From IMG/VR virus record IMGVR_UViG_3300032893_000013, positions 32,001 through 96,000 of that record: a DNA stretch of 64,000 bases. One strand, 5' to 3'. Numbering within the stretch: the first letter of the stretch is position 1; every line of letters starts with the position of its first letter. Under the pieces are notes generated by a model. The model was given only the letters and a program-made list of their open reading frames with translations, did no database searches and was not told where the DNA came from. Source of the stretch: a virus. Below, piece after piece: positions 1 to 64,000 of this stretch. The position numbers were made by a program, and so were the translations under genes.

Positions 1-368
1 GGCTCAAGAATGCGGTTTGCGTACTGCTTGTGGACTTCCAGATCGGCCATCAGGTTGGCCATATCAACGGCTTGGTCACGGGCCGTAAGCCACGCTGCCA
101 GCGCCTGCTCATGATCTTCGCCGGTCAAGACTTCGCCGCCCTGCATACCCTTTTTGTTTTTTGTAAAGGCAATTGGAATGGCGGGATTGTCCTTGACCAT
201 CTGAATCTGTCGGCTTACTGGGATCGCCCGCGATGATGAGGCATTGCGCGAGAACATGCGATGCGTCATAAATTCGGCGTGAATGAAGCGTGGATACGTC
301 AAAACGTAAGTCGTGAGTCGAATATCTGAAGGTGCGACTGAATCTGCAACAATTTTTGCTTCGATCAT
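1..368 (-). CDS. thyX: Flavin-dependent thymidylate synthase ThyX (5' part; runs off the window; absent from the ORF track)
   Basis: Manual translation MIEAKIVADSVAPSDIRLTTYVLTYPRFIHAEFMTHRMFSRNASSSRAIP...HKQYANRILE contains the ThyX HRxxSxxxxSxR motif; ATGA overlap with the upstream gene. Confidence 0.9.
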   Translation of the reverse strand, partial: MIEAKIVADSVAPSDIRLTTYVLTYPRFIHAEFMTHRMFSRNASSSRAIPVSRQIQMVKDNPAIPIAFTKNKKGMQGGEVLTGEDHEQALAAWLTARDQAVDMANLMADLEVHKQYANRILE

Positions 369-577
369 TTTTCCCTCTTAGGTCCGTAGTGAAATTCTGG
401 GTGTCCACCGGCAACGTAATGCTCTTGCGCATCCGGTCTGTGAATCTTCAAATGTCCGAATACCCACCAAAGAATGTCGCCCCACTGGAATCCGTGATCT
501 TCGATCAAAGAATCAAGCAAGACTTCAAGCTCAAGGAAAATTTCACCGACTGTCAGTTTCTTTTTTTTCTTGGCCAT
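365..577 (-). CDS. Hypothetical protein
   Basis: ORF coupled to thyX by ATGA overlap; GGAGG upstream. Confidence 0.75.
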   Translation of the reverse strand: MAKKKKKLTVGEIFLELEVLLDSLIEDHGFQWGDILWWVFGHLKIHRPDAQEHYVAGGHPEFHYGPKREK

Positions 578-836
578 ACCGTTTTGCCCTCCATGCCTGC
601 ATCACTTTGCTGCGCACTTCATACGGACGCTCCACATAGAATGCAAGTGCGAACTTGATTTTCAGTATTCCAGCCACGAAAGTCACGCCTTTTTCAACTT
701 TAGGATGCTGTACCGTCACGAAGGTAAACGTGTGACGATATGCGTCCAGCAGTAAAAGCGGATTGTCCCAAGAAATGTCCCAAAAAAACGAGACTCTAGG
801 GAGCTTTGATGATAATTTCGTAAACAGGTTTTCCAC
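543..836 (-). CDS. Hypothetical protein
   Basis: Fills the operon gap; GTG start at 836 with GGAG upstream. Confidence 0.5.
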   Translation of the reverse strand: MENLFTKLSSKLPRVSFFWDISWDNPLLLLDAYRHTFTFVTVQHPKVEKGVTFVAGILKIKFALAFYVERPYEVRSKVMQAWRAKRYGQEKKETDSR

Positions 837-1176
837 GTTTCTCCATTTGCTGGCGCATGTGCGCGCTTCCGCGAGATTTACCATCCCAAATCAACAGAAG
901 TGCATCCGCGTAAAGGGACATTTCCGTATTTCTCATAGGTCCGGCCACTTTCCCAAACGTATCCCACTCTGGCGGGAATTTCACGAGTTTCGGCGCGAGA
1001 TTGCCGCAGAGCTTCAACATTTCCAGTTGCCACTTTTCGCCAGCTTGATCGACGCCCTTTGCAGTTCCGGATACGACTTCAGAAATCTTCGTGTCGAGTC
1101 CAAAGAAATTGATGATTTGACTCAGCATTTGCGTATTTGGACTGATGGTTCTGCTTCCGGCAATAATGAGTTTCAT
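796..1176 (-). CDS. SLOG-family (YspA/DUF2493-like) nucleotide-binding protein
   Basis: IIAGSR, VSGTAKGVD, AGPMRNxxM and WDGKSRGS motifs. Confidence 0.85.
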   Translation of the reverse strand: MKLIIAGSRTISPNTQMLSQIINFFGLDTKISEVVSGTAKGVDQAGEKWQLEMLKLCGNLAPKLVKFPPEWDTFGKVAGPMRNTEMSLYADALLLIWDGKSRGSAHMRQQMEKRGKPVYEIIIKAP

Positions 1177-1403
1177 GCGTGTCCTCCAGCGGGATTGCCT
1201 TCAACAACAACGATCATTCGACCGGACTCGTCGGCATCCAGATAAAATGCTGGAGTATCGGAGATTTCTCCGCGACGATAGGCGCCGTTGAACTCAGAAG
1301 CGGCCATGCGCAAAAGTGCGCGCTCGTCTTCAATGCTCAACGTGCTGAGTTTTGTAGAAGAAAACAACTCATTGATCTTGGCAATAACTTTGGCAAGTCC
1401 CAT
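1173..1403 (-). CDS. Hypothetical protein
   Basis: AGGAGG RBS; overlaps the next gene. Confidence 0.75.
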   Translation of the reverse strand: MGLAKVIAKINELFSSTKLSTLSIEDERALLRMAASEFNGAYRRGEISDTPAFYLDADESGRMIVVVEGNPAGGHA

Positions 1404-1412
1404 CGAATCCTC

Positions 1413-1988
1413 CTACTTCAATAATACATCTTTTGGCAATCTTTTCAATAGGTGAACGAGCAAAAGAAACGTATTCTCGGCATCGTCCGGCGCCCAATGC
1501 TTGGTTCCCTTAAAGGCCATTCCGACGCGAGTCATTGACTTTGCCAATCCAGAGCGGACTTTCAGCTTCTGGGCCATGGCACATGCCAGGAAAACCGTCT
1601 TTACATCAAATTCACGATGTCCGTATTCCCACGCGAGATATTCGCCATTACCGATTTGCTCCCACAGGTCATACAATTGCTTCCGAAGAGCTTTGTGATC
1701 GCCGCCGCCCCAAGTGACGAAATTGAGCGTGCAATTGTGCTTATGATAAAGCTCAGTCATTTCCTTGTAGGCTTCGGTGAGAAGAACGCCGCCGTTGACC
1801 ATTTCCTGAGTAATCGTGGTCAATTGCGTTATGAAGGGATTGATTGGATCAGTCACTTCAGGGACGTAGATGATCCAATCTTTCTTTTCGTGAACATGAC
1901 CAGTGTAGACATCGCCAATTACGATGCCTACCTGGATAATATTTTCACTGGGCTGATTAAGCTCCAGATCAAGAGACATTACGTTCAA
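1413..1988 (-). CDS. DEDDh 3'-5' exonuclease
   Basis: SLDLE, TWGGGD and HWAPDDA motifs. Confidence 0.88.
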   Translation of the reverse strand: MNVMSLDLELNQPSENIIQVGIVIGDVYTGHVHEKKDWIIYVPEVTDPINPFITQLTTITQEMVNGGVLLTEAYKEMTELYHKHNCTLNFVTWGGGDHKALRKQLYDLWEQIGNGEYLAWEYGHREFDVKTVFLACAMAQKLKVRSGLAKSMTRVGMAFKGTKHWAPDDAENTFLLLVHLLKRLPKDVLLK

Positions 1989-1990
1989 GA

Positions 1991-2551
1991 CTACTCCCGC
2001 AGTTTGATTTGTTCATCCTTCTTGGTGTCAAATGCTTTTTCTGTGCGATTGGAAGTCACAATGTCGATTTTTGCGAGATCGACGCGGGGAAATCCAAGAG
2101 CGCGAGCGATGACTCCTGTGGGGAACGAATTCAATTGTGTCTCATAAATGCGCTTCTTGTCCAGCAAAACTTTTTGGTCAGCTTCAAAGCTGTTTCGGCC
2201 CGCTTCGATGACCTGCTGAACTTTGGTGTAGACTTCCGAATTCACCGTAGGATTCTGTTCCTTGATGAATTGGAAAACCGCTTTCGAGCCTTCGGCGCCG
2301 TAACGACCAGTGATGGCGGCTTTCGTGACCTTTTCGAGATCCGAAGTCATCATAGAGGGAACTTGCGCAACTTCCAGAACTTTTTTGACCATGTTGTCGT
2401 AATTGTTCTGGTTTTGCTTGTACTGGGCATTCAAGCCCGCTTCTTGCGTGACGAAATCGTTGTTGATTCCGATTACGGAACCGACGCCGACAAGCGTCAA
2501 GGTAACGACGGCCACAAAAAGGCCGATTGCAACTTTTGCTAGGGTAGACAT
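1991..2551 (-). CDS. LemA-like membrane-anchored protein
   Basis: N-terminal TM, helical body, LemA-like YETQLNSFPTGVIARALGF. Confidence 0.7.
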   Translation of the reverse strand: MSTLAKVAIGLFVAVVTLTLVGVGSVIGINNDFVTQEAGLNAQYKQNQNNYDNMVKKVLEVAQVPSMMTSDLEKVTKAAITGRYGAEGSKAVFQFIKEQNPTVNSEVYTKVQQVIEAGRNSFEADQKVLLDKKRIYETQLNSFPTGVIARALGFPRVDLAKIDIVTSNRTEKAFDTKKDEQIKLRE

Positions 2552-2564
2552 AAGAACTCCTTTG

Positions 2565-2729
2565 TTATTTGTTTAGGGCCGCTGTCAATTTGGCACGTTG
2601 CTTCTTGGCGGCGAATCCGCCAGCGTCGAGCTTGGCCAATTTCTGCTCGACCGTAAGTTTGGCGTATTCAGCATTACGCTCTTCTGCCTGCTTACGTCTT
2701 TCTTCACGAACATTTTTAGTGATTCCCAC
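2565..2729 (-). CDS. Small basic protein (54 aa, absent from the ORF track)
   Basis: MGITKNVREERRKQAEERNAEYAKLTVEQKLAKLD...; GGAGG RBS, GTG start. Confidence 0.7.
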   Translation of the reverse strand: MGITKNVREERRKQAEERNAEYAKLTVEQKLAKLDAGGFAAKKQRAKLTAALNK

Positions 2730-2737
2730 GAATCCTC

Positions 2738-2893
2738 CTATCGACCGTTGCGCATCGTTTGGTGCATCGACCGTTTCAAAAATTTGATCTTGCCTTTGCT
2801 GGGTTTTGCCTTCGGCTCACCCTTTTTGTTTTTGCCAGTTCCGTTGATGCCACGCTGGAAGCCTGCAACGGCTTCTTTCGTTTTGTTGCTCAT
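2738..2893 (-). CDS. Small Lys-rich protein (51 aa, absent from the ORF track)
   Basis: MSNKTKEAVAGFQRGINGTGKNKKGEPK...; TAATG overlap with the upstream stop, AGGAG RBS. Confidence 0.65.
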   Translation of the reverse strand: MSNKTKEAVAGFQRGINGTGKNKKGEPKAKPSKGKIKFLKRSMHQTMRNGR

Positions 2894-4014
2894 TAGTATC
2901 TCCTATGGTGAATGGCCTCATCGACCATTTCGTTTTCGTCCTCTTGGTCAAAATCATTCTTCATGAAAAATATACCAAGTCCTACCGAAACAATCAAGCC
3001 AACAATCATTGACCAGATCCATACGCCCAAAGTCGGTACGGCTGAGTGCGCCAGGTACTCGAAATCCTTCATCGGCTTGCGATGATAGTATGTGTCAACG
3101 TTTTGCGCGACCGCATTCAAAATTAAAGAGTCGTACTGAACGCTGCCAATACCCAGAACTGCGTCTTTGATTGTGACTTCGGCCATTTTGTCCGTTGTCC
3201 AAGCCATGACTTCGGCCCATTGGATCTTTTTGTTGTCATCAATGCTCATTACGAGCACGACATCGTTCTTTTTCCCGCCCATCCATGACTGCTGGAGCGC
3301 ATAGAAGTAATCGTCGGGCTGATTCTTGGTGATTACAACTGAAATATTTACCTGTTTCTTGGCGCCAAGAGATCCGTTCAACTCTGAAAGCTGTCGATTC
3401 CATTCTGCCGGATTGTCAACCGTAGCTCCGTTTGTCAAAACCAGCCGGTCGAGACGATAGTAGTCATAAATTCGTTGCGGCGGCGCTACTAGAGATCCGG
3501 TCTTTTCATACTTCTCGACCAATCCCTGTTTTCGGAACAGACTATCGGGAGCGGCCTTGATGTAATTGACGTAACTGTGCGCAACTGAAGTCGGCTCACC
3601 AATTTTCACTGCGGAGAAGCGCGGCGGCTCTCGCAATCCCTGTCGATCAACGCGGTCAATGTCAATTTCTTCGTGATTACTGGTAAACACTTCCCAATCG
3701 ACATCGTAAGAATGCTCGTAGCATGTGTGCCAGCAAGTGCTGCATCCGTGTTTGTCGCAATTGCACGGGTACGGATTGCACGGATAGGAATGACTGCACG
3801 AAACGTGTTCCGATTTTTTCGAGGCCACAACGCCGTTCCAGATTTCAGTATCGTGAGTCGAAAGACAGCCGTGACCGGCGATGAAGAGCGACATGACGCC
3901 GATTTGCAAAAGATTCTGAAGGCCAAACTCGCCAATTGTGATCTTCTTCCCGCTCAAAATAAAGAACATGAAAGCTACAAACGTCGGAATGAGGAGCATG
4001 GTTAAAAGAATCAT
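2893..4014 (-). CDS. Membrane protein with Cys-rich segment and TPM-like extracytoplasmic domain
   Basis: Two N-terminal TMs, CSHSYPCNPYPCNCDKHGCSTCWHTC, WMGGKKNDVVLV (TPM-like), C-terminal TM. Confidence 0.7.
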   Translation of the reverse strand: MILLTMLLIPTFVAFMFFILSGKKITIGEFGLQNLLQIGVMSLFIAGHGCLSTHDTEIWNGVVASKKSEHVSCSHSYPCNPYPCNCDKHGCSTCWHTCYEHSYDVDWEVFTSNHEEIDIDRVDRQGLREPPRFSAVKIGEPTSVAHSYVNYIKAAPDSLFRKQGLVEKYEKTGSLVAPPQRIYDYYRLDRLVLTNGATVDNPAEWNRQLSELNGSLGAKKQVNISVVITKNQPDDYFYALQQSWMGGKKNDVVLVMSIDDNKKIQWAEVMAWTTDKMAEVTIKDAVLGIGSVQYDSLILNAVAQNVDTYYHRKPMKDFEYLAHSAVPTLGVWIWSMIVGLIVSVGLGIFFMKNDFDQEDENEMVDEAIHHRRY

Positions 4015-4283
4015 ATTTGAATCCCCTTTGCTTCCATGAGAGCCTGAGCTTCATCAATCGTCAAACCGGACTTCAAAAGACCTGTGACTTCTTTGAAAAG
4101 AGAAGTTTCCTTCCAGCGTTTATCGGCTTCTTCAAAAATGGACACAAGATCGAAGGGCTTACCTGCGGCCTTTTGCTCTTTGGCAACGTCAGAAATGAGC
4201 TTCTGCTTCCAGCATTGACCACATTTTTCGTAGTCCTGGTGCTCCATATACGTCAAATCAATGTAATCTTCGTATGTGCTCAT
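4011..4283 (-). CDS. Hypothetical protein
   Basis: ATG at 4283 with GGAGG RBS; ATGA overlap downstream. Confidence 0.75.
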   Translation of the reverse strand: MSTYEDYIDLTYMEHQDYEKCGQCWKQKLISDVAKEQKAAGKPFDLVSIFEEADKRWKETSLFKEVTGLLKSGLTIDEAQALMEAKGIQI

Positions 4284-4300
4284 TCTGTCCTCCAAACAAA

Positions 4301-4372
4301 CAAGCCGGGAAGGTCAGCCAAATTCCTTCTCTGCACTGGTCCGCCGCTCATTGAGGCTCTAGCTCCGGCTTG
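4301..4372 (-). ncRNA. Candidate structured intergenic RNA element
   Basis: 8-bp closing stem CAAGCCGG/CCGGCTTG enclosing internal hairpins, directly upstream of an RBS. Confidence 0.4.
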
Positions 4373-4381
4373 CCTAATCGC

Positions 4382-6010
4382 TCACAGAATAGCTTCTGTG
4401 AACCACTTCGGCAAGGACTTTTTATAACGAGACACGAGGCCGTCGAAAGCCCCGTCTAAAATGTATGTGGCGGAATGGTCTGTCTCAGAACGAGTCGATC
4501 TTCCGTATGCTTGGATCAAAGTAAGGAGCGTTTTCCATCCGATCCAATCCGGGCTTTTCTTCATGCGAGCCTGGACAACTTTGTCGCCAAGATACGGATA
4601 CGGAACCTTCACGATCACCTGAAAACGGCTCAAGTCATCCTTCAAGTCAACGCCCTCAGTCATAGACGGAGAAATGAGAACGGTTGGCACCTTAGACGCG
4701 GCGTGGAAAGCCAACACCTGAGCTTGCTTGAATGAATTTTCTGGGAACAGGAGTCGGCCAGGAAATTCCTTCTCAAGCGAATAGAGCAGCTTCTTCGCGG
4801 TGTCGTAAGTGTGAGTGTGAATGATGCCCTTTTGATCGTGGTGATTGTGCAAAATCTCTTTGATGTTCTGAATGATAAGAGGCATCGTGGCTTCCATATT
4901 GCCCTTATTCAATTGGCCGACATAATTGCGAATGATCGGTCGATTCTCCTTCGGGAATGTGCTGGGAATGTCGATGAAAACGCACTCTGCTGGCTCAACG
5001 CCCAATGACTTGATGAACTCTTCGTAATTGATGATTGTAGCCGACATCATCAGTGTCTTTTGACCAAACCGGAACAAGTTGTTTTTCGCGTACTTTGACA
5101 CATCGACCGGCTTCAGAGCAATTTTATCTACGATTGTCTTTTGGTAATCGACGTATGTATTGTCTACAACCAGATTTTCCGGATCGCTTTCAATCTCAGT
5201 TATGATTTTGTTGATTTTGCGATTGAAATTTTCAATGTCATCAAATTTGACTGCTGCGCCCGTGAACATATCCACCTTAGCGGAGCCGGTGAAGTTCTTT
5301 TCACGTTCTGCCATCAATTCGGCGACGATATAAAGCCAAGGGAGATATTCTTTGGAGGTTGGATAATTGGGAATCGTGGCGTTGTCGCCCGATCCGTTCG
5401 GCAACATCTTCTGAAGATGCGACGAAGACACGGTGAACTCAACGAAATTCGTCAAGTTGTCCGCAATCAAGTGGGCTTCGTCGATAATCAACAGCTTTCG
5501 CTTGAAAAAATACGGAGTGAAGTTGAAGAACGAGATGCCAGCCGCGAAATTCAGAGATGTGATTTCGCCATTCTGAGCTTCATCGAGAGCCTTGTGATAT
5601 TCGCACGCTTTTTCCTTCGAGCACGCGCCTCGACCGCTTGGCGTACTGCGACACGGAGAATTCCCGCATGTGAATCCTGGATGCTTCAGGCACTGGTAAT
5701 TCGCACGCCCGCGAAGATCACAGATGTCGGCGTCAAAATCTCTAATATACTGATCTTGCAGGAGTTTATTGGATGTCAGAACGAAGGCGTCTTCGGCGGC
5801 TTTGGCCATAGACATGGCGATTGGACTTTTCCCGGCGCCGGTCGGCGCTTGAACGACTACGAACTTGATTTCAGGGCGGTTTATAGCGTCGGCGATCTGA
5901 TTAAGTGCCCACTCTTGATTGCCTCGAAATGAGAATGGGAAATTCGATAGAATGTCCTCTTTCTTAATGAAATCATTGACGTTGCCGTGTACTGGTGGAC
6001 CGAACTCCAT
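4382..6010 (-). CDS. DinG/YoaA-like Fe-S SF2 helicase
   Basis: QAPTGAGKS, RGRANYxC plus Cys cluster, IIDEAH, MSAT, EGVD, KVPYP, QAYGRSTR; ATG 6010 with GGAGG. Confidence 0.92.
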   Translation of the reverse strand: MEFGPPVHGNVNDFIKKEDILSNFPFSFRGNQEWALNQIADAINRPEIKFVVVQAPTGAGKSPIAMSMAKAAEDAFVLTSNKLLQDQYIRDFDADICDLRGRANYQCLKHPGFTCGNSPCRSTPSGRGACSKEKACEYHKALDEAQNGEITSLNFAAGISFFNFTPYFFKRKLLIIDEAHLIADNLTNFVEFTVSSSHLQKMLPNGSGDNATIPNYPTSKEYLPWLYIVAELMAEREKNFTGSAKVDMFTGAAVKFDDIENFNRKINKIITEIESDPENLVVDNTYVDYQKTIVDKIALKPVDVSKYAKNNLFRFGQKTLMMSATIINYEEFIKSLGVEPAECVFIDIPSTFPKENRPIIRNYVGQLNKGNMEATMPLIIQNIKEILHNHHDQKGIIHTHTYDTAKKLLYSLEKEFPGRLLFPENSFKQAQVLAFHAASKVPTVLISPSMTEGVDLKDDLSRFQVIVKVPYPYLGDKVVQARMKKSPDWIGWKTLLTLIQAYGRSTRSETDHSATYILDGAFDGLVSRYKKSLPKWFTEAIL

Positions 6011-6027
6011 TGAACCTCCAACAAGAA

Positions 6028-6093
6028 AAAAATATCCCATTTTGAGGCAAAGGTCAATCTTCTGTTGAAATGGAGATTGATCTTTGGTAAATT
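6028..6093. promoter_or_regulatory. Divergent sigma70-type promoters with a 13-bp inverted repeat
   Basis: Plus: TTGAAA-N17-TAAATT with extended TG. Minus: TTGACC-N17-TATTTT. IR CAAAGGTCAATCT (6048-6060) / AGATTGATCTTTG (6074-6086). Confidence 0.65.
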
Positions 6094-6115
6094 TTACTCA
6101 TGGAGGTAACTGACT

Positions 6116-6370
6116 ATGGAAAACCAAACCAATCCGACTGACTTTCGCATGGAAGATCAAGTTGACGAAACCGCCGACATGGACATGGACGATACTCTCG
6201 ATGAAGAGACAATCGAAGAGGGCATTGAAGAGCTTGAGTCCATTCCGTATCGCCCGTCGATGCGCGCACGCGCCGTTTCAATTTTGACGGCAATCCTGCA
6301 AACCAATCTCGTGTGGTATGTTGCCGGACTCGTTGACGGCCTGATTCTTTTCAAGTTATTTGGAGGCTAA
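6116..6370 (+). CDS. Acidic protein with C-terminal TM
   Basis: GGAGGT RBS; hydrophobic C-terminus. Confidence 0.75.
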   Translation: MENQTNPTDFRMEDQVDETADMDMDDTLDEETIEEGIEELESIPYRPSMRARAVSILTAILQTNLVWYVAGLVDGLILFKLFGG

Positions 6371-6721
6371 ATGGAATTAAACGGAATTGCCAACATCAAG
6401 ATCCTTTTGGATCAATTGGCCGAGAATCTCCCGAACAACGACGAGGTTCTCGTGCCAGTCGCCAAAATTTACCAGCAGCTTGATTTGATGAATCGCTATA
6501 TGATCGCTCATGACTCGTGGGTTCAAGAGCAACTTCGCCTTCATAGCGAAGACTATCATCATGTGGTGACTACGAAACCGCCAGCTTGGCATGAAGTCAA
6601 GGCAAATCCAAAGGCGTTTCCCACATTGCAGGAGAAGTTTGATGGACTTGAGCAAAAAGAGCGACAAGAAGTACCAAAACGTGATGCAAAACATCAAGGG
6701 CCGGGTTCTTCACTCGATTAA
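6371..6721 (+). CDS. Hypothetical protein
   Basis: GGAGG RBS; abuts the upstream stop. Confidence 0.75.
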   Translation: MELNGIANIKILLDQLAENLPNNDEVLVPVAKIYQQLDLMNRYMIAHDSWVQEQLRLHSEDYHHVVTTKPPAWHEVKANPKAFPTLQEKFDGLEQKERQEVPKRDAKHQGPGSSLD

Positions 6722-6932
6722 GCGCGCATACGAGCGATATAACGTGGTCATTGACGAGTATGATTACTTTCATCTTGTCAATCAGATCATCACACTCGAA
6801 GCTGAATATGTTCGTGAAATCGAGCCAGGCAAAAGCCTGTGGAAAGTTCGGCACCAAGGCTGTATAATGTACGCTGTGTATCTGGAAGCGCACTTGAGTA
6901 TTTGCACCTTTCTTTTGAGGGAGATGATCTAA
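6642..6932 (+). CDS. Hypothetical protein
   Basis: ATG 6642 with AGGAG RBS; TAATG coupling to the next gene. Confidence 0.7.
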   Translation: MDLSKKSDKKYQNVMQNIKGRVLHSIKRAYERYNVVIDEYDYFHLVNQIITLEAEYVREIEPGKSLWKVRHQGCIMYAVYLEAHLSICTFLLREMI

Positions 6933-9250
6933 TGGTTACGATCCTGGTTGGGCCGCAAGGTTCTGGAAAAACTACATACGCCCAAAATACGTCGGCTCAC
7001 CCGATCATCATTTCTCAAGATGTTCAGGGGCAGAAGGGACATTTGGAAGCCTACAAAAAGACTCTGGAGTGTGCTCCAAATTCACAACACATTATCGTGG
7101 ATCGAATCAACCACACGAGGGAACAGCGCGCACGATATATCGACTTGGCCAAAAAAGCCGGATGGAAAACTCAAATCGTTGTGATGAACAGGCCGTTTAG
7201 CGAGTGCTTGCGCCGCATGAACGACCGAAAAAATCACCCGACCATCCGCGATGAAGAGACGGCCATCCATGCGTTGCGAACCTACATCACTAAATACGAA
7301 CGTCCGTCTTACAGCGAAGCCGACGAGTTGGTCTTTTTGACCAGCTACGATCCATTCATGCTGGATTTGAATAATTTTCTTCCGATGGACACTCGCGTCA
7401 TCATCGTTGGCGACGTTCACGGATGCTATGATGAATTGATGGAGCTTCTGGAAAAGGCCAATTACAAGCGTGGGGAAGACGCAGTAATTTTTTGCGGCGA
7501 TATGATCGACCGTGGCCCTAAAATCAAAGAAGTTTTGAACTTTGCCCAAACGACTCCACGAGTGTTTTCCGTGACCGGGAATCATGAGTGGAAGTTCGCT
7601 CGTCATATTGCTAACTTGGGAGCCGGTCTTGTGTCAAAAATCAAGGTGGGACATGGGCTTCAACAAACCATCGACCAAGTTGGCGAAATCGACAACTATT
7701 TGATGGGATTCCTGTGGGATTTGCCGCTGGTCATTCGCTGGAAAAACAATTACATTTTCCACGCCGGGATTAATCCACGATACAACATGGCCCGCCAGAA
7801 CCGAGAATTTTTGCTGTATTGCCGGAAATTCAACGCCCAACTGAACACCTTTGACGATGAAAATTCGCCAATGTGGTATGAGCACGAATTGCATGAATCC
7901 TTTAAGAACTATAATTTGTTCTTCGGTCACGAAGTTCACATGATTACCGATCCATTGCACTTCGCCCAGCACCACAAGAACAAAAACGTCTTCCCTATGG
8001 ACGGCGGCTGTGTTTTTGGCGAAAACCTGAACGGGTGCATCATCAATCCGGACGGAATCCTAAAGATGCAATTCATTTCTGTTCCGTCACGTCAACCCAA
8101 AGAGGAGCATGAGCCTATGTACGAAAATTGGCAAGATCCCTACGAAGAGCGCGTCCGGGCTGGATATTTGAGCAAGGCCGAAGATGAGGATTTGGTTCTC
8201 TACAACTACACGGACAAATGCACCTTCGAGAAGAAGTGGGATAAATACACTCTGGAGTGCCGTGGTCTGATTTTCGAGAAGGCGACGGGAAGAGTTGTTG
8301 CGCGACCGTTCGGAAAGTTTTTCAATCTCGGCGAAACTGAAGACACGCAACTTCACCATCTGCCGAAAGAATCGTATTCGTGCTTCGAGAAAATGGATGG
8401 ATCGCTTGGAATCGTATTCTGGTACAAGGACCGATGGCGCGTTGCCACTCGCGGATCTTTGACTTCCATCCAAGCCAAAGAGGGTGAGAAAATTCTTCAA
8501 CAATACAAGCTGAACAAAAACGGCAATGAAGTTGGCGTCAATGTTACATTGCTGACCGAAATAATTTACCCAGAAAATCGTCACAATCCCGGCGCACGCC
8601 TTGTTGTCGATTACGGCAACACACGTATGCTTGTGCTGTTGGCGGCATTTTGTTCAATCACTGGTCAAGAATTTGATCGTGATGAAGTTGAGGGGTATGC
8701 GAAACGCACTGGAATGCCGATTGTTCAGCAATTCAATTACACAATCAACGAAATGATCGAAATGCAGAAGACGTTGCCAGCCGACAAAGAAGGATTCGTT
8801 GTTCGTTTTGAAAGCGGAATGCGCATCAAGATCAAGGGCGCTGAGTATCTGAAGATGAACAAGATCCTGAACTCCATCACTCCGCTGGTCATTTGGGGCA
8901 TGATGTGCGAATCGGAAGACTTTCAGGTTCCGAGCAGCTACATGATCCAGGTTCCTGAAGAATACCGAGATGAAGTTCTCGACATTGTGTACAAACTCAA
9001 AAAGAAGTCGGACGAAATCTTCAAGGAGATTGCCCACGACTTTGACATCGCGGTTGAGGACTCGAAAATTGACATTCTGCGGCCAAACGATCAGGCGACG
9101 AAAAAGGAACTTGGTCTGTATTTGACAAAAGGTCCAGGGCGCGCCAGATTGAAACACCCATCTATGATGTTCCCCATCTTGAATTCACGCCGAGACATCA
9201 TCGACGAATACTGTCGCAAAATGAGCCGTCCCACATCAAACCAGTTGTAG
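6932..9250 (+). CDS. Trifunctional RNA end-healing/sealing enzyme: polynucleotide kinase + calcineurin-like phosphoesterase + T4 Rnl1-type RNA ligase
   Basis: GPQGSGKTT P-loop; GDVHG/GDMIDRG/GNHE/HAG/GH phosphoesterase motifs; LYNY, ECRGLI, RPFGKFFN, EKMDGSL, ATRGS, EGFVV, KIK ligase motifs. Confidence 0.92.
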   Translation: MVTILVGPQGSGKTTYAQNTSAHPIIISQDVQGQKGHLEAYKKTLECAPNSQHIIVDRINHTREQRARYIDLAKKAGWKTQIVVMNRPFSECLRRMNDRKNHPTIRDEETAIHALRTYITKYERPSYSEADELVFLTSYDPFMLDLNNFLPMDTRVIIVGDVHGCYDELMELLEKANYKRGEDAVIFCGDMIDRGPKIKEVLNFAQTTPRVFSVTGNHEWKFARHIANLGAGLVSKIKVGHGLQQTIDQVGEIDNYLMGFLWDLPLVIRWKNNYIFHAGINPRYNMARQNREFLLYCRKFNAQLNTFDDENSPMWYEHELHESFKNYNLFFGHEVHMITDPLHFAQHHKNKNVFPMDGGCVFGENLNGCIINPDGILKMQFISVPSRQPKEEHEPMYENWQDPYEERVRAGYLSKAEDEDLVLYNYTDKCTFEKKWDKYTLECRGLIFEKATGRVVARPFGKFFNLGETEDTQLHHLPKESYSCFEKMDGSLGIVFWYKDRWRVATRGSLTSIQAKEGEKILQQYKLNKNGNEVGVNVTLLTEIIYPENRHNPGARLVVDYGNTRMLVLLAAFCSITGQEFDRDEVEGYAKRTGMPIVQQFNYTINEMIEMQKTLPADKEGFVVRFESGMRIKIKGAEYLKMNKILNSITPLVIWGMMCESEDFQVPSSYMIQVPEEYRDEVLDIVYKLKKKSDEIFKEIAHDFDIAVEDSKIDILRPNDQATKKELGLYLTKGPGRARLKHPSMMFPILNSRRDIIDEYCRKMSRPTSNQL

Positions 9251-9292
9251 ATTTTTCTTTGTGAAAAGTCTGCAACGTGGTAAATTGTTCAT

Positions 9293-9553
9293 ATGGAGGT
9301 ATTTATGGATAAAAAAACTACTGTCACCGCTCCCGCTCAACAAGAGGCAGAAATTGTTGATATGCTCACCAGAATATCTCCACTCAAAGTCATGGAGATT
9401 TCTGCCAACTTTGAGCAAATCATCGCCAGCCAAATCTTCTTGATGTTACGCCGTGGCGTGCCCGCAGAAAAATTGCACCTGATAGTCGAAGAGGCTCAGT
9501 TGCACCTTGACATCGAAAACAGTCTGGTCACGTCGAAAGCGTCCGGACAATAA
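9293..9553 (+). CDS. Hypothetical protein
   Basis: ORF after an extended -10 promoter; GGAGGT RBS suggests a start at 9305. Confidence 0.7.
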   Translation: MEVFMDKKTTVTAPAQQEAEIVDMLTRISPLKVMEISANFEQIIASQIFLMLRRGVPAEKLHLIVEEAQLHLDIENSLVTSKASGQ

Positions 9554-9565
9554 CAGGAGGAACCC

Positions 9566-10468
9566 ATGAAACGTCTTGTCTTTTTCGCTCTTTTCCTTTC
9601 GGGATGTACCTGCTATGAGGCGCAATATCTGCGCGGCCCCAGCGGACATTCAACGCTCACATCGCAGGCTCCGGCCACGGTCGCTCAGTGCGCGAACGGC
9701 GGAACAACAATCAGCTACGGAACCGACCTGAATGACAATGGCACTCTCGATCCATCTGAAGTCACGGGTTCGTCTTCGATCTGCAACGGCTTGAACGGGC
9801 AAAACGGGACTAATGGCACCAATGGTACGAACGGTACTAACGGAACCAATGGCACGAACGGCACTAACGGGATAGATGGGACAAACGGTACGAACGGGAC
9901 CAATGGCACAAATGGAACGGATGGATCTGACGGCTACAATTCTCTCGTTTCAATGGTCGCCATCAATCCAGGCGCAACTTGCACCAATGGCGGAATTCTT
10001 TTGAACTCAGGCTTGGACACTTCACGCGATGGCGTTCTTGAAGTCGGCGAAGTTCAATACAGTATGCCTCTATGTAATGGCTTGAACGGACAAAACGGAC
10101 AAAACGGACAAAACGGACAGAATGGTCAAAACGCTCCGACTCCGCTATTCACTCCGACACTTGCCATCATGCCGTGTGGCCAGAACTCAGCCACATACAA
10201 AGAAACACTTCTTGGACTTTCCGGTGGAGGAGTATTCGCTTTGTTTGTTGGAAATTTGAGCGACCTGAGCAGCGTTGCCAACATCATGTTGCCGGACGGA
10301 ACCTATTATGACACCGATACGTCGAAATGCGTGTTCACTCTTCACACCGATGGATCTGGCAACAAGACAATGGCCTGGACTGGAGCGACAGCCGATGGTC
10401 ACACGACCTATCATTCCGGCCACGCAGATTACAACGCTACGACGCAAACTTGGTCCGTGACTTATTAG
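9566..10468 (+). CDS. Collagen-like lipoprotein with two Cys-bounded DxNxNGxLDxxE modules
   Basis: Lipobox LSGC; CxNGG...G.D.N.NG.LD..EV...C twice; (G-T-N)n and (G-Q-N)n triplets. Confidence 0.85.
   Translation: MKRLVFFALFLSGCTCYEAQYLRGPSGHSTLTSQAPATVAQCANGGTTISYGTDLNDNGTLDPSEVTGSSSICNGLNGQNGTNGTNGTNGTNGTNGTNGTNGIDGTNGTNGTNGTNGTDGSDGYNSLVSMVAINPGATCTNGGILLNSGLDTSRDGVLEVGEVQYSMPLCNGLNGQNGQNGQNGQNGQNAPTPLFTPTLAIMPCGQNSATYKETLLGLSGGGVFALFVGNLSDLSSVANIMLPDGTYYDTDTSKCVFTLHTDGSGNKTMAWTGATADGHTTYHSGHADYNATTQTWSVTY
9788..9934 (+). repeat. 9-bp coding tandem repeat (Gly-X-Asn collagen-like triplets)
   Basis: About 16 G-X-N/D triplets with diversified codons; a second shorter array near 10079-10132. 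Confidence 0.9.
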
Positions 10469-10476
10469 GAGGAGTT

Positions 10477-10665
10477 ATGGTAGAATTGCTCTTAGACAAC
10501 ACCTTCCCGATTTTGATTCTCGTGTCTGTGATTTTCTTCGGTGTTGATTATTACAACAGGTACTGGCGCAAGAACGAAAGATTCGTTGAGCCGGAAACGA
10601 CAGCCATGGCATATTTCATGGCACAAAGGATTAAACGTGGAACTAAAGATCGCAGCAATTTCTGA
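10477..10665 (+). CDS. Small membrane protein
   Basis: AGGAGG RBS, ATG 10477, one TM. Confidence 0.7.
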   Translation: MVELLLDNTFPILILVSVIFFGVDYYNRYWRKNERFVEPETTAMAYFMAQRIKRGTKDRSNF

Positions 10666-11362
10666 CACGCACAACGAAACGCCGAAGATGCCTAAAGGGG
10701 CTGACGTTCTCATTCACGCTGGCGACCTTACGATGATGGGCCGCGAGTTTGAAGTTCGGAAATCAATTGATTGGCTGAAGAGCCTGAAGAAGCGTTACAA
10801 AAAGGGCATCATTTTGGTGCCCGGAAATCATGATTTTCTCTTCGAGGATTGGCGAGAAGGATTGCCAAAAACGAAGCGGGGAATGGAGCTTGAGCGGAAT
10901 TTCGCACTTGCCAAACAGCTTTGCGATGATGCCGGTATCATCCTTTTGATGGATCAGTCCGTTGAGATTGAAGGAGTGAAAATTTATGGATCACCGTATT
11001 CACTTCGCTTTCACGATTGGGCTTTCAATCTGAGTCCAATGGACAGTGCTTTGTTTTGGGCCAAGAACATCCCCAAAGACACGAACGTCTTGGTCACGCA
11101 TGGTCCGCCGTTCGGGATTGGTGATCTTTGCCGTGGCGGACACGTCGGCGACAGTGCGCTGCTAGAACTCATCAAGAGCCTTCCGGACTTGAAAATGCAC
11201 ATTTATGGGCACATCCACGAAGGTTCCGGAGTGCATTGGTTCAACAACAAGCTGTTCATCAACGCATCGGCTTTGAACGAGTATTATCAAGGTTTTAACG
11301 ACATTCACGTCGTTTCGTATCCATCACTAAACATTAGGAGGTTCCCAGATGAATCCGTCTGA
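10637..11362 (+). CDS. Calcineurin-like metallophosphoesterase
   Basis: SDTH, HAGD, PGNHD, THGPP and GHIHE motifs. Confidence 0.92.
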   Translation: MELKIAAISDTHNETPKMPKGADVLIHAGDLTMMGREFEVRKSIDWLKSLKKRYKKGIILVPGNHDFLFEDWREGLPKTKRGMELERNFALAKQLCDDAGIILLMDQSVEIEGVKIYGSPYSLRFHDWAFNLSPMDSALFWAKNIPKDTNVLVTHGPPFGIGDLCRGGHVGDSALLELIKSLPDLKMHIYGHIHEGSGVHWFNNKLFINASALNEYYQGFNDIHVVSYPSLNIRRFPDESV

Positions 11363-11675
11363 ATATGCCCGCGACCTTATGAAAAAGCAAGGCCCGGACA
11401 ATGCGCTCAAGATTGCAGAGCAATGCGAGTCACTTTCCAAGGCTCTGATGACTGCCGAAGAAGTGCCAGCCATTGGTGAAGAGGTTGAGGTTGTCGAAGA
11501 AACCTACAAAGCGAAGGACGGAAGCCTTCAAACGCGGGAACGCATCAAGGTCAATGGAAGACTCCAGAACAAACGGCTGACGCAAAGCGCACGTTTCTGG
11601 AACAACACGGCCTGCATCGTCCGGAAGATGAAAGCCCAGATCGACGAAAAGAAAAACGCTCAGGCAAAAACCTGA
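11349..11675 (+). CDS. Hypothetical protein
   Basis: AGGAGG RBS; overlaps the upstream gene. Confidence 0.75.
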   Translation: MNPSEYARDLMKKQGPDNALKIAEQCESLSKALMTAEEVPAIGEEVEVVEETYKAKDGSLQTRERIKVNGRLQNKRLTQSARFWNNTACIVRKMKAQIDEKKNAQAKT

Positions 11676-11679
11676 GCGT
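11652..11679 (-). terminator. Intrinsic terminator ending the capsid operon
   Basis: ACGCTCAGG-N6-CCTGAGCGT 9-bp stem followed by a T-run on the minus strand, between convergent genes. Confidence 0.75.
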
Positions 11680-11704
11680 CAAAGTTCTAAATTGTAGGAA
11701 TTAC

Positions 11705-12043
11705 TTACAGTACGACGTTAGAAGCCGGAACTGCGGGAATTGCGCGAAGAGCGATATAGAGATCGCCAACGACAGCGGCTGAAGGCTTGGTGCCAGCAGT
11801 CGCTACAGTCTCGAAAACCGCATTGCCAGCGACAGCCGGAATGTGGATCAAGAGATCGCCAACTGCAAGAGCGGCGAAATCCGTAGTCGTACTTGTGTGA
11901 GCAGCAACAATTGCGGCAGGAATCGACCAACTTGCTTGGGATTGGCCCTGTGCGCTCTTGTTGAGGATGTTCAAAATCTCATTACCGGCAGCGGGGCTGG
12001 TAAGAGACTCGACAAGCCGTTTTGCTGTATCTGAAGAAACCAC
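11705..12043 (-). CDS. Putative virion (head decoration) protein
   Basis: Directly downstream of MCP, Ala/Val/Thr-rich, AGGAGG RBS. Confidence 0.6.
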   Translation of the reverse strand: MVSSDTAKRLVESLTSPAAGNEILNILNKSAQGQSQASWSIPAAIVAAHTSTTTDFAALAVGDLLIHIPAVAGNAVFETVATAGTKPSAAVVGDLYIALRAIPAVPASNVVL

Positions 12044-12057
12044 GAGAGCCTCCTAGA

Positions 12058-13452
12058 TTACTTCGTCAAGTTATCGACGAGGATATTGAAGCGGGGCAAT
12101 TTCACCATCAACGAGCAGAAGCGATAGAACGCTTTGGGAGTCGTGAGATCGGTTTGAGCGAGTTGTTGTGATTTGAACGAACTCAGTTCAGCCATTTCAA
12201 GACCGCGCATGTCAAGGGCGAAACCCGTGACGAAGCCAGGGAGCCGGTTGTTCAGGTCAGTGAAGACCGTAGTAGCGGCACCGCTGTTCACAACGCGACC
12301 AACATATTGGCGCACGCCGGAAGCATCGTTCGCATTCGAGCGATAGACGTTGAAGTAGCGAGCGGCAATACCGCCAGCGGGAGTGATTGTAACGGCAATC
12401 TGGTTACCGTTTGCCGACATCGTAATGTTCGACACAGCCGAAGCCGGGCTTTCACCCACATCACCACAAGCAGTTACGCTGTAGTAATAAACTTCACCGG
12501 AAAGGAACGAAGTCGATCCAGCCGATTGACCGAGCGAGATGCCAGGAGCGGCGGGAACACCAACACGCGGACGTGCGGGCGAGGTTTTACCAGACAAGAA
12601 ACGGCTAGATTCAATCGAGATCGCGCCGCCAGCTACCCACTGTTCATTCAACGAAGCGCCAGTGGCTTTTTGAGGCGAACCGGCAAGAACGATACGTTCT
12701 TTGGAGTGGCTGATTTTGTTGTACGCGCCATGAGTAAGCGGATCAATGTACAACTTCTCGGGATTACCGTGGCTCATTTGAGCGCGGCTGTAAATGTCCT
12801 CAATCGTGCTCTGTTGGAGAACGCCGTTCTGAGGAATCACAACGGAACCGTCAGCGCCATATTCTTGGAACATCAAGTCTTTGGTGCTGTTGTCGAAATC
12901 CGACTGACGAATTTGGGGATCAAGACCGTGCATACCGGGTTCCGACTGGCTCATCGCCAACGGGTTACCGTCATACAATCCACCGTTCGAGTAAGCGGAC
13001 TTACCACGGAAAAGGTGGAACTCGATGTCACCAGCGAGTTTGAGAGCGGCAGAGGCTTCAACGCGATCTTCGGCTTTAACACCGTCGAAGGTTTCAACCA
13101 ACTGAGCTTGCAAAGTCACCCGACGAACGTGAACATAATATGCCATCGGAACAACGGCACGGTTCAACGTATCGGTTTCTTCTTGACCAACGGCGCCTTC
13201 CAGCACTGCCGATCCACCGAAGATACCATAATCCAGTTGTCTATTGAACTGGACAAGAGTGCCCTTGGCAGGAGTAACCTTGAAGATTTTTTGCAACTTG
13301 ATTTTGCTGTCATCATAAGTTGCGATGTTCATTACATCACTGAGGTCTTCGCGTTGGAGCGAGGAACCTTGAGAGAGCGTGCCTGGGGCAGCGTTCATCC
13401 CACCGGCTTCTAAAGCCTTTTTCAACATTTCAAGTTTGGCGATGTCTAACAC
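12058..13452 (-). CDS. Major capsid protein, SPO1/Twort-like HK97 fold with Ig-like insertion
   Basis: LQREDL, IEFHLFRG, YYYSVTA...ESPAS...FNVYRS...FTDLNNRLPG resemble Twort/K-type MCP; follows protease and scaffold. Confidence 0.9.
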   Translation of the reverse strand: MLDIAKLEMLKKALEAGGMNAAPGTLSQGSSLQREDLSDVMNIATYDDSKIKLQKIFKVTPAKGTLVQFNRQLDYGIFGGSAVLEGAVGQEETDTLNRAVVPMAYYVHVRRVTLQAQLVETFDGVKAEDRVEASAALKLAGDIEFHLFRGKSAYSNGGLYDGNPLAMSQSEPGMHGLDPQIRQSDFDNSTKDLMFQEYGADGSVVIPQNGVLQQSTIEDIYSRAQMSHGNPEKLYIDPLTHGAYNKISHSKERIVLAGSPQKATGASLNEQWVAGGAISIESSRFLSGKTSPARPRVGVPAAPGISLGQSAGSTSFLSGEVYYYSVTACGDVGESPASAVSNITMSANGNQIAVTITPAGGIAARYFNVYRSNANDASGVRQYVGRVVNSGAATTVFTDLNNRLPGFVTGFALDMRGLEMAELSSFKSQQLAQTDLTTPKAFYRFCSLMVKLPRFNILVDNLTK

Positions 13453-13464
13453 GGTTTTCTCCTT

Positions 13465-14361
13465 TTATTTGGAAATCAGTTTCAAAACTTCAGATGACCG
13501 TTTTTTGGTCACGAAGTAGTTACTAAGAGCGTCGCGCTCATTCTTAGTAAGCGCACCGAGCGCGCTTCTATCTCCGGCGATCTTTTTAGCCCGTTTATGG
13601 AACTCTTCGTCGGAAATATTTTCTTGCTCAGTCTTTTTCAGGTCTTTTTCGCCTTTATCGACATAATCGACGCTGCGAATATCGGTAACCGCCTTAGTAA
13701 CGGGACGGTTGACCATTTTTTCCATCAAATCTGTCAAAGTGCCAACGGCCTTTTCAAGATTCTTGGCATTCTCTTCGGACTTTGAAAGTTTTTCTTTCAT
13801 AGCGTCCATCTCTTTTTTATACATGGCCGAAGACTCTTCCGATTTCATAGCGGAAGAAGCAGCGGGAGATGGCGAAGGAGAAGCGGCTGGCGCAGATTCC
13901 ATCGGAGCAGGAGCGGCAGACTTGCTGCGGGCTTCCATTTCCATTTGAACACACTGCATCAACTCATGGAGCATTTCATCATCAAGACCATGAACCATCG
14001 ACTCAAGCGAATCGCCTGCGTCAGCTTCAGGGCTGGCTTGTGCCGAAGGATCGGCAGGAGCCGGAGAAGACGAAGCCGAGGCTTCCGGAGTCGGGCTTTC
14101 AAAACCCGAACCTTCATCCTTTTTCATGGATGATTCTTCTTTCTTCATGGAAGACTCTTCTTTTTTCATCGAGGATTCTTCCTTTTTCATGGAACTTTCT
14201 TCTTTTTTCATTGAAGACTCTTCTTTTTTCATCGAAGACTCCTCATTCTTCTTGAGGCTATCAAGTCGAGCTTGCTCAGACTTAATAAGCTCGTCAACCT
14301 CACCGGCAACTTCTTTCAAAATTGCGTTCAGATCGACATTTTGTTCTTGAACCTGACTCAT
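13465..14361 (-). CDS. Putative capsid scaffolding/core protein
   Basis: Acidic, low-complexity coiled coil directly upstream of MCP; many L/M-x-K-S/A/E sites. Confidence 0.7.
   Translation of the reverse strand: MSQVQEQNVDLNAILKEVAGEVDELIKSEQARLDSLKKNEESSMKKEESSMKKEESSMKKEESSMKKEESSMKKEESSMKKDEGSGFESPTPEASASSSPAPADPSAQASPEADAGDSLESMVHGLDDEMLHELMQCVQMEMEARSKSAAPAPMESAPAASPSPSPAASSAMKSEESSAMYKKEMDAMKEKLSKSEENAKNLEKAVGTLTDLMEKMVNRPVTKAVTDIRSVDYVDKGEKDLKKTEQENISDEEFHKRAKKIAGDRSALGALTKNERDALSNYFVTKKRSSEVLKLISK
14119..14244 (-). repeat. 21-bp coding tandem repeat, 6 x EESSMKK
   Basis: Met codons at exact 21-bp spacing (14125-14230); synonymous codons differ between copies. Confidence 0.95.
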
Positions 14362-14384
14362 GGCGGTTTCCTTTATGGTCTTTA

Positions 14385-14858
14385 TTATTGACCAGACAGA
14401 GGCCAGTAGAGATCCGGGGCAATGCTTTGGTTCAGAGTAGAGCCAGAAACAGATCCGTCAGTTTGAAATTGCGAGAGAGCGGGAACGGTTCCGTTTGCGT
14501 TAAGATAACGCTCTTGCTTCACGCCAGGGCGAGCAAGTTCCATGTCAATTTTTACACGGTTCAAAAGAGTCAAGAGAGAAACGCCAGAGATGGTGGAGGC
14601 TTCTTCGATGACTTGGAATTTCATCGGGCTGTAGGTGCGTTGCGGATTTCCGATGACATCGCTGAATTGTTGATCTTGGCCGATGGCGCGGATCGCAATG
14701 TTTTGTTCACCAGCGACTGCGGGAGAATGCTGAGAAATCAAAAGCTGAGCGCCTTGACTATCTTGCGAAGTCGTGAAAAAATACGAAGAACCAAGTCTGA
14801 GAGTCAGATGGTCCTGAAGGACTCGCATCAGGTTTTGTGATTTAGCAATGATCGACAT
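14385..14858 (-). CDS. Putative virion structural protein
   Basis: First gene of the scaffold-MCP unit; AGGAG RBS. Confidence 0.65.
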   Translation of the reverse strand: MSIIAKSQNLMRVLQDHLTLRLGSSYFFTTSQDSQGAQLLISQHSPAVAGEQNIAIRAIGQDQQFSDVIGNPQRTYSPMKFQVIEEASTISGVSLLTLLNRVKIDMELARPGVKQERYLNANGTVPALSQFQTDGSVSGSTLNQSIAPDLYWPLSGQ

Positions 14859-14896
14859 TTTAGCTCCTTTTATTGAAAACAGCTATTTTCAGCGGA

Positions 14897-14913
14897 CAAT
14901 ACAGATTATTAGG
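14897..14913 (-). promoter_or_regulatory. Candidate late promoter (CCTAATAATCTGTATTG)
   Basis: Motif shared with 15976-15994 and 21445-21462. Confidence 0.5.
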
Positions 14914-14959
14914 CTTTTTTCCTAACCGTGCGAAAATAGGTAATATTTTCGTTTCAAAT

Positions 14960-15970
14960 TTAGTGTTTTGCCTTACCCGTCATCTCGTCGTAAAGACGCT
15001 TGGTTAGGTCTACGTTGCCTTCGTGCATCCGCTTTCTGATTGCCGATTCAATTTTTCCGGCATCTTCGTCGGTTACACCAGGAACGAGTGTTTTTATGAG
15101 ATCCTTACTGGGAGATTTTTTCCCCATCAGCTTTATCAGCTTGTCGAGTTGCGGCATTTTGCCGGAACGCGCCATTGGTTTGCTGAAGGACTCTTTCTGG
15201 AGGGCACTTCCTCCCGACAACGCGCCAGGAGCAGCAGACGGTGAGCCTGCTTCCAGAGCTTTCCGCAAATTTGACAGCGCATCGCGTAAGCCGAAATCAT
15301 TGATAACATTCGGCATTACCGTATTTATGTGTTGCATAGACACGGATTTTCGTAGTGGTTCCAGCCCACCGGCATAAGTCGCTTTGGACATCGACTTGGA
15401 GACTTGCGGTGCGGAAGTATCCGCTACAATATCCACAGTTGCTGCTTTATTCGCTGGCTTCATTGTCAAAGCCATTTTTCTGATTACTGTTTTTTTGAGG
15501 AAGTTTCCCTGTCTCTCAAGGGTAGCGCCTTCCACAGAAAGTCCGAGTTGCGGGCCTTCCTGAGATTTACTGAACATGCGCGCAATCGAGGCGGCGGCGC
15601 GGGCATTGTCGTGGGCTTCGGGACCATCCCAGATTTCGACAGAACCGTAAATCATTGGTTTTCTGAATTCATTCCAAGCAGTTAGCTCACGGTCAGACTT
15701 GCAATCGTCGGGCGAAAAGATTTTTTTCGCGTTCACAACGCGGCCAACTACGGCATTGAAGCCCTTGAAATCGTCTTTGGTTTGACCGTCGCGCTTGTGC
15801 ATCTCTTCATCTTCAGCATCTTCGGGATTGATGTGCTCAGTGTTGAGCGTCGCTTTTCCCGACTGAAGATCAGAAATGTCCGCACCCTCGACCGACAGGA
15901 CTTCGCCCGACGTATCTGGGGTTTCAACAGAAAAGATTCCTTCAAGTATGAGATTTTTGCTCAGTTTCAT
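14960..15970 (-). CDS. Prohead maturation protease (HK97/SPO1-type)
   Basis: LEGIFSVETPDTSGE, LNTEH, VVGRV, GLSVEG (catalytic Ser), ALTMKPANK. Confidence 0.88.
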   Translation of the reverse strand: MKLSKNLILEGIFSVETPDTSGEVLSVEGADISDLQSGKATLNTEHINPEDAEDEEMHKRDGQTKDDFKGFNAVVGRVVNAKKIFSPDDCKSDRELTAWNEFRKPMIYGSVEIWDGPEAHDNARAAASIARMFSKSQEGPQLGLSVEGATLERQGNFLKKTVIRKMALTMKPANKAATVDIVADTSAPQVSKSMSKATYAGGLEPLRKSVSMQHINTVMPNVINDFGLRDALSNLRKALEAGSPSAAPGALSGGSALQKESFSKPMARSGKMPQLDKLIKLMGKKSPSKDLIKTLVPGVTDEDAGKIESAIRKRMHEGNVDLTKRLYDEMTGKAKH

Positions 15971-15975
15971 ATATT

Positions 15976-15994
15976 CAATATTAGGATTTTTAGG
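15976..15994 (-). promoter_or_regulatory. Candidate late promoter (CCTAAAAATCCTAATATTG)
   Basis: Ends 5 nt before the protease ATG, which has no SD sequence. Confidence 0.55.
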
Positions 15995-16130
15995 TTAAGC
16001 CTGCGAATTCATTGAAAAACTTTCAAATCGTTATCATTTTTATACCGATCAGACTACTTTCTATAACACTTCGGCGACAACTTATGGATTTTCCTTATTA
16101 TTCTCATAATTAGAAGGCCGAAAAAATCTT

Positions 16131-16160
16131 TTGCAAACCCCGACAGCACTGTGATAACTT
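16131..16160 (+). promoter_or_regulatory. sigma70-type promoter
   Basis: TTGCAA-N18-TAACTT upstream of AGGAGG. Confidence 0.5.
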
Positions 16161-16184
16161 GAAATTGTTACAAGGAGGGGAAAG

Positions 16185-16565
16185 GTGACCGTTGATTATC
16201 GCCTAGTGGACATTTTCGTTCGAGTCTGGAACCGCAATCATCGTTCTTGGTTTGGTGGAGAAGGATTGGTCGCAGAAAATATCAACTGGGGATGGTGCTA
16301 CCAATTCGCCCTTGTGATTCATGGAGTTTATGGCGGCGAACTCATCTCTTCGTGCGGTCACGCATGGGTACGGATTGGAGAATGGGATTATGACAGCGAG
16401 CACCTGAGCGGCGGCGACATCTATTCGTATGGACGATCCGTTTATGACCGCGATCAATTCATCTCATACTGGAACAACGGCGGCGGAAGCGGCCCGGTTT
16501 GTGAAACGACGATTGCAGAAACAATTCAGGAGTTTATGAAGCTGAAGCAGAATGAGGCGGCTTAA
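16185..16565 (+). CDS. Hypothetical protein (possible Cys/His/Asp papain- or transglutaminase-like fold)
   Basis: INWGWCYQFA, GHAWV, YDSE; strong RBS. Confidence 0.65.
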   Translation: MTVDYRLVDIFVRVWNRNHRSWFGGEGLVAENINWGWCYQFALVIHGVYGGELISSCGHAWVRIGEWDYDSEHLSGGDIYSYGRSVYDRDQFISYWNNGGGSGPVCETTIAETIQEFMKLKQNEAA

Positions 16566-16574
16566 AGAATTTTT

Positions 16575-16603
16575 TTGCAAATTCTACAATAGTGCGAGAT
16601 ACT
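16575..16603 (+). promoter_or_regulatory. sigma70-type promoter
   Basis: TTGCAA-N17-GATACT upstream of GGAGGT. Confidence 0.6.
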
Positions 16604-16619
16604 GGGTTTGGAGGTAATT

Positions 16620-16958
16620 ATGGGAATCAAACGAGTGCTCTATAAAGGTTTCGAGATTCTCGTTGGCGCCAGCTACACCAAGGTCATCCCTGACGAAGAC
16701 AAAAAACTCGTCTACGAAGTCGCCAATCAAGTGGAAGCTGAGCAGTTCGTGGACCAATTTCGAGACGAAGCCGGAACCCATCCGATCAACTGCGAATTTT
16801 GCGGCGCCGTGCCGGAACGTTCCGAACTCAACACAACGCACTGGAAGGATGATAAGCCGATCACGTTCGTAATCCATGAATGCCAAAAAAAGGACTGCCG
16901 CAACGCCCGCGACTATTATTTCGATTTGGGCAAAGCGATGGCCAAGGGAGAAATATGA
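16620..16958 (+). CDS. Hypothetical Zn-finger protein
   Basis: CEFC...CQKKDC; GGAGGT RBS. Confidence 0.7.
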   Translation: MGIKRVLYKGFEILVGASYTKVIPDEDKKLVYEVANQVEAEQFVDQFRDEAGTHPINCEFCGAVPERSELNTTHWKDDKPITFVIHECQKKDCRNARDYYFDLGKAMAKGEI

Positions 16959-17380
16959 GAATCGCAACTAAAGCTCAAAAATTGAAGCTCAACATAATCA
17001 TGTCCCGCGACTCTTCGGGAATGTGGAGTATGACCATCGAGGACAGCGTTGCTGGACTCATCATCGTTTCTGCGAAAATGAACGACGAACAATTCTCGGA
17101 TTTCATGTCGCACCGATACGCCAAAATTGATGGCGAGCATTACGCCAATCCAAACATCGGGAAGAAAATGGTGACAAAGTGGTACGACGTGAATCTGGAA
17201 AAGCTCAAGCCGATCTTTGAAAATTACGACGATGCCTCACGCGCCCGCGACATGAAACACATCTTCGATCTGGCCGAACAGGAGAATCCTGGATTCAAAG
17301 CCGACCGCGAATCTTACAACAGCCATCGCAACAATCGCGGCTACTATCAAGTCACACTCAGGAAGTGGGAAGACGTATGA
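16955..17380 (+). CDS. Hypothetical protein
   Basis: ATGA coupling at both ends. Confidence 0.75.
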   Translation: MRIATKAQKLKLNIIMSRDSSGMWSMTIEDSVAGLIIVSAKMNDEQFSDFMSHRYAKIDGEHYANPNIGKKMVTKWYDVNLEKLKPIFENYDDASRARDMKHIFDLAEQENPGFKADRESYNSHRNNRGYYQVTLRKWEDV

Positions 17381-17664
17381 GTTGTCAACTGATGCTCTTG
17401 AAAAATGGAATGTGGTCAGCGCGCTCGAAAAAAACACGTTATTTCAAGGGGCCGGACGGAAGTATTTCTTCAGCGCCGGATTTCGTGGAATTTTTTCAGA
17501 ACCAAACATTAGACCGCTGTGCGGAATTTCTTGCCCAGCGCGGAGTCGATCCGGATGAAGTCGAGGAAGCCGTTGTGTGTATGCTGAAAAACGATCACAA
17601 TATTGCAGAATTTGGGATTCAGGGAAGATTCGTATTCAGTAAATACGAAGGAGTGGTTCACTAA
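17377..17664 (+). CDS. Hypothetical protein
   Basis: ATGA coupling; stop overlaps the convergent gene. Confidence 0.7.
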   Translation: MSCQLMLLKNGMWSARSKKTRYFKGPDGSISSAPDFVEFFQNQTLDRCAEFLAQRGVDPDEVEEAVVCMLKNDHNIAEFGIQGRFVFSKYEGVVH

Positions 17665-18470
17665 GCGCGTTGCTTAGCGTACTCGTCGTGGCCGGGGCCG
17701 ACATAGATGATTCGGCCTTGATCTGAAAATCCGAAGCCAGGCATCAAAACTGTTAGAATGTCGCGACAATTGACATGCGTTGGAGAAACGGACGGTTCGG
17801 GATTTTTCCAATGGCCGGGCGATCCTGAAAGTTCGCTCAATTTATACAGGCGCGGAGTCACTTTGTCGGGCATGGTCCATAGGCGCCAGCAATAGGGACA
17901 GCGGTGATCGTCCAAAACTCCCAGCTTGAAAACCACAGGATCATCAATCCCAACAGCTTTCGAGACTCCGATGATGCCATCTAAGGCGCCGACATTCTGA
18001 GCATTGTGAAGTTCATGGTTAACTAAAGTGTCAACTGCCTTATCCATGCGCTCTTTTTGCTTGAACAATTCGGATTCGATTTGATCCATGATAGTCGTTC
18101 CCGTTTGGGATCGAACTAAATCTTCAACGCTTTTGCCTTCGCGCTTTGCCTGAAGAAGCAAGTTGTCATATTTTTCGCCAATGATTCGAGTCACATCGGC
18201 AATCGACTTTTTTTCGAGTGAGTCGATGTAATATTCGGCGACTTTTTGCACCTTTTGAATGGTCGCCTGATCGACGCTTTCAGAAGTCGGAGAATTCAGG
18301 GAGTTGGCCGCCAAATAATTGGAAGCCAAAGTAGTCTGAGGATCAAATGTCCTGTAAGAAAAGACGATGGATTTCGGGACAGATTGCGGACCTAAAAGAT
18401 TGATTCGCAAAGCGCCGAATGCTTTGGTGACGTACTCTTCAATGATTTTGTGAATGGCTGGAGTAAGCAT
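17661..18470 (-). CDS. Head morphogenesis protein (MuF/SPP1 gp7-like)
   Basis: DHRCPYC...THVNCR motif directly downstream of portal. Confidence 0.8.
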   Translation of the reverse strand: MLTPAIHKIIEEYVTKAFGALRINLLGPQSVPKSIVFSYRTFDPQTTLASNYLAANSLNSPTSESVDQATIQKVQKVAEYYIDSLEKKSIADVTRIIGEKYDNLLLQAKREGKSVEDLVRSQTGTTIMDQIESELFKQKERMDKAVDTLVNHELHNAQNVGALDGIIGVSKAVGIDDPVVFKLGVLDDHRCPYCWRLWTMPDKVTPRLYKLSELSGSPGHWKNPEPSVSPTHVNCRDILTVLMPGFGFSDQGRIIYVGPGHDEYAKQRA

Positions 18471-20440
18471 TAGTGTTCATGCTCATCTTTCTTGCCTTCC
18501 AAAGATGCCATGATTGAATTCATGAGATCCTTGGACTCTTTGGAGAAGGCATCCATGATTTTCTTGCGAGAAATTTTATGGCGCTTCAACAATTCTTTAC
18601 GGGCCATCGGAAGAGCTTTTTCCGACTTGCCGAGAGCTTCGCCGAGTTGGGCCATTGCGCTGTCGAGATCCTGACCGCCGCTCAATTCCTGAGCCGCCTG
18701 CGATTGTGCATTTTGCTGCTGACCGCCGCCGCCTTGACCTTGCTGGACGCCCATTTGCATTTGCTTGAAGCTGAACCAAGCCTGATCGCCCATGTAGTAT
18801 GCCAAATCCGGATCTTTGTCCGCATTGGCGAATTCTTTTCCGCCAAAAGCCTTCAGGATCTGACCTTTGGTGAAATATTTCTCAATGACTTGCAAATATG
18901 CAGCATTCAATGGGAAGTCGCCGCCGAGAGGAACGTCTTTCTTTTCGACGCGCTCCATGATGTCGTTCATTGTCAGGAACAACGCTGAGTCTTGTTGCAG
19001 GCGGGTAGCTTCTTTTTCAGGACTGTCGGCGTCCAAACCTTCAAGGTTGATCTGAACGAGTTTTGCCCATTCCGGATTGATCTTGGGAAGTAGGCGAGTA
19101 TTAAGGAAATCTTCAATGCTCAAAAGAAGTGGGCGCAAACCGATGTCTCGGGCGGCCATCAACTTCCATTCATTGTTACTTTCAGACATGGACTGGCTAT
19201 TCGTGCCGCGAGAAAGGTACGAAAGAGCAGCAACTTCGTCCGGCGACATTTGGTAGGCGGCGAAGATCATCCGCTTGTTCAAATCTGCCAGGTATTGGAA
19301 TTCCATGTCGCGCTGAGTTGGATCAAGCTGAACGACATCAACCGCATCGTCTTTGCCCATGCCGAAAACCGGCATACGGAACGCGGCGTTTGCCGAATTG
19401 ATGTGGGCCATCATCTGCGACTTAATAGCCGTGATGTCATCTTCTTCAAGATTTTCAGACTTGAACACCAACATATTGCGCGTTGCGCGACCGTTGATGA
19501 AATACATCTTGTTGTGAGTGGTCAAGTTCAAATGCGTGGTGATCGAACTCAACATCCGTTCGATTGGCGAAACGGGATAGCCTGAACGCAGAATGTCGGT
19601 CGAAGGAGTATTCGTCCAATAAAGAAGTTCATCGTCAGTGAAAATTTGGCGAGGAATTTCTTCGATTACCTGAACGTATGTGTACTCATCGTCTTTGAAT
19701 CTGGTGATGTCAACTTCAAGACCTTGGAGTTGTTCAAGAACTTTTTGAGCGGCGATGCGGATATTCTCGGCTTCTTGGCCTTGGCCGCGCTGTGGAGTCG
19801 TGAAGTAAATGGTCCCTGCATCAATTGCGCGGAAACTATGGAACTTGCCGAGTTGATTTTTACGAACCTCGACCGAGAACGCGCCGAAGGTCAGCAAGTC
19901 TTCAATGATTTCAACGAAAGTCTGACTGAAATTGCGTTTTTCTTTGTCAGTTACTCCCTCATTGGTGCCGCAATTCAAAAGAATGTTGCGCAACTGAGGA
20001 ATGATTTCCTGCTTGATTTTCTCTTGCTCTGCCTCACTGTACTTTTCGATGATCTGAGGCAGAAGGTTGACTGTGAATCCAACGTCGAAACGATTGGCGC
20101 GAGGACGCGCAAACAAAGATCCTTGCTTTGCACGGATCGGAATGATGACGCCGCCGATCAATTCTTCGGTATCACGAATCCGCTTGAGGATTACGGGAGG
20201 AACCTGATTGGTTCTTCGGCGATAGACGGATGAATAAACCTGATCGGTTTTGATTGGATCGACTTCAAAAGCCAACTTGACGGCTTTAGAGTTTTGATCC
20301 TTCTTGAACTTCGTGAGAATCTCAAAAAGTTCTTTGTTCTCGCTGCCTTCGTCGCCGCCAAGCTCAATGCCAAAGAAACGCTTGTCGTTCACTTTGACAT
20401 TCTTGGGTGTGAGGGCAGCTTTTTGTTCGTTTTCGCTCAT
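18470..20440 (-). CDS. Portal protein
   Basis: DLLTFG, AIDAGTI, GYPVSPIE, NKMYFING, DMEFQ, PLLLSIEDFLN motifs; between TerL and the head genes. Confidence 0.92.
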   Translation of the reverse strand: MSENEQKAALTPKNVKVNDKRFFGIELGGDEGSENKELFEILTKFKKDQNSKAVKLAFEVDPIKTDQVYSSVYRRRTNQVPPVILKRIRDTEELIGGVIIPIRAKQGSLFARPRANRFDVGFTVNLLPQIIEKYSEAEQEKIKQEIIPQLRNILLNCGTNEGVTDKEKRNFSQTFVEIIEDLLTFGAFSVEVRKNQLGKFHSFRAIDAGTIYFTTPQRGQGQEAENIRIAAQKVLEQLQGLEVDITRFKDDEYTYVQVIEEIPRQIFTDDELLYWTNTPSTDILRSGYPVSPIERMLSSITTHLNLTTHNKMYFINGRATRNMLVFKSENLEEDDITAIKSQMMAHINSANAAFRMPVFGMGKDDAVDVVQLDPTQRDMEFQYLADLNKRMIFAAYQMSPDEVAALSYLSRGTNSQSMSESNNEWKLMAARDIGLRPLLLSIEDFLNTRLLPKINPEWAKLVQINLEGLDADSPEKEATRLQQDSALFLTMNDIMERVEKKDVPLGGDFPLNAAYLQVIEKYFTKGQILKAFGGKEFANADKDPDLAYYMGDQAWFSFKQMQMGVQQGQGGGGQQQNAQSQAAQELSGGQDLDSAMAQLGEALGKSEKALPMARKELLKRHKISRKKIMDAFSKESKDLMNSIMASLEGKKDEHEH

Positions 20441-20443
20441 AGA

Positions 20444-21418
20444 TTACTCTGCGCTCGAAACTGTGACCTGAAGAGGTTCCAGACTTAAATTGTTGATTGA
20501 CAGAGAGTAAACGGTTCCTTGCTTCAAGAATACGCCTGGACGCTCCGGATTGTCGGCTTCGACCGGCTCAACGACGTTGTTGTCGCTTACGTCCGAATTG
20601 CATCGAATGCTGCACTTTTGCTGGGCCTGAACCATCACAAATCTTTTGGCCGCGCTGTAAAAAATCAAACCGGAAGTTCCGGGCATGATTCCCGTCTCAA
20701 GCGGAAGTCCATTGGGAGCGGCGACTGCAATTTCAAAATATGTCGGAGTTACCTGAGTCACGTCATAAGTGCCCCAAGTGACCTGGCTGAATCCAGCGGC
20801 GATGATCGCTTTATCGCCAATCTGAATTTGATTGGAGTTTCCGCCGCCATTGCTGTACACGAAAAACTGCGTGAAATCGGCAACGGTTACGGTTTCTGCG
20901 GCGGCATTGAGATTCTGAACTGTCAAAGAATTTGAGGACTTGGCGATGATTGTGAACTGCCCACAGTTTGCCGGATTGAATCCGGAGCCGAGTCCAAGAA
21001 GAAGCTGATCGCCGACAACAACGTTGGTCGTGTCAAGTGCAGTTCCGCCAGTGTTGGTGATCGTCATGAGCGGGCCATTGACCGTGACAGAGAACTGAGA
21101 AGTGTTGTCAACTGCGGGAACACGGTCGGTCCTGAGAACCGGGGCCGTTCCGCCAGAATTCGTGAATCGGTAAACGTTTACGGAAGGATCTGGCTGGCTT
21201 ACGTCAAAAGCGGTCGTACCGTCGATTGCCGTCGTGCGCGTGCCATTGAAAATATTACGCACTTCGCCGGGAGCAATCGTGTAATCATTGGACTTTGGAA
21301 GATTTACGGCATTTCCAAGGAGCTTGATTGTGTAGTCGAAAGCCCGCATCAACGGGTTATTGGACGGTTTGTTGTCCTTATATGCAATTGCGTTGATTTG
21401 AAGGTTCAAAGTACCCAC
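20444..21418 (-). CDS. Putative virion structural protein (beta-rich)
   Basis: Gly/Thr/Asn-rich; between TerL and portal; AGGAG RBS. Confidence 0.7.
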   Translation of the reverse strand: MGTLNLQINAIAYKDNKPSNNPLMRAFDYTIKLLGNAVNLPKSNDYTIAPGEVRNIFNGTRTTAIDGTTAFDVSQPDPSVNVYRFTNSGGTAPVLRTDRVPAVDNTSQFSVTVNGPLMTITNTGGTALDTTNVVVGDQLLLGLGSGFNPANCGQFTIIAKSSNSLTVQNLNAAAETVTVADFTQFFVYSNGGGNSNQIQIGDKAIIAAGFSQVTWGTYDVTQVTPTYFEIAVAAPNGLPLETGIMPGTSGLIFYSAAKRFVMVQAQQKCSIRCNSDVSDNNVVEPVEADNPERPGVFLKQGTVYSLSINNLSLEPLQVTVSSAE

Positions 21419-21444
21419 GGGATTCTCCTAAAAGTCTGATGCCT

Positions 21445-21462
21445 CAAAATTAAGATTTCAGC
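21445..21462 (-). promoter_or_regulatory. Candidate late promoter (GCTGAAATCTTAATTTTG)
   Basis: Third copy of the AATC-N3-AT core, upstream of the portal operon. Confidence 0.5.
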
Positions 21463-21479
21463 ATATCTTATTGTTATCA

Positions 21480-23345
21480 TTAGTCAATTTCCCAAAAAAA
21501 CGTCTTCGATTTGGATGATTTCACGCCGCCCGACGCGCCCTGCACCTTCTGTTCCTGGTTGATTTGTTGCGTCAGCCAGTTGTCATATTGGGCTTGTACT
21601 TTTTTCTTATACTCATCAATCGGCTCTTTCTGTTTCTGGGGATCATTCAGCGGATCGACGCCGGTATTGGCAGTCACAATCGGTTTCGAGCGGTGCCATC
21701 GGTTCTGGGCCGGGTAAGAAAGAGCGTCGTGGGAATCGTCGAATTCCTTGACCGGCTTGTCGGTCAGCTTGCCGGAAGTGTCGTATGCGAAATGGTATTT
21801 TTCAAAGTTGTTGACCAACGAATCCACGCGGCCTTTCAGACCGTAGAGTTTCGTTCCGCCCGCACTTGGGCACATTTTATCGCGTATGAGCGCAATGCCT
21901 TCGGTTGGATTTTTGTTGAAGTCATCGCCAACATTGACAACTTTTGAAATCATCTTGTTCACGGCGGGCGATGCAGTATCTGGATAGAGATGCGTGAAGC
22001 GGTACTTTTCCTTCATTTCCTGAACAATCTGCACACACTCTGGCGGTTCCAGCCCAGATTCCTCATACGAGCACATGATGTAAACGTTGTTGGAAGAGTC
22101 CTCAAAGATCACCACAATCGCAAACGGGTGAGTGTATCCATGGTCAACTCCAGCGTAGCGTTTCACGCCAGCCTTTATCATTTCGCGGATCAAATCATCT
22201 TCTGTAATGTCGAAGCCAGGATCTTTGCCGGAGAAAACTGTGTACATTTCACGCGGAGTCTTCTCAAACTCATTGCGCTTGAATTTTGGATAAACGAGAT
22301 CCTCTGCGGACGGTTGGAGGCTCATGCGCTGAGAAAGAAACCAATCGAAGGGTGAACTTTTGAAGTCGCTGATCGTTGCTTTGACCGGCTTGAGCGTTTT
22401 GCACAGTGATGTTTGTTTTTTCAGATCGCCCGAACAGAGAGCCTTGAGAGGGCAAGTGTAGCATCCTTTTTTGGCCTCTACGCGCTCAAACTTTCCTTTT
22501 TCAAGATCATCGAGCTTCTCATATTCAGCTTCAAGAATGGCTTTGTTCTCAAAAGGATTGACGTACATCGTCAACGGCTCAGTTCCAGAAATCGAATCGG
22601 GGCATCGTTTGGTGTTTTCGAGTGCTGTCCAGAACTTGAAGACGGCGCCTGTTTTGTGACGCTCTTCATACTCAGTCTCGATGATGGTGTAGCGCCCTTT
22701 TCTAGAGGAAATGCCGAATTTCACCCACGGACGGCCAGTGTCTGGCGTGTAAATCGGGATACCCGCAATAGACGGATATGCGGCCAACTTGTTCGGAGCC
22801 AGAGACGCCAACTCGTCAATTGAAACGACAGGTTGGTGAGGCCCTTGGACTGAGGCTTCGGTAATTGGCAAGATTTCCACATCTACTTCATTCCCGGCCA
22901 CAATGAACGTGGTCTTGGAAATCTTCGGAACATCTTTGAGGTAATCAGAAATGTATGGCTTTCCTACAAACTTTTTGAAATACGAATAGGCACGATTAGC
23001 TTGATCTTCCGTTCCTCCAAGGTGAACAATACCTCGCCCAAAATGTAAAGGAAGGAGGACGGCCAGAACAGCAGACGAAAGTGTTTTTTGTGAGCCTCGA
23101 CCGGCAATATAGAATGTTGAGAGCGGCTCATCGGTTTCCTCATTTGCGCAGAATTGGTAAATGTCCCAGACCATATCCAAAGGAGTGCTCGTCGCGTAGC
23201 GCGAAACAATGCAATCTGCCAGATCGACTTGAAGATAGTGCATGAGCCAATACTTCAAGTCTTCCTTGCGATTGAATCTCTGGCGGACCAGAGCTTTGCT
23301 AAATTCGTGACGCTCTTGAGGCGTCAGTTCGTTTATGTCACTCAT
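21480..23345 (-). CDS. terL: Terminase large subunit
   Basis: AGRGSQKT Walker A, SIDEL Walker B, GVDHGYTHP and DDSHDALSY RNase H-like nuclease motifs. Confidence 0.93.
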   Translation of the reverse strand: MSDINELTPQERHEFSKALVRQRFNRKEDLKYWLMHYLQVDLADCIVSRYATSTPLDMVWDIYQFCANEETDEPLSTFYIAGRGSQKTLSSAVLAVLLPLHFGRGIVHLGGTEDQANRAYSYFKKFVGKPYISDYLKDVPKISKTTFIVAGNEVDVEILPITEASVQGPHQPVVSIDELASLAPNKLAAYPSIAGIPIYTPDTGRPWVKFGISSRKGRYTIIETEYEERHKTGAVFKFWTALENTKRCPDSISGTEPLTMYVNPFENKAILEAEYEKLDDLEKGKFERVEAKKGCYTCPLKALCSGDLKKQTSLCKTLKPVKATISDFKSSPFDWFLSQRMSLQPSAEDLVYPKFKRNEFEKTPREMYTVFSGKDPGFDITEDDLIREMIKAGVKRYAGVDHGYTHPFAIVVIFEDSSNNVYIMCSYEESGLEPPECVQIVQEMKEKYRFTHLYPDTASPAVNKMISKVVNVGDDFNKNPTEGIALIRDKMCPSAGGTKLYGLKGRVDSLVNNFEKYHFAYDTSGKLTDKPVKEFDDSHDALSYPAQNRWHRSKPIVTANTGVDPLNDPQKQKEPIDEYKKKVQAQYDNWLTQQINQEQKVQGASGGVKSSKSKTFFWEID

Positions 23346-24024
23346 CGTCTTTCTTGTCTGTCTTCGCTTCGGATAATGCCAGCTTCTTCAGCATTTTGGA
23401 CTGAAGTTCAGGATTTATAATCGTAACCGGCTGATTTGACTCAACCACAACTTTGGACTCAGAGCGGATGTTGTGGTTGGACACTCGATCTTCTCCGGTG
23501 ATCTTTTGAATGGTTTCAACCATAGCCTTGTACGCCGTTGGAGTGTTGAGCCAGTGATCGGGCTTGTCTTCTTCTTTGCCAGTCTGAATGTATCGCTTCG
23601 CCTTTTCGTTGAAATCTTTGTGGGCCACGGACATTTGGTTCATGGTGAATTCAAGCATTTCCAGCTTCATCTTGGCCAATCGGGCGCCCATCTGAACCTG
23701 AAGATTGTAGACGTATTCGTCGCGGGCCTGATCCCACTTGTACTTTTTTCGCAAATAGAGAACATCGCCCTCTCGAACTTTCAGGTGAGAATTGACCTTG
23801 GCAATGTGCTCACATGAATAGCCTTCAAGGAAAAGTTGGTACATTTGCGCGGCCACACTAGGGGAAAGAGGAATGACGCCGGTCGTTTCGACTTTTTTCA
23901 GCGACTCCTGCTCTTTTGGAGTCAGAAGCGATGTGATGTCATCGGGTTTTGCTGCGGGAACCGGCTTATTGTCACCAATTTCCGTTACATCCCTAGTTGG
24001 ATTTTTGTTCGACGTGTCTTCCAT
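23338..24024 (-). CDS. Putative terminase small subunit
   Basis: HTH-like N-terminal region plus helices; overlaps the terL start. Confidence 0.55.
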   Translation of the reverse strand: MEDTSNKNPTRDVTEIGDNKPVPAAKPDDITSLLTPKEQESLKKVETTGVIPLSPSVAAQMYQLFLEGYSCEHIAKVNSHLKVREGDVLYLRKKYKWDQARDEYVYNLQVQMGARLAKMKLEMLEFTMNQMSVAHKDFNEKAKRYIQTGKEEDKPDHWLNTPTAYKAMVETIQKITGEDRVSNHNIRSESKVVVESNQPVTIINPELQSKMLKKLALSEAKTDKKDDE

Positions 24025-24412
24025 CTATCATCACCTTTATTTTTGTATCGTCGCCCCAAAGAAGCTCACGAGTCCAGGTATTCAAATTGATCGTTGCCAA
24101 CGCGACTTCATCGAGATACTTCTTCTTGGAAGTCAGCATGTTCAGCTTGATCGACCACTTATTGCGAGGCGACAACTTTTTCTCTTTATTGCGCTTCCAA
24201 TAACCGCTGGTGTAAATCTGATACGAGACGCTCTTGTTGTCCGCATCAATCTCAACCGTTCCGTCAAGTGCTGTCTTGCAGCACGCGACCAAATAGCACT
24301 CAAGCTGTCGAATGTGAAACTCATGTAGGATGCCATAATTCCTGAGAAGCAACTTTGCTATCAGGAGTTGGCGTTTCCAAGATTTGGTATTAGAGTCTGA
24401 AGTTTGGTCCAT
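23993..24412 (-). CDS. Hypothetical protein
   Basis: Fills the operon, overlapping both neighbours. Confidence 0.65.
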   Translation of the reverse strand: MDQTSDSNTKSWKRQLLIAKLLLRNYGILHEFHIRQLECYLVACCKTALDGTVEIDADNKSVSYQIYTSGYWKRNKEKKLSPRNKWSIKLNMLTSKKKYLDEVALATINLNTWTRELLWGDDTKIKVMIDGRHVEQKSN

Positions 24413-25419
24413 ATCTTAGCTTTCGTTTGATCGTCTGCATCGTAAACCTTGTGGACGTACTGATGCAATGATTTGTTGACGCTGCCGCCTTCTGCTTCGA
24501 TGTCGATTTTCTTTCTGATGTCTTTCCGTATGTCCGGTATGAACTTCACACGTTCGGTGAGATGACCATACAGGGCCAAGGTTTCTCGGTAAAACTCTTC
24601 TGATCCGTGAACACAAATCCGCACATCATCTTTCGGATTCCATTTACTTTCATCAACCGGCAAATGCTCTTTGCCTTCTTCGATGTCATAACGTATGAAC
24701 GACTTCACAAGGCCGTTGGTCGAATACTTCATCCACTGATCGTTTTGGTTATCGTAGACAAAAATCCCTTTGTTCTCGTTATATTCTGTTGGAAGGAGTG
24801 CTCTCGGAGTTCCTGGATAGTAAACATTACCAACACGCTGCTCCATATGGATGTGACCAGAAATAATTCTACGCTGGGGCAAACGACGTTGATCGACGCC
24901 TCCTGGAGCAAGGCTTTTATTTTCATAGTAAGCTCCCTCAACAGTTTGATGACAGACTAAAATTTTGTCTGCGTTTTGTTGGCAAGTTTGGACAAACTTC
25001 TCATTATCACCAATGAACGGAACCATGAAATAAGGACCGTCCACCATTCCCTTTTCAGTATCATCAACGACATGAACGGAAGGGATGCCATCGAATACAA
25101 GGCGAACAGCATTCTTCTCGACAGAGTGTGGAGAAGAGCCGTCATGATTGCCTGCCATCAAAAATGGCTGTCGCGCAGTTCGCTGGAAAATCTCAAGCAT
25201 TTTGTCACGCACAAAATATGCTGTCTCTTGGCGCACAACAGAGTGAGTATGGAAAATATCACCAAGGAAAATGATGCGATGGACAGAAGGATTTTCTTCT
25301 GCCGTCTTCGCAACTAAATCGAGTATCAGGCCCGTGTCTTCCATGTTAGACGGCATTGCGTGCAAGTCGCCGACAAAGAGAGTATAGCCATTGTTTGCAA
25401 AATCTAAATTATTGTCCAT
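24361..25419 (-). CDS. sbcD: Mre11/SbcD-like nuclease
   Basis: GDLH, LGDIFH, GNHD, SGHIH and YPGTP motifs. Confidence 0.88.
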   Translation of the reverse strand: MDNNLDFANNGYTLFVGDLHAMPSNMEDTGLILDLVAKTAEENPSVHRIIFLGDIFHTHSVVRQETAYFVRDKMLEIFQRTARQPFLMAGNHDGSSPHSVEKNAVRLVFDGIPSVHVVDDTEKGMVDGPYFMVPFIGDNEKFVQTCQQNADKILVCHQTVEGAYYENKSLAPGGVDQRRLPQRRIISGHIHMEQRVGNVYYPGTPRALLPTEYNENKGIFVYDNQNDQWMKYSTNGLVKSFIRYDIEEGKEHLPVDESKWNPKDDVRICVHGSEEFYRETLALYGHLTERVKFIPDIRKDIRKKIDIEAEGGSVNKSLHQYVHKVYDADDQTKAKIWTKLQTLIPNLGNANS

Positions 25420-25744
25420 TTGAACTCAACGGAAGTGCTTCAGGTCGGCCATCGGCTGTTTTGTTTTTTCTCGGGCGCTTGTGGAACACCGGAAGTTCTT
25501 CGTGCATCAAAATGAAGGTCACGTCACCAAGTTGCAACTTTTGAGTTGCCTGCGGCAAACGCATCACATCCGCACGGAAATACAAAATATCGCCCTTCTT
25601 AAAGCGTTCGGAGTCGAACAAAACTTCTGTCTCGATCAATTTCGTGACCGTCACGTCAGTCAAGTCAAGACCTTTCACGCGCTGACGTTCTTCGGTGTCT
25701 TTTTTGAACGGCGCAACGGCGACCTGCTTATTCATCGTTTCCAT
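25409..25744 (-). CDS. Candidate divergent GroES-like co-chaperonin
   Basis: Pattern TMNKQVAVAP / GLDL / FKKGDILYF / LGDVTFILMHEE parallels the GroES consensus; the phage encodes GroEL. Confidence 0.5.
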   Translation of the reverse strand: METMNKQVAVAPFKKDTEERQRVKGLDLTDVTVTKLIETEVLFDSERFKKGDILYFRADVMRLPQATQKLQLGDVTFILMHEELPVFHKRPRKNKTADGRPEALPLSSNGQ

Positions 25745-26744
25745 CAATTTTGATCCCTTTCAATCGTAAAACTTTTCTTTCAATCAAGGATAATACACCA
25801 AAACTTTTCTGAAGTACATCCAAAGTGTCATCGTCCTCAACGGCCTGGTATCCGTCCATGCCATCAGTCGGGGCTACGAACGTATCTACCAGTCGGGTGT
25901 CGGAGTCTTCCGAAATGGTATCATCAAGCGATGAGTAGGAAGTGGCGGCGAGTAAATCATTCACTTCTTCTTCAGCGATGTCCAAAGCCTGAGCCACATC
26001 TCTGTTTTGCATATTCGGATTTTTTTGTAACATTTTCCGAATCTGATAGAGTTTTTTCTTGGCGTGTTCACCAACCGTAGCAGATGAAATGGTCGATCCG
26101 TTGCTTATGAGATTGCTGATGATTCTTCCAATAGCCATAGCGTGGAAGCTGGAGGCTTCTTCGTCCATCACATATTTGTCCACAGCCACAACAAGTGCTT
26201 CATTGGCAAGTTGGATCAAGTCCTCAAACTCAGACGCTCCAGCGGCCCAAGACTTCTTGAAAATTCCAGCTTTATGAAGCGAAAGGTACAAATGCTTGTT
26301 GATGATTTCTTCGCGCAATTCCTTGATCTCTGAGAAAAGTTTACTCAAAGTCTCGCGGAACGTCGGCTTCTTGTCTTTCTTCTCTTCCTTGCCCTCAAGA
26401 CACTGGATGGCAAAAAGGCAGAATCGGTAATTTATCGGGACCGGATACATGAGCTTTGGCTGAACGTCTCGTATAGCCTTGTTCACCGTGTCGAGGTACG
26501 AATCCTGCCGAGCGCGGAAATATGACTTGGCAACTTTGATGCCGCCCTGCGACCGGGAAATTTTCTGAATGAATTCCAGATATACCTTGCGGCCCGCCGC
26601 CGTAGATTGTAACTTTTTCGCAAAAAGCTGTTCGCGCTCATAGAGTCTTCCGAAAACTTCCAGGATGTCCTCATCCGAAAGATTCTTGAGGGCACCGTTG
26701 ATGTCCTCCAGGTAGACTTTTACGAGATCCGCGAATTCGTTCAT
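25728..26744 (-). CDS. Phage sigma70-family RNA polymerase sigma factor
   Basis: FEDLIQLANEALVVAVDKY (region 2), VAQALDIAEEEV...SSLDD (region 3), LSLIERKVLRL (start of region 4, then ends). Confidence 0.88.
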   Translation of the reverse strand: MNEFADLVKVYLEDINGALKNLSDEDILEVFGRLYEREQLFAKKLQSTAAGRKVYLEFIQKISRSQGGIKVAKSYFRARQDSYLDTVNKAIRDVQPKLMYPVPINYRFCLFAIQCLEGKEEKKDKKPTFRETLSKLFSEIKELREEIINKHLYLSLHKAGIFKKSWAAGASEFEDLIQLANEALVVAVDKYVMDEEASSFHAMAIGRIISNLISNGSTISSATVGEHAKKKLYQIRKMLQKNPNMQNRDVAQALDIAEEEVNDLLAATSYSSLDDTISEDSDTRLVDTFVAPTDGMDGYQAVEDDDTLDVLQKSFGVLSLIERKVLRLKGIKIDGNDE

Positions 26745-28183
26745 GTTCTGTATTCCAAAATTTGGACCGGCCCAACTTCTTTGAGCAGCTTGATCCTGGC
26801 ATTACCATGCCTCTTGAGCATAGGGACGTTGTTGACACGGAAATCAACCAGCTTACACTCAGTCTTTCCGGTTTCTTTGTCGATGCGAGTGCTCCTGCCT
26901 ATGACGCCTTGCTTGAATTTCGTTTCTGCCTTGCCGCCCTGCCAATTTATGGTGAGACGAACGGGCTTGAAGTTCGTGCCAGTTGATACAGCCGAAGTTC
27001 CAACGACGCACATAATCTTGCCAGCGTTGAAGTCTTGACAAATCTGGTCCGTGTCGGCGCCGCCGCGTGCGTAGGCATAGACGGGACCGATTCGATTGCG
27101 GAGCGCCAGTTCTTGTTCGTGCTCATCAATCAGAATCAGCGTCGGAAGACCTTGAGCTAGAGCGTCGGGAACCATCTGAGCAATGATGTCAAGGATGAAG
27201 TTGTTGCGATAAAAGTGGCTTTGATTCATCTTCACGGTGTTGTTACTGTTGGTGTACGCCGAATATGAAGGAACGTCGAACACGAGGGTATTGAGCTTTG
27301 CCAGATAGCCCTTTTCTTGACCTTCTTGAATCGTCATCGAATAAACGTTCTTGCCAATAATTCCCTCAAGCAAAAGATCCTTGCCATCATTTCGTTCCTG
27401 AGTCGCAGAGAGAAACCAGCGGTACGGGCAGTGCCCGAGAACACTGTGGCAAAAATAGTTAAATTGATTTGCGGGAAGCGTGTGTGATTCATCGCTGATG
27501 AAAACTTGGTACTTCTTGAATTTGTCGAGCTTTTCTTCATCTTTCACGAGAGCCAAGCTCTTGCCGACACAAACGAGTATGTCCTTGCCAATTTCTTTTT
27601 TGCTTCCGCCAAACATGCCGACTTTGCGCTTGCCGAAATACCGACACAAGTCGTTGTACATTGACTTTGCCAAGCCAATCGTAGGAGTAGAGATGATCGT
27701 CGGCAGTCCCGTTGCCTTCACCAGCAAAACAGCGATGTGACTTTTCCCAAGTCCAGTCGCAATTTCGACGTGCGAATGCGGACTGTTCAGCATTCCCTCT
27801 ACCGCTTTGTCTTGATAGTCATAGGGATCAAAGTCTGGAATACGATCCCACGGAATCAACTGAAAGTCCGGGTAGTAAACTTGATTTTCAAATTCGACCT
27901 GAAACTCTCGTTGCAATCGAGACAAAACTCCGGGCAGCGTGTAATAGCCCTCTTCATCTTCGTAGAGAAGAGACTTGTACAGTTCTTCCTCCAGATCGGC
28001 AAGCATCTCGTGGAAGCGTTCTTTGCCGTACTGCTTGATGTAAAATGGATTTTTCTTCAGGCGACGGATTTTCTCATCTACCGTAGCGTCTCGGTACTTC
28101 AGAACATTCTGAAGAGTCATGACTTCAGCTTCAGAAGCGTTTTGGATTCTAAGTTTTACTGGCGTTTGAAGAATCAGTTTCAT
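26741..28183 (-). CDS. SF2 DNA helicase (UvsW-like)
   Basis: YDYQ Q-motif, ATGLGKS, SDESH, SAT, IGRSTR. Confidence 0.88.
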   Translation of the reverse strand: MKLILQTPVKLRIQNASEAEVMTLQNVLKYRDATVDEKIRRLKKNPFYIKQYGKERFHEMLADLEEELYKSLLYEDEEGYYTLPGVLSRLQREFQVEFENQVYYPDFQLIPWDRIPDFDPYDYQDKAVEGMLNSPHSHVEIATGLGKSHIAVLLVKATGLPTIISTPTIGLAKSMYNDLCRYFGKRKVGMFGGSKKEIGKDILVCVGKSLALVKDEEKLDKFKKYQVFISDESHTLPANQFNYFCHSVLGHCPYRWFLSATQERNDGKDLLLEGIIGKNVYSMTIQEGQEKGYLAKLNTLVFDVPSYSAYTNSNNTVKMNQSHFYRNNFILDIIAQMVPDALAQGLPTLILIDEHEQELALRNRIGPVYAYARGGADTDQICQDFNAGKIMCVVGTSAVSTGTNFKPVRLTINWQGGKAETKFKQGVIGRSTRIDKETGKTECKLVDFRVNNVPMLKRHGNARIKLLKEVGPVQILEYRT

Positions 28184-28370
28184 TTTCAGGTTCCCAAAAG
28201 TGGTCGGAAAATTTTTGTCCGGCGACAGAATATTCCGCTCGTGGAGGAATCATGCCTGCCTCTTGAATTGCTTTCAGAATTTCATTAGGCCAATGGTCAC
28301 TCAATAAAACGACATCATCCATCTGAAGCAAAACGTCTTTGATTTTTTTCAGCATTTCACTTCGCTTCAT
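28149..28370 (-). CDS. Hypothetical protein
   Basis: Overlaps the helicase start; phage-like small protein. Confidence 0.7.
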   Translation of the reverse strand: MKRSEMLKKIKDVLLQMDDVVLLSDHWPNEILKAIQEAGMIPPRAEYSVAGQKFSDHFWEPENETDSSNASKT

Positions 28371-28483
28371 CGAGACGTGACTCTCATCAAAAAAAGAAGG
28401 CCGAGGAGTATTGCAACTTCGGCGATTACTGGATTGGCTGATAGCAAAAAGTACGCCTGCCAGAGAAGATGTCTAATTTTCAT
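28367..28483 (-). CDS. Small membrane protein (about 38 aa, absent from the ORF track)
   Basis: MKIRHLLWQAYFLLSANPVIAEVAILLGLLFL...; GAGG RBS, follows the promoter. Confidence 0.5.
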   Translation of the reverse strand: MKIRHLLWQAYFLLSANPVIAEVAILLGLLFLMRVTSR

Positions 28484-28502
28484 GGGATAGCCTCTGTTGC
28501 CC

Positions 28503-28571
28503 ATACTAGCGTCTCAAAATGGGATTGTCAAGCGGAAATCAATTGACCTGTGTACTTTTTTGGGACATACT
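28503..28571. promoter_or_regulatory. Divergent sigma70 promoters at the main strand switch
   Basis: Minus: TTGACA-N17-TAGTAT. Plus: TTGACC-N17-CATACT, ending 6 nt before ATG 28578. Confidence 0.75.
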
Positions 28572-28577
28572 CAGGCA

Positions 28578-29480
28578 ATGTCGGCAAAAAAGCAGTTTGA
28601 AAAACTTCCATACCACATCCTGTTGAACCCCGATCTTTCGCCAGAATCCAAGCTACTCTTCCTGATCCTTAAGAAATATAAAGGCTTTGGGAAGGCGTTT
28701 GCCAAGATTGACACACTCGCGGAGCGTCTCAACTGCTCCAGGAACTGCATTGGATCATACGTCGATGAGCTTGTAAAGGCAAAGCTCCTGACTTACAAAA
28801 AAGGCGGCTTCAAAAAGGCCAATGAATACGAGCCTGACATGAATCCGGCGACGCGCTATGCCATGGTTTCCGTTGATTTTCTTCAAAGTAAAAATTTTAC
28901 ATCAACTGAAAAAATTATACTGATCTACCTGAAGGAGCGGGCCGGTCTTGAATTCGGCTACAGGCAGATGTCAAAGGACCTTGGACTTAGCCCCAAAACC
29001 TTCCAGCGGTTTTTCTCCGGCGACAAATGGCACCGATTCTTCGTGAGAAACGTCGGCCAGGGAAAGAACAAAAGTACATACACACTCACGAAAGAGGGGC
29101 ATTCAATCTCGGAAGGGGGTATGGACATTTTTGACGATGGTATGGACAAAACCGTGTCTCTACCTGTGGACAAAACTGTGCAAGGGGTATGGACAAATCT
29201 GACAGGGGGTATGGACAAAACCATGTCACCAATCAGACTTAATAAAAACAGACTTAGGAAATCAGACTTAAACATTCAAGTCTTTTCTATTCAGACATGG
29301 AATTGCAGTTGTGGATGCAAGACAGAAGACGAACATAAAAAATTCCAAGAAAAAATTAAAGCCGACTTCGATAGAGAAATTTCTCGTCCTCCCAAAAAGA
29401 CTATCCTCTCAGAACAACAAGAAGAAATGGCAAAAAAAATCAAAGAGTGGGAACAAACAGGCTTCTTTCCCAAAAAATAG
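28578..29480 (+). CDS. Putative replication initiator (tandem wHTH domains)
   Basis: Two HTH-like repeats (IDTLAERLNCSRNCI; YRQMSKDLGLSPKTF); contains an iteron array. Confidence 0.7.
   Translation: MSAKKQFEKLPYHILLNPDLSPESKLLFLILKKYKGFGKAFAKIDTLAERLNCSRNCIGSYVDELVKAKLLTYKKGGFKKANEYEPDMNPATRYAMVSVDFLQSKNFTSTEKIILIYLKERAGLEFGYRQMSKDLGLSPKTFQRFFSGDKWHRFFVRNVGQGKNKSTYTLTKEGHSISEGGMDIFDDGMDKTVSLPVDKTVQGVWTNLTGGMDKTMSPIRLNKNRLRKSDLNIQVFSIQTWNCSCGCKTEDEHKKFQEKIKADFDREISRPPKKTILSEQQEEMAKKIKEWEQTGFFPKK
29115..29271 (+). repeat. Iteron array plus AT-rich repeats (candidate replication origin)
   Basis: Five TGGACA cores at 29122, 29143, 29167, 29190 and 29212 (four as GGTATGGACA), then 3 x CAGACTTA. 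Confidence 0.8.
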
Positions 29481-29528
29481 TTGCTTCAAGGACCTTCAAA
29501 TTGGGATATTAACCTTGTAGGAGCTACT

Positions 29529-29732
29529 ATGGATTTGTTTACCCTTACGGAATTGAAAACTATTCACTCAGCACTCTGCCTGAGAGAAGCAACTCTTCTT
29601 CAGATCGCCGACACTGAACACACTGAAGTTCCACCGGAACAGAGATTTTTTGTTCCGCAACTTCGACAGGTTCGTCTTTTGAAAGAAAAAGTTGCATCTG
29701 AAATTCGCGTTTCCCTGAGAACGGAAGGATAA
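29529..29732 (+). CDS. Hypothetical protein
   Basis: AGGAG RBS, ATG 29529. Confidence 0.65.
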   Translation: MDLFTLTELKTIHSALCLREATLLQIADTEHTEVPPEQRFFVPQLRQVRLLKEKVASEIRVSLRTEG

Positions 29733-29735
29733 AAA

Positions 29736-31562
29736 ATGTACAGAGAACTTGTCAAAGCAAAGACAGCCGCAAAGAAAATTACCTACGGTGGAGGCGGCGG
29801 CGGAAACTCCGACGATCTCAAAACTGTAGTTTTAGACACTGTAAGGAAAGCCAGCCAGTTGGTGGGCAGTACCCTTGGACCTAATGGGCGCGTGGTTTTA
29901 ATCGAAAGGCAAGAGAGCCTTCCCCCTTTTACAACGAAGGATGGGATCACCGTTTTCAATTCCATGGCGTTTGCTAACCCAACTGCGCAGGCTGTTTTAG
30001 AAGCTGCGCGGGATAGTAGTAGCAAAACGAACGTAGAGGCGGGAGATGGGACCACTACGGCTACTATCCTTGCGGAAGCTCTTATCCGCTTAGGTTTTGA
30101 ATACCTTGAAAAAAATCCAAAGTTGAGCGTTCAGAAGGTCATGCGCGAAATGGAAAGAACTTTCCGCGACCTTGTGGTTCCCGCGATCAAAAGTTTGTCA
30201 GTAAAGATTACAGAGCAAAACAGCGACGATCTACTTCGTAAAGTGGCTATGGTAGCGACGAATAACGATGAGGAGATGTCAGATGCAGTCATTAGAGCTT
30301 TTGGAACTGTTGGGCACGGTGGAAACATTACCATCGACGAAGGCCCAGGAGCATCGGGATACCAAGTCGAAAAGATTGAAGGTCTTCCTATCGCCCGTGG
30401 ATTTGAAGATTCGTGCGGTCGCTTTTTTGAAGAGTTCATCAATGACAAAGCCAATTATCGTGTCATTCTCGAAAAACCGCATTTCATTCTCTACAACGGA
30501 AAGCTCAACGAACCTTCTGCCTTGATTCCGATTCTTCAGAAAGTGGCGACTGCGACCGGCTTGACCGGCGAAGAGATCCGCGCCTCAAAATTTTCCCCGA
30601 ATATCATCGTTGTGGCGCACCATTTCTCAGAAGCCGTACTCGCGTTCATGATGAATAACTTCAAGAATGCCGAGGCTTTGAATCTTTTTCCTCTTAAGAC
30701 TCCGCTTACACAACAAACGAACAGTCCATTTCATTTTTTACACGATCTATCGGCGTTTACCGGCGCGATTGTTTTCGATCCGGTGAGCAGACCGCTCGAA
30801 AGTGCAGAACTTGAGGATCTAGGTGTAGATGAGATGCGTCTGTTCGAGTCTTATCGCTACAAATCCCTCCTTTTAGGAGAACCGCCAGAACCTATCCTGA
30901 TTGCCCGAGTCGAAGAACTTGAGCAACAGGCTAAACAGCCGGAAAGTGAGCTTGATGGCGAAATTATTCGTGAGCGCATGTCCCTTTTGACGGGAGGCGT
31001 TGCCCGAGTGCGCGTTCTTGGCTCATCTGAGTCCGAACTGAAGGAAAAGAAACACCGCGTTGAAGATGCGGTCATGGCAATCAAAGGCGCGCTCAAAGAA
31101 GGAGTGTTGCCCGGATGTTGCAAAACTCTTCTCGTCCTTTCGTCAGCCATCGCTCAAAATCCGACAACATCCGACGCCGTGAAACAAATCATGGCTCGCG
31201 CCTTGGCCGAACCGTTCAGTAGAATTTTCACAAATGGTGGAGCTACTACCGATGAAATCCAAGCGATCTATGCAAAAATGATGGATGTAAAAAATCCTTT
31301 CTTTTACACATACGACGCTTTGAGCGGAAAAACCGGCGATGCCATCGAGTTGGGAATCGTTGACTCTGCATCCGCCGTCCTGATGGCAATTAAAAACAGC
31401 CTGGCGGTCGCTAAGATGCTTATGGGACTGTCTGGCATTGTTGTGTTCCAACGCGATCTCGAAACGGAAATTGACGCCTCTAGGACGTTCAAAGCGGAAA
31501 ATCAGGCAATGGCCGAAGCGATCCGCGACTCTAACCAAGAACATTGGGAACCGCCAATTTGA
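29736..31562 (+). CDS. groEL: Phage chaperonin (GroEL-like)
   Basis: STLGPNGR, TKDGITV, GDGTTTAT, RVEDAV and GIVD motifs; no GGM tail. Confidence 0.95.
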   Translation: MYRELVKAKTAAKKITYGGGGGGNSDDLKTVVLDTVRKASQLVGSTLGPNGRVVLIERQESLPPFTTKDGITVFNSMAFANPTAQAVLEAARDSSSKTNVEAGDGTTTATILAEALIRLGFEYLEKNPKLSVQKVMREMERTFRDLVVPAIKSLSVKITEQNSDDLLRKVAMVATNNDEEMSDAVIRAFGTVGHGGNITIDEGPGASGYQVEKIEGLPIARGFEDSCGRFFEEFINDKANYRVILEKPHFILYNGKLNEPSALIPILQKVATATGLTGEEIRASKFSPNIIVVAHHFSEAVLAFMMNNFKNAEALNLFPLKTPLTQQTNSPFHFLHDLSAFTGAIVFDPVSRPLESAELEDLGVDEMRLFESYRYKSLLLGEPPEPILIARVEELEQQAKQPESELDGEIIRERMSLLTGGVARVRVLGSSESELKEKKHRVEDAVMAIKGALKEGVLPGCCKTLLVLSSAIAQNPTTSDAVKQIMARALAEPFSRIFTNGGATTDEIQAIYAKMMDVKNPFFYTYDALSGKTGDAIELGIVDSASAVLMAIKNSLAVAKMLMGLSGIVVFQRDLETEIDASRTFKAENQAMAEAIRDSNQEHWEPPI

Positions 31563-31570
31563 GGTAGACC

Positions 31571-33976
31571 ATGATTGTGCTGTATAAATGTAATCTTTGC
31601 TCAAATTCGATCAAGAAATATTACTCGCAGGGGCAGAAACAAGCTCCGTTCATTCAGTGCGAGTGCAAAGGTGTCATGGAAAAACAATTACCCGAATTCA
31701 GCACGTCTAGCTTTGAAACCGTAGACAATGGTAACATGGTGAAGAAAGTGGAACTTCGTAAGGGCGCGGTCGAAAAGGCACGCGCAAAGGGCGATGACTT
31801 CATCCAAAAAATGGAAGATCGCAATAGGGTAATAAGAATGAGACTTGATCTTGCGTCACTAAACATCAGCGCGCTCAAGAATTTCGCCGCCAATCAGCAT
31901 GTGGACTTACCTTCCTATGGCGTAACCGCAATTGTTGGGAAGAATGAAGATGATGGCGGAAGCAACGGAACCGGCAAATCATCCTTCTCGATTGCCGCAC
32001 TCGTCAATCTTTTTGGACCAAAATACGTCGGGGCCTCGATTAAGGATCTTGAAAACCGCTACCTGAAAGATTCAGCCAGAGTCGTTGGCCGATACTATCT
32101 TGACGGTAAAGAGCTTCTGGTTGACAGAACGCTTGGCGGACGCCTGTGGTTCATGTTCGATGGTAAGCCGAACCGTGATGGCAAAGCCGAAGAAGTTCAA
32201 GTTCAGTTGAATCAAATCTTGGGCATCACTCCAGAACAATTGGATTTTTTGAGCAACAAATCTCAAGGGCAATTCGGCGGATTCCTTCTCATGAAGGACG
32301 CGGATAAAAAGGACTTCTTGAGTTCTTTCTTCGATGTGACGGACATCGAAAAAGCCAAAGATAAAGCCGATCTCGAACTTTCCGTCAAAACCAAAGAATT
32401 GAATGCTGCAACTGGCAAACTTCAATATGTCGAGGGCGAAGTCAAGCGTCTGGCCGATCTCGTCAATTCCGCAAAAATTGAAGTTGAGCGCGTCAACACA
32501 AGCGACTTCCGCAAGACCATTGACGCAATGAAACTTCAGCTTTCTGACCTTGAAGCGAACAAATCTGCCCTAGAATCTCTCAAGAACAAAAGCGAATCTG
32601 AATTTGCAGAATATGCCATGGCCATAGCCGAAGTTAAATCGGCCTATGAGGCTTCCATGCTGAAGCGGGCCAACATTGAAGCCCAAATCGCCGAGCAAAA
32701 TGCCAGAATGGAAGAGACGAAGCTCAAGATCGAAGAGCTTAACCTGAAAATTTACAATACGCCATCGACGCCAAAAGAATTGCTGGATCAAAAGGCTCAG
32801 ATAGAAGCCGTCATCGCTGAGTTGAATCGTCGCAAAAATAGCGTCGCTCAACAGCAATACGCTCATTCCTTGTCCTTGCAGCGCCTTGTGAATTTGCAGA
32901 CTTCTCTGGAACAGGCCGAGAATGCGAAATGCTCCTACTGTGAATCTCCATTGAGTGACGAAAAGAAGGCGGCAACTAAGGCTAAAATTCAAGCTGACAT
33001 AGACGCTACCAGAGCTTCGGACAGTCTGATCCTGGAAAAGATTGCTGCCGAAACTGTCAACGAAGATGATGTCAAACAGGCACAGGTCTTCAAAGACACT
33101 ATCCTTCAAAAAATTGCAGACTTTTCTGCGGCTAACAATCCGGAAACCTTCAAAAGAGAATCAGCATTAGTGCGCGAGACTCAAAAGGTCATCACGTCTA
33201 CAATCCTTCAGCTTCGTATGGCTCTTGATATGGAATCTGGAGCCGTAAAGCAAGCTATTCAGAAAGTTCGTGACGGAATCAACAGCGCGCTAACCAAAAT
33301 CAATTACGACATCTACAATGCGCAGCTTGGAATTCAGGCAAAAGAAGCTGAAATCGCTGACAAGCTCAAAGAATTGAGTCGCGCCGAAGCCGAACATAAA
33401 CGAGTCTGTGAAGAATTCGCTCAAGTTTTTCGCTCGAAGGAAGCTCTTGATGAGGAAGTCACTACTCTAACGCACGTCACCAAAGTCACGTCGAAGGCTG
33501 GATTCATCGGTTACATTTTTGACAGTATGCTTGAGAATTTCAACTCCGAAATCAATGAAAATCTCAAGATGATTCCGAACGCCAGAAAGTTCAGCCTTCA
33601 ATTCTCATCAGACAGGTTGGTAAAAACTACAGGTGCTGTCAACAAGGCAATCACGTACCAAATCTTCAGCGGAACGGAGAAAGTAGATTTTGAGACTTTA
33701 TCTGGCGGTGAAAAACTCAGCGTGATCGCTGCGGTAGATGAATCTCTTGATACGGTCCTGAGTAAACGTCTTGGCGTATCTATTGGATGGAAATTCTTGG
33801 ACGAACAATTCTACTGGATTGATGAAAACAGCAAGGAGTCCATCTTGAATTTCTACAAAGCCAAGTCAAGCAAGAGAGCCTATTTCATCGTAGATCACGC
33901 ATCTGAATTCAATGCTGCGTTTGACAGTAAAATCACCATCGTTCGCTCAAACAATGTGGCGCGGTTTGCGTCATGA
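31571..33976 (+). CDS. sbcC: SbcC/Rad50-like ATPase with in-frame N-terminal Zn-ribbon
   Basis: GSNGTGKSS Walker A, CSYC Zn hook, LSGGE signature, FLDE, DH; N-terminal YKCNLC...CEC; possible internal ATG at 31838. Confidence 0.88.
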   Translation: MIVLYKCNLCSNSIKKYYSQGQKQAPFIQCECKGVMEKQLPEFSTSSFETVDNGNMVKKVELRKGAVEKARAKGDDFIQKMEDRNRVIRMRLDLASLNISALKNFAANQHVDLPSYGVTAIVGKNEDDGGSNGTGKSSFSIAALVNLFGPKYVGASIKDLENRYLKDSARVVGRYYLDGKELLVDRTLGGRLWFMFDGKPNRDGKAEEVQVQLNQILGITPEQLDFLSNKSQGQFGGFLLMKDADKKDFLSSFFDVTDIEKAKDKADLELSVKTKELNAATGKLQYVEGEVKRLADLVNSAKIEVERVNTSDFRKTIDAMKLQLSDLEANKSALESLKNKSESEFAEYAMAIAEVKSAYEASMLKRANIEAQIAEQNARMEETKLKIEELNLKIYNTPSTPKELLDQKAQIEAVIAELNRRKNSVAQQQYAHSLSLQRLVNLQTSLEQAENAKCSYCESPLSDEKKAATKAKIQADIDATRASDSLILEKIAAETVNEDDVKQAQVFKDTILQKIADFSAANNPETFKRESALVRETQKVITSTILQLRMALDMESGAVKQAIQKVRDGINSALTKINYDIYNAQLGIQAKEAEIADKLKELSRAEAEHKRVCEEFAQVFRSKEALDEEVTTLTHVTKVTSKAGFIGYIFDSMLENFNSEINENLKMIPNARKFSLQFSSDRLVKTTGAVNKAITYQIFSGTEKVDFETLSGGEKLSVIAAVDESLDTVLSKRLGVSIGWKFLDEQFYWIDENSKESILNFYKAKSSKRAYFIVDHASEFNAAFDSKITIVRSNNVARFAS

Positions 33977-34350
33977 TAAAGGCCGATCTGGAATCAGCGT
34001 TGGCCCTATGGGACGCTCTTGAGGAAGAGGCGGAAATCTACGTCCCAGTCGTTCTCGACAGCACCAGCAACGGGAAATTTTTCGTTGAGCGCGGAACACT
34101 ACCGGCTAATAAAGATCGAATGCTGGTGAGAGTGTTCGTAAACAGAGACGAAGCCGATTCATATAAACTTTTCAAGAAGGGCAATCGCCTCACTCTTGCC
34201 ACAACGACGGTAGGACACCTTCTCGCTTCACTCGAAAGAAACTTGACAACTATTGACGGTAAAATAGAATGTGTGCTATCTACTTTGGATATGAATGGAA
34301 ATTTCCACATCCTCGAAACTTTGTGGTCGAACACTAACCGAAACTCATAG
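33973..34350 (+). CDS. Hypothetical protein
   Basis: ATGA coupling. Confidence 0.7.
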   Translation: MIKADLESALALWDALEEEAEIYVPVVLDSTSNGKFFVERGTLPANKDRMLVRVFVNRDEADSYKLFKKGNRLTLATTTVGHLLASLERNLTTIDGKIECVLSTLDMNGNFHILETLWSNTNRNS

Positions 34351-34358
34351 GAGAAAAA

Positions 34359-34646
34359 ATGGACGCACGCGAACTTGATGAAAAGATTCAGGACTTGAAA
34401 GATAAGTTGGACGAAAATTTTGTTAAGGAAGTTAAGGCTTCTAGTCCAGAAGCTCTCAAAGAAAAAATCGTTCAATTGTCGAAAAGAGTTCAGGAAATTG
34501 ATGACGAGAAGGCTAAAGACGGCAAACTGAAAACTCTTCGCACCCAAAAGTCTGACCTTGAGGGCGGATACCGGGATCGCAAGAAAGAAGTGGATCGTCA
34601 GCGTCAATACGTTATGCTCACTTTGATGGAGCGCGGTAATCTATAA
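34359..34646 (+). CDS. Hypothetical coiled-coil protein
   Basis: AGGAG RBS; TAATG coupling. Confidence 0.78.
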   Translation: MDARELDEKIQDLKDKLDENFVKEVKASSPEALKEKIVQLSKRVQEIDDEKAKDGKLKTLRTQKSDLEGGYRDRKKEVDRQRQYVMLTLMERGNL

Positions 34647-34990
34647 TGTCCGAACAGCCCGCAGAAAAGCCTAAGAAGAAACGTAAGCGCAAGCCGAAAC
34701 CTTCTGGGCTGAGAAAATATTGGCCACATCTTACGCTCAAACAAGCCGAAGCGGAACGGCAAAAACTGTCAGATGCTCAAGGAGCCAAATGTGCCATATG
34801 CGGGAAGGACGAATCTTCGTTCGTTAACCGATTAGCGGTCGATCATAACCATGCGACCGGGAAAGTACGCGGACTTCTGTGTTATCGCTGCAACAAGTTC
34901 CTGGTTGGAAGAAACACTATTGAGTCGGCCACAAAAATCTTGAATTACTTACAGACCTATGATATACCAGCCGCTCAGGAGGAAACATGA
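34646..34990 (+). CDS. Endonuclease VII-family resolvase
   Basis: QxxKCAIC...LAVDHNHATGKVRGLLCYRCN. Confidence 0.92.
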   Translation: MSEQPAEKPKKKRKRKPKPSGLRKYWPHLTLKQAEAERQKLSDAQGAKCAICGKDESSFVNRLAVDHNHATGKVRGLLCYRCNKFLVGRNTIESATKILNYLQTYDIPAAQEET

Positions 34991-35499
34991 AAGTTAGAGT
35001 ACAAAAATTGAATCCCGAAGCTGTGATTCCTAAATACGCCAAGCCTGGCGATGCCGGTCTTGATCTCGTGGCAGTCTCTGTTGAGGTTGACGCAAATCTT
35101 AGGCAGGTGACGTATGGAACTGGTCTTGCGGTAGAAATTCCGCAAGGGTTTGTTGGATTGATCTTCCCGCGCTCTTCGATCCGCAACAACACTCTGTCTC
35201 TCTCAAATGCGGTAGGAGTGATTGATAGCGGCTATCGCGGTGAAATCAAAGCCGTTTTCAACATAGTTGACGGCAGAACTACAACGCAGAAAGAAACGCG
35301 CCCTTTCTGGGATGATTCTGGATCTTTTGAAGGCTACCGGGACAAGCATTTGAAGGTTCCGATAGAAAAAATTTATGGCGTCGGCGACAAAATCGCCCAA
35401 CTTATGATCGTTCCATATCCTCAAATCGAATTGGTTCAGGCCGAGTCTCTTTCTGAGACAGAGCGCGGAGCCGGTGGATTTGGCAGTACCGGAAGATAG
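34987..35499 (+). CDS. dut: Trimeric dUTPase
   Basis: DAGLDL, PRSS, GVIDSGYRGE, IAQL, RGAGGFGSTG. Confidence 0.97.
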   Translation: MKVRVQKLNPEAVIPKYAKPGDAGLDLVAVSVEVDANLRQVTYGTGLAVEIPQGFVGLIFPRSSIRNNTLSLSNAVGVIDSGYRGEIKAVFNIVDGRTTTQKETRPFWDDSGSFEGYRDKHLKVPIEKIYGVGDKIAQLMIVPYPQIELVQAESLSETERGAGGFGSTGR

Positions 35500-35501
35500 G
35501 T

Positions 35502-35530
35502 TGATTTTCTCAAAAAGATACGGTAAGATC
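35502..35530 (+). promoter_or_regulatory. sigma70-type promoter
   Basis: TTGATT-N17-TAAGAT. Confidence 0.55.
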
Positions 35531-35555
35531 GTATCAATTTGAGCTAGGAGTAAGT

Positions 35556-36458
35556 ATGTACGACTTTGACGAAGAAGCTGGCGAGTACGATGGTAACGCC
35601 GAAGAGGTTCTCGAAAACCTCGAAGATGGACTTCCTGCTGATTTTCAGAATGGGGAAGAGTACGCCGCCGATGTCATGAACAGCGCCATGCAGCGTATTG
35701 AAGAGGCGAATCTGTTCAAGACTCTTGTCAATCAAGACATCTTCGCTCCGAACTCTGCACGTCCGGAAATTCTAAACTCTGTCAACGCAAAGATCCGACA
35801 ATTTGCGATTGAGCAGCTTGAGACTCTTCTCGGCATACGCTCACCCAAGTCACAAAGCGCCGACCTTCCGTTTGATGATGGAGAAGTCGCCCAACTGAAA
35901 ATGCTTCTCGGCAACTTCTCTGAAGTAGAAGTTCGCGTTTTGAAAATGCTCATTGGGAAAGTCCTGAAGACGGATTCAAACTTCGTCGCTCAAAGTACGC
36001 CAGAACGTAAACCGGAACTTCAGCAAATCCAAGCTCCGACTCCGGTCGTGAAGCAAATTGGAACCCCGGCTCAACCGCTTAAAAAGGCCCAACCCAAAAG
36101 ACAGCCTGCGCGCCAAACTCAGCCGCATCCAACTCCGGCTCAGCCTGCACCTGGACAAAAGCGCAAACGTCAAAAGCCAGGAACTGCAACGCCCAATACC
36201 ACTACCAAAGTGAAGCCAATGCCGAGCGCAGAGCAGCTTATCCCGGTATTGGGAGCAGCTAATCAGGGAGTCGTTGCCTCACGCGCAACGAAGGGATCTC
36301 AAGGCGTTTCTGAAGGTGAAATGAATAGAGGTATAATGTCAGTCGGCGATGTCGTTCAAAGATTGACTGGTGGAAATATCATTGCTACTGACAATTCAAA
36401 TCCGGCAGATGCCGCAATGGCAGATGGTGGAGGGGTAGATGTCAACGGTAGATTCTAA
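35556..36458 (+). CDS. Hypothetical protein with Pro/Gln-rich linker
   Basis: AGGAG RBS; long ORF. Confidence 0.8.
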   Translation: MYDFDEEAGEYDGNAEEVLENLEDGLPADFQNGEEYAADVMNSAMQRIEEANLFKTLVNQDIFAPNSARPEILNSVNAKIRQFAIEQLETLLGIRSPKSQSADLPFDDGEVAQLKMLLGNFSEVEVRVLKMLIGKVLKTDSNFVAQSTPERKPELQQIQAPTPVVKQIGTPAQPLKKAQPKRQPARQTQPHPTPAQPAPGQKRKRQKPGTATPNTTTKVKPMPSAEQLIPVLGAANQGVVASRATKGSQGVSEGEMNRGIMSVGDVVQRLTGGNIIATDNSNPADAAMADGGGVDVNGRF

Positions 36459-36471
36459 TAAGGAGAAAAAA

Positions 36472-37107
36472 GTGGAAACTAATACTCAACAACCGAAAAC
36501 TCCGGCTCCCGCTCCGGCACCAAAAGCCCCTGCAAAGCCGCAAGAACCTCAAAAAGTGAAAAGCTACACCGAACGCTTCGTGGACATGGAAAACATGATT
36601 GTTCGCATGAGCTACGCCATCAACTTTCAGGCCAAAACCATCGAAGAGTTGATGAAGCAAATTCAGGTCATGAATGAAGAGCTTGATCGCTTGACTCTTG
36701 TTCGCAAGAGCGTCAATGCCATCATGAAAATTTCCGAAACCGAAGAAACCAGCACCCATATGTTCTCACTGGAAAGAGTTGCTGAAAAAGTTGAGCAGCT
36801 TGAACTCCAGGCCGCTAAAGAACAACTTGCTAAAGACCTTCAAGATGGCGTTGTAAAACAAGCCGATACCGTCGAAAATGACCTTACGGTTATTGAATTC
36901 GAGTCAATTCCCGAAGGCTCCTACGGCCTTATCAGCGTCGGAACCACAGTTCCCGAACTGAAAAAGGAATTGATTGGAAAGAAAGTCGGAGATGTTGTGC
37001 AAAAGGTGAAGATTACCGGCATCTACGCATACGTCCTCGAAACACCCAAAACCGAAGGTACAGATGGCAAAACTCAAGAAAACCCCCAAAGTCCAGCAGC
37101 GCAGTAA
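36472..37107 (+). CDS. Hypothetical coiled-coil protein (GreA C-terminal-like end)
   Basis: AGGAG RBS, GTG 36472; ELIGKKVGDVV. Confidence 0.7.
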   Translation: METNTQQPKTPAPAPAPKAPAKPQEPQKVKSYTERFVDMENMIVRMSYAINFQAKTIEELMKQIQVMNEELDRLTLVRKSVNAIMKISETEETSTHMFSLERVAEKVEQLELQAAKEQLAKDLQDGVVKQADTVENDLTVIEFESIPEGSYGLISVGTTVPELKKELIGKKVGDVVQKVKITGIYAYVLETPKTEGTDGKTQENPQSPAAQ

Positions 37108-38716
37108 AGAAGAGGAACGAGAAGAGCGTCGGAAACAACTTGCAGAAACTTACGCAAACCTTGTAGATGACGGGATCTTTTTCCCGTCTCGCGCCGATCT
37201 CCGAACTCAAGGCGTCACTGTTGATACTGTTCGACACCATTTTGGAACTCTGTCAAAGCTTCGACAAACCGCGAAAACTCTGTTTCCAGAGTCTTTCACC
37301 GGCAGCATCAATCTTGAAGAATACCTGTCAGAAAAAAATCTGAAAAGAATTCACAAGAGCATTAAGTCTCACAAGAGATTCGTCATTACGACAGCCGTTG
37401 CAGGACAACCCCTTCATGATGGATTTTTGAACTCCATCCGTCGCTATTGCGACATGAACAAAGCCAAGTTGCTGATCCTTCCGTCGCACGATCCGGCTCA
37501 CAATCTGGACAATGAGATTGATTGGCACTTCGATCCTCGAATCATTGAGGAAGACATCATCTTTGAAGAGACTCAGCTAAACTCAAATCTGTTCATCAGC
37601 GAGATTCGCGTTACCGCCAAACAGATCAACCCCGTCACCGGACTGTCTGAAATTTCTCAAAATAAAGGCAGTTTCATCTTCGCTTCTCCCAAACAAAGCC
37701 TTGAGTTTGACGCTGTGTCGGCTAACAAGCTCCCGCACGCTCGTATGAGCACCGGGGCCATTACGATGCCAAACTACAAAACGACACGAGGAAATAGCCT
37801 GCGCACGGGCTATTTGGCAACTTTTCAACACGTAATGGGCGCCTTAATCGTTGAAGTGAAGGACGAGAACATCTATCATTTCCGTCAAATCCAGATGGGC
37901 AAAGACGGCTCATTTTGTGACCTTGGAAAAGAATACTCACCTACTGGTGTCCGGAAAGTGACTCCAAAATTGGTCATGGGCGATTACCACGCTGGCGAGC
38001 ATGACGATACAGCCGTAGGCGCTTGGATTGAGATGATTCGAGCCATGGAAATCGAAGAAGTCATGTTCCACGATATGTTCAATGGCGTATCGGTGAACCC
38101 CCACGAAGAAGATGACATCATCCTCAAGACTGAGCGTGCGGCCCTTGGATTGAACAGTATCGAAACCGAAATGAAGATTACCTCATCTGAGTTTGATCGA
38201 ATCTTAGGTCAGCCCAGCGTGAAGCGGGGAGTGGTCATTAAGTCGAATCACGATGACTTCATTGACCGCTGGCTCCGCAAAGGAAAATTTGCAAAAGATC
38301 CAATCAACTTCAAGTTCGGCTGTAGATTGGCCGTGGAAGTCGTTGGAACGAAAAAAGATTTCTTCAACGAAGGTCTGAAACTCGTCGGCGTGCCTAAGCA
38401 TTACGGTAAGTTGAAATGGCTGAGCGTTGATGAAGATTATGTGATTGGCGGCATCAATTGTGGCGCCCACGGAGATCGCGGAGCAAACGGTGCTCGTGGC
38501 GGTATCAGAGGATTGGCAAAAGCCTATCCGAAATGCGTCGTAGGCCATTCACATACGCCTGGAATCTATCGTGGAGTCTTCCAGGTAGGAACGACCAGCA
38601 AGTTGCGTCTGGGATACAACAAAGGCCCGTCATCGTGGGTTCATTGTTCGTGTCTTGTGTATGACAATGGTCAGCGTCAGTTGATTAACTCAATCGGCGG
38701 ACAGTGGCATCTGTAA
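37064..38716 (+). CDS. T5 A1-like metallophosphoesterase/nuclease
   Basis: GDYH, HDMFNG, SNHD, HGDRGANGARG and GHSHTP motifs. Confidence 0.75.
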   Translation: MAKLKKTPKVQQRSKEEEREERRKQLAETYANLVDDGIFFPSRADLRTQGVTVDTVRHHFGTLSKLRQTAKTLFPESFTGSINLEEYLSEKNLKRIHKSIKSHKRFVITTAVAGQPLHDGFLNSIRRYCDMNKAKLLILPSHDPAHNLDNEIDWHFDPRIIEEDIIFEETQLNSNLFISEIRVTAKQINPVTGLSEISQNKGSFIFASPKQSLEFDAVSANKLPHARMSTGAITMPNYKTTRGNSLRTGYLATFQHVMGALIVEVKDENIYHFRQIQMGKDGSFCDLGKEYSPTGVRKVTPKLVMGDYHAGEHDDTAVGAWIEMIRAMEIEEVMFHDMFNGVSVNPHEEDDIILKTERAALGLNSIETEMKITSSEFDRILGQPSVKRGVVIKSNHDDFIDRWLRKGKFAKDPINFKFGCRLAVEVVGTKKDFFNEGLKLVGVPKHYGKLKWLSVDEDYVIGGINCGAHGDRGANGARGGIRGLAKAYPKCVVGHSHTPGIYRGVFQVGTTSKLRLGYNKGPSSWVHCSCLVYDNGQRQLINSIGGQWHL

Positions 38717-38723
38717 ATCGTAG

Positions 38724-39074
38724 ATGAAGCGAATAAAAGGCCACGGTTGGGGCCATGCGATGAAAAAACACAATAGGCACCATCAAAGACGCAGCGGTGA
38801 TGAGTCTGAGGAAAACCTACGGGGAAGACTCAGAGAAGCCGAAAAAGCACTTGAAAGGGAACGGCGCTATAGTCGCTCCTTGGAAAAGAGACTCGCCCAA
38901 AAGCGAGATGTGAAAGAAAGAACTGAACATGAGCCGAAGCCCGAACCGATACTGGATTGTCCAAACTGCGGTAAGGGGCGCTTGATTGAGCAAAAAATTT
39001 ACAGCCCTACGAAGGAAATCATCTGGGCTGTCTGTAACAATGAGGCGTGCAAACACCGTGAAAGAAGAAAATGA
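38724..39074 (+). CDS. Coiled-coil plus Zn-ribbon protein
   Basis: CPNC...CNNEAC. Confidence 0.7.
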   Translation: MKRIKGHGWGHAMKKHNRHHQRRSGDESEENLRGRLREAEKALERERRYSRSLEKRLAQKRDVKERTEHEPKPEPILDCPNCGKGRLIEQKIYSPTKEIIWAVCNNEACKHRERRK

Positions 39075-39077
39075 CAA

Positions 39078-39479
39078 ATGTCTTGGCTACCAACCGACGT
39101 GGAATATCGCATCAAGGTCATCGAGAAAGAGATCGAGAGAGCTTATGCGCAGATCCCCGTCTTTGAACTTGGCATAAGAGAGGAACAGAAAGACCTGGAC
39201 CTTCAATGGATTTATCGTCAGACTTTGATAGAAGCGATTGCCTTTCTCAAAGCTCAAGGCCCCACGGCAGTTTCTCTTTCCGAATACAAGAATATACTGG
39301 TAGACTTAGCCATAACCGACCAGACGATCACTCAAAAGCAAACGGCCATCACGAACATAACCAAGGCTTTAGGTGAGAAAAAACGAGAGATTGAGCACAT
39401 GAAGAACAGCATAGTAAGACTTACAATGACCAACAGGCGAGGCGTACTGCTCGACTTTAGGAAGAAAAATGAGCGTTGA
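39078..39479 (+). CDS. Hypothetical coiled-coil protein
   Basis: In operon. Confidence 0.7.
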   Translation: MSWLPTDVEYRIKVIEKEIERAYAQIPVFELGIREEQKDLDLQWIYRQTLIEAIAFLKAQGPTAVSLSEYKNILVDLAITDQTITQKQTAITNITKALGEKKREIEHMKNSIVRLTMTNRRGVLLDFRKKNER

Positions 39480-39690
39480 GAAAGAAGAAGTCAAATCTCG
39501 TGTCTTGAGTGAGCCGGACTTCATCAACTCCAAGAAGTACCGCTACAGCCTAGACCGATACCTCAAGAACAATCCTACGTCGCCGGACAACATCATCGCA
39601 CACCTTTTGTGCATGAGCGAAGAAGATGTGAAAAAAGTATTCGAGGGTGCCGTCGTAAAGATTAGACAGTTCATGAAGGTTGAGGTATAG
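39469..39690 (+). CDS. Small HTH protein (sigma region-4-like)
   Basis: NIIAHLLCMSEEDVKKVFEGAVVKIR. Confidence 0.55.
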   Translation: MSVEKEEVKSRVLSEPDFINSKKYRYSLDRYLKNNPTSPDNIIAHLLCMSEEDVKKVFEGAVVKIRQFMKVEV

Positions 39691-39698
39691 TCGAACGC

Positions 39699-42600
39699 AT
39701 GTGTACTGACAGACAAATAGTAGGCCCTCACAATCATCCGCTTTCTCTCGACTCTGGAAACTCAGTCAAACAATTCATTCGTGCTGCCGCAAAAGACTTC
39801 GGTCGTAGTGCAATTGCCATCACAGATCACGGCACTCTCGGTGCCATCATCGAAGCGCACGACTACACCAAAGAACTCAAGAAAAAAGAAAATCTCGACA
39901 TCAAGATCATTCCCGGCGTTGAACTCTATCTCCTGCCAGGATCTGACGATGATTCAGGCGAGTCGTATTACCACGTCACGGTACACTTCAATGATTTCGA
40001 TTCTTACCTCGATGCCTGCAAGCTGTCTAAACCCAGCTTTGAGCGTGCCATTTGGAAAGGTGCGGAATTCAAGCCGTTGACCACTTGGGAAGAACTTGAA
40101 ACCTTATCTGGCAAAGTCACACTGTTCTCATCATGCCTTGTAGGTGCGGTACTCAGACCGTGGCTTAAAAATCGGAAAGACATAAGTGAAAGAAATTTCG
40201 TCCGCCTCATGCGAATCGCCGGAGCCGGTCGGTACTTTGGCGAAATCTTCCCCTATGAAGTGAGCAAAAACTGGAATTCGCAAAAGAAAATTTTCGAGCA
40301 AATCGCACCAAGCGAATGCTCCGCGACTGGCCAGCTTCAGGTTGACGCAAACCGATGGATCATCCATTTATGCCAGAAGTACAACATACCGATGGTTATA
40401 TCGGAAGATGCCCATTATGCCCACGAGGAAGACAAGTTCATTCAGGACGCCCGCCTAAACAAAGACGGAAAATCGACCTGGAAAATGTCCGACGCAAACT
40501 GCCTGCACAATAGCGAATGGCTTTACAAGGAACTAAAGCGCATTCATCCAGAATTCATGAACGAAAAAGTCTTCAATGAAATGGTGGACAACTCGTACAG
40601 GTTCCTGGAGAATTTCAAAGGATTCGATCCAAAGTTCAAGCCAGCACTTCCAAAAGTGTTCGTTGAACGGCTTAATTCACAAGGGCAGATCGTAAAAGAA
40701 GAGCCGAAGAGCGACGATGAATTGACTCAATGGGTTCTAGGTCTTGTCGTTAAAAAAGGCCGCATCAATCTGGCCGATCCCATCTATGCTGCGCGCTTAA
40801 ACAAAGAAATTCATCAGTTGGCCTACAACGGCAAAGTGAACATCCTTCCTTACATGCTGACTTTGAATACGATTGTCGATTTCTGCGAAGCCAACGATAT
40901 TCTCATTGGTCCTGGTCGTGGATCTGCTGCCGGATGTCTCTTGGCATACGCTCTGGGCATTACTTCTGTCGATCCAATCAAAGAAGACCTTAGTTTTGAG
41001 CGTTTCTTCGATGTTACCCGCGTGGAAGAGGGTTTGGCCGACATAGACACGGATTTCAGCGACCGAGAAGCTGTCGTGGCGTTCATCAAGCAGCATTGGG
41101 GAGATAATTTTGCGTTTTTAGGAATCGGCACTACTTTCAAGACAAAATCTGCTCTCAAAGACATTGACCGCTTCATAAATGGTGAAGTTCGCAAAGAAAC
41201 CGAAGACGTTTGCAAAACAATCGGCCTTACTCCTCAAGGAGTCGAGGAAGAGAAGTTTTTGAACGGATACAACGACGCAGATGGCGTTTACCACGAGGGC
41301 GAACTCGAACGCAACGAAAAATTGCGCGCATTTCTCGAAGTCAATCCTCAGATCAAAGAAAATATGTTCAAAATGGTCGGAATCGTGCGTCAAATGGGCC
41401 GTCACGCTGCCGGAGTGCTGATTGCTGACCGTCCAGTCCATAGTTTCATCCCGATCATGAAAATTAGTGACGAACCCACCACTCAATTGCTGCCCAAATG
41501 GGTAGAAAAATGCGGCGGCGTCAAATACGACATTCTCGGCGTGAGTACGCTCAACGACATTCGCCTTTGCCTCAAATTCATCAAGCAACGCACCGGAAAA
41601 GTCATTGATCCGTGGAAAATTGAAGATTCTCAAGACTTTTGGGAAGCCTGTGCCAATGAACCATCGACGGTTTTCCAACTTCATACGGATACCGTGCGCC
41701 CTGGCCTTCAAACTATGCGCCCTAAGAGCGTTCAGCAGGCCGCAATCTTGACTTCCGTTTACAGACCTGGCGCTATGGATGCCCCTTCGGACGAAGATCC
41801 GACAAAAATGATGTCAACGATCTTTTTGGAGCGTTGGACAGGCCAAAGGCCGGTAAATTACGTCCATCCAGAGCTTGAGCCGATTCTTAGCCCGACAAAA
41901 GGCATCATCGTCTATCAGGAACAGATCATGCGCATTGTTCATGAACTTGGCGGCCTCACGATGCCAGAAACAAACAAGTTGCGGAAGGCAATTTCCAAAA
42001 AAGCCGGTGACGATCTACTCAACATGCTTGCCCGCGTGAAGGAAAACCTTACAAAACGTGGATGGACCGAAAAACAGGCCCAAACTACTGTCGATCAGAT
42101 GAAGGCGTCCGGTCGATACTGCTTCAACAAGTCTCATGCCGTGTCTTACTGCTATATCGCACGCGCTTGCGCCTACCTGAAGTACCATTATCCTATGGAA
42201 TGGTGGACAGCCGTCCTCAGTAATGCCAGCAAAGACGATCTACAGGCATATTGGCAACGTGTTTCCAAGTTGACGCTTCCTCCAGACATCAACAACTCAA
42301 CGGAACTCTTCCAAATTGTCCAAAGAGACGGTTCAGAGCGAATTTTGTCGCCCTTGACGCTAATCGAAGGTGTCGGAGCCGCCGTAATGACTGAAATTTT
42401 ACGCGCACGACCATTCAATTCACTCGAAGATATGATGACAAAGGTCAGTCGGCGCATCGTAAACAAGGGACCGATGATAAAACTCATCATCAGCGGCACT
42501 TTGGACGCATTTTTCCCCGCCGAAGCCAAAGATTACGAGAAAATTCAGATATATCTGAACAAAAAAGCTGAACTAGAGGGCAAAGGATCGCCAGAATCAG

Positions 42601-43178
42601 TGCCGATGGAGTACATCGAAACCACTCCTTTGAAAAATTTCCTCCTCAAGAAGAGCGTTTTCAAGGTTTACTCAGACAATGTGAAAAATTTAGCCATGCC
42701 CAAGCTGTCCGCTCAAGGAAAGGCGACACAAGTTGGCGCTTCAGGCGTGTTCATGTACAACTCGAATCCGCGCCGCTCCATCGTCTCTGTAAAAATGTTA
42801 GAAAAGTTGATCGACAGCACTGAAGTTTGCAAGATCGCCGTCATAGGATATGTTGTTGACACCGAAACCAAGTTGTTTCATAATAACACCAAGTCTCGCC
42901 TGATTGCCTCTATTGAAGTTGAGAACAAAGTTTTTGATTTCATCAAGTGGCCCGATTGGGGATCATCCCATCACGGAGTAGATCAAGACATTACCGAAAG
43001 CGTTTGCGTGTTTTTATTGTCGCGCAGACGGCCAGGAGATGATCTTTTCATTGATGGAATAGACGTTTTAGAAAACCTCGACTTCTTAAAGGAGAAGACA
43101 GATGGAAGTACCGACACTGGCAAGCCTAAAGGCAGAGCTAAAGCAGCTAAAAGAACTTCTGGCGATAAATCTACATAA
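39699..43178 (+). CDS. dnaE: DNA polymerase III alpha subunit (family C)
   Basis: PHP AITDHG, GPGRGSAAG, FERF, DIDTDF, HAAGV, KYDILG, YQEQIM, FNKSHA. Confidence 0.97.
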   Translation: MCTDRQIVGPHNHPLSLDSGNSVKQFIRAAAKDFGRSAIAITDHGTLGAIIEAHDYTKELKKKENLDIKIIPGVELYLLPGSDDDSGESYYHVTVHFNDFDSYLDACKLSKPSFERAIWKGAEFKPLTTWEELETLSGKVTLFSSCLVGAVLRPWLKNRKDISERNFVRLMRIAGAGRYFGEIFPYEVSKNWNSQKKIFEQIAPSECSATGQLQVDANRWIIHLCQKYNIPMVISEDAHYAHEEDKFIQDARLNKDGKSTWKMSDANCLHNSEWLYKELKRIHPEFMNEKVFNEMVDNSYRFLENFKGFDPKFKPALPKVFVERLNSQGQIVKEEPKSDDELTQWVLGLVVKKGRINLADPIYAARLNKEIHQLAYNGKVNILPYMLTLNTIVDFCEANDILIGPGRGSAAGCLLAYALGITSVDPIKEDLSFERFFDVTRVEEGLADIDTDFSDREAVVAFIKQHWGDNFAFLGIGTTFKTKSALKDIDRFINGEVRKETEDVCKTIGLTPQGVEEEKFLNGYNDADGVYHEGELERNEKLRAFLEVNPQIKENMFKMVGIVRQMGRHAAGVLIADRPVHSFIPIMKISDEPTTQLLPKWVEKCGGVKYDILGVSTLNDIRLCLKFIKQRTGKVIDPWKIEDSQDFWEACANEPSTVFQLHTDTVRPGLQTMRPKSVQQAAILTSVYRPGAMDAPSDEDPTKMMSTIFLERWTGQRPVNYVHPELEPILSPTKGIIVYQEQIMRIVHELGGLTMPETNKLRKAISKKAGDDLLNMLARVKENLTKRGWTEKQAQTTVDQMKASGRYCFNKSHAVSYCYIARACAYLKYHYPMEWWTAVLSNASKDDLQAYWQRVSKLTLPPDINNSTELFQIVQRDGSERILSPLTLIEGVGAAVMTEILRARPFNSLEDMMTKVSRRIVNKGPMIKLIISGTLDAFFPAEAKDYEKIQIYLNKKAELEGKGSPESVPMEYIETTPLKNFLLKKSVFKVYSDNVKNLAMPKLSAQGKATQVGASGVFMYNSNPRRSIVSVKMLEKLIDSTEVCKIAVIGYVVDTETKLFHNNTKSRLIASIEVENKVFDFIKWPDWGSSHHGVDQDITESVCVFLLSRRRPGDDLFIDGIDVLENLDFLKEKTDGSTDTGKPKGRAKAAKRTSGDKST

Positions 43179-44022
43179 CTGGGACATTCGCACCAAGGCC
43201 GGAATGCAAGGCCGACAGAACGCTGCCAAGATTCGCGTTGAAGAAATCGAATCTTCTTTAGGCTATTACATCCTGAAAAATTCAGCCGTTGTTCTCTTGA
43301 TGAGAGATTACGCCGAATCCGGAACTGTGATCGAAAGTGCCAAGAAGAATCCATCAGCCAACATCGTCCTCGATGCGCTCATGATCGAGAAAAAGATGTT
43401 CCAACAGGTTTTCGGCAATCAACGAACCCAAGTCTACACCTACAACTCTGATGTAGTGAACCGCATGAACATTCTGATGTCTGAAATCGGAATGAAGATT
43501 GAAGCCCTGTCTCTGCCGATCATTATGGCCGAAGCAAAATACTTCGGAACGACCAAATCACGCGAGGAGATGATCCTTCGCATGGAGCGCGTTTTGTACG
43601 AAACGTACCACGACGAATTGAAACTCCATTTCTTCCGCTCACTCATCATGGATGAAATTGCCACTCGTTTTGACCGAGATGCAGTGAACATCGTGATCGC
43701 CAACGTGAATCCGAACATGGTGCGCGCATTCAGTTCGTACTCTGACAACACGCAAATCATGTCCAACGATGGAATTGTTTCAAAAGGGAAACGTTCACCC
43801 GCTCCTGCTCCTGTTGAAAAAACTACAGAGCCAGAAGCACCCGCTCAAACGGCACCACAAGTCACCGGACCAGTATTGAATCGACTTTCCGTTGAAGGAA
43901 ATACTTCTCCAGTCGTGAAGAAACCTTACACGGGTGCAAAGCGCGGAAGAAAGACGAACGAAGAGCGCGCTGCCCGAGCCGCTGCTGAAACAAAAAAAGA
44001 TTCGGGATTGACAGAACAATAG
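43102..44022 (+). CDS. Hypothetical protein with basic AT-hook-like tail
   Basis: AGGAG RBS; C-terminal KRGRK. Confidence 0.75.
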   Translation: MEVPTLASLKAELKQLKELLAINLHNWDIRTKAGMQGRQNAAKIRVEEIESSLGYYILKNSAVVLLMRDYAESGTVIESAKKNPSANIVLDALMIEKKMFQQVFGNQRTQVYTYNSDVVNRMNILMSEIGMKIEALSLPIIMAEAKYFGTTKSREEMILRMERVLYETYHDELKLHFFRSLIMDEIATRFDRDAVNIVIANVNPNMVRAFSSYSDNTQIMSNDGIVSKGKRSPAPAPVEKTTEPEAPAQTAPQVTGPVLNRLSVEGNTSPVVKKPYTGAKRGRKTNEERAARAAAETKKDSGLTEQ

Positions 44023-44036
44023 TTCTGTATTATTTT
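44008..44036 (+). promoter_or_regulatory. sigma70 promoter with palindromic operator
   Basis: TTGACA-N17-TATTTT overlapped by ACAGAAC-AATA-GTTCTGT (44011-44028). Confidence 0.6.
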
Positions 44037-44084
44037 GAGATAGTCATTAACCACAGGCTTTTATGCCACTGAAAGGAAGAACTT

Positions 44085-45173
44085 ATGTCAGGAACTGGAA
44101 CATACAATCCGCGAGCACTTGATGGATTTCCAAAAAAGAATCGTTTCTACCTCAAAGACGGTAGCAACATCTTTCGCGTTTTGCCGCCCTTCGGCTCTTT
44201 GAAAAACGACGGGATCGTTGCAAAATACTGGGCAGTCTATTGGCTTCCCACTACAAAAAAGAATCGCAAAGGTGAAGACATCTCCTTTCCGGTCCCTTCC
44301 ATGCTTGAGATGACGAAAGACAAAAAGATCATCACTCCCGATCCTATCTACGACAAAGTTCAGAATCTCACCAAGAGTCTGGAAGCTATGAAAGCCGGGA
44401 AGCAACATCCTGAAGCCGTCATCACCGCTCTCGAAGAGCGTTTGAAAAAGCTCCAACTCGACAAAGCGTACTACCTCAATGTGATCTCGCCCGCAGGTGA
44501 GATTGGCTCTCTGAAACTTCGCTACACCGCTTTCCAAGCTCTCAAGGAAAAACTGCGCGATCTTGAGAAACTCAGCATTGATCCGATCAACATTGGTGTC
44601 GGCGTCTACTTTGACTTCAAAAAAGGCAAAGATGACAAAGGCAAAACGGTGTACACCGTCGATATTCACCAAAAAACCTCCCGTGATCCCCAAACTGGCG
44701 GCTTCAAAACTGAGATCGTTGAAGCTCGAATCGACAATTCGATCCTTGACCGCATGGAAAAGGAAGCGTTTGACCTTGCCACTCTCTACAAGCGTTTGAC
44801 GGTAGAAGAGCAAGCAATGGCCGCAAGTCTCGATCCGGTTGTCATTGAGCGCCTCTTTGCGCGCCCGGAAGATAGCGAACAAGAGCAAGTCTATGTGGAT
44901 GAAGAAGAGCAAGAGCTTAAAGCCAACGCTCCGGCAGCTACAACTGCCGCACCCGTTCAGACAGCCGCCGCAGTCCAACAAACTGCCACGACTCCTGCAC
45001 CGGCTCCAGCCGCTACGACACAAGCTCCGGCAGCAACTCCTGCGCCTCAAGCTCAGGCTCCCGCTGCCCCTGTTGGCGGTCCCGCTCCGAACGCTGCCGT
45101 GAATGCCGGTAGCGCCGATTTCAACGACTACGTGAAGAAGTTCCTCCAAACTGGCGGCCAGCCACAAGGCTAA
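44085..45173 (+). CDS. Putative ssDNA-binding protein (gp32-like)
   Basis: LKDGSNIFRVLPP, DPINIGVGVYFDFKK...YTVD, Ala/Pro tail; upstream of recA. Confidence 0.65.
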   Translation: MSGTGTYNPRALDGFPKKNRFYLKDGSNIFRVLPPFGSLKNDGIVAKYWAVYWLPTTKKNRKGEDISFPVPSMLEMTKDKKIITPDPIYDKVQNLTKSLEAMKAGKQHPEAVITALEERLKKLQLDKAYYLNVISPAGEIGSLKLRYTAFQALKEKLRDLEKLSIDPINIGVGVYFDFKKGKDDKGKTVYTVDIHQKTSRDPQTGGFKTEIVEARIDNSILDRMEKEAFDLATLYKRLTVEEQAMAASLDPVVIERLFARPEDSEQEQVYVDEEEQELKANAPAATTAAPVQTAAAVQQTATTPAPAPAATTQAPAATPAPQAQAPAAPVGGPAPNAAVNAGSADFNDYVKKFLQTGGQPQG

Positions 45174-45176
45174 GAA

Positions 45177-45710
45177 GTGTCCGACATCATTCAAAATAAT
45201 CTTGGATTGACAGAAAACAGCCTCATCATCCCTCGCGGGAAGGTGGGGCTTGATCCGATGAAAATTGAATTGAAAGATATTCATGACATCGAAGCGCGCA
45301 TTCCGGAAATCCAACGATCTACTCCCATTACGCTCCCCGATCTTGTGACTCAGTTCACCCTTGGCATCCTTAAAATGTCCAAAATTTTAGCCATGGTTGA
45401 GCTTGAAGTGAGAGATGCCAAAAGAACTCTTGAGCGTGCGAGAGCAGTGGCTCTTCTCGAACGTGCAGAATTTACATTAGCCCAAAAGAAAGTGAAGTCC
45501 TCTACGGACACCCGAGAGGCCGCTTTGGCTCTCGATCCTGACGTTCAGACCGCCAATGACCGTCTTGATTGTCTGATCGCAATTCAGACCTTTCTCAATG
45601 GCAAAAACAACGCTCTTGAGATGGCCTATCACGGCGCCAAGAAAATTTGCGATGTCTTCATTAAAACTCCATCTTCGCCTCTCTATGCTGGCGAAAAATT
45701 TCAGGAATAA
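45177..45710 (+). CDS. Putative recombination mediator (UvsY-like)
   Basis: Helical, STDTREAALALDPDV; between SSB and RecA. Confidence 0.5.
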   Translation: MSDIIQNNLGLTENSLIIPRGKVGLDPMKIELKDIHDIEARIPEIQRSTPITLPDLVTQFTLGILKMSKILAMVELEVRDAKRTLERARAVALLERAEFTLAQKKVKSSTDTREAALALDPDVQTANDRLDCLIAIQTFLNGKNNALEMAYHGAKKICDVFIKTPSSPLYAGEKFQE

Positions 45711-45713
45711 CCT

Positions 45714-46832
45714 ATGGCAAAAAAGGAAGAAAAAATGAACAATCTCGAACCATCCCCATTTTCAGGCGAAGGCAAGGCAAAACTTAAAGCTGAAGCTACA
45801 GTCGAAACTCCGAAAAAGAAAGACTGGCTGTCGATGCTCCAGAAGGATGCAGACAAGCTGGTGATTGGAAGCCGCGATCCTTGGACCGCTCACTTCCCAA
45901 GCCCCGGCCTGAACTATTTGTTCGGTAAGGAACAGGGAATGAGAGCCGGATATTCACTCCTCCTCTATGGCCCTCCCAAATCTGGCAAATCACTCCTGGC
46001 TTTTGCCGCTGCTGGTCAACTTCACAAAGAAGATCCGGAAGCCATCGTCCTGCACTTCGACACCGAATACCGCGACAACGTGGACACTTGGGTAGAAGTT
46101 TTCGGAATCGACAAAAAGCGTTGGCGTTCATTCCAGACGAACAATCCGGTGGACATCTTCGATTACATCGCCACGACCGTAAAAGCGATGCTCCAAGAGG
46201 GTGCTCCGATCAAAATGATTATCATTGACTCTCTGGCGATGATTAACTATCCCAAAGAAGCCAACAAGAAACAGAGTACAAACTTCGTCATCGGCGACGC
46301 CGGAGCATATCTGAGCGGTGCGATGAAAATGATTATCCCCGTCATGCGATCTTTCAAAGTTGCCATGATCTTTTGTCAACACGTCCGTCAAAACATGGAC
46401 CCCGATACAAAAGACTGGCGCGAGTGGATCATCCCTGGAGGCATGGCGCTGAAGCACTCCATTGAATATTGGATGATCGCTCAGAAGATTGAGTCTAAGA
46501 AAACCAAACAATTTGACAGCGACCGCAAAGACGGATCTGGAAACTTGATCCAAACCGGCCACGCCATCCGCGTCAAGATGGAAGAAAACTCACTTGGCCC
46601 TCAAAACCGTGCAGTCGAGATTGACCTGTCCTACACTAGAGGACTCATCAATCAGACTACCGAGATTGCGCAGCTTGCCGTCAACATGGGTATCGTTGAA
46701 ATCAACGGATCTTGGGTGACCTTCAATGGTCAAAAATGGCAGGGAGTGGAAAACTTCGGACTCTTCCTTGAAGGCGATGAAGAGTTGCAGCGCACTTTGA
46801 TGCGACGAATTAAGGAAAATGATCTGACATAG
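45714..46832 (+). CDS. recA: RecA/UvsX recombinase
   Basis: GPPKSGKS, FDTE, IIDSL, PGGMALKH. Confidence 0.92.
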   Translation: MAKKEEKMNNLEPSPFSGEGKAKLKAEATVETPKKKDWLSMLQKDADKLVIGSRDPWTAHFPSPGLNYLFGKEQGMRAGYSLLLYGPPKSGKSLLAFAAAGQLHKEDPEAIVLHFDTEYRDNVDTWVEVFGIDKKRWRSFQTNNPVDIFDYIATTVKAMLQEGAPIKMIIIDSLAMINYPKEANKKQSTNFVIGDAGAYLSGAMKMIIPVMRSFKVAMIFCQHVRQNMDPDTKDWREWIIPGGMALKHSIEYWMIAQKIESKKTKQFDSDRKDGSGNLIQTGHAIRVKMEENSLGPQNRAVEIDLSYTRGLINQTTEIAQLAVNMGIVEINGSWVTFNGQKWQGVENFGLFLEGDEELQRTLMRRIKENDLT

Positions 46833-46912
46833 GGGTGAGCGCCCTTCACGAACGGCTTTCCTGGTGCAAGCCCAGGTGTGTGGGAGTAGCTACCTGCTGA
46901 ACCGTAAACGGC
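46832..46912 (+). ncRNA. Candidate structured ncRNA with T-loop-like and D-loop-like hairpins
   Basis: CCTGG-TGCAAGC-CCAGG and GTGGG-AGTAGCTA-CCTGC flanked by ACGG/CCGT. Confidence 0.55.
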
Positions 46913-46923
46913 CTTCTATGTTC

Positions 46924-46958
46924 ACGCCCTAGAGTTAGCTTCTCTAGGGCGTTGTTGT
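46924..46958 (+). terminator. Intrinsic terminator
   Basis: 11-bp stem ACGCCCTAGAG/CTCTAGGGCGT followed by TGTTGT. Confidence 0.7.
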
Positions 46959-46968
46959 ATGGTGACTG

Positions 46969-47964
46969 ATGGAAGAAAAAATAGCGGCGTTTCTGCGAAA
47001 CCACAAGATAAATCCCAAGGCTCAAAACGCCCGTAGTTACATCTTTGACTGCCCAGCCTGTGGCGGCGACAAAAAGCTCTACATTTCCAAGAAAGACGGC
47101 TTGTCAGTCTGCTTCAAGGGGAAGACCGACAAATGTCCGCGTCCCGGCAGTTCTGCCCAATACGCTCTTTCACTCATAAGCGGATTGCCGTTTGATGTAG
47201 TGAAACGTGAGATAGTCGATTTCGTTGAAAATCTTGCAGAACAGATTCGTGTAAAATTTGACAATGACGAAGTGAAGCAGGAAGAGGTGAAACTGCCCAC
47301 TGTCATGTTGCCAATAGACATAGCTTTCATGGGCGAGCACGCGGCTGAAGAGGGGCAAAAATATCTCGAAGGTCGGGGATTGCCACTTGAAGTTCAGCAG
47401 AAGTACGGCGTTCTATATTCACCCTCCATGCGTCGCGTTATTTTCCCCGTCATCATGGACAAAAAACTCTACGGTTGGCAAGGTCGGGCAATCGACAATG
47501 TGCGCCATGAAGATCGCATGTACAATATTCCCGGTCCATGGAAAGCGCGCACTCTGATGTTCTATGAAAACATCGTCGGAAAAGATTTCGTGATCGTCGC
47601 TGAAGGTCCAGTTTCAGCAATGAAGTTTTACAAAGTCGGCAATTTCGTAGCAACTATGGGTAAAGAAATCAGCACCAGACAACTCGAACTCATGCGCAAC
47701 GCTGGAGTGAAAAAAATCTATCTCGCAATAGATCCCGACGCCGTTGACAAGCTCAATAAGATCCGATACATTTTGGATAACGAACTTCTCGGTCGCATCG
47801 AGTGTTTTCACATCCCGGTTCCTGAAAATCGCGGTGACTTCGGAGATTGTACGTTTGAAGAATGCGAAGTCGCTTTTCAAAGAGCTTCTAAACTAGACGG
47901 AGATCAAATCTTCTCTCACATCGAATTCAAAATGAGCAAGTATGGCAGCAAAAAGAAAATATAA
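46969..47964 (+). CDS. dnaG: DNA primase (Zn-ribbon + TOPRIM)
   Basis: CPAC, YLEGRG, RVIFP, GWQGR, AEG, IDPD, DFGD. Confidence 0.9.
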   Translation: MEEKIAAFLRNHKINPKAQNARSYIFDCPACGGDKKLYISKKDGLSVCFKGKTDKCPRPGSSAQYALSLISGLPFDVVKREIVDFVENLAEQIRVKFDNDEVKQEEVKLPTVMLPIDIAFMGEHAAEEGQKYLEGRGLPLEVQQKYGVLYSPSMRRVIFPVIMDKKLYGWQGRAIDNVRHEDRMYNIPGPWKARTLMFYENIVGKDFVIVAEGPVSAMKFYKVGNFVATMGKEISTRQLELMRNAGVKKIYLAIDPDAVDKLNKIRYILDNELLGRIECFHIPVPENRGDFGDCTFEECEVAFQRASKLDGDQIFSHIEFKMSKYGSKKKI

Positions 47965-48631
47965 AAGCGATCCTGTAGGCGTGCAACTGATGCACCTTTC
48001 ATTCCCCGAAGCTGAAAATCAAACGGCAGTCAAGAAGATTCAGGAGAACAGATCGGCAATCAAAACATCGGCCAAAAATCTCTTCTACAAGTACAAGGTG
48101 ACGTTCGATAAAGTGGGAATCAGAATTGAGGACGTTGAATCGTTCCTTTCGTCAAATGCGTATGTGGCCTTCTCGAAGCCAAAACCTCTCGAAGCCGACT
48201 TCTTGCCTGCCTTCCTAAAACAGCGTGGGCTGAAACTGGCCAATAGCTTCAAGAAAATTGCGGCGACTATTGTCGAAGACGTGATCCCGCAGGAAGATGT
48301 GTACATAGACGATCTGATCGTTGACAATGCCAATCCGGAAGAGATTCTGATGGCCAAAGAAGAAGCCGCCTTCCGCTCTCGTGAAATTCAAGGCAAGCTG
48401 ATAATTCGCAGTCGAGAATACGTTCAAAACTTCATAGACAAAAACAGCGTGGCGCTTGTGGCCGCTCGAATTTCATCTGAAACTGTGTTTGAAATAGTCA
48501 ACGGTGCTGCTGTTGAATTTGCAAGTTCTTTGTACAGACAGAATGGAGCGATTAGGTTCTCGGACTTCGGTCGATTCAAAAAGATTCTGTCAGTAAGAAT
48601 GAGCCGCTTCGTAAAGGAACTTTCGGCGTAA
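47942..48631 (+). CDS. Hypothetical protein (weak sigma-like features)
   Basis: Between primase and helicase; NPEEILMAKEE. Confidence 0.7.
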   Translation: MAAKRKYKSDPVGVQLMHLSFPEAENQTAVKKIQENRSAIKTSAKNLFYKYKVTFDKVGIRIEDVESFLSSNAYVAFSKPKPLEADFLPAFLKQRGLKLANSFKKIAATIVEDVIPQEDVYIDDLIVDNANPEEILMAKEEAAFRSREIQGKLIIRSREYVQNFIDKNSVALVAARISSETVFEIVNGAAVEFASSLYRQNGAIRFSDFGRFKKILSVRMSRFVKELSA

Positions 48632-50173
48632 ATGTCAGACGATAAGGTACTTACATTCAGCGAACAGTTCCAAGAGGCAATTGTTGGACACTGTTTTGAG
48701 AACCCCAATTTCTTTGCGAAATGTTGCGCGAAATTGGAACCGCAGTGGTTTACCAAGAATATGATGATTGGAACTCTCTTCAGTCAACTGCGTCAGGCGT
48801 ATAAGAGCGAAGGCGTAGCTCCAAAGTCTACTGAGGAATTCAAGAACTTCGAGTTTTTCCTTGAGCAAAAACCAGATGAGCGCCAGAAATATTACAACTT
48901 GATCGACAGATGCGTGCTTTCTGCAAAGAATTTCAGTCTCGAAAAGATAGCCCGCCAATTGACCGGCTTCCTGCGCGTGTCTATGTTCAAAGAATCCATT
49001 GAGGGCGCATCCCGTCGCTACAACGCTTCTGGCTTTGATGAATCTTATGATTGGACTCAGAAGAAGCTGGCGGAAATAAAAGACGCGACCTTCGAGGAAA
49101 ATAAGTCAGTCCTATCGTTCGATCATCCTGAAAGTTGGATTCGCAAGCAAGAAGAGCGACGCGAAAGATCCATTTCAACCGGCAGTAGACTGCTCGATTC
49201 TGCTTTGGGCGGCGGCCTTTTCAAGAAGGAAACGACCGCGATCATGGCGCCGTCAAACGTCGGCAAAACGACCGCGTTCATCACAATAGCCCGCCACGCC
49301 ATCAAGACGGGCAACAACGTGCTCTTCATGATCCACGAGGGCGATCCTGAAGAAATTCGTCTTCGCATCCTGTGCGCGTTCATGGGAATCTCCACTAAGA
49401 CTATGTTCGAGTGGATGAAGGACAGAACCAAACGAATGGTTGTCCATGCGATGGCTAAGTATGTCAATGAAAAACTTACGTTCGTTCCATACATCAAAAC
49501 TGGTGGAATGTACGTTGAGGACGTGATTGATCTAGTGAAAAGATTGCACGAGGAAAAGAAGGCCGAAACTGGTCGCGGCTTCGATCTCATCATCAACGAT
49601 TACCCCAAAAAGTTGCGATCCCGATACCGTGGAGCCTCGAAAGAGGGCTTATACCGCGTGGAAGCCGCTGAGATTTATGACAATTTCAACCATTTGGCAG
49701 TTGAACTTGACGTTGCTTGCCTTGTGGCAATCCAGACAAATAGGACTGGCCTCAAGCAAAACAACAACCGAATCGAAGCCGATCACCTGTTGGGAATGGA
49801 AGAAATCGACGAAGCATACGGAATTGCGCAAAATATGCCGAACATCATCACTCTCAACAGAAGCCCAAGCGACCGTCAGAAAAACATTCTTCGCATCAAC
49901 GTCGCCAAGTCAAGAAACAGCATGACTGATATTGCAATCAATACACGAACCTGTTACAATTGCTACGTCGTGTTCGGTGATCGTGAATTATTCGACACGG
50001 CAGGATTGTGGACCAATGAAATTAGTGGCGGATTCCTGGCGTCTTTCCATCAAGAAGACAATAGGAAATTCCCGACTGAGGCGATTGATGAGGGCCTCAT
50101 GAAACACGAAAACTTTTCCGATCCTGATTCCCAAGTGGGCGTAGTCGTTCCTGGAAGTAAGATCGAAGCATAG
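48632..50173 (+). CDS. dnaB: Replicative helicase (DnaB/gp41-like)
   Basis: ISTG..LLDSALGGG, APSNVGKT, IINDY, AIQTNR, VAKSRN. Confidence 0.92.
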   Translation: MSDDKVLTFSEQFQEAIVGHCFENPNFFAKCCAKLEPQWFTKNMMIGTLFSQLRQAYKSEGVAPKSTEEFKNFEFFLEQKPDERQKYYNLIDRCVLSAKNFSLEKIARQLTGFLRVSMFKESIEGASRRYNASGFDESYDWTQKKLAEIKDATFEENKSVLSFDHPESWIRKQEERRERSISTGSRLLDSALGGGLFKKETTAIMAPSNVGKTTAFITIARHAIKTGNNVLFMIHEGDPEEIRLRILCAFMGISTKTMFEWMKDRTKRMVVHAMAKYVNEKLTFVPYIKTGGMYVEDVIDLVKRLHEEKKAETGRGFDLIINDYPKKLRSRYRGASKEGLYRVEAAEIYDNFNHLAVELDVACLVAIQTNRTGLKQNNNRIEADHLLGMEEIDEAYGIAQNMPNIITLNRSPSDRQKNILRINVAKSRNSMTDIAINTRTCYNCYVVFGDRELFDTAGLWTNEISGGFLASFHQEDNRKFPTEAIDEGLMKHENFSDPDSQVGVVVPGSKIEA

Positions 50174-50181
50174 GAGAAAGT

Positions 50182-50625
50182 ATGAATAAGTATCTAGCAA
50201 TGTTATTGGGCGCCATCTTGCTGGCAGGATTGGGTTACGCCTTCGGTCGATACGCTCAGCCCGCCAAAGTGGTTATCAAGACCGAGATTCAAACGGTTGA
50301 AGTCGAAAAAAAGCGCAACAATATTGTGACCGTCACTCACGAAGTTGAGCAAAAAGACGGAACGAAAATTATCGACACAAGAACCGAAGACAAGAGCATT
50401 GAGATGAACACCATTGACCAAACCGTAAAACAGACGGAAACGATCACCAATGCAAAGCCGAACTGGAAGGTTCAAGGTCTGGCTGGAGCAAATTATCTTC
50501 ACTTGACAAGCGATCCGCTGGTCTATACTGTCGATGTTGAGCATCGTTTCATTGGGCCTATTTTTCTGGGCGCCTATGGAAGATCCGACAAAGAGATTGG
50601 TCTGTCTATCAGCGTAGAGTTTTGA
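50182..50625 (+). CDS. N-anchored membrane protein with C-terminal amphipathic beta-strands (spanin-like candidate)
   Basis: N-terminal TM; ends GLSISVEF. Confidence 0.6.
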   Translation: MNKYLAMLLGAILLAGLGYAFGRYAQPAKVVIKTEIQTVEVEKKRNNIVTVTHEVEQKDGTKIIDTRTEDKSIEMNTIDQTVKQTETITNAKPNWKVQGLAGANYLHLTSDPLVYTVDVEHRFIGPIFLGAYGRSDKEIGLSISVEF

Positions 50626-50626
50626 G

Positions 50627-50839
50627 ATGGCAAAGAAGCCGTATGATGAATTTGTCCCTGAAATCCGTGAATTAGCGGACTCAATCAAGACGCAGAATCT
50701 TGTTCACATCCGCGATATTGCGCATAAAGAATGGTTGGCCGACTGTTCAAAGGACACCGACATGACGGCGCGTGCGTGGGTTAACGCAACTTTGATTGTT
50801 CTGGCAGCGAGCGGATATGAAATCAAAAAGAAGTCCTGA
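50627..50839 (+). CDS. Hypothetical protein
   Basis: In operon. Confidence 0.65.
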   Translation: MAKKPYDEFVPEIRELADSIKTQNLVHIRDIAHKEWLADCSKDTDMTARAWVNATLIVLAASGYEIKKKS

Positions 50840-51078
50840 TGTTTCTCGCAACTGTAATTTTTTCTACAAAAATTGGCCCCTCTCGGGAGTCCTGTGTCGC
50901 CTCGAATACGCTTGAAGGCGTGCATGACAAAATAGAACGTCTCAAAAAGGTACTGCTGGCCAATCGGCTACTCTTCATTGGCAGTATTGTTGAGGAAGTC
51001 CAAGGCGTTACGCCGGAAACGGACACTCTCCTGTCGCCACTTGATTTTACGACTCAAAATGGTAAAATGTTTCATTGA
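50839..51078 (+). CDS. Hypothetical protein
   Basis: TGATG coupling. Confidence 0.6.
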   Translation: MFLATVIFSTKIGPSRESCVASNTLEGVHDKIERLKKVLLANRLLFIGSIVEEVQGVTPETDTLLSPLDFTTQNGKMFH

Positions 51079-51083
51079 AAGCC

Positions 51084-51236
51084 ATGAAACGCAAGAAACG
51101 AAAGGCCCTTGCGCGAAAAATTCAGAAGATGTCCGGTTTCAGTGACAAGACATACGAGAAATTTTCCAAGGGTAAATACATAGAGCAGGAAGCTCCTCAA
51201 AAGGATACCGAGAAGTCGCATGAAAAAAGTGATTGA
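51084..51236 (+). CDS. Small basic protein (50 aa, absent from the ORF track)
   Basis: MKRKKRKALARKIQKMSGF...; fills the gap before clpP. Confidence 0.5.
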   Translation: MKRKKRKALARKIQKMSGFSDKTYEKFSKGKYIEQEAPQKDTEKSHEKSD

Positions 51237-51846
51237 CAATATCGACAAGTTTCACGATTACGGTATCTACATACCTGAGCGCACCATATACATCGGCTCT
51301 GTTGACGTAAGCGCCGAGCACGGGGAATCCGGAACCGATGCTGCCCTAGCCGAAGCCGCCATAAAAAATCTTTTCATCCTCGAAGCGATGGGCAACGATC
51401 CAATCAAAATCATACAAAACAACGTGGGCGGCGATGAGCACCACGGAATGGCAGTTTATGACGCGATACGCAACTGCAAAAGCGAAGTCACGATCATAGG
51501 AATGGGCAACATACATTCCATGGGAAGCGTCATATTCCAGTCTGGAGATGTGCGCATCATAGCGCCAAACGCAAAGCAACTTATTCACTACGGCACTCCG
51601 CTTCATGCAGATCCGGACATGCACGCCAAGTCACAATGGTCTTGGACCGAAGAGTGCAAACGGTTCTCGCGCTGGATGGAAGAAATGTACCTCGAAAAGA
51701 TCCGCGAGAAGCATCCTGACTTCAAGCTGAGAAAGTTGCAAGAGATGCTGAACTTTGATAAGGTCTTAGATGCAAGAGAATCGGTCAATATGGGTTTGGC
51801 CGACAAAATTTTAGGAGAAGACGATGACGGAACAAAATCAGAATGA
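51220..51846 (+). CDS. clpP: ClpP-family protease
   Basis: ERTIYI, GG...GMAVYDAI, SMGSVI (catalytic Ser), PNAKQLIH, GLADKIL. Confidence 0.88.
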   Translation: MKKVIDNIDKFHDYGIYIPERTIYIGSVDVSAEHGESGTDAALAEAAIKNLFILEAMGNDPIKIIQNNVGGDEHHGMAVYDAIRNCKSEVTIIGMGNIHSMGSVIFQSGDVRIIAPNAKQLIHYGTPLHADPDMHAKSQWSWTEECKRFSRWMEEMYLEKIREKHPDFKLRKLQEMLNFDKVLDARESVNMGLADKILGEDDDGTKSE

Positions 51847-52420
51847 GGATGTAACGACCAGCCAGGACACGAGCAATGTTGAAGAGAAGAAAGACGAAAC
51901 TCCTAAAGAGCCGACTCCGCAGGAAAAAGTCAAGGCCCTCCTCGAACAGCGCAAAGAGGAAGGTTTGTCGCTCTCTGAAGAACTTCAACTGAGCCGACTC
52001 CAAAAGAAGCTCAAAAAAGCAAAGCGCAATCAAAATGCTCAGCGCGAAATGTTTGAGAAACTGTTTCTCGGCGCCCAAAAGAAACGTGTCGCCAAGATGA
52101 TGAAGCAAGTTCGCGTCGCCCGCGAATTGATTGGCCGCGAAGACTACAAAATGTTGCGCGACATCTTCACGGTCAAGACCGAAGAGAAAAAGGACGAAAA
52201 AGGAAACGTGCTCTCACCAGCACGGACGGACGTGAACTATTACGGACTCCTATTGGAATCCAAAAACGTCATTGCAATGCAGCGTGAACAGAGAATCAAA
52301 GCCGGAAAACGCAAACGTTCCACCGGACGTAGCTCTGATCGTCGCGCTCACAAAAGCCTCCTGAATTTCTTGCTCAATCGGAACGCCGAAGAAGCCAAGA
52401 AAACCAATCCGGAAGCGTAA
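51824..52420 (+). CDS. Hypothetical basic protein
   Basis: AGGAG RBS. Confidence 0.78.
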   Translation: MTEQNQNEDVTTSQDTSNVEEKKDETPKEPTPQEKVKALLEQRKEEGLSLSEELQLSRLQKKLKKAKRNQNAQREMFEKLFLGAQKKRVAKMMKQVRVARELIGREDYKMLRDIFTVKTEEKKDEKGNVLSPARTDVNYYGLLLESKNVIAMQREQRIKAGKRKRSTGRSSDRRAHKSLLNFLLNRNAEEAKKTNPEA

Positions 52421-52644
52421 TGGCCGGATTAGGATTCTTTTTATCCATAGTATTTCTATTTTTAGCCCTGATCTCTCACGATCCGGGCTTTATTGTCATG
52501 TCGATAATTTTCATGACGCTGGAAATTCTGAGAGCTTTGACAGACAAAGCGAACGAAGTGAAGAAATGCCCGCCTCACGTCTGGCAAGTGACAGATTCCG
52601 GCAAACTGGTCTGTAAACTGTGCGGACAACGACCAAGCCAATGA
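52420..52644 (+). CDS. Small membrane protein with C-terminal Zn finger
   Basis: 2 TMs; CPPHVW...CKLC. Confidence 0.7.
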   Translation: MAGLGFFLSIVFLFLALISHDPGFIVMSIIFMTLEILRALTDKANEVKKCPPHVWQVTDSGKLVCKLCGQRPSQ

Positions 52645-52651
52645 GGCCGCG

Positions 52652-52966
52652 ATGCACGATGATTTCTTCAGATCAATACTCGAAGATCGGATAAACAGTA
52701 TCCGAAAGACGTTCAGCATTGATGAAGACTATCAGATGCGCGGGCAACGTTTCAAGAGCACCGGCTACGCAACGGAAGCCGTCGAAGGCTCCATAATCAT
52801 GAGAAAAAATCGCAACATAAAAGGATCAATCATTCAAGAAGCGATGGGGCTTGACTTCGATCCCAACCAGATTCTCGATGGCAAGTTTGATCCCTTGATT
52901 CGTACCATTCTGAAACACCTTGCATCTATGGATTTTGAGGCCGAAAACAGGCTTGACCGGAATTAA
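52652..52966 (+). CDS. Hypothetical protein
   Basis: GAGG RBS. Confidence 0.7.
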   Translation: MHDDFFRSILEDRINSIRKTFSIDEDYQMRGQRFKSTGYATEAVEGSIIMRKNRNIKGSIIQEAMGLDFDPNQILDGKFDPLIRTILKHLASMDFEAENRLDRN

Positions 52967-52981
52967 TTACACTGTTATCAT
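52953..52981 (+). promoter_or_regulatory. sigma70 promoter (probably leaderless transcript)
   Basis: TTGACC-N17-TATCAT, 6 nt before ATG 52988. Confidence 0.6.
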
Positions 52982-52987
52982 AATGAC

Positions 52988-53968
52988 ATGACGCGAAAAA
53001 AAGTAGCTCAGTCACTATCGAAAGCCCTTCTCAAAATAAATTACATCCTGGCGGCCATTGTCTTCTTCCTACTTCTCGCCATCCACTTCAGGGCGCACGC
53101 GGACGTTACCGTAATGGTGATCGACTCCGGCATCGGCCCCAACAAATACCTAAACAGCTACGTTCAGTACGATGACAGCGAAGACTATCATGATGACTCA
53201 CGTTCTGGCCACGGCACTCACGTCGCTGGAATCGTCGCTTTTGGCAACAAACATCCTGGACATCTCACACTCCCCGCTCTTTTTGGTTACGATCCCCTTT
53301 GTCACAAAGTCAAAATCTACTCGTGCAAATATTACGATGATGATATGAGCGGGTATTGGGCAATTCTCTGGGGAAAATCCATTCCGGCTCCCATCCTTCA
53401 CGAGAAGAAGGAGCTTGGGTGCATACAACGCGCAATCGACATGAAAATCAACATCATCAACTTTTCTGGCGGCGGGCTGAATCCCATCAGGGACGAATAC
53501 AACGCTCTGAAAAAGTTTACAGATCAAGGTGGATGGGTAATCGCCTCTGCCGGAAACGAAAACAGTGATTTGCGAGTCAAGCCGTTCTTCCCCGCATCGT
53601 ACCACTGGGGATACACAGTCACCAAGCCTTTCAAGAGCGAAACGAAGCGTGGCCATCACACGTTGACGATTACTGGCGAAACGATTGTCGAAAAGTACGA
53701 GCCAATATATCGTATCGTTCCAGTCGCCGCCACGGACAAAAACGGAAAATTTTACCAGATCATGGGGCATGGCTCAAATTGGCGTCCTGACATCAAGCGG
53801 GAAATGGGCGTTGACATTTGGTCAACTTTGCCCAATAATTACTTTGGAATGATGACTGGAACAAGTCAGGCGACAGCGGCGTTCACCCACCGGCTGTTGC
53901 AACACATATGTACAAAAATGGAGGAATCCCATGGTGCTACCGATAATCTTAACAGTAATGGTCATTAG
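52988..53968 (+). CDS. Exported subtilisin-family (S8) serine protease
   Basis: Signal peptide ending AHA; VIDSG, HGTHVAG, SAGN, GTSQAT. Confidence 0.92.
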   Translation: MTRKKVAQSLSKALLKINYILAAIVFFLLLAIHFRAHADVTVMVIDSGIGPNKYLNSYVQYDDSEDYHDDSRSGHGTHVAGIVAFGNKHPGHLTLPALFGYDPLCHKVKIYSCKYYDDDMSGYWAILWGKSIPAPILHEKKELGCIQRAIDMKINIINFSGGGLNPIRDEYNALKKFTDQGGWVIASAGNENSDLRVKPFFPASYHWGYTVTKPFKSETKRGHHTLTITGETIVEKYEPIYRIVPVAATDKNGKFYQIMGHGSNWRPDIKREMGVDIWSTLPNNYFGMMTGTSQATAAFTHRLLQHICTKMEESHGATDNLNSNGH

Positions 53969-54356
53969 CTTAGCTGCTGCGGCTTTTGCAGGATACTTGG
54001 CCTACGACGCGGGCAAAAAAGAAATGCTCTCTCGCGTCGGACAATTGAACAGTCACTTGCTGGCCCTTCAAGGTCGGTTGGCTGATGCAGAAAAGGCCAT
54101 GAAAACTCACAAAGAAGAAATGGCGAAAGTCTCTCTCATGGTCGGGCAGGATCTCAAGAATTTTGAAGATCGACTAGGTTCCGTTGAAAGTGATTTGTCC
54201 GACAAAGCGGACATTCAGGCCATCGACAACATGAATAACGAATTTTTCTCTCTCAAGAGCGCGACTGAAGCTCTTGGACAGAAATTCGGCAAAAAGCGCC
54301 GACCGATGAAGTCAATTGCCAAAGACATCAAAAAGAACCGTAACAGGAGGGCCTAA
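53931..54356 (+). CDS. Membrane-anchored coiled-coil protein
   Basis: N-terminal TM; GGAGG RBS. Confidence 0.72.
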   Translation: MVLPIILTVMVISLAAAAFAGYLAYDAGKKEMLSRVGQLNSHLLALQGRLADAEKAMKTHKEEMAKVSLMVGQDLKNFEDRLGSVESDLSDKADIQAIDNMNNEFFSLKSATEALGQKFGKKRRPMKSIAKDIKKNRNRRA

Positions 54357-54757
54357 TGCTCAACATTCAAAGCATGACCGAAGCCGAAATGGAAGCGACC
54401 GCAAAAACTATCCGCGAAAAAGCGGTTAGGGTGATCCAACTCAAGGCCATACTTGATGCCAATAAGCCACTTTACGAAGAGCTTGATCGTCTGACTCTTG
54501 AATTGAATGAAACCATGGGCGTCGGCACTATCCCGGTGACCTTGAATGAAAAAGAAACGATGTACATGCACAATGATGAAGTGAAATTTCTTTCGCCTAA
54601 TCAAATGCTCACCATCGTTGACAACTTCGCAGAAAAGAACACCGTGTTCCGCCCTGCCGGAGTAAAACGCTTTGAGGCTTCAGTTGAAACTGCCGAAGCA
54701 CGCCAGCTTCGTCAAGACAAGGAAGCGAAGAAAAAAGCGAAAGATGCTCAGAAGTGA
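54356..54757 (+). CDS. Hypothetical protein
   Basis: AGGAGG RBS; TAATG coupling. Confidence 0.8.
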   Translation: MLNIQSMTEAEMEATAKTIREKAVRVIQLKAILDANKPLYEELDRLTLELNETMGVGTIPVTLNEKETMYMHNDEVKFLSPNQMLTIVDNFAEKNTVFRPAGVKRFEASVETAEARQLRQDKEAKKKAKDAQK

Positions 54758-55106
54758 AGTAGAGCACTTTATTGAACTTTGGGAGTCCGGCGATTGCAAG
54801 GTCTTTAGATACATCCGACCGCTCGTGCCAAACGAGTATGTGGTGATCCGAAAGGCCAGTCAAGGCAACTGCGTCTACCTGTATGAGCCTGATGACCAGA
54901 AAAGCACCTACTGTCTTCCGCCAATGGAAGAGGATAAAATGGTGAAGGCAATGGCCAACGAAGAGTTGGTGTACGTCAAACCGTGGAACTGGCAAGTCAG
55001 TACGCGGGATATGAAAACTGGCGGATGCGTTTGCGGAGCTTGGGCAGTCAGAGAAAGTGAGCGGATACATACGAGAGGCTGTCCGCTTGGAAGAGGGATG
55101 TTATAA
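54744..55106 (+). CDS. Hypothetical protein with C-terminal CxC...H...C
   Basis: CVCGAW...HTRGC. Confidence 0.65.
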   Translation: MLRSEVEHFIELWESGDCKVFRYIRPLVPNEYVVIRKASQGNCVYLYEPDDQKSTYCLPPMEEDKMVKAMANEELVYVKPWNWQVSTRDMKTGGCVCGAWAVRESERIHTRGCPLGRGML

Positions 55107-55468
55107 TGGTCATACTTGTCGGCGATAAGCCAAGTCCGAAGATGAAAGAGGGCGCCAAACCATTTGAAGGCGCCGCTTGCGAAAAACGCTTGAGAGCTTG
55201 GATTCAGGCTCTTGGTATCAAAGATCACATTCTTGTCAACAGTTACAGCGGCCACGACTGGGATTATGCCCTGGAAATCCTGGACGCATACGATCACGCA
55301 CCAATCATTGCCCTTGGGAAAAATGCGTCGAAGAGGCTTGACTCTGAATGCTTGGATCATTTCAAAATGCCACATCCGTCCGGACGAAACCGGCTCCTGA
55401 ACGACAAATCGTTCATTGCTGGCAAGTTAATTGAGTGCAAAAAGTGGCTTGACGAGTACGCGAAATAG
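55106..55468 (+). CDS. Minimal uracil-DNA glycosylase-superfamily protein
   Basis: LVGDKPS, PFEG, IIALGKNA, MPHPSGRN. Confidence 0.8.
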   Translation: MVILVGDKPSPKMKEGAKPFEGAACEKRLRAWIQALGIKDHILVNSYSGHDWDYALEILDAYDHAPIIALGKNASKRLDSECLDHFKMPHPSGRNRLLNDKSFIAGKLIECKKWLDEYAK

Positions 55469-55486
55469 CGATACTGTGGAGGAGTT

Positions 55487-55735
55487 ATGAAATATCTCTT
55501 GACAATGCTCATGTTGGCATCCCCGGTTGTAGGCGCACAGACGGTGACTTACAATCCCGACGATTATTACATCGACTATCTGACGCCGACAGAAAAGGAC
55601 AAATCCCTTCTGGTGTTCGAGAACACCAACACGGGATACACCGTCAAAATTCTCGTCCTGACAAAGACGTTGCAAGATCCCGAAGCACTTCGGGCAATCA
55701 AAATGAAAGTTGCCACTGAAAATGCTCGTCATTGA
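55487..55735 (+). CDS. Small exported protein
   Basis: Signal peptide MKYLLTMLMLASPVVGA; GGAGG RBS. Confidence 0.72.
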   Translation: MKYLLTMLMLASPVVGAQTVTYNPDDYYIDYLTPTEKDKSLLVFENTNTGYTVKILVLTKTLQDPEALRAIKMKVATENARH

Positions 55736-56099
55736 GAAAGACGTTACATTCCCATTCGACGTAGATCATACTCTGATCTTTTGGGTTCCACGCGGCAAAG
55801 AGCCGCCAGAAGGTGCTCTTGAGGCCGACTATTACGGCGAGCGCGTGTTCTTTGTTCCGCATTGGGCGCACATTCAACTTCTGAAGGCGTCGATTGGAAG
55901 AAAGCGCGGAACCGTCGTTTGGTCAGGCAACGGCTACCAATGGGCAAAAAATGTACTGGCCGCTCTCGGATTCAAAGAAGAAGATGACATCATAGTCATG
56001 GCAAAGCCAGCCGGATACGTTGATGATTTGCCGTGCAACGAGTGGATGGGCCAGAGAATTTACTTGCCGTCCAAAGACAAACTTCCTTGGGAGGACTAA
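55722..56099 (+). CDS. HAD-superfamily phosphatase (capless)
   Basis: FDVDHTL, VWSGNG, KP..YVDD. Confidence 0.8.
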   Translation: MLVIEKDVTFPFDVDHTLIFWVPRGKEPPEGALEADYYGERVFFVPHWAHIQLLKASIGRKRGTVVWSGNGYQWAKNVLAALGFKEEDDIIVMAKPAGYVDDLPCNEWMGQRIYLPSKDKLPWED

Positions 56100-56437
56100 T
56101 GAAAGTTTTACTCATTGACGATGAAAGAGAAGCCCCGCACATCAAGTCTATGTACGGCGTTGACGTTACGAAGATTGCCCGAAGCTACAGCGAAGGAATC
56201 GAAGATTTGAAACAGGGCGGATGGGACGTTCTCCTGCTCGACCACGATCTAAATTCGTACCCAGACGGAGTTGAGAAGACTGGAACTGACATCATGAAAT
56301 TTCTTCAAGAAAACCCGCAGCTTTTGCCCCAATCCATCATTTTTGTTACCATGAATCCAGGAGGACGCCGTAGAATGGAAGGCATCCTCAGTGACATCAA
56401 AAAGCAGCTTTCTGCAAAAAAGGACGATCAAACATGA
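56099..56437 (+). CDS. Stand-alone receiver-like domain (cyclic-phosphate-processing type)
   Basis: KVLLIDDER, LLLDHDL, TGTDI, TMNPGGRRRM. Confidence 0.75.
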   Translation: MKVLLIDDEREAPHIKSMYGVDVTKIARSYSEGIEDLKQGGWDVLLLDHDLNSYPDGVEKTGTDIMKFLQENPQLLPQSIIFVTMNPGGRRRMEGILSDIKKQLSAKKDDQT

Positions 56438-57672
56438 TTCTCAATGCTAGAATTATTCCGACAAGCGACTTTACCTTTGGCGTTTCCGTTGAGCTTCCCA
56501 GTGGAAAGTATCGCCATTACAAAGTAACCAATCAATTACTCACACAACTCATCGCAAAAGAAGTTGGCCTCTCTCAGAGTGCCAATGACGTGGCTCTCGA
56601 AGCCGTGCGCGCCCGCGTGAAGCAAGATTTTGGATCGGAGTATGAGCTTGGGTTCGTCAACTTGATTGAAATGAACGATCTTTACAAGTTCCACGCAACG
56701 CGCAGAATGATTCCCCTTCCGGATGGAATTTTCAGTCCCGGCGTTATCGGTGCCTTGCGAGCGAACCATTCCACCACTTATCAATTTAAGTACAAGAAAA
56801 ACATCTCGCGTCTGCCAGATTTCTTGGCCACGTTTTTGGATCGCGTTGTGCAAAAGCTGGCGCCTCCAACCAGTTTCGTGAATCGGCTGATTTCTTCTTT
56901 CAATCGCACGTTGCAAGTATTCTACGGCGTTGATAGCCTATGGGATGATGCGCAGCAGGCATTCGAGGATCGTATGGCGTTCATCGGCCTCGAAGGTACG
57001 GACGAGATGACTGAAGAGGAAAAGAAATACAATGAAGCCGTCAAAGGCAAGTTCTTCGTACCTTATGTTCCGTTTTTTCAACCCAATCATGTGACCAGCT
57101 ACAGCCCAACCGTCTATCTTGCCCGCATTAGTGGCGAAGAGGATCTTGATAAGGCCGTCGCTGACATCAGCGATGATCTTGACCGCATGAATGCACTTGG
57201 ATTGATTTTCGGAAGCCTTTCCATGCCCCGCGTTATGGAGTTGGACAATACGGTTGGAAATGGCAAGAAAGTCTATGCCGTTTTCGCATTCCCGCTCCTG
57301 AATCTAAAGAATTTCTCAAAGGCCCTCAAGCTGGATCATGAATTAACGGCAACGCCGGTTCGCAATCCAGAAGAAGATTCAATCTATGTCCAAGGCTTAC
57401 GCCAATTGAATATCGGAACAGCAGTCGGCGAAGGCGAAACGAGCGGAACATATCCGTATCTTGATTTGGTCGAAAGCGAAGTCATTATCAACAACGCACC
57501 GCTCCCCGAAACTGTATTTGTCAAAGCCGATGGAACTACCGAAATTGTTCACGATCCAGACCGCACATTCAGGCAGGCTGAGCTTGAGAAGGCTTTCTTG
57601 AGTCAGAGAGAAAAGGGACGAAAGATCATGGAAAAGAAAATTGAGGCCGCTAAAAACCTTACGAAGCAGTAA
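56434..57672 (+). CDS. Hypothetical protein (412 aa)
   Basis: Long ORF with ATGA coupling. Confidence 0.8.
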   Translation: MILNARIIPTSDFTFGVSVELPSGKYRHYKVTNQLLTQLIAKEVGLSQSANDVALEAVRARVKQDFGSEYELGFVNLIEMNDLYKFHATRRMIPLPDGIFSPGVIGALRANHSTTYQFKYKKNISRLPDFLATFLDRVVQKLAPPTSFVNRLISSFNRTLQVFYGVDSLWDDAQQAFEDRMAFIGLEGTDEMTEEEKKYNEAVKGKFFVPYVPFFQPNHVTSYSPTVYLARISGEEDLDKAVADISDDLDRMNALGLIFGSLSMPRVMELDNTVGNGKKVYAVFAFPLLNLKNFSKALKLDHELTATPVRNPEEDSIYVQGLRQLNIGTAVGEGETSGTYPYLDLVESEVIINNAPLPETVFVKADGTTEIVHDPDRTFRQAELEKAFLSQREKGRKIMEKKIEAAKNLTKQ

Positions 57673-57674
57673 AC

Positions 57675-58151
57675 ATGCACAAGCCGATTGTCACATACCC
57701 CAATGACGTTCTAAGGAAAATGGCTCTTCCTGTTTCTATGGTGGAGCTAAAAAGCGGTTCCATCTATGAACTTGCTACTCGCATGATGGAAACGATGGTC
57801 GCAGAAAATGGCATTGGATTGGCGGCCAATCAGATCGGCATTCTCAAGCGCGTGATCCTCATTGGAGTTCCAGGCCCAGATGGATTCTTTGGCGCAATGG
57901 TAAATCCCTTCATCCTGAAGTCTTCTGGCATCAAATCTACGCTCGAAGAAGGATGCTTGTCTTTTCCTGGACAATTGGTTAATGTTGAGAGGCCGGAAGA
58001 GATCGAAGTTCAATACTGGGATGTGACGGGCAAAATGCACACAAACACTTTTTCAGGACTCGTAAGTAAGTGCATTCAACACGAAATCGACCATCTGAAT
58101 GGCGTTTTGATGAATGATTATGGCACCCTCCACGAAAAGAGCAAAACATGA
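57675..58151 (+). CDS. def: Peptide deformylase
   Basis: GIGLAANQIG, EGCLS, QHEIDHLNG. Confidence 0.96.
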   Translation: MHKPIVTYPNDVLRKMALPVSMVELKSGSIYELATRMMETMVAENGIGLAANQIGILKRVILIGVPGPDGFFGAMVNPFILKSSGIKSTLEEGCLSFPGQLVNVERPEEIEVQYWDVTGKMHTNTFSGLVSKCIQHEIDHLNGVLMNDYGTLHEKSKT

Positions 58152-58432
58152 ACGAAACGACTGGGTTAGTTTTGATAGTGTTCACAATTTCTCTGGCGAC
58201 CGTGATCCACAAGTTGGTTGATCGTCTTTGGCCTGCACAGCCAATGGACATGAGCGAAGTCGAAGCTCTGGACAACGAGCTTGGACGCCTTCACAATGAA
58301 ATCGGACATTACGACAGCGCACCTTCTTGGGCGTCAAATGAAATCGCACGAATCAACGAAAAATTGGCAGAAGCCAACAAAATTGTAGCCGAATCAGTGG
58401 CAAAGGAGATATTCGATGGACAGCAGGGGTAA
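58148..58432 (+). CDS. Small membrane-anchored protein
   Basis: N-terminal TM; ATGA coupling. Confidence 0.7.
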   Translation: MNETTGLVLIVFTISLATVIHKLVDRLWPAQPMDMSEVEALDNELGRLHNEIGHYDSAPSWASNEIARINEKLAEANKIVAESVAKEIFDGQQG

Positions 58433-58955
58433 TCTGTACGAAGAAAGCAGCGGCATCTTGAAAGACATGGAAAAACAGGGCGTCATCAAAAACGTCTCTG
58501 AAGTTCCCGATCTAGTTCCTTTGACCGACAAAGAGGCCGGTGATGCCAAAAACATGAGCACGGAAGAGCGCCTGAAGCTCTATGAGCAAAAGTTGGCGGA
58601 ACTGCAAGAAGAAACGCTTACGGAACCTTTGACTCGTGCAGAGCGCGAGATGATGAACGCCCTTTCCCTGCAAGCGTATGGGAAACGTCTTGAGTGGCAA
58701 AAGATGCTGCGCAAGGGCGAACTGCGGCCCGAAACCATTCAGACATCGAGCGGCGATGGCATCGCCGGTAAACGACTCCACTACTTCACCGTTGACCAAA
58801 TTCGTCTGACGATGAAAAAAATCCTGGCCGACCGCGAAGAAGCCGCACGCAAGTCGGAAGCTGAACGTTTGGAACGCGAAAAAGCTCAACAAGCCAAAGA
58901 AAAGGAACTTGAAAATGAACAAAGCAAGACGGGAACTGGTACAGAAACTCCGTGA
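58416..58955 (+). CDS. Hypothetical protein
   Basis: AGGAG RBS. Confidence 0.75.
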   Translation: MDSRGNLYEESSGILKDMEKQGVIKNVSEVPDLVPLTDKEAGDAKNMSTEERLKLYEQKLAELQEETLTEPLTRAEREMMNALSLQAYGKRLEWQKMLRKGELRPETIQTSSGDGIAGKRLHYFTVDQIRLTMKKILADREEAARKSEAERLEREKAQQAKEKELENEQSKTGTGTETP

Positions 58956-59181
58956 GAGCGATCCGGCTCTCTCGCCAAAAGACGCCTATTTCTTGACTCG
59001 TAAGGTCAAGTTCACCGGCCCTCTCAAAGACAAGTTGGCCGCAAAAGGTTTGGACGTGTCCAAACGACGCATGTTTACGCCAGAAGAGTTCGGAATTGTT
59101 CAACAAACAATCGAAGAAATGCTGGCCGAAGCCAAGGCTAAGGCGGCGGAAGAGGCTCAAAATGCAAATCCCAATAGTTGA
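58915..59181 (+). CDS. Hypothetical protein
   Basis: In operon. Confidence 0.7.
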   Translation: MNKARRELVQKLRESDPALSPKDAYFLTRKVKFTGPLKDKLAAKGLDVSKRRMFTPEEFGIVQQTIEEMLAEAKAKAAEEAQNANPNS

Positions 59182-59998
59182 TTACCGATCCAACGATGCT
59201 GCGGCCCGATTCATCAAATCAATCAAGGAATCAGGCTTCGGGGTACTCAACAATACGTTCGTAGAGCGTGATCTGCTCAAAAACGTGTATAATGACTGGG
59301 AACACTTCTTCGCCCGCGACCTGGAATACAAAGAGAAGTTCAAATTCAACGTGGAACTTCAAGATGGCTATTTCCCTATCAATTCGGAGAAGGCCAAGGG
59401 CGCTTCAGTCGCCGATCTGAAAGAATTCATTCATCACTTCCCCAATCGAGAAAAAAGTACAATCAAAGTGTCAGACAGCACCAAGGTCCTTTGCATGGCC
59501 CTTGAAGACTTGGCCGTTGAGATTCTTGAGTGGCTTGAGGACGCCGCTCCAAAGGGATTGCCACAAGACTGGGGCAGCATGGTTGGAAACAGCCAACAAA
59601 CGCTTTACCGCGTGATCCACTATCCGCCTTTGACCGGCCTGAAAGCTCAAGAAGGAGCCGTGCGCGCCGCCGCTCACGAGGACATCAATTTCATTACGCT
59701 TCTTCCGGCAGCTACCGAATCCGGCCTGGAAGTATTGAATCGAAAGGGTGAATGGCAAAAAATTCACACTGATTCCAGCAGTATCGTCGTGAATGTCGGG
59801 GATATGTTAGATTTAATGACGGAAGGATTTTATCGCTCAACAACGCATAGAGTAGTAAATCCTTCTGGAGAAGCGGCATCAAAATCTCGATATTCAATGC
59901 CGCTGTTTCTTCATCCGCATCCGGAAACTCAGCTTTCCGCCAACAAAACCGCAGGCCAGTACCTGGACGAACGCCTCAAGGAATTAGGGCTGAAATGA
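59162..59998 (+). CDS. 2OG-Fe(II) oxygenase, isopenicillin N synthase-like family
   Basis: IHYPP, AHEDINFITLL (HxD), VNVGDML, STTHRV, RYS. Confidence 0.93.
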   Translation: MQIPIVDYRSNDAAARFIKSIKESGFGVLNNTFVERDLLKNVYNDWEHFFARDLEYKEKFKFNVELQDGYFPINSEKAKGASVADLKEFIHHFPNREKSTIKVSDSTKVLCMALEDLAVEILEWLEDAAPKGLPQDWGSMVGNSQQTLYRVIHYPPLTGLKAQEGAVRAAAHEDINFITLLPAATESGLEVLNRKGEWQKIHTDSSSIVVNVGDMLDLMTEGFYRSTTHRVVNPSGEAASKSRYSMPLFLHPHPETQLSANKTAGQYLDERLKELGLK

Positions 59999-60318
59999 CC
60001 GCAACGACTGTCAAATACATCGCTCTCGCTGAGATGCGCCGGATCTGGAAATGCTCACTCAAAGCGCGTAATGAGATTTTTTACACCCACCAATACTCAT
60101 TCCTGGCCAAAGCTCTGGGGATGTTTGCGATGATTCCCCTATTCGCGTCAATTGTCGTTTTTCTGGCGGCCATGCTGGGATTCTTTGCCCTGATGGTTGT
60201 TCCCGAAATTTGCTTGAAAACGACAGTGAAATATGTCAAGATTCTGTTGAAAAAGCGGCGATTGAAAAATAACCGCGAATTTTATCGAAAATACTATAAC
60301 CGTCAGGAGAACGTATGA
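59995..60318 (+). CDS. Membrane protein
   Basis: Central hydrophobic segment; ATGA coupling. Confidence 0.65.
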   Translation: MTATTVKYIALAEMRRIWKCSLKARNEIFYTHQYSFLAKALGMFAMIPLFASIVVFLAAMLGFFALMVVPEICLKTTVKYVKILLKKRRLKNNREFYRKYYNRQENV

Positions 60319-60713
60319 AATCTCTGTTCATGTCCGTCGTATTCGCCGCACTCACGGCTTTCACTTTTTCGCACGTTGCCCAAGCTGCAACTGAAGTGAC
60401 TGACCAAAACTACAAGCAAACACTCGATGCGCCAATCTTGAAGGGCGAAAGTGTTGTTGTGGTGTTCTACGCCAACTGGTGCCCTCATTGCAAAAACTTT
60501 GAGCCGATGGTCGCTGCTGCCGAGAAGAAGTTCAAAAACGTAAAATTCACCCGCATCGACGTTGACAAGAATCCGATGCTGAGCAGTCGAATTCGCGGCC
60601 TTCCGACAATGATGCTTGTGAAGGGCAAAAAGATCGTCGGGATTCTCGAAGGCGAAGCTCCTTCTCAAGAAGCCCTTGAACAAACTCTTCAAAAGGTTTT
60701 CGGTAACAAATGA
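60315..60713 (+). CDS. Exported thioredoxin-fold protein (WCPHC)
   Basis: Signal peptide ending AQA; FYANWCPHC; IRGLPT cis-Pro loop. Confidence 0.9.
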   Translation: MKSLFMSVVFAALTAFTFSHVAQAATEVTDQNYKQTLDAPILKGESVVVVFYANWCPHCKNFEPMVAAAEKKFKNVKFTRIDVDKNPMLSSRIRGLPTMMLVKGKKIVGILEGEAPSQEALEQTLQKVFGNK

Positions 60714-61342
60714 GATTTCTTCTCCCCTTACTCGCCACTTTAATTGTGGGATGCGCAAGTACCCCCGCGTACCAGGACGCTTACGCCACAAATCCTTCTG
60801 AATCAGAAGAGTTCGGCGTATATGTCCGCCTCTTTCAGCTTGAAGCAGAGAAGAGGGGGGTTCAACTTTCCATGCCCAATCTCGACCGGAGCCTAAGAAT
60901 TTACAAGGTAGATAATTTCAACGAAGAATTGCAGAAGAAGTACGTCATAGGTCTTTGCATCAAGACTGCCACTGAAGTTGACATCTACATCGACAGAGAC
61001 TCGTGGAATTCATACGACAGTCAGCAGCGTGAGCTTTTGCTGTTCCATGAATTGGGACATTGCGTGCTCGATCTCGAACACGATAAATCGACGGATAGTG
61101 AAGGATTGCCGGATGACATCATGTTCCCGGTGAATTTCGACTCCTACGAATATTACAAATATCGGACTTTCTTCTTAGATCGAATGTTCAAGAAGGTGTC
61201 GAAAAAGAAAGACAATCCTGCGCCTGTAGGAGAAACTGTCTACACATGCCGCTGGGGCCTCAAATACCGAAAGGGAAAAGTTTACCGTGATAAATCTGGA
61301 AAAGATCAACGATATTCTCCAATTTCTGGCCAAAAGTTCTGA
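60710..61342 (+). CDS. Zn-metalloprotease lipoprotein (metzincin-like)
   Basis: Lipobox IVGC; HELGHCVLDLEH; DIMFP Met-turn. Confidence 0.85.
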   Translation: MRFLLPLLATLIVGCASTPAYQDAYATNPSESEEFGVYVRLFQLEAEKRGVQLSMPNLDRSLRIYKVDNFNEELQKKYVIGLCIKTATEVDIYIDRDSWNSYDSQQRELLLFHELGHCVLDLEHDKSTDSEGLPDDIMFPVNFDSYEYYKYRTFFLDRMFKKVSKKKDNPAPVGETVYTCRWGLKYRKGKVYRDKSGKDQRYSPISGQKF

Positions 61343-61667
61343 TGGCTTAAAAGAAGTCAAGGGTAAAGGCGGGATCATTCTCAGCCTGTTGCCTTGGATT
61401 TCTGTCATGCACCTTTATCACACTGCGTCTGAGGCCGAAAAGCGCGTCAAGGCTCTTGAGAAGAGGGCCGAGATTCATGAGCAGCGTTTTGAAGATGAAG
61501 CGGAAAAAGCTGAAGAGCACGCGGTCATCTATGCCGGATCTTCAATCAAGGTCGCCACTGAAGCTCAAGAGCAGGTGGACCAATTCATGTCCCAACAACA
61601 ACTCTATAACCAGGGACTCGACACTCGAATAAAAACTCTCGAAAGACTTTGCCGGAAGAAAAAGTGA
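61287..61667 (+). CDS. Hypothetical protein
   Basis: In operon; GTGA coupling to the next gene. Confidence 0.65.
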   Translation: MINLEKINDILQFLAKSSDGLKEVKGKGGIILSLLPWISVMHLYHTASEAEKRVKALEKRAEIHEQRFEDEAEKAEEHAVIYAGSSIKVATEAQEQVDQFMSQQQLYNQGLDTRIKTLERLCRKKK

Positions 61668-63730
61668 AAACCTTCGGTAGAGTCTTTGAGCAAAACGAAA
61701 AAATCGTTTTGGATGCGGAGCCTCACGTCATGCAGCGGCTTCGTCCCATGTTCGCGCACGCGCAGAACCTGCACAGTTACGGCCAATACACCCACAATCC
61801 AATCGCAATGACTCTCACGCGGGCCGCCGCGAAGGATATTCTTTGGGTGAACACTCGATACAATCTGGACATAAAACAGGACATGATGTCCAGATTGCAG
61901 GCTATGTCATTGGAATATGACAGGATTGTTCAGTCAGTTTCTGACAGCGCAAACGACAAAGAACTGAAGTTGAGCAAAGAAGCGTGGCCGTTCGCCATTC
62001 CGCTCCGTGAGCATCAAATCAAGTTCATGAACATGGCCAAGAAGTCCAAGCGGATTTTGCTTGCTGACAAAATAGGTCTTGGGAAGACATTTTCCGCACT
62101 CTCAATCTTGGCTGAACCGGAAGCCCGACCGGCCATCATCATTACCCCAACGCACCTTTGCAATCAGTGGGACCGCGAGATCAAGCGCCTTTATCCGATG
62201 GCGACTACGCACATCATCAAGGGTTTTAAGAATTACGAGCTTCCTGTCGTTGACATCTACATAACCTCTTATAATCGCTTGGCTCCTTGGCAAGATGTCC
62301 TTTTCAAAACTACTTGCAAAACGGTCATTTTGGAGGAAGCCCATGAGCTTCGCCATACGGGAACTGGCAAGCGCGAAGTATCGCAGATGCTGTCGAAAAA
62401 AGCGGAATATTGCATCGAACTAAGCGGCACTCCAATCTATAACTACGGAGCGGAGATTTGGTCAATCATTGATGTGGCTTCAGAAAACGCTCTTGGAACT
62501 TACGAAGAATTTACATCTGAATGGTGTACTTGGGAGCGCGTGCGCGAGCCTAGCGTCCTAAACTCATACCTCAAAAGCATGGGCTTGATGTTGCGCCGGG
62601 AACCTGAAGAAGTAGGTCTAAACTTCGGAACAACATCCAAGCACGTCTATACTCTTGATGCGGACATGGCAGAGCTTGAGAAGATCGAAGACATCGCAAA
62701 AATGCTGGCCCTATCGGTTCTGTCCGGTCGCGTGGGTGAAAGTGATGAATCTGCCCGAGAACTTGATTGGAAACTGCGGCACGCAACGGGAGTGGCAAAG
62801 GCCCGCCCGACTGCCGAGTTCGTCAAAATGATGTGCGAGCAAGGCGAAAAGGTTGTTCTGGCCGGTTGGCACCGCGACGTTTACGATGTCTGGATGAAAG
62901 AGCTTGAGATGTACAATCCGGTAATGTACACCGGCACAGAATCTCCCCACCAAAAAGATGCTGCGGTAAAAAAATTCATCGAAGGAGATGCGAAAGTTTT
63001 CATCATCAGTCTTCGCTCCGGAGCCGGTCTTGATGGTCTTCAAAGAGTATCCAACACGGTCGTTTTTGGAGAACTGGATTGGTCACCGCACGTTATGGAC
63101 CAAGTGATTGGACGCCTGGCCCGCGATGGCCAAACCAAACACGTCCAAGCCTTTTATCTGACGATTGCGGACGGCGCAGATCCTTTCATGATGCAAGTTT
63201 TGAACGTGAAGCGAAGCCAGCATGAAGGTCTGGTCGAGGGTAAGACGGCAGACGTAGAAATCTTAAAAGACACGAATCCTGGAACTGACCGCGTGCGCGA
63301 GATGGCAAAACAATATCTCACGTCGATTGGCGAAGAAGTTCCAGTGATTGTCGAGGAAGTTGGCCTGATGGGCGATGTTGCGCGGGCATTACGAAAGATC
63401 CGCGTCTCGACAAACACAGAGCAAGAAATGCAAGAAGCCGTCAACAAAGTCCTTCCCGACATGCTACCATCGTCTCAAATTGAGAGAGAATTCAAAATTT
63501 CTTCGCGCTCCAGATTGGACTTTCTTGTCTCAAAAGGAGACGAAAAGGTCGCAATCGAGTGCAAGATCGACTCGACCAAGCGCGCCGAAGTGTATCGCCA
63601 AGTACGCAGATACGTTGAGGAAGCCAAGGTTACATCCGTCGTTCTCTATGCGCCGTGGTCCGGCGTCCCATCTTTTGTCGTTGATGGAACACCCGTAATT
63701 GTTGTAGATCCCTCCTTGACGGCACTGTGA
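61664..63730 (+). CDS. SNF2-family helicase with C-terminal PD-(D/E)XK nuclease-like domain
   Basis: LREHQ, LADKIGLGKT, ILEEAH, LSGTP, QVIGRLARDGQ; C-terminal IERE...RLDFLV...IECK...QVRRY. Confidence 0.85.
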   Translation: MKTFGRVFEQNEKIVLDAEPHVMQRLRPMFAHAQNLHSYGQYTHNPIAMTLTRAAAKDILWVNTRYNLDIKQDMMSRLQAMSLEYDRIVQSVSDSANDKELKLSKEAWPFAIPLREHQIKFMNMAKKSKRILLADKIGLGKTFSALSILAEPEARPAIIITPTHLCNQWDREIKRLYPMATTHIIKGFKNYELPVVDIYITSYNRLAPWQDVLFKTTCKTVILEEAHELRHTGTGKREVSQMLSKKAEYCIELSGTPIYNYGAEIWSIIDVASENALGTYEEFTSEWCTWERVREPSVLNSYLKSMGLMLRREPEEVGLNFGTTSKHVYTLDADMAELEKIEDIAKMLALSVLSGRVGESDESARELDWKLRHATGVAKARPTAEFVKMMCEQGEKVVLAGWHRDVYDVWMKELEMYNPVMYTGTESPHQKDAAVKKFIEGDAKVFIISLRSGAGLDGLQRVSNTVVFGELDWSPHVMDQVIGRLARDGQTKHVQAFYLTIADGADPFMMQVLNVKRSQHEGLVEGKTADVEILKDTNPGTDRVREMAKQYLTSIGEEVPVIVEEVGLMGDVARALRKIRVSTNTEQEMQEAVNKVLPDMLPSSQIEREFKISSRSRLDFLVSKGDEKVAIECKIDSTKRAEVYRQVRRYVEEAKVTSVVLYAPWSGVPSFVVDGTPVIVVDPSLTAL

Positions 63731-63745
63731 AAATTTTGGTATTCT
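63716..63745 (+). promoter_or_regulatory. sigma70-type promoter
   Basis: TTGACG-N18-TATTCT with extended TG. Confidence 0.5.
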
Positions 63746-63764
63746 GTCCTTGGAGGATAGAGCC

Positions 63765-64000
63765 ATGACCACAGTAATCAAGCGTTACGCCAATCGTAAA
63801 CTTTACAACACCCGCACCAGCCAATACGTCACGCTGACCGATCTGTGCGATATGGTCCGCCATGGCGAAGAATTCGACGTGATCGACAACCGCACTGGCG
63901 AATTCATCACTGCCGCGACTCTCACGCAGGCCCTCCACGAAGAAAAGCTGAAATCTGGAAAATTTGGTCAAGTTGCCGACATCCGCCGCGAGATTATTGG
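63765..64000 (+). CDS. PhaR-type (PHB_acc_N) DNA-binding protein, partial (absent from the ORF track)
   Basis: MTTVIKRYANRKLYNTRTSQYVTLTDLCDMVRHGEEFDVIDNRTGEFITAATLTQAL; GGAGG RBS. Confidence 0.85.
   Translation, partial: MTTVIKRYANRKLYNTRTSQYVTLTDLCDMVRHGEEFDVIDNRTGEFITAATLTQALHEEKLKSGKFGQVADIRREII

Follow-up and report, generated by a model that had tools for sequence, protein, structure and literature searches.

Where does replication of this phage begin, and which protein would start it? These questions are raised by a gene at positions 28578–29480 of the window (the 64,000-nucleotide stretch of DNA analyzed here, part of an IMG/VR virus record), which holds within its coding sequence a series of direct repeats followed by AT-rich DNA. 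The source record is linear, has 108,069 bases, and has an estimated completeness of about 67%. Because of this, another origin may exist elsewhere, possibly in the missing third of the genome. Minus-strand genes predominate to the left of position ~28,400 of the window, and plus-strand genes to the right of it. The gene is indeed, as the original prediction had it, the first on the plus strand past this divergent switch. Its surroundings are as follows.

26741–28183, minus strand: DEAD/ResIII-type helicase gene, which is conserved and anchors the slot on its left side
28184–29736, no strand assigned: variable slot with the initiator cassette, flanked by the helicase and GroEL genes, at a break in tblastx synteny; it contains a 73-amino-acid open reading frame (ORF), an intergenic region, the initiator gene, and a 67-amino-acid ORF
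28149–28370, minus strand: the 73-amino-acid ORF at the left edge of the cassette, without a family match; may not be a real gene
28531–28503, minus strand: divergent promoter-like site from a consensus scan
28543–28571, plus strand: promoter-like site (TTGACC, 17 nt, CATACT) just 5′ of the initiator start
28578–29480, plus strand: initiator gene, encoding P0001 (300 amino acids), with matches to HTH_36 and to replication-initiation PHROGs
29529–29732, plus strand: the 67-amino-acid ORF directly 3′ of the initiator gene, specific to the cassette and absent from the related contigs L001 and L002
39699–43178, plus strand: DnaE-like DNA polymerase III alpha (PHROG 405, E = 1.7e-193)
46969–47964, plus strand: DnaG-type primase (PHROG 47, E = 2e-38)
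48632–50173, plus strand: DnaB-like replicative helicase (PHROG 19, E = 6e-48)

The promoter consensus scan returned 4 sites against 2.0 expected, which lends the promoter-like sites weak support. Pfam and PHROG searches with the 67-amino-acid ORF gave no match. Besides the polymerase, primase, and replicative helicase, the right arm codes for GroEL, SbcC, endonuclease VII, dUTPase, and a UvsX/RecA-like recombinase. All three of the replisome gene types that had been credited to the phage itself (DnaB, DnaG, and DnaE) are found downstream of the locus. No helicase loader was recognized near the DnaB-like gene or in the annotation of the right arm.

Two further descriptions are not supported. 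The phage had been called SPO1-like, but blastn and tblastn searches with the region and with P0001 against 50,697 phage records returned neither a DNA nor a protein match, and its DnaE is nearest, among the matches listed, to that of Myxococcus phage Mx1 (28.9% identity); the best listed DnaE matches come from Myxococcus, Streptomyces, and Geobacillus phages, at 27%–29% identity. It had also been described as an unusual hybrid of an iteron initiator with its own replisome. DnaE-like polymerases are, however, present in 1396 phage records, and origins placed inside the initiator gene are a common and well-known design (PMC7466680; PMC5737612). Skew analysis, which had been proposed as a check, supports neither side. 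Third-position GC and AT skews flip with the gene strand in both arms rather than with the genome arm. The minimum of the cumulative AT skew does fall at the site, where it marks the strand switch; since the skews track transcription and not replication, it carries no weight for an origin.

Repeats and AT-Rich DNA within the Initiator Gene

Three stretches of the gene stand out at the DNA level.

29116–29227, plus strand: five direct repeats of ~22 bp each (putative iterons), inside the initiator gene
29228–29290, plus strand: AT-rich tract (71% AT) with three CAGACTTA repeats, a putative DNA-unwinding element
28867–28926, no strand assigned: the most AT-rich 60-bp segment of the 108-kb record (76.7% AT), inside the initiator gene

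The five repeats share an exact TGGACA core, starting at 29122, 29143, 29167, 29190, and 29212; the predicted spacings of 21, 24, 23, and 22 bp were confirmed, with the cores spanning 29122–29217. Flanks common to the copies extend the repeat unit to about 22 bases. The array corresponds to codons 180–217 of 300 and lies between the modeled DNA-binding module and the C-terminal part of the protein. Two copies had been noted as palindromic, and GACA-N6-TGTC dyads are present in copies 2 and 5. When up to one mismatch was allowed, the repeated 10-mer occurred 13 times in the window against 3.97 expected, a number reached in none of 100 shuffles. When both strands of the 108-kb record were scored with a weight matrix derived from the five copies, no other site scored as high as these five (17.1–23.7 bits, with the next-best site at 15.6 bits). 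The matrix disclosed no second cluster of the motif in the record and no additional copies at promoters. In a scan of the record for windows with thrice-repeated 8-mers, the one around 29101 was the top direct-repeat cluster; the runners-up code for a collagen-like repeat and a heptapeptide repeat. Inverted look-alikes of the motif at 28497–28518 and 28600–28614 were considered as a RepE-style operator and rejected, as they score below 9 bits with the matrix.

The array is followed by the three AT-rich repeats of the original prediction. Copies of CAGACTTA start at 29234, 29249, and 29263 (spacings of 15 and 14 bp), and the third is out of frame with the first two. The whole window contains 5 copies against 0.99 expected. 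The 60-bp segment at 29231 has an AT content of 73%, which is the 99.9th percentile of the record. The still richer segment at 28867–28926 lies 190 bp upstream of the repeats and holds an 11-nt inverted repeat; the two AT-richest spots of the neighborhood are thus both within the initiator gene.

Repeats inside a gene may be kept for the sake of the peptide or of the DNA. Copies 1, 2, 3, and 5 lie in one codon phase and encode MD, MD, VD, and MD, whereas copy 4, displaced by one base, is read as V-W-T, as had been noticed. The in-frame copies use identical synonymous codons at equivalent positions, for which the codon usage of the phage gives a chance of ~7e-5, and the rare glycine codon GGG (7% of glycine codons) recurs at one fixed position of the repeat. 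A different pattern is seen in P0024 (window positions 14120–14241), where EESSMKK is repeated six times with the peptide kept and the synonymous sites varied. Because out-of-frame copies occur and synonymous codons are fixed, unlike in the EESSMKK repeat, the repeats in the P0001 gene are, on this reading of the sequence, constrained as DNA and not as peptide. The view that selection acts on the DNA rather than on the protein is thereby upheld.

Only one full-length homologue of P0001 was found among 5.8 billion proteins. This protein, P0002, is 63% identical and is encoded on a 102-kb Logan contig. It keeps the 21/24/23/22 register with no insertions or deletions; its linker is poorly conserved except at the repeat cores, where conservation is concentrated. 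Back-translation shows that one DNA word can still serve all five copies; copy 4 of P0002 must hold at least one core mismatch. The M-to-I changes in copies 1 and 2 and the W-to-Y change in the out-of-frame copy 4 fall, when back-translated, on the same base of the repeat. These changes are compatible with one concerted base change and are not proof of it, as the comparison is with a back-translated protein and not with DNA.

The Encoded Protein

The order of elements along the gene is an N-terminal pair of winged helices, a poorly conserved linker, and a small C-terminal part, with the two outer parts as follows.

28578–29102, plus strand: two consecutive winged-helix domains (codons 1–175), the putative iteron-binding module
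29298–29480, plus strand: C-terminal part (codons 241–300) with a conserved C-x-C-x-C cluster and two predicted helices

The start of the gene agrees with the start of P0002. Residues 20–71 match Pfam HTH_36 (PF13730) with 53.8 bits against a cut-off of 25; the second winged helix alone stays below the threshold for this family (15.2 bits, E = 0.019). P0001 also matches PHROG 270 and 8102 (E = 3e-7 to 5e-7), both of which are "replication initiation protein" families rather than O-like ones, and PHROG 186, "DnaD-like", a helicase loader family. There was no match to Pfam Rep_3 or to the lambda O Pfam family at E values up to 0.01. A phmmer search of 1.84 billion representatives returned only matches to the N-terminal winged helix, with E values of 1e-6 or weaker. 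For the linker (residues 176–240) and the C-terminal 60 residues, this search added no relative to P0002. IMG/VR and JGI metagenome searches with P0001 or its alignment gave no relative, and a sequence search of the PDB gave nothing relevant.

The tandem winged-helix architecture that had been predicted was borne out by modeling. AlphaFold2, run on residues 1–180 with a 23-sequence alignment, yielded a confident model of two winged-helix units (pLDDT 91.7, pTM 0.85). In Foldseek comparisons of this model with the PDB, the N-terminal domains of RepA initiators from staphylococcal plasmids ranked first, and RepE54 came next. A second look with VIA found matches to both domains only in RepE54 and related entries (Z 10.2, 168 residues, rmsd 3.9). 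A VIA search of 48,161 representatives that did not go through Foldseek matched both domains in one case only, the R6K pi protein on iteron DNA (Z 8.8 over 169 residues). Single-domain regulators reach the same Z as these Rep matches, and the structural alignments to RepE and pi have 7%–8% sequence identity. Among predicted viral structures, the best neighbors are tandem HTH proteins of uncultured viruses (TM 0.77), and some of the neighbors bear the names replication initiator, protein O, and replisome organizer.

The C-x-C-x-C cluster of the C-terminal part is conserved in P0002; this part has no Pfam match. Its helices appear only in the low-confidence full-length model, which was computed from 2 sequences (pLDDT 38.5) and was set aside for claims about the fold.

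The Corresponding Slot in Related Phages

Ten related contigs were obtained with the neighboring genes as queries. With L001 and L002, tblastx synteny is continuous over window positions 21666–28184 and 29817–39642 and is absent across 28184–29736 (1.55 kb), where these relatives hold a different gene. Because the flanking synteny breaks exactly there, we treat 28184–29736 as a variable slot. Its occupants elsewhere are listed below.

L013 and the truncated L019: a 242-residue HTH_36 protein with "replication initiation" and "O-like" PHROG matches, its gene divergent from the helicase gene
L014, a 154-kb contig: a 233-residue putative DNA-binding gene; every GGGACGG/CCGTCCC site of the 13.4-kb locus (six in total) falls inside it, in a span of 100 bases
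L016: a 497-residue gene related to that of L014, preceded by at least eight short repeats beside an 88% AT stretch
L001, L002, L017, L018, and L020: an orphan protein of 417–465 residues

L013 is the most instructive of these. Its helicase and that of L019 are 59% and 44% identical to the helicase of the P0001 phage over the matched stretches, and the initiator region of the L019 fragment agrees with that of L013. Both were found by a profile search of the ORFs of these loci; phmmer with P0001 alone gave neither. The L013 gene contains four copies of a different 13-mer, GGAAWTTCCGACA, with spacings of 37, 24, and 24 bp. Three of the copies are perfect, and the first is out of frame. A 40-base tract with 92.5% AT lies 53 bases beyond the repeats. 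Since the slot of L013 pairs another initiator with other repeats, initiator and repeats appear to change together. The co-variation that had been suggested as a check is therefore seen in this relative; for P0002, it is read from back-translation alone. A GIY-YIG gene adjoins the L013 initiator.

No recognizable initiator occupies the slot in L001, L002, L017, L018, or L020. As several close relatives thus lack an initiator there, the lineage can do without this type of origin. Long inverted repeats are found in the intergenic region of L001 and L002. The 417-residue protein of L001 has no homologue beyond itself among 5.8 billion proteins and no match in Pfam or PHROG; the Atlas points to a tyrosine recombinase, which we take as no more than a lead. 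In the more distant GroEL-bearing loci (L003–L011), no HTH_36-like gene was found nearby.

At one position, a DNA-binding gene of a private type recurs with repeats of its own and an AT-rich tract, located next to the gene or within it; judged from the sequences, this looks like an exchangeable origin module. Four types of occupant can be told apart: the tandem winged-helix initiator, the single HTH_36 O-like protein, the 233/497-residue family, and the 417–465-residue orphan family. The first three come with a private direct-repeat array, and the fourth with long inverted repeats. Tentatively, and with somewhat more doubt than belief, we suggest that the gap between the helicase and GroEL genes is a point at which origin cassettes are exchanged, where at least four mutually unrelated types of protein precede a single conserved replisome encoded by the phage. 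If this were true, the interface through which the phage helicase is loaded would be independent of the identity of the initiator, and origins would be swapped like immunity regions, perhaps helped by homing endonucleases.

A Candidate Origin and Its Likeness to Known Systems

The explanation that we favor, and consider likely, is that 29116–29290 is a theta-type replication origin, or one of the origins of the phage, located in the linker-coding part of its own initiator gene. The repeats and the modeled fold suggest how such an origin could work. One protein molecule would bind each ~22-bp repeat, with one winged helix on the TGGACA half and the other on a second half (TGTC or TGAC) at a distance of about 11 bp, as RepE and pi monomers do. 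With repeats spaced by two helical turns and with phased A-tracts, five bound molecules would line up on one side of the helix and could bend or wrap the DNA, thereby stressing the adjacent AT-rich tract, where the three CAGACTTA repeats would act as the unwinding element. The C-terminal part, possibly together with the 67-residue downstream product, may then bring the phage DnaB-like helicase to the opened DNA, after which the phage primase and DnaE-like polymerase would take over. Later replication is probably recombination dependent, since the phage encodes a UvsX/RecA-like recombinase, SbcCD, and endonuclease VII. Initiator and repeats would form an exchangeable cassette, for which related phages hold other sets in the same slot.

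The same features can be read in other ways. The repeats might be operators and the protein a transcription regulator or a self-regulating initiator, with replication starting elsewhere or by way of R-loops or recombination. HTH_36 and winged helices are common in regulators, whose single-domain matches tie in Z with those to Rep proteins; the gene lies at a divergent promoter region, several relatives have no P0001-type protein in the slot, and the phage possesses a full recombination toolkit. Operators normally overlap promoters, however, rather than the middle of the regulator's own coding sequence, and no copy of the motif lies at any promoter in 108 kb. Moreover, repeats with an AT-rich tract recur with different sequences in L013 and L016, the family matches are to replication initiators, and the two-domain geometry matches RepE and pi only. 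We regard regulation as an unlikely account of the locus. The likeness to plasmid proteins raises a different doubt, namely that the cassette drives not lytic replication but the maintenance of a low-copy plasmid prophage, as in P1 with its RepA and iterons. The module does look RepE/pi-like, the best Foldseek matches are N-terminal domains of staphylococcal plasmid RepA, and iteron arrays are the classic device of plasmid copy control (PMC4980987). Such a replicon is nonetheless improbable here: the cassette heads an early replication and recombination operon, P0001 has no Pfam Rep_3 match, and the same fold is widespread in phage initiators. No match to ParA-type, ParB, or tyrosine-integrase families was found in the 108 kb, from which one third of the genome is missing.

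It might also be the host initiator, rather than the phage protein, that acts on the array, which would then consist of DnaA boxes mimicking a chromosomal origin. The DnaA-box consensus, TTATNCACA, has an invariant C at position 8, and four of the five copies have a T there. On the minus strand, copy 3 reads TTGTCCACA, one mismatch from the consensus, with the other four copies one base further off, and the combination of boxes with short AT-rich repeats resembles oriC (PMC4285127). Yet the window contains only somewhat more box-like 9-mers than expected (16 versus 10), the change inferred for P0002 moves the core further from a DnaA box, and the arrays of L013, L014, and L016 are unlike DnaA boxes. 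This makes a set of host boxes very unlikely. There is, finally, the chance that the array is a by-product of the protein, either as a G-M-D-K-T peptide repeat under selection at the protein level or as a duplication in a flexible linker that is recent and neutral. Four of the copies share a frame, a G-x-D-K motif recurs in P0002, and the three perfect copies of L013 could stem from a recent duplication. We find this the hardest to believe, given the out-of-frame copies in both the P0001 gene and L013, the identity of synonymous codons (including a rare one) that the genuine peptide repeat of P0024 does not share, and a spacing of 21–24 bp that represents no constant number of codons.

A likely origin in the linker-coding DNA provides a concrete candidate for both origin and initiator in a lineage of large, uncultured phages without relatives among the 50,697 phage records, and it should be of value for annotation and for studies of replication in this lineage. 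It would mean that a RepE/pi-like, two-domain putative iteron binder can be combined with the origin-in-gene layout of lambda and SPP1. Comparison with the ten related contigs suggests that modularity of the origin slot extends to large phages with their own DnaB-type helicase, primase, and DnaE-type polymerase. The current understanding of how iteron origins function is unchanged.

The origin of lambda lies in the middle of gene O and consists of iterons and an AT-rich tract (PMC7466680). The locus had been predicted to be of the lambda O style, and in layout it is. As in lambda and the lambdoid Stx phages P27 and 933W (PMC7466680), direct repeats in mid-gene are followed by a one-sided AT-rich tract; the repeats are located in the linker between the N-terminal DNA-binding and C-terminal parts, they contain A-tracts, and their number alters the length of the protein. 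The likeness does not extend to the binding module, which is modeled as RepE/pi-like, with two winged helices per chain, whereas lambda O has one, and P0001 does not match the lambda O Pfam family. The repeats here are mostly asymmetric, with a dyad in two of the five, and no gene for a P-like loader is recognizable. Lambda borrows the DnaB, DnaG, and polymerase of its host, whereas this phage brings its own DnaB, DnaG, and DnaE. The L013 variant is, judged by its sequence, closer to lambda than the P0001 cassette is, because it has one winged helix and a near-palindromic repeat. It shares with the P0001 gene the slot and the order of binding domain, intragenic repeats, AT-rich tract, and C-terminal part, but its repeat is a 13-mer with a 24-bp period, and only its first 70–90 residues can be aligned with P0001 (32% identity).

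SPP1, a virulent phage, resembles the present case in having an origin within the initiator gene, an AT-rich unwinding element, and its own DnaB-type helicase (PMC5737612). Gene 38 of SPP1 contains oriL, which has repeated boxes as well as an unwinding element; the boxes are bound by the gene 38 product, the replisome organizer G38P (PMC5737612), and the repeats described here are putative binding sites of the same kind. G38P, however, belongs to another Pfam family (PMC5737612), and SPP1 has a loader (G39P), uses host primase and polymerases, and carries a second origin copy, oriR, whereas no second array is present in the 108 kb. With the phage proteins of HTH_36 and PHROG 270, 345, and 186, P0001 has the N-terminal HTH_36 winged helix in common.

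Plasmid Rep proteins bind iterons of 19–22 bp as monomers, through two winged helices (PMC4980987; PDB 1REP and 2NRA). In RepE of F and pi of R6K, the tandem winged-helix module has the same mutual arrangement as in the P0001 model, and these systems likewise have direct repeats of ~22 bp on one face of the helix and an adjacent AT-rich element with short repeats. They differ in that sequence identity is 7%–8% with no Rep_3 match, and in that plasmids carry their iterons outside the rep gene and close to DnaA boxes, whereas the repeats here are inside the gene and in a phage, in which no partition genes were found in the 108 kb (~67% complete). The present case, if the modeled fold is correct, thus joins the origin-in-gene layout of phages to a binding module like that of plasmid Rep proteins.

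Repeat-bearing genes in the window

Features of the window:
28867–28926: AT-richest 60-bp stretch of the whole 108-kb record, inside the initiator gene
13465–14361, minus strand: gene for an acidic 298-aa protein, with heptapeptide repeats at 14120–14241
9566–10468, plus strand: 300-aa ORF, with repeats of 9/27-bp period at 9784–10133

The AT-rich stretch sits 190 bp upstream of the iterons and includes an 11-nt inverted repeat. On the minus strand, copy 3 of the iterons (window 29165–29173) reads TTGTCCACA, which differs from the DnaA-box consensus by one mismatch; the remaining copies are one base further than copy 3 from that consensus.

The heptapeptide array of the acidic protein served as the control, representing a repeat at the peptide level. 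Its six copies of EESSMKK are all in frame, with synonymous variation among them, and the protein is probably scaffolding-like. The repeats of the 300-aa ORF look like a collagen-like G-X-Y stretch, and the ORF perhaps encodes a fibre protein. Amid the replication genes, a 550-aa protein (window 37064–38716) matched PHROG 1745, "DNA transfer protein" (E = 7e-103).

Other occupants of the slot

On related phage contigs, the variable region between the helicase and GroEL genes (the slot), which holds the window's initiator cassette, has other occupants.

L013:17–745, minus strand: O-like initiator gene with the winged-helix domain HTH_36, in the same slot
L013:735–1193, minus strand: GIY-YIG homing-endonuclease-like gene, between the initiator and helicase genes
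L014:5216–5917: 233-aa gene in the same slot, on a 154-kb contig, with repeats at 5679–5779
L016:4281–4480: at least eight RTCATYNAG repeats, arrayed in an intergenic region
L016:4508–6001: 497-aa gene downstream of that array

The L013 initiator gene contains four copies of GGAAWTTCCGACA (L013 452–355), one of which is out of frame; beyond them, at about 301–262, lies a tract that is 92.5% AT. Exchange of the cassette may be driven by the neighboring GIY-YIG gene. The 13.4-kb L014 locus has six GGGACGG/CCGTCCC sites, every one inside the 233-aa gene; four of them are in tandem with a 12-bp period, and the encoded peptide is GDGL, repeated four times. The L016 array is adjoined by a 60-mer of 88% AT, and the N-terminal part of the 497-aa protein shares 28% identity with the protein of L014 (E = 1e-6).

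Orphan proteins beside inverted repeats

In two further loci, the initiator cassette is replaced by a gene for an orphan protein.

L001:6429–7995: region with the orphan protein, 417 aa
L002:6331–7992: region with the orphan protein, 448 aa

Relatives of this protein are carried by L017, L018, and L020. The intergenic region beside the orphan gene contains a long inverted repeat in both loci: in L001 the arms measure 51 nt and are separated by 130 nt, and in L002 they are perfect, measure 24 nt and are separated by 173 nt. This region could be an invertible segment or else a different type of origin. The protein language-model neighbors of the orphan protein are tyrosine recombinases, a weak lead.
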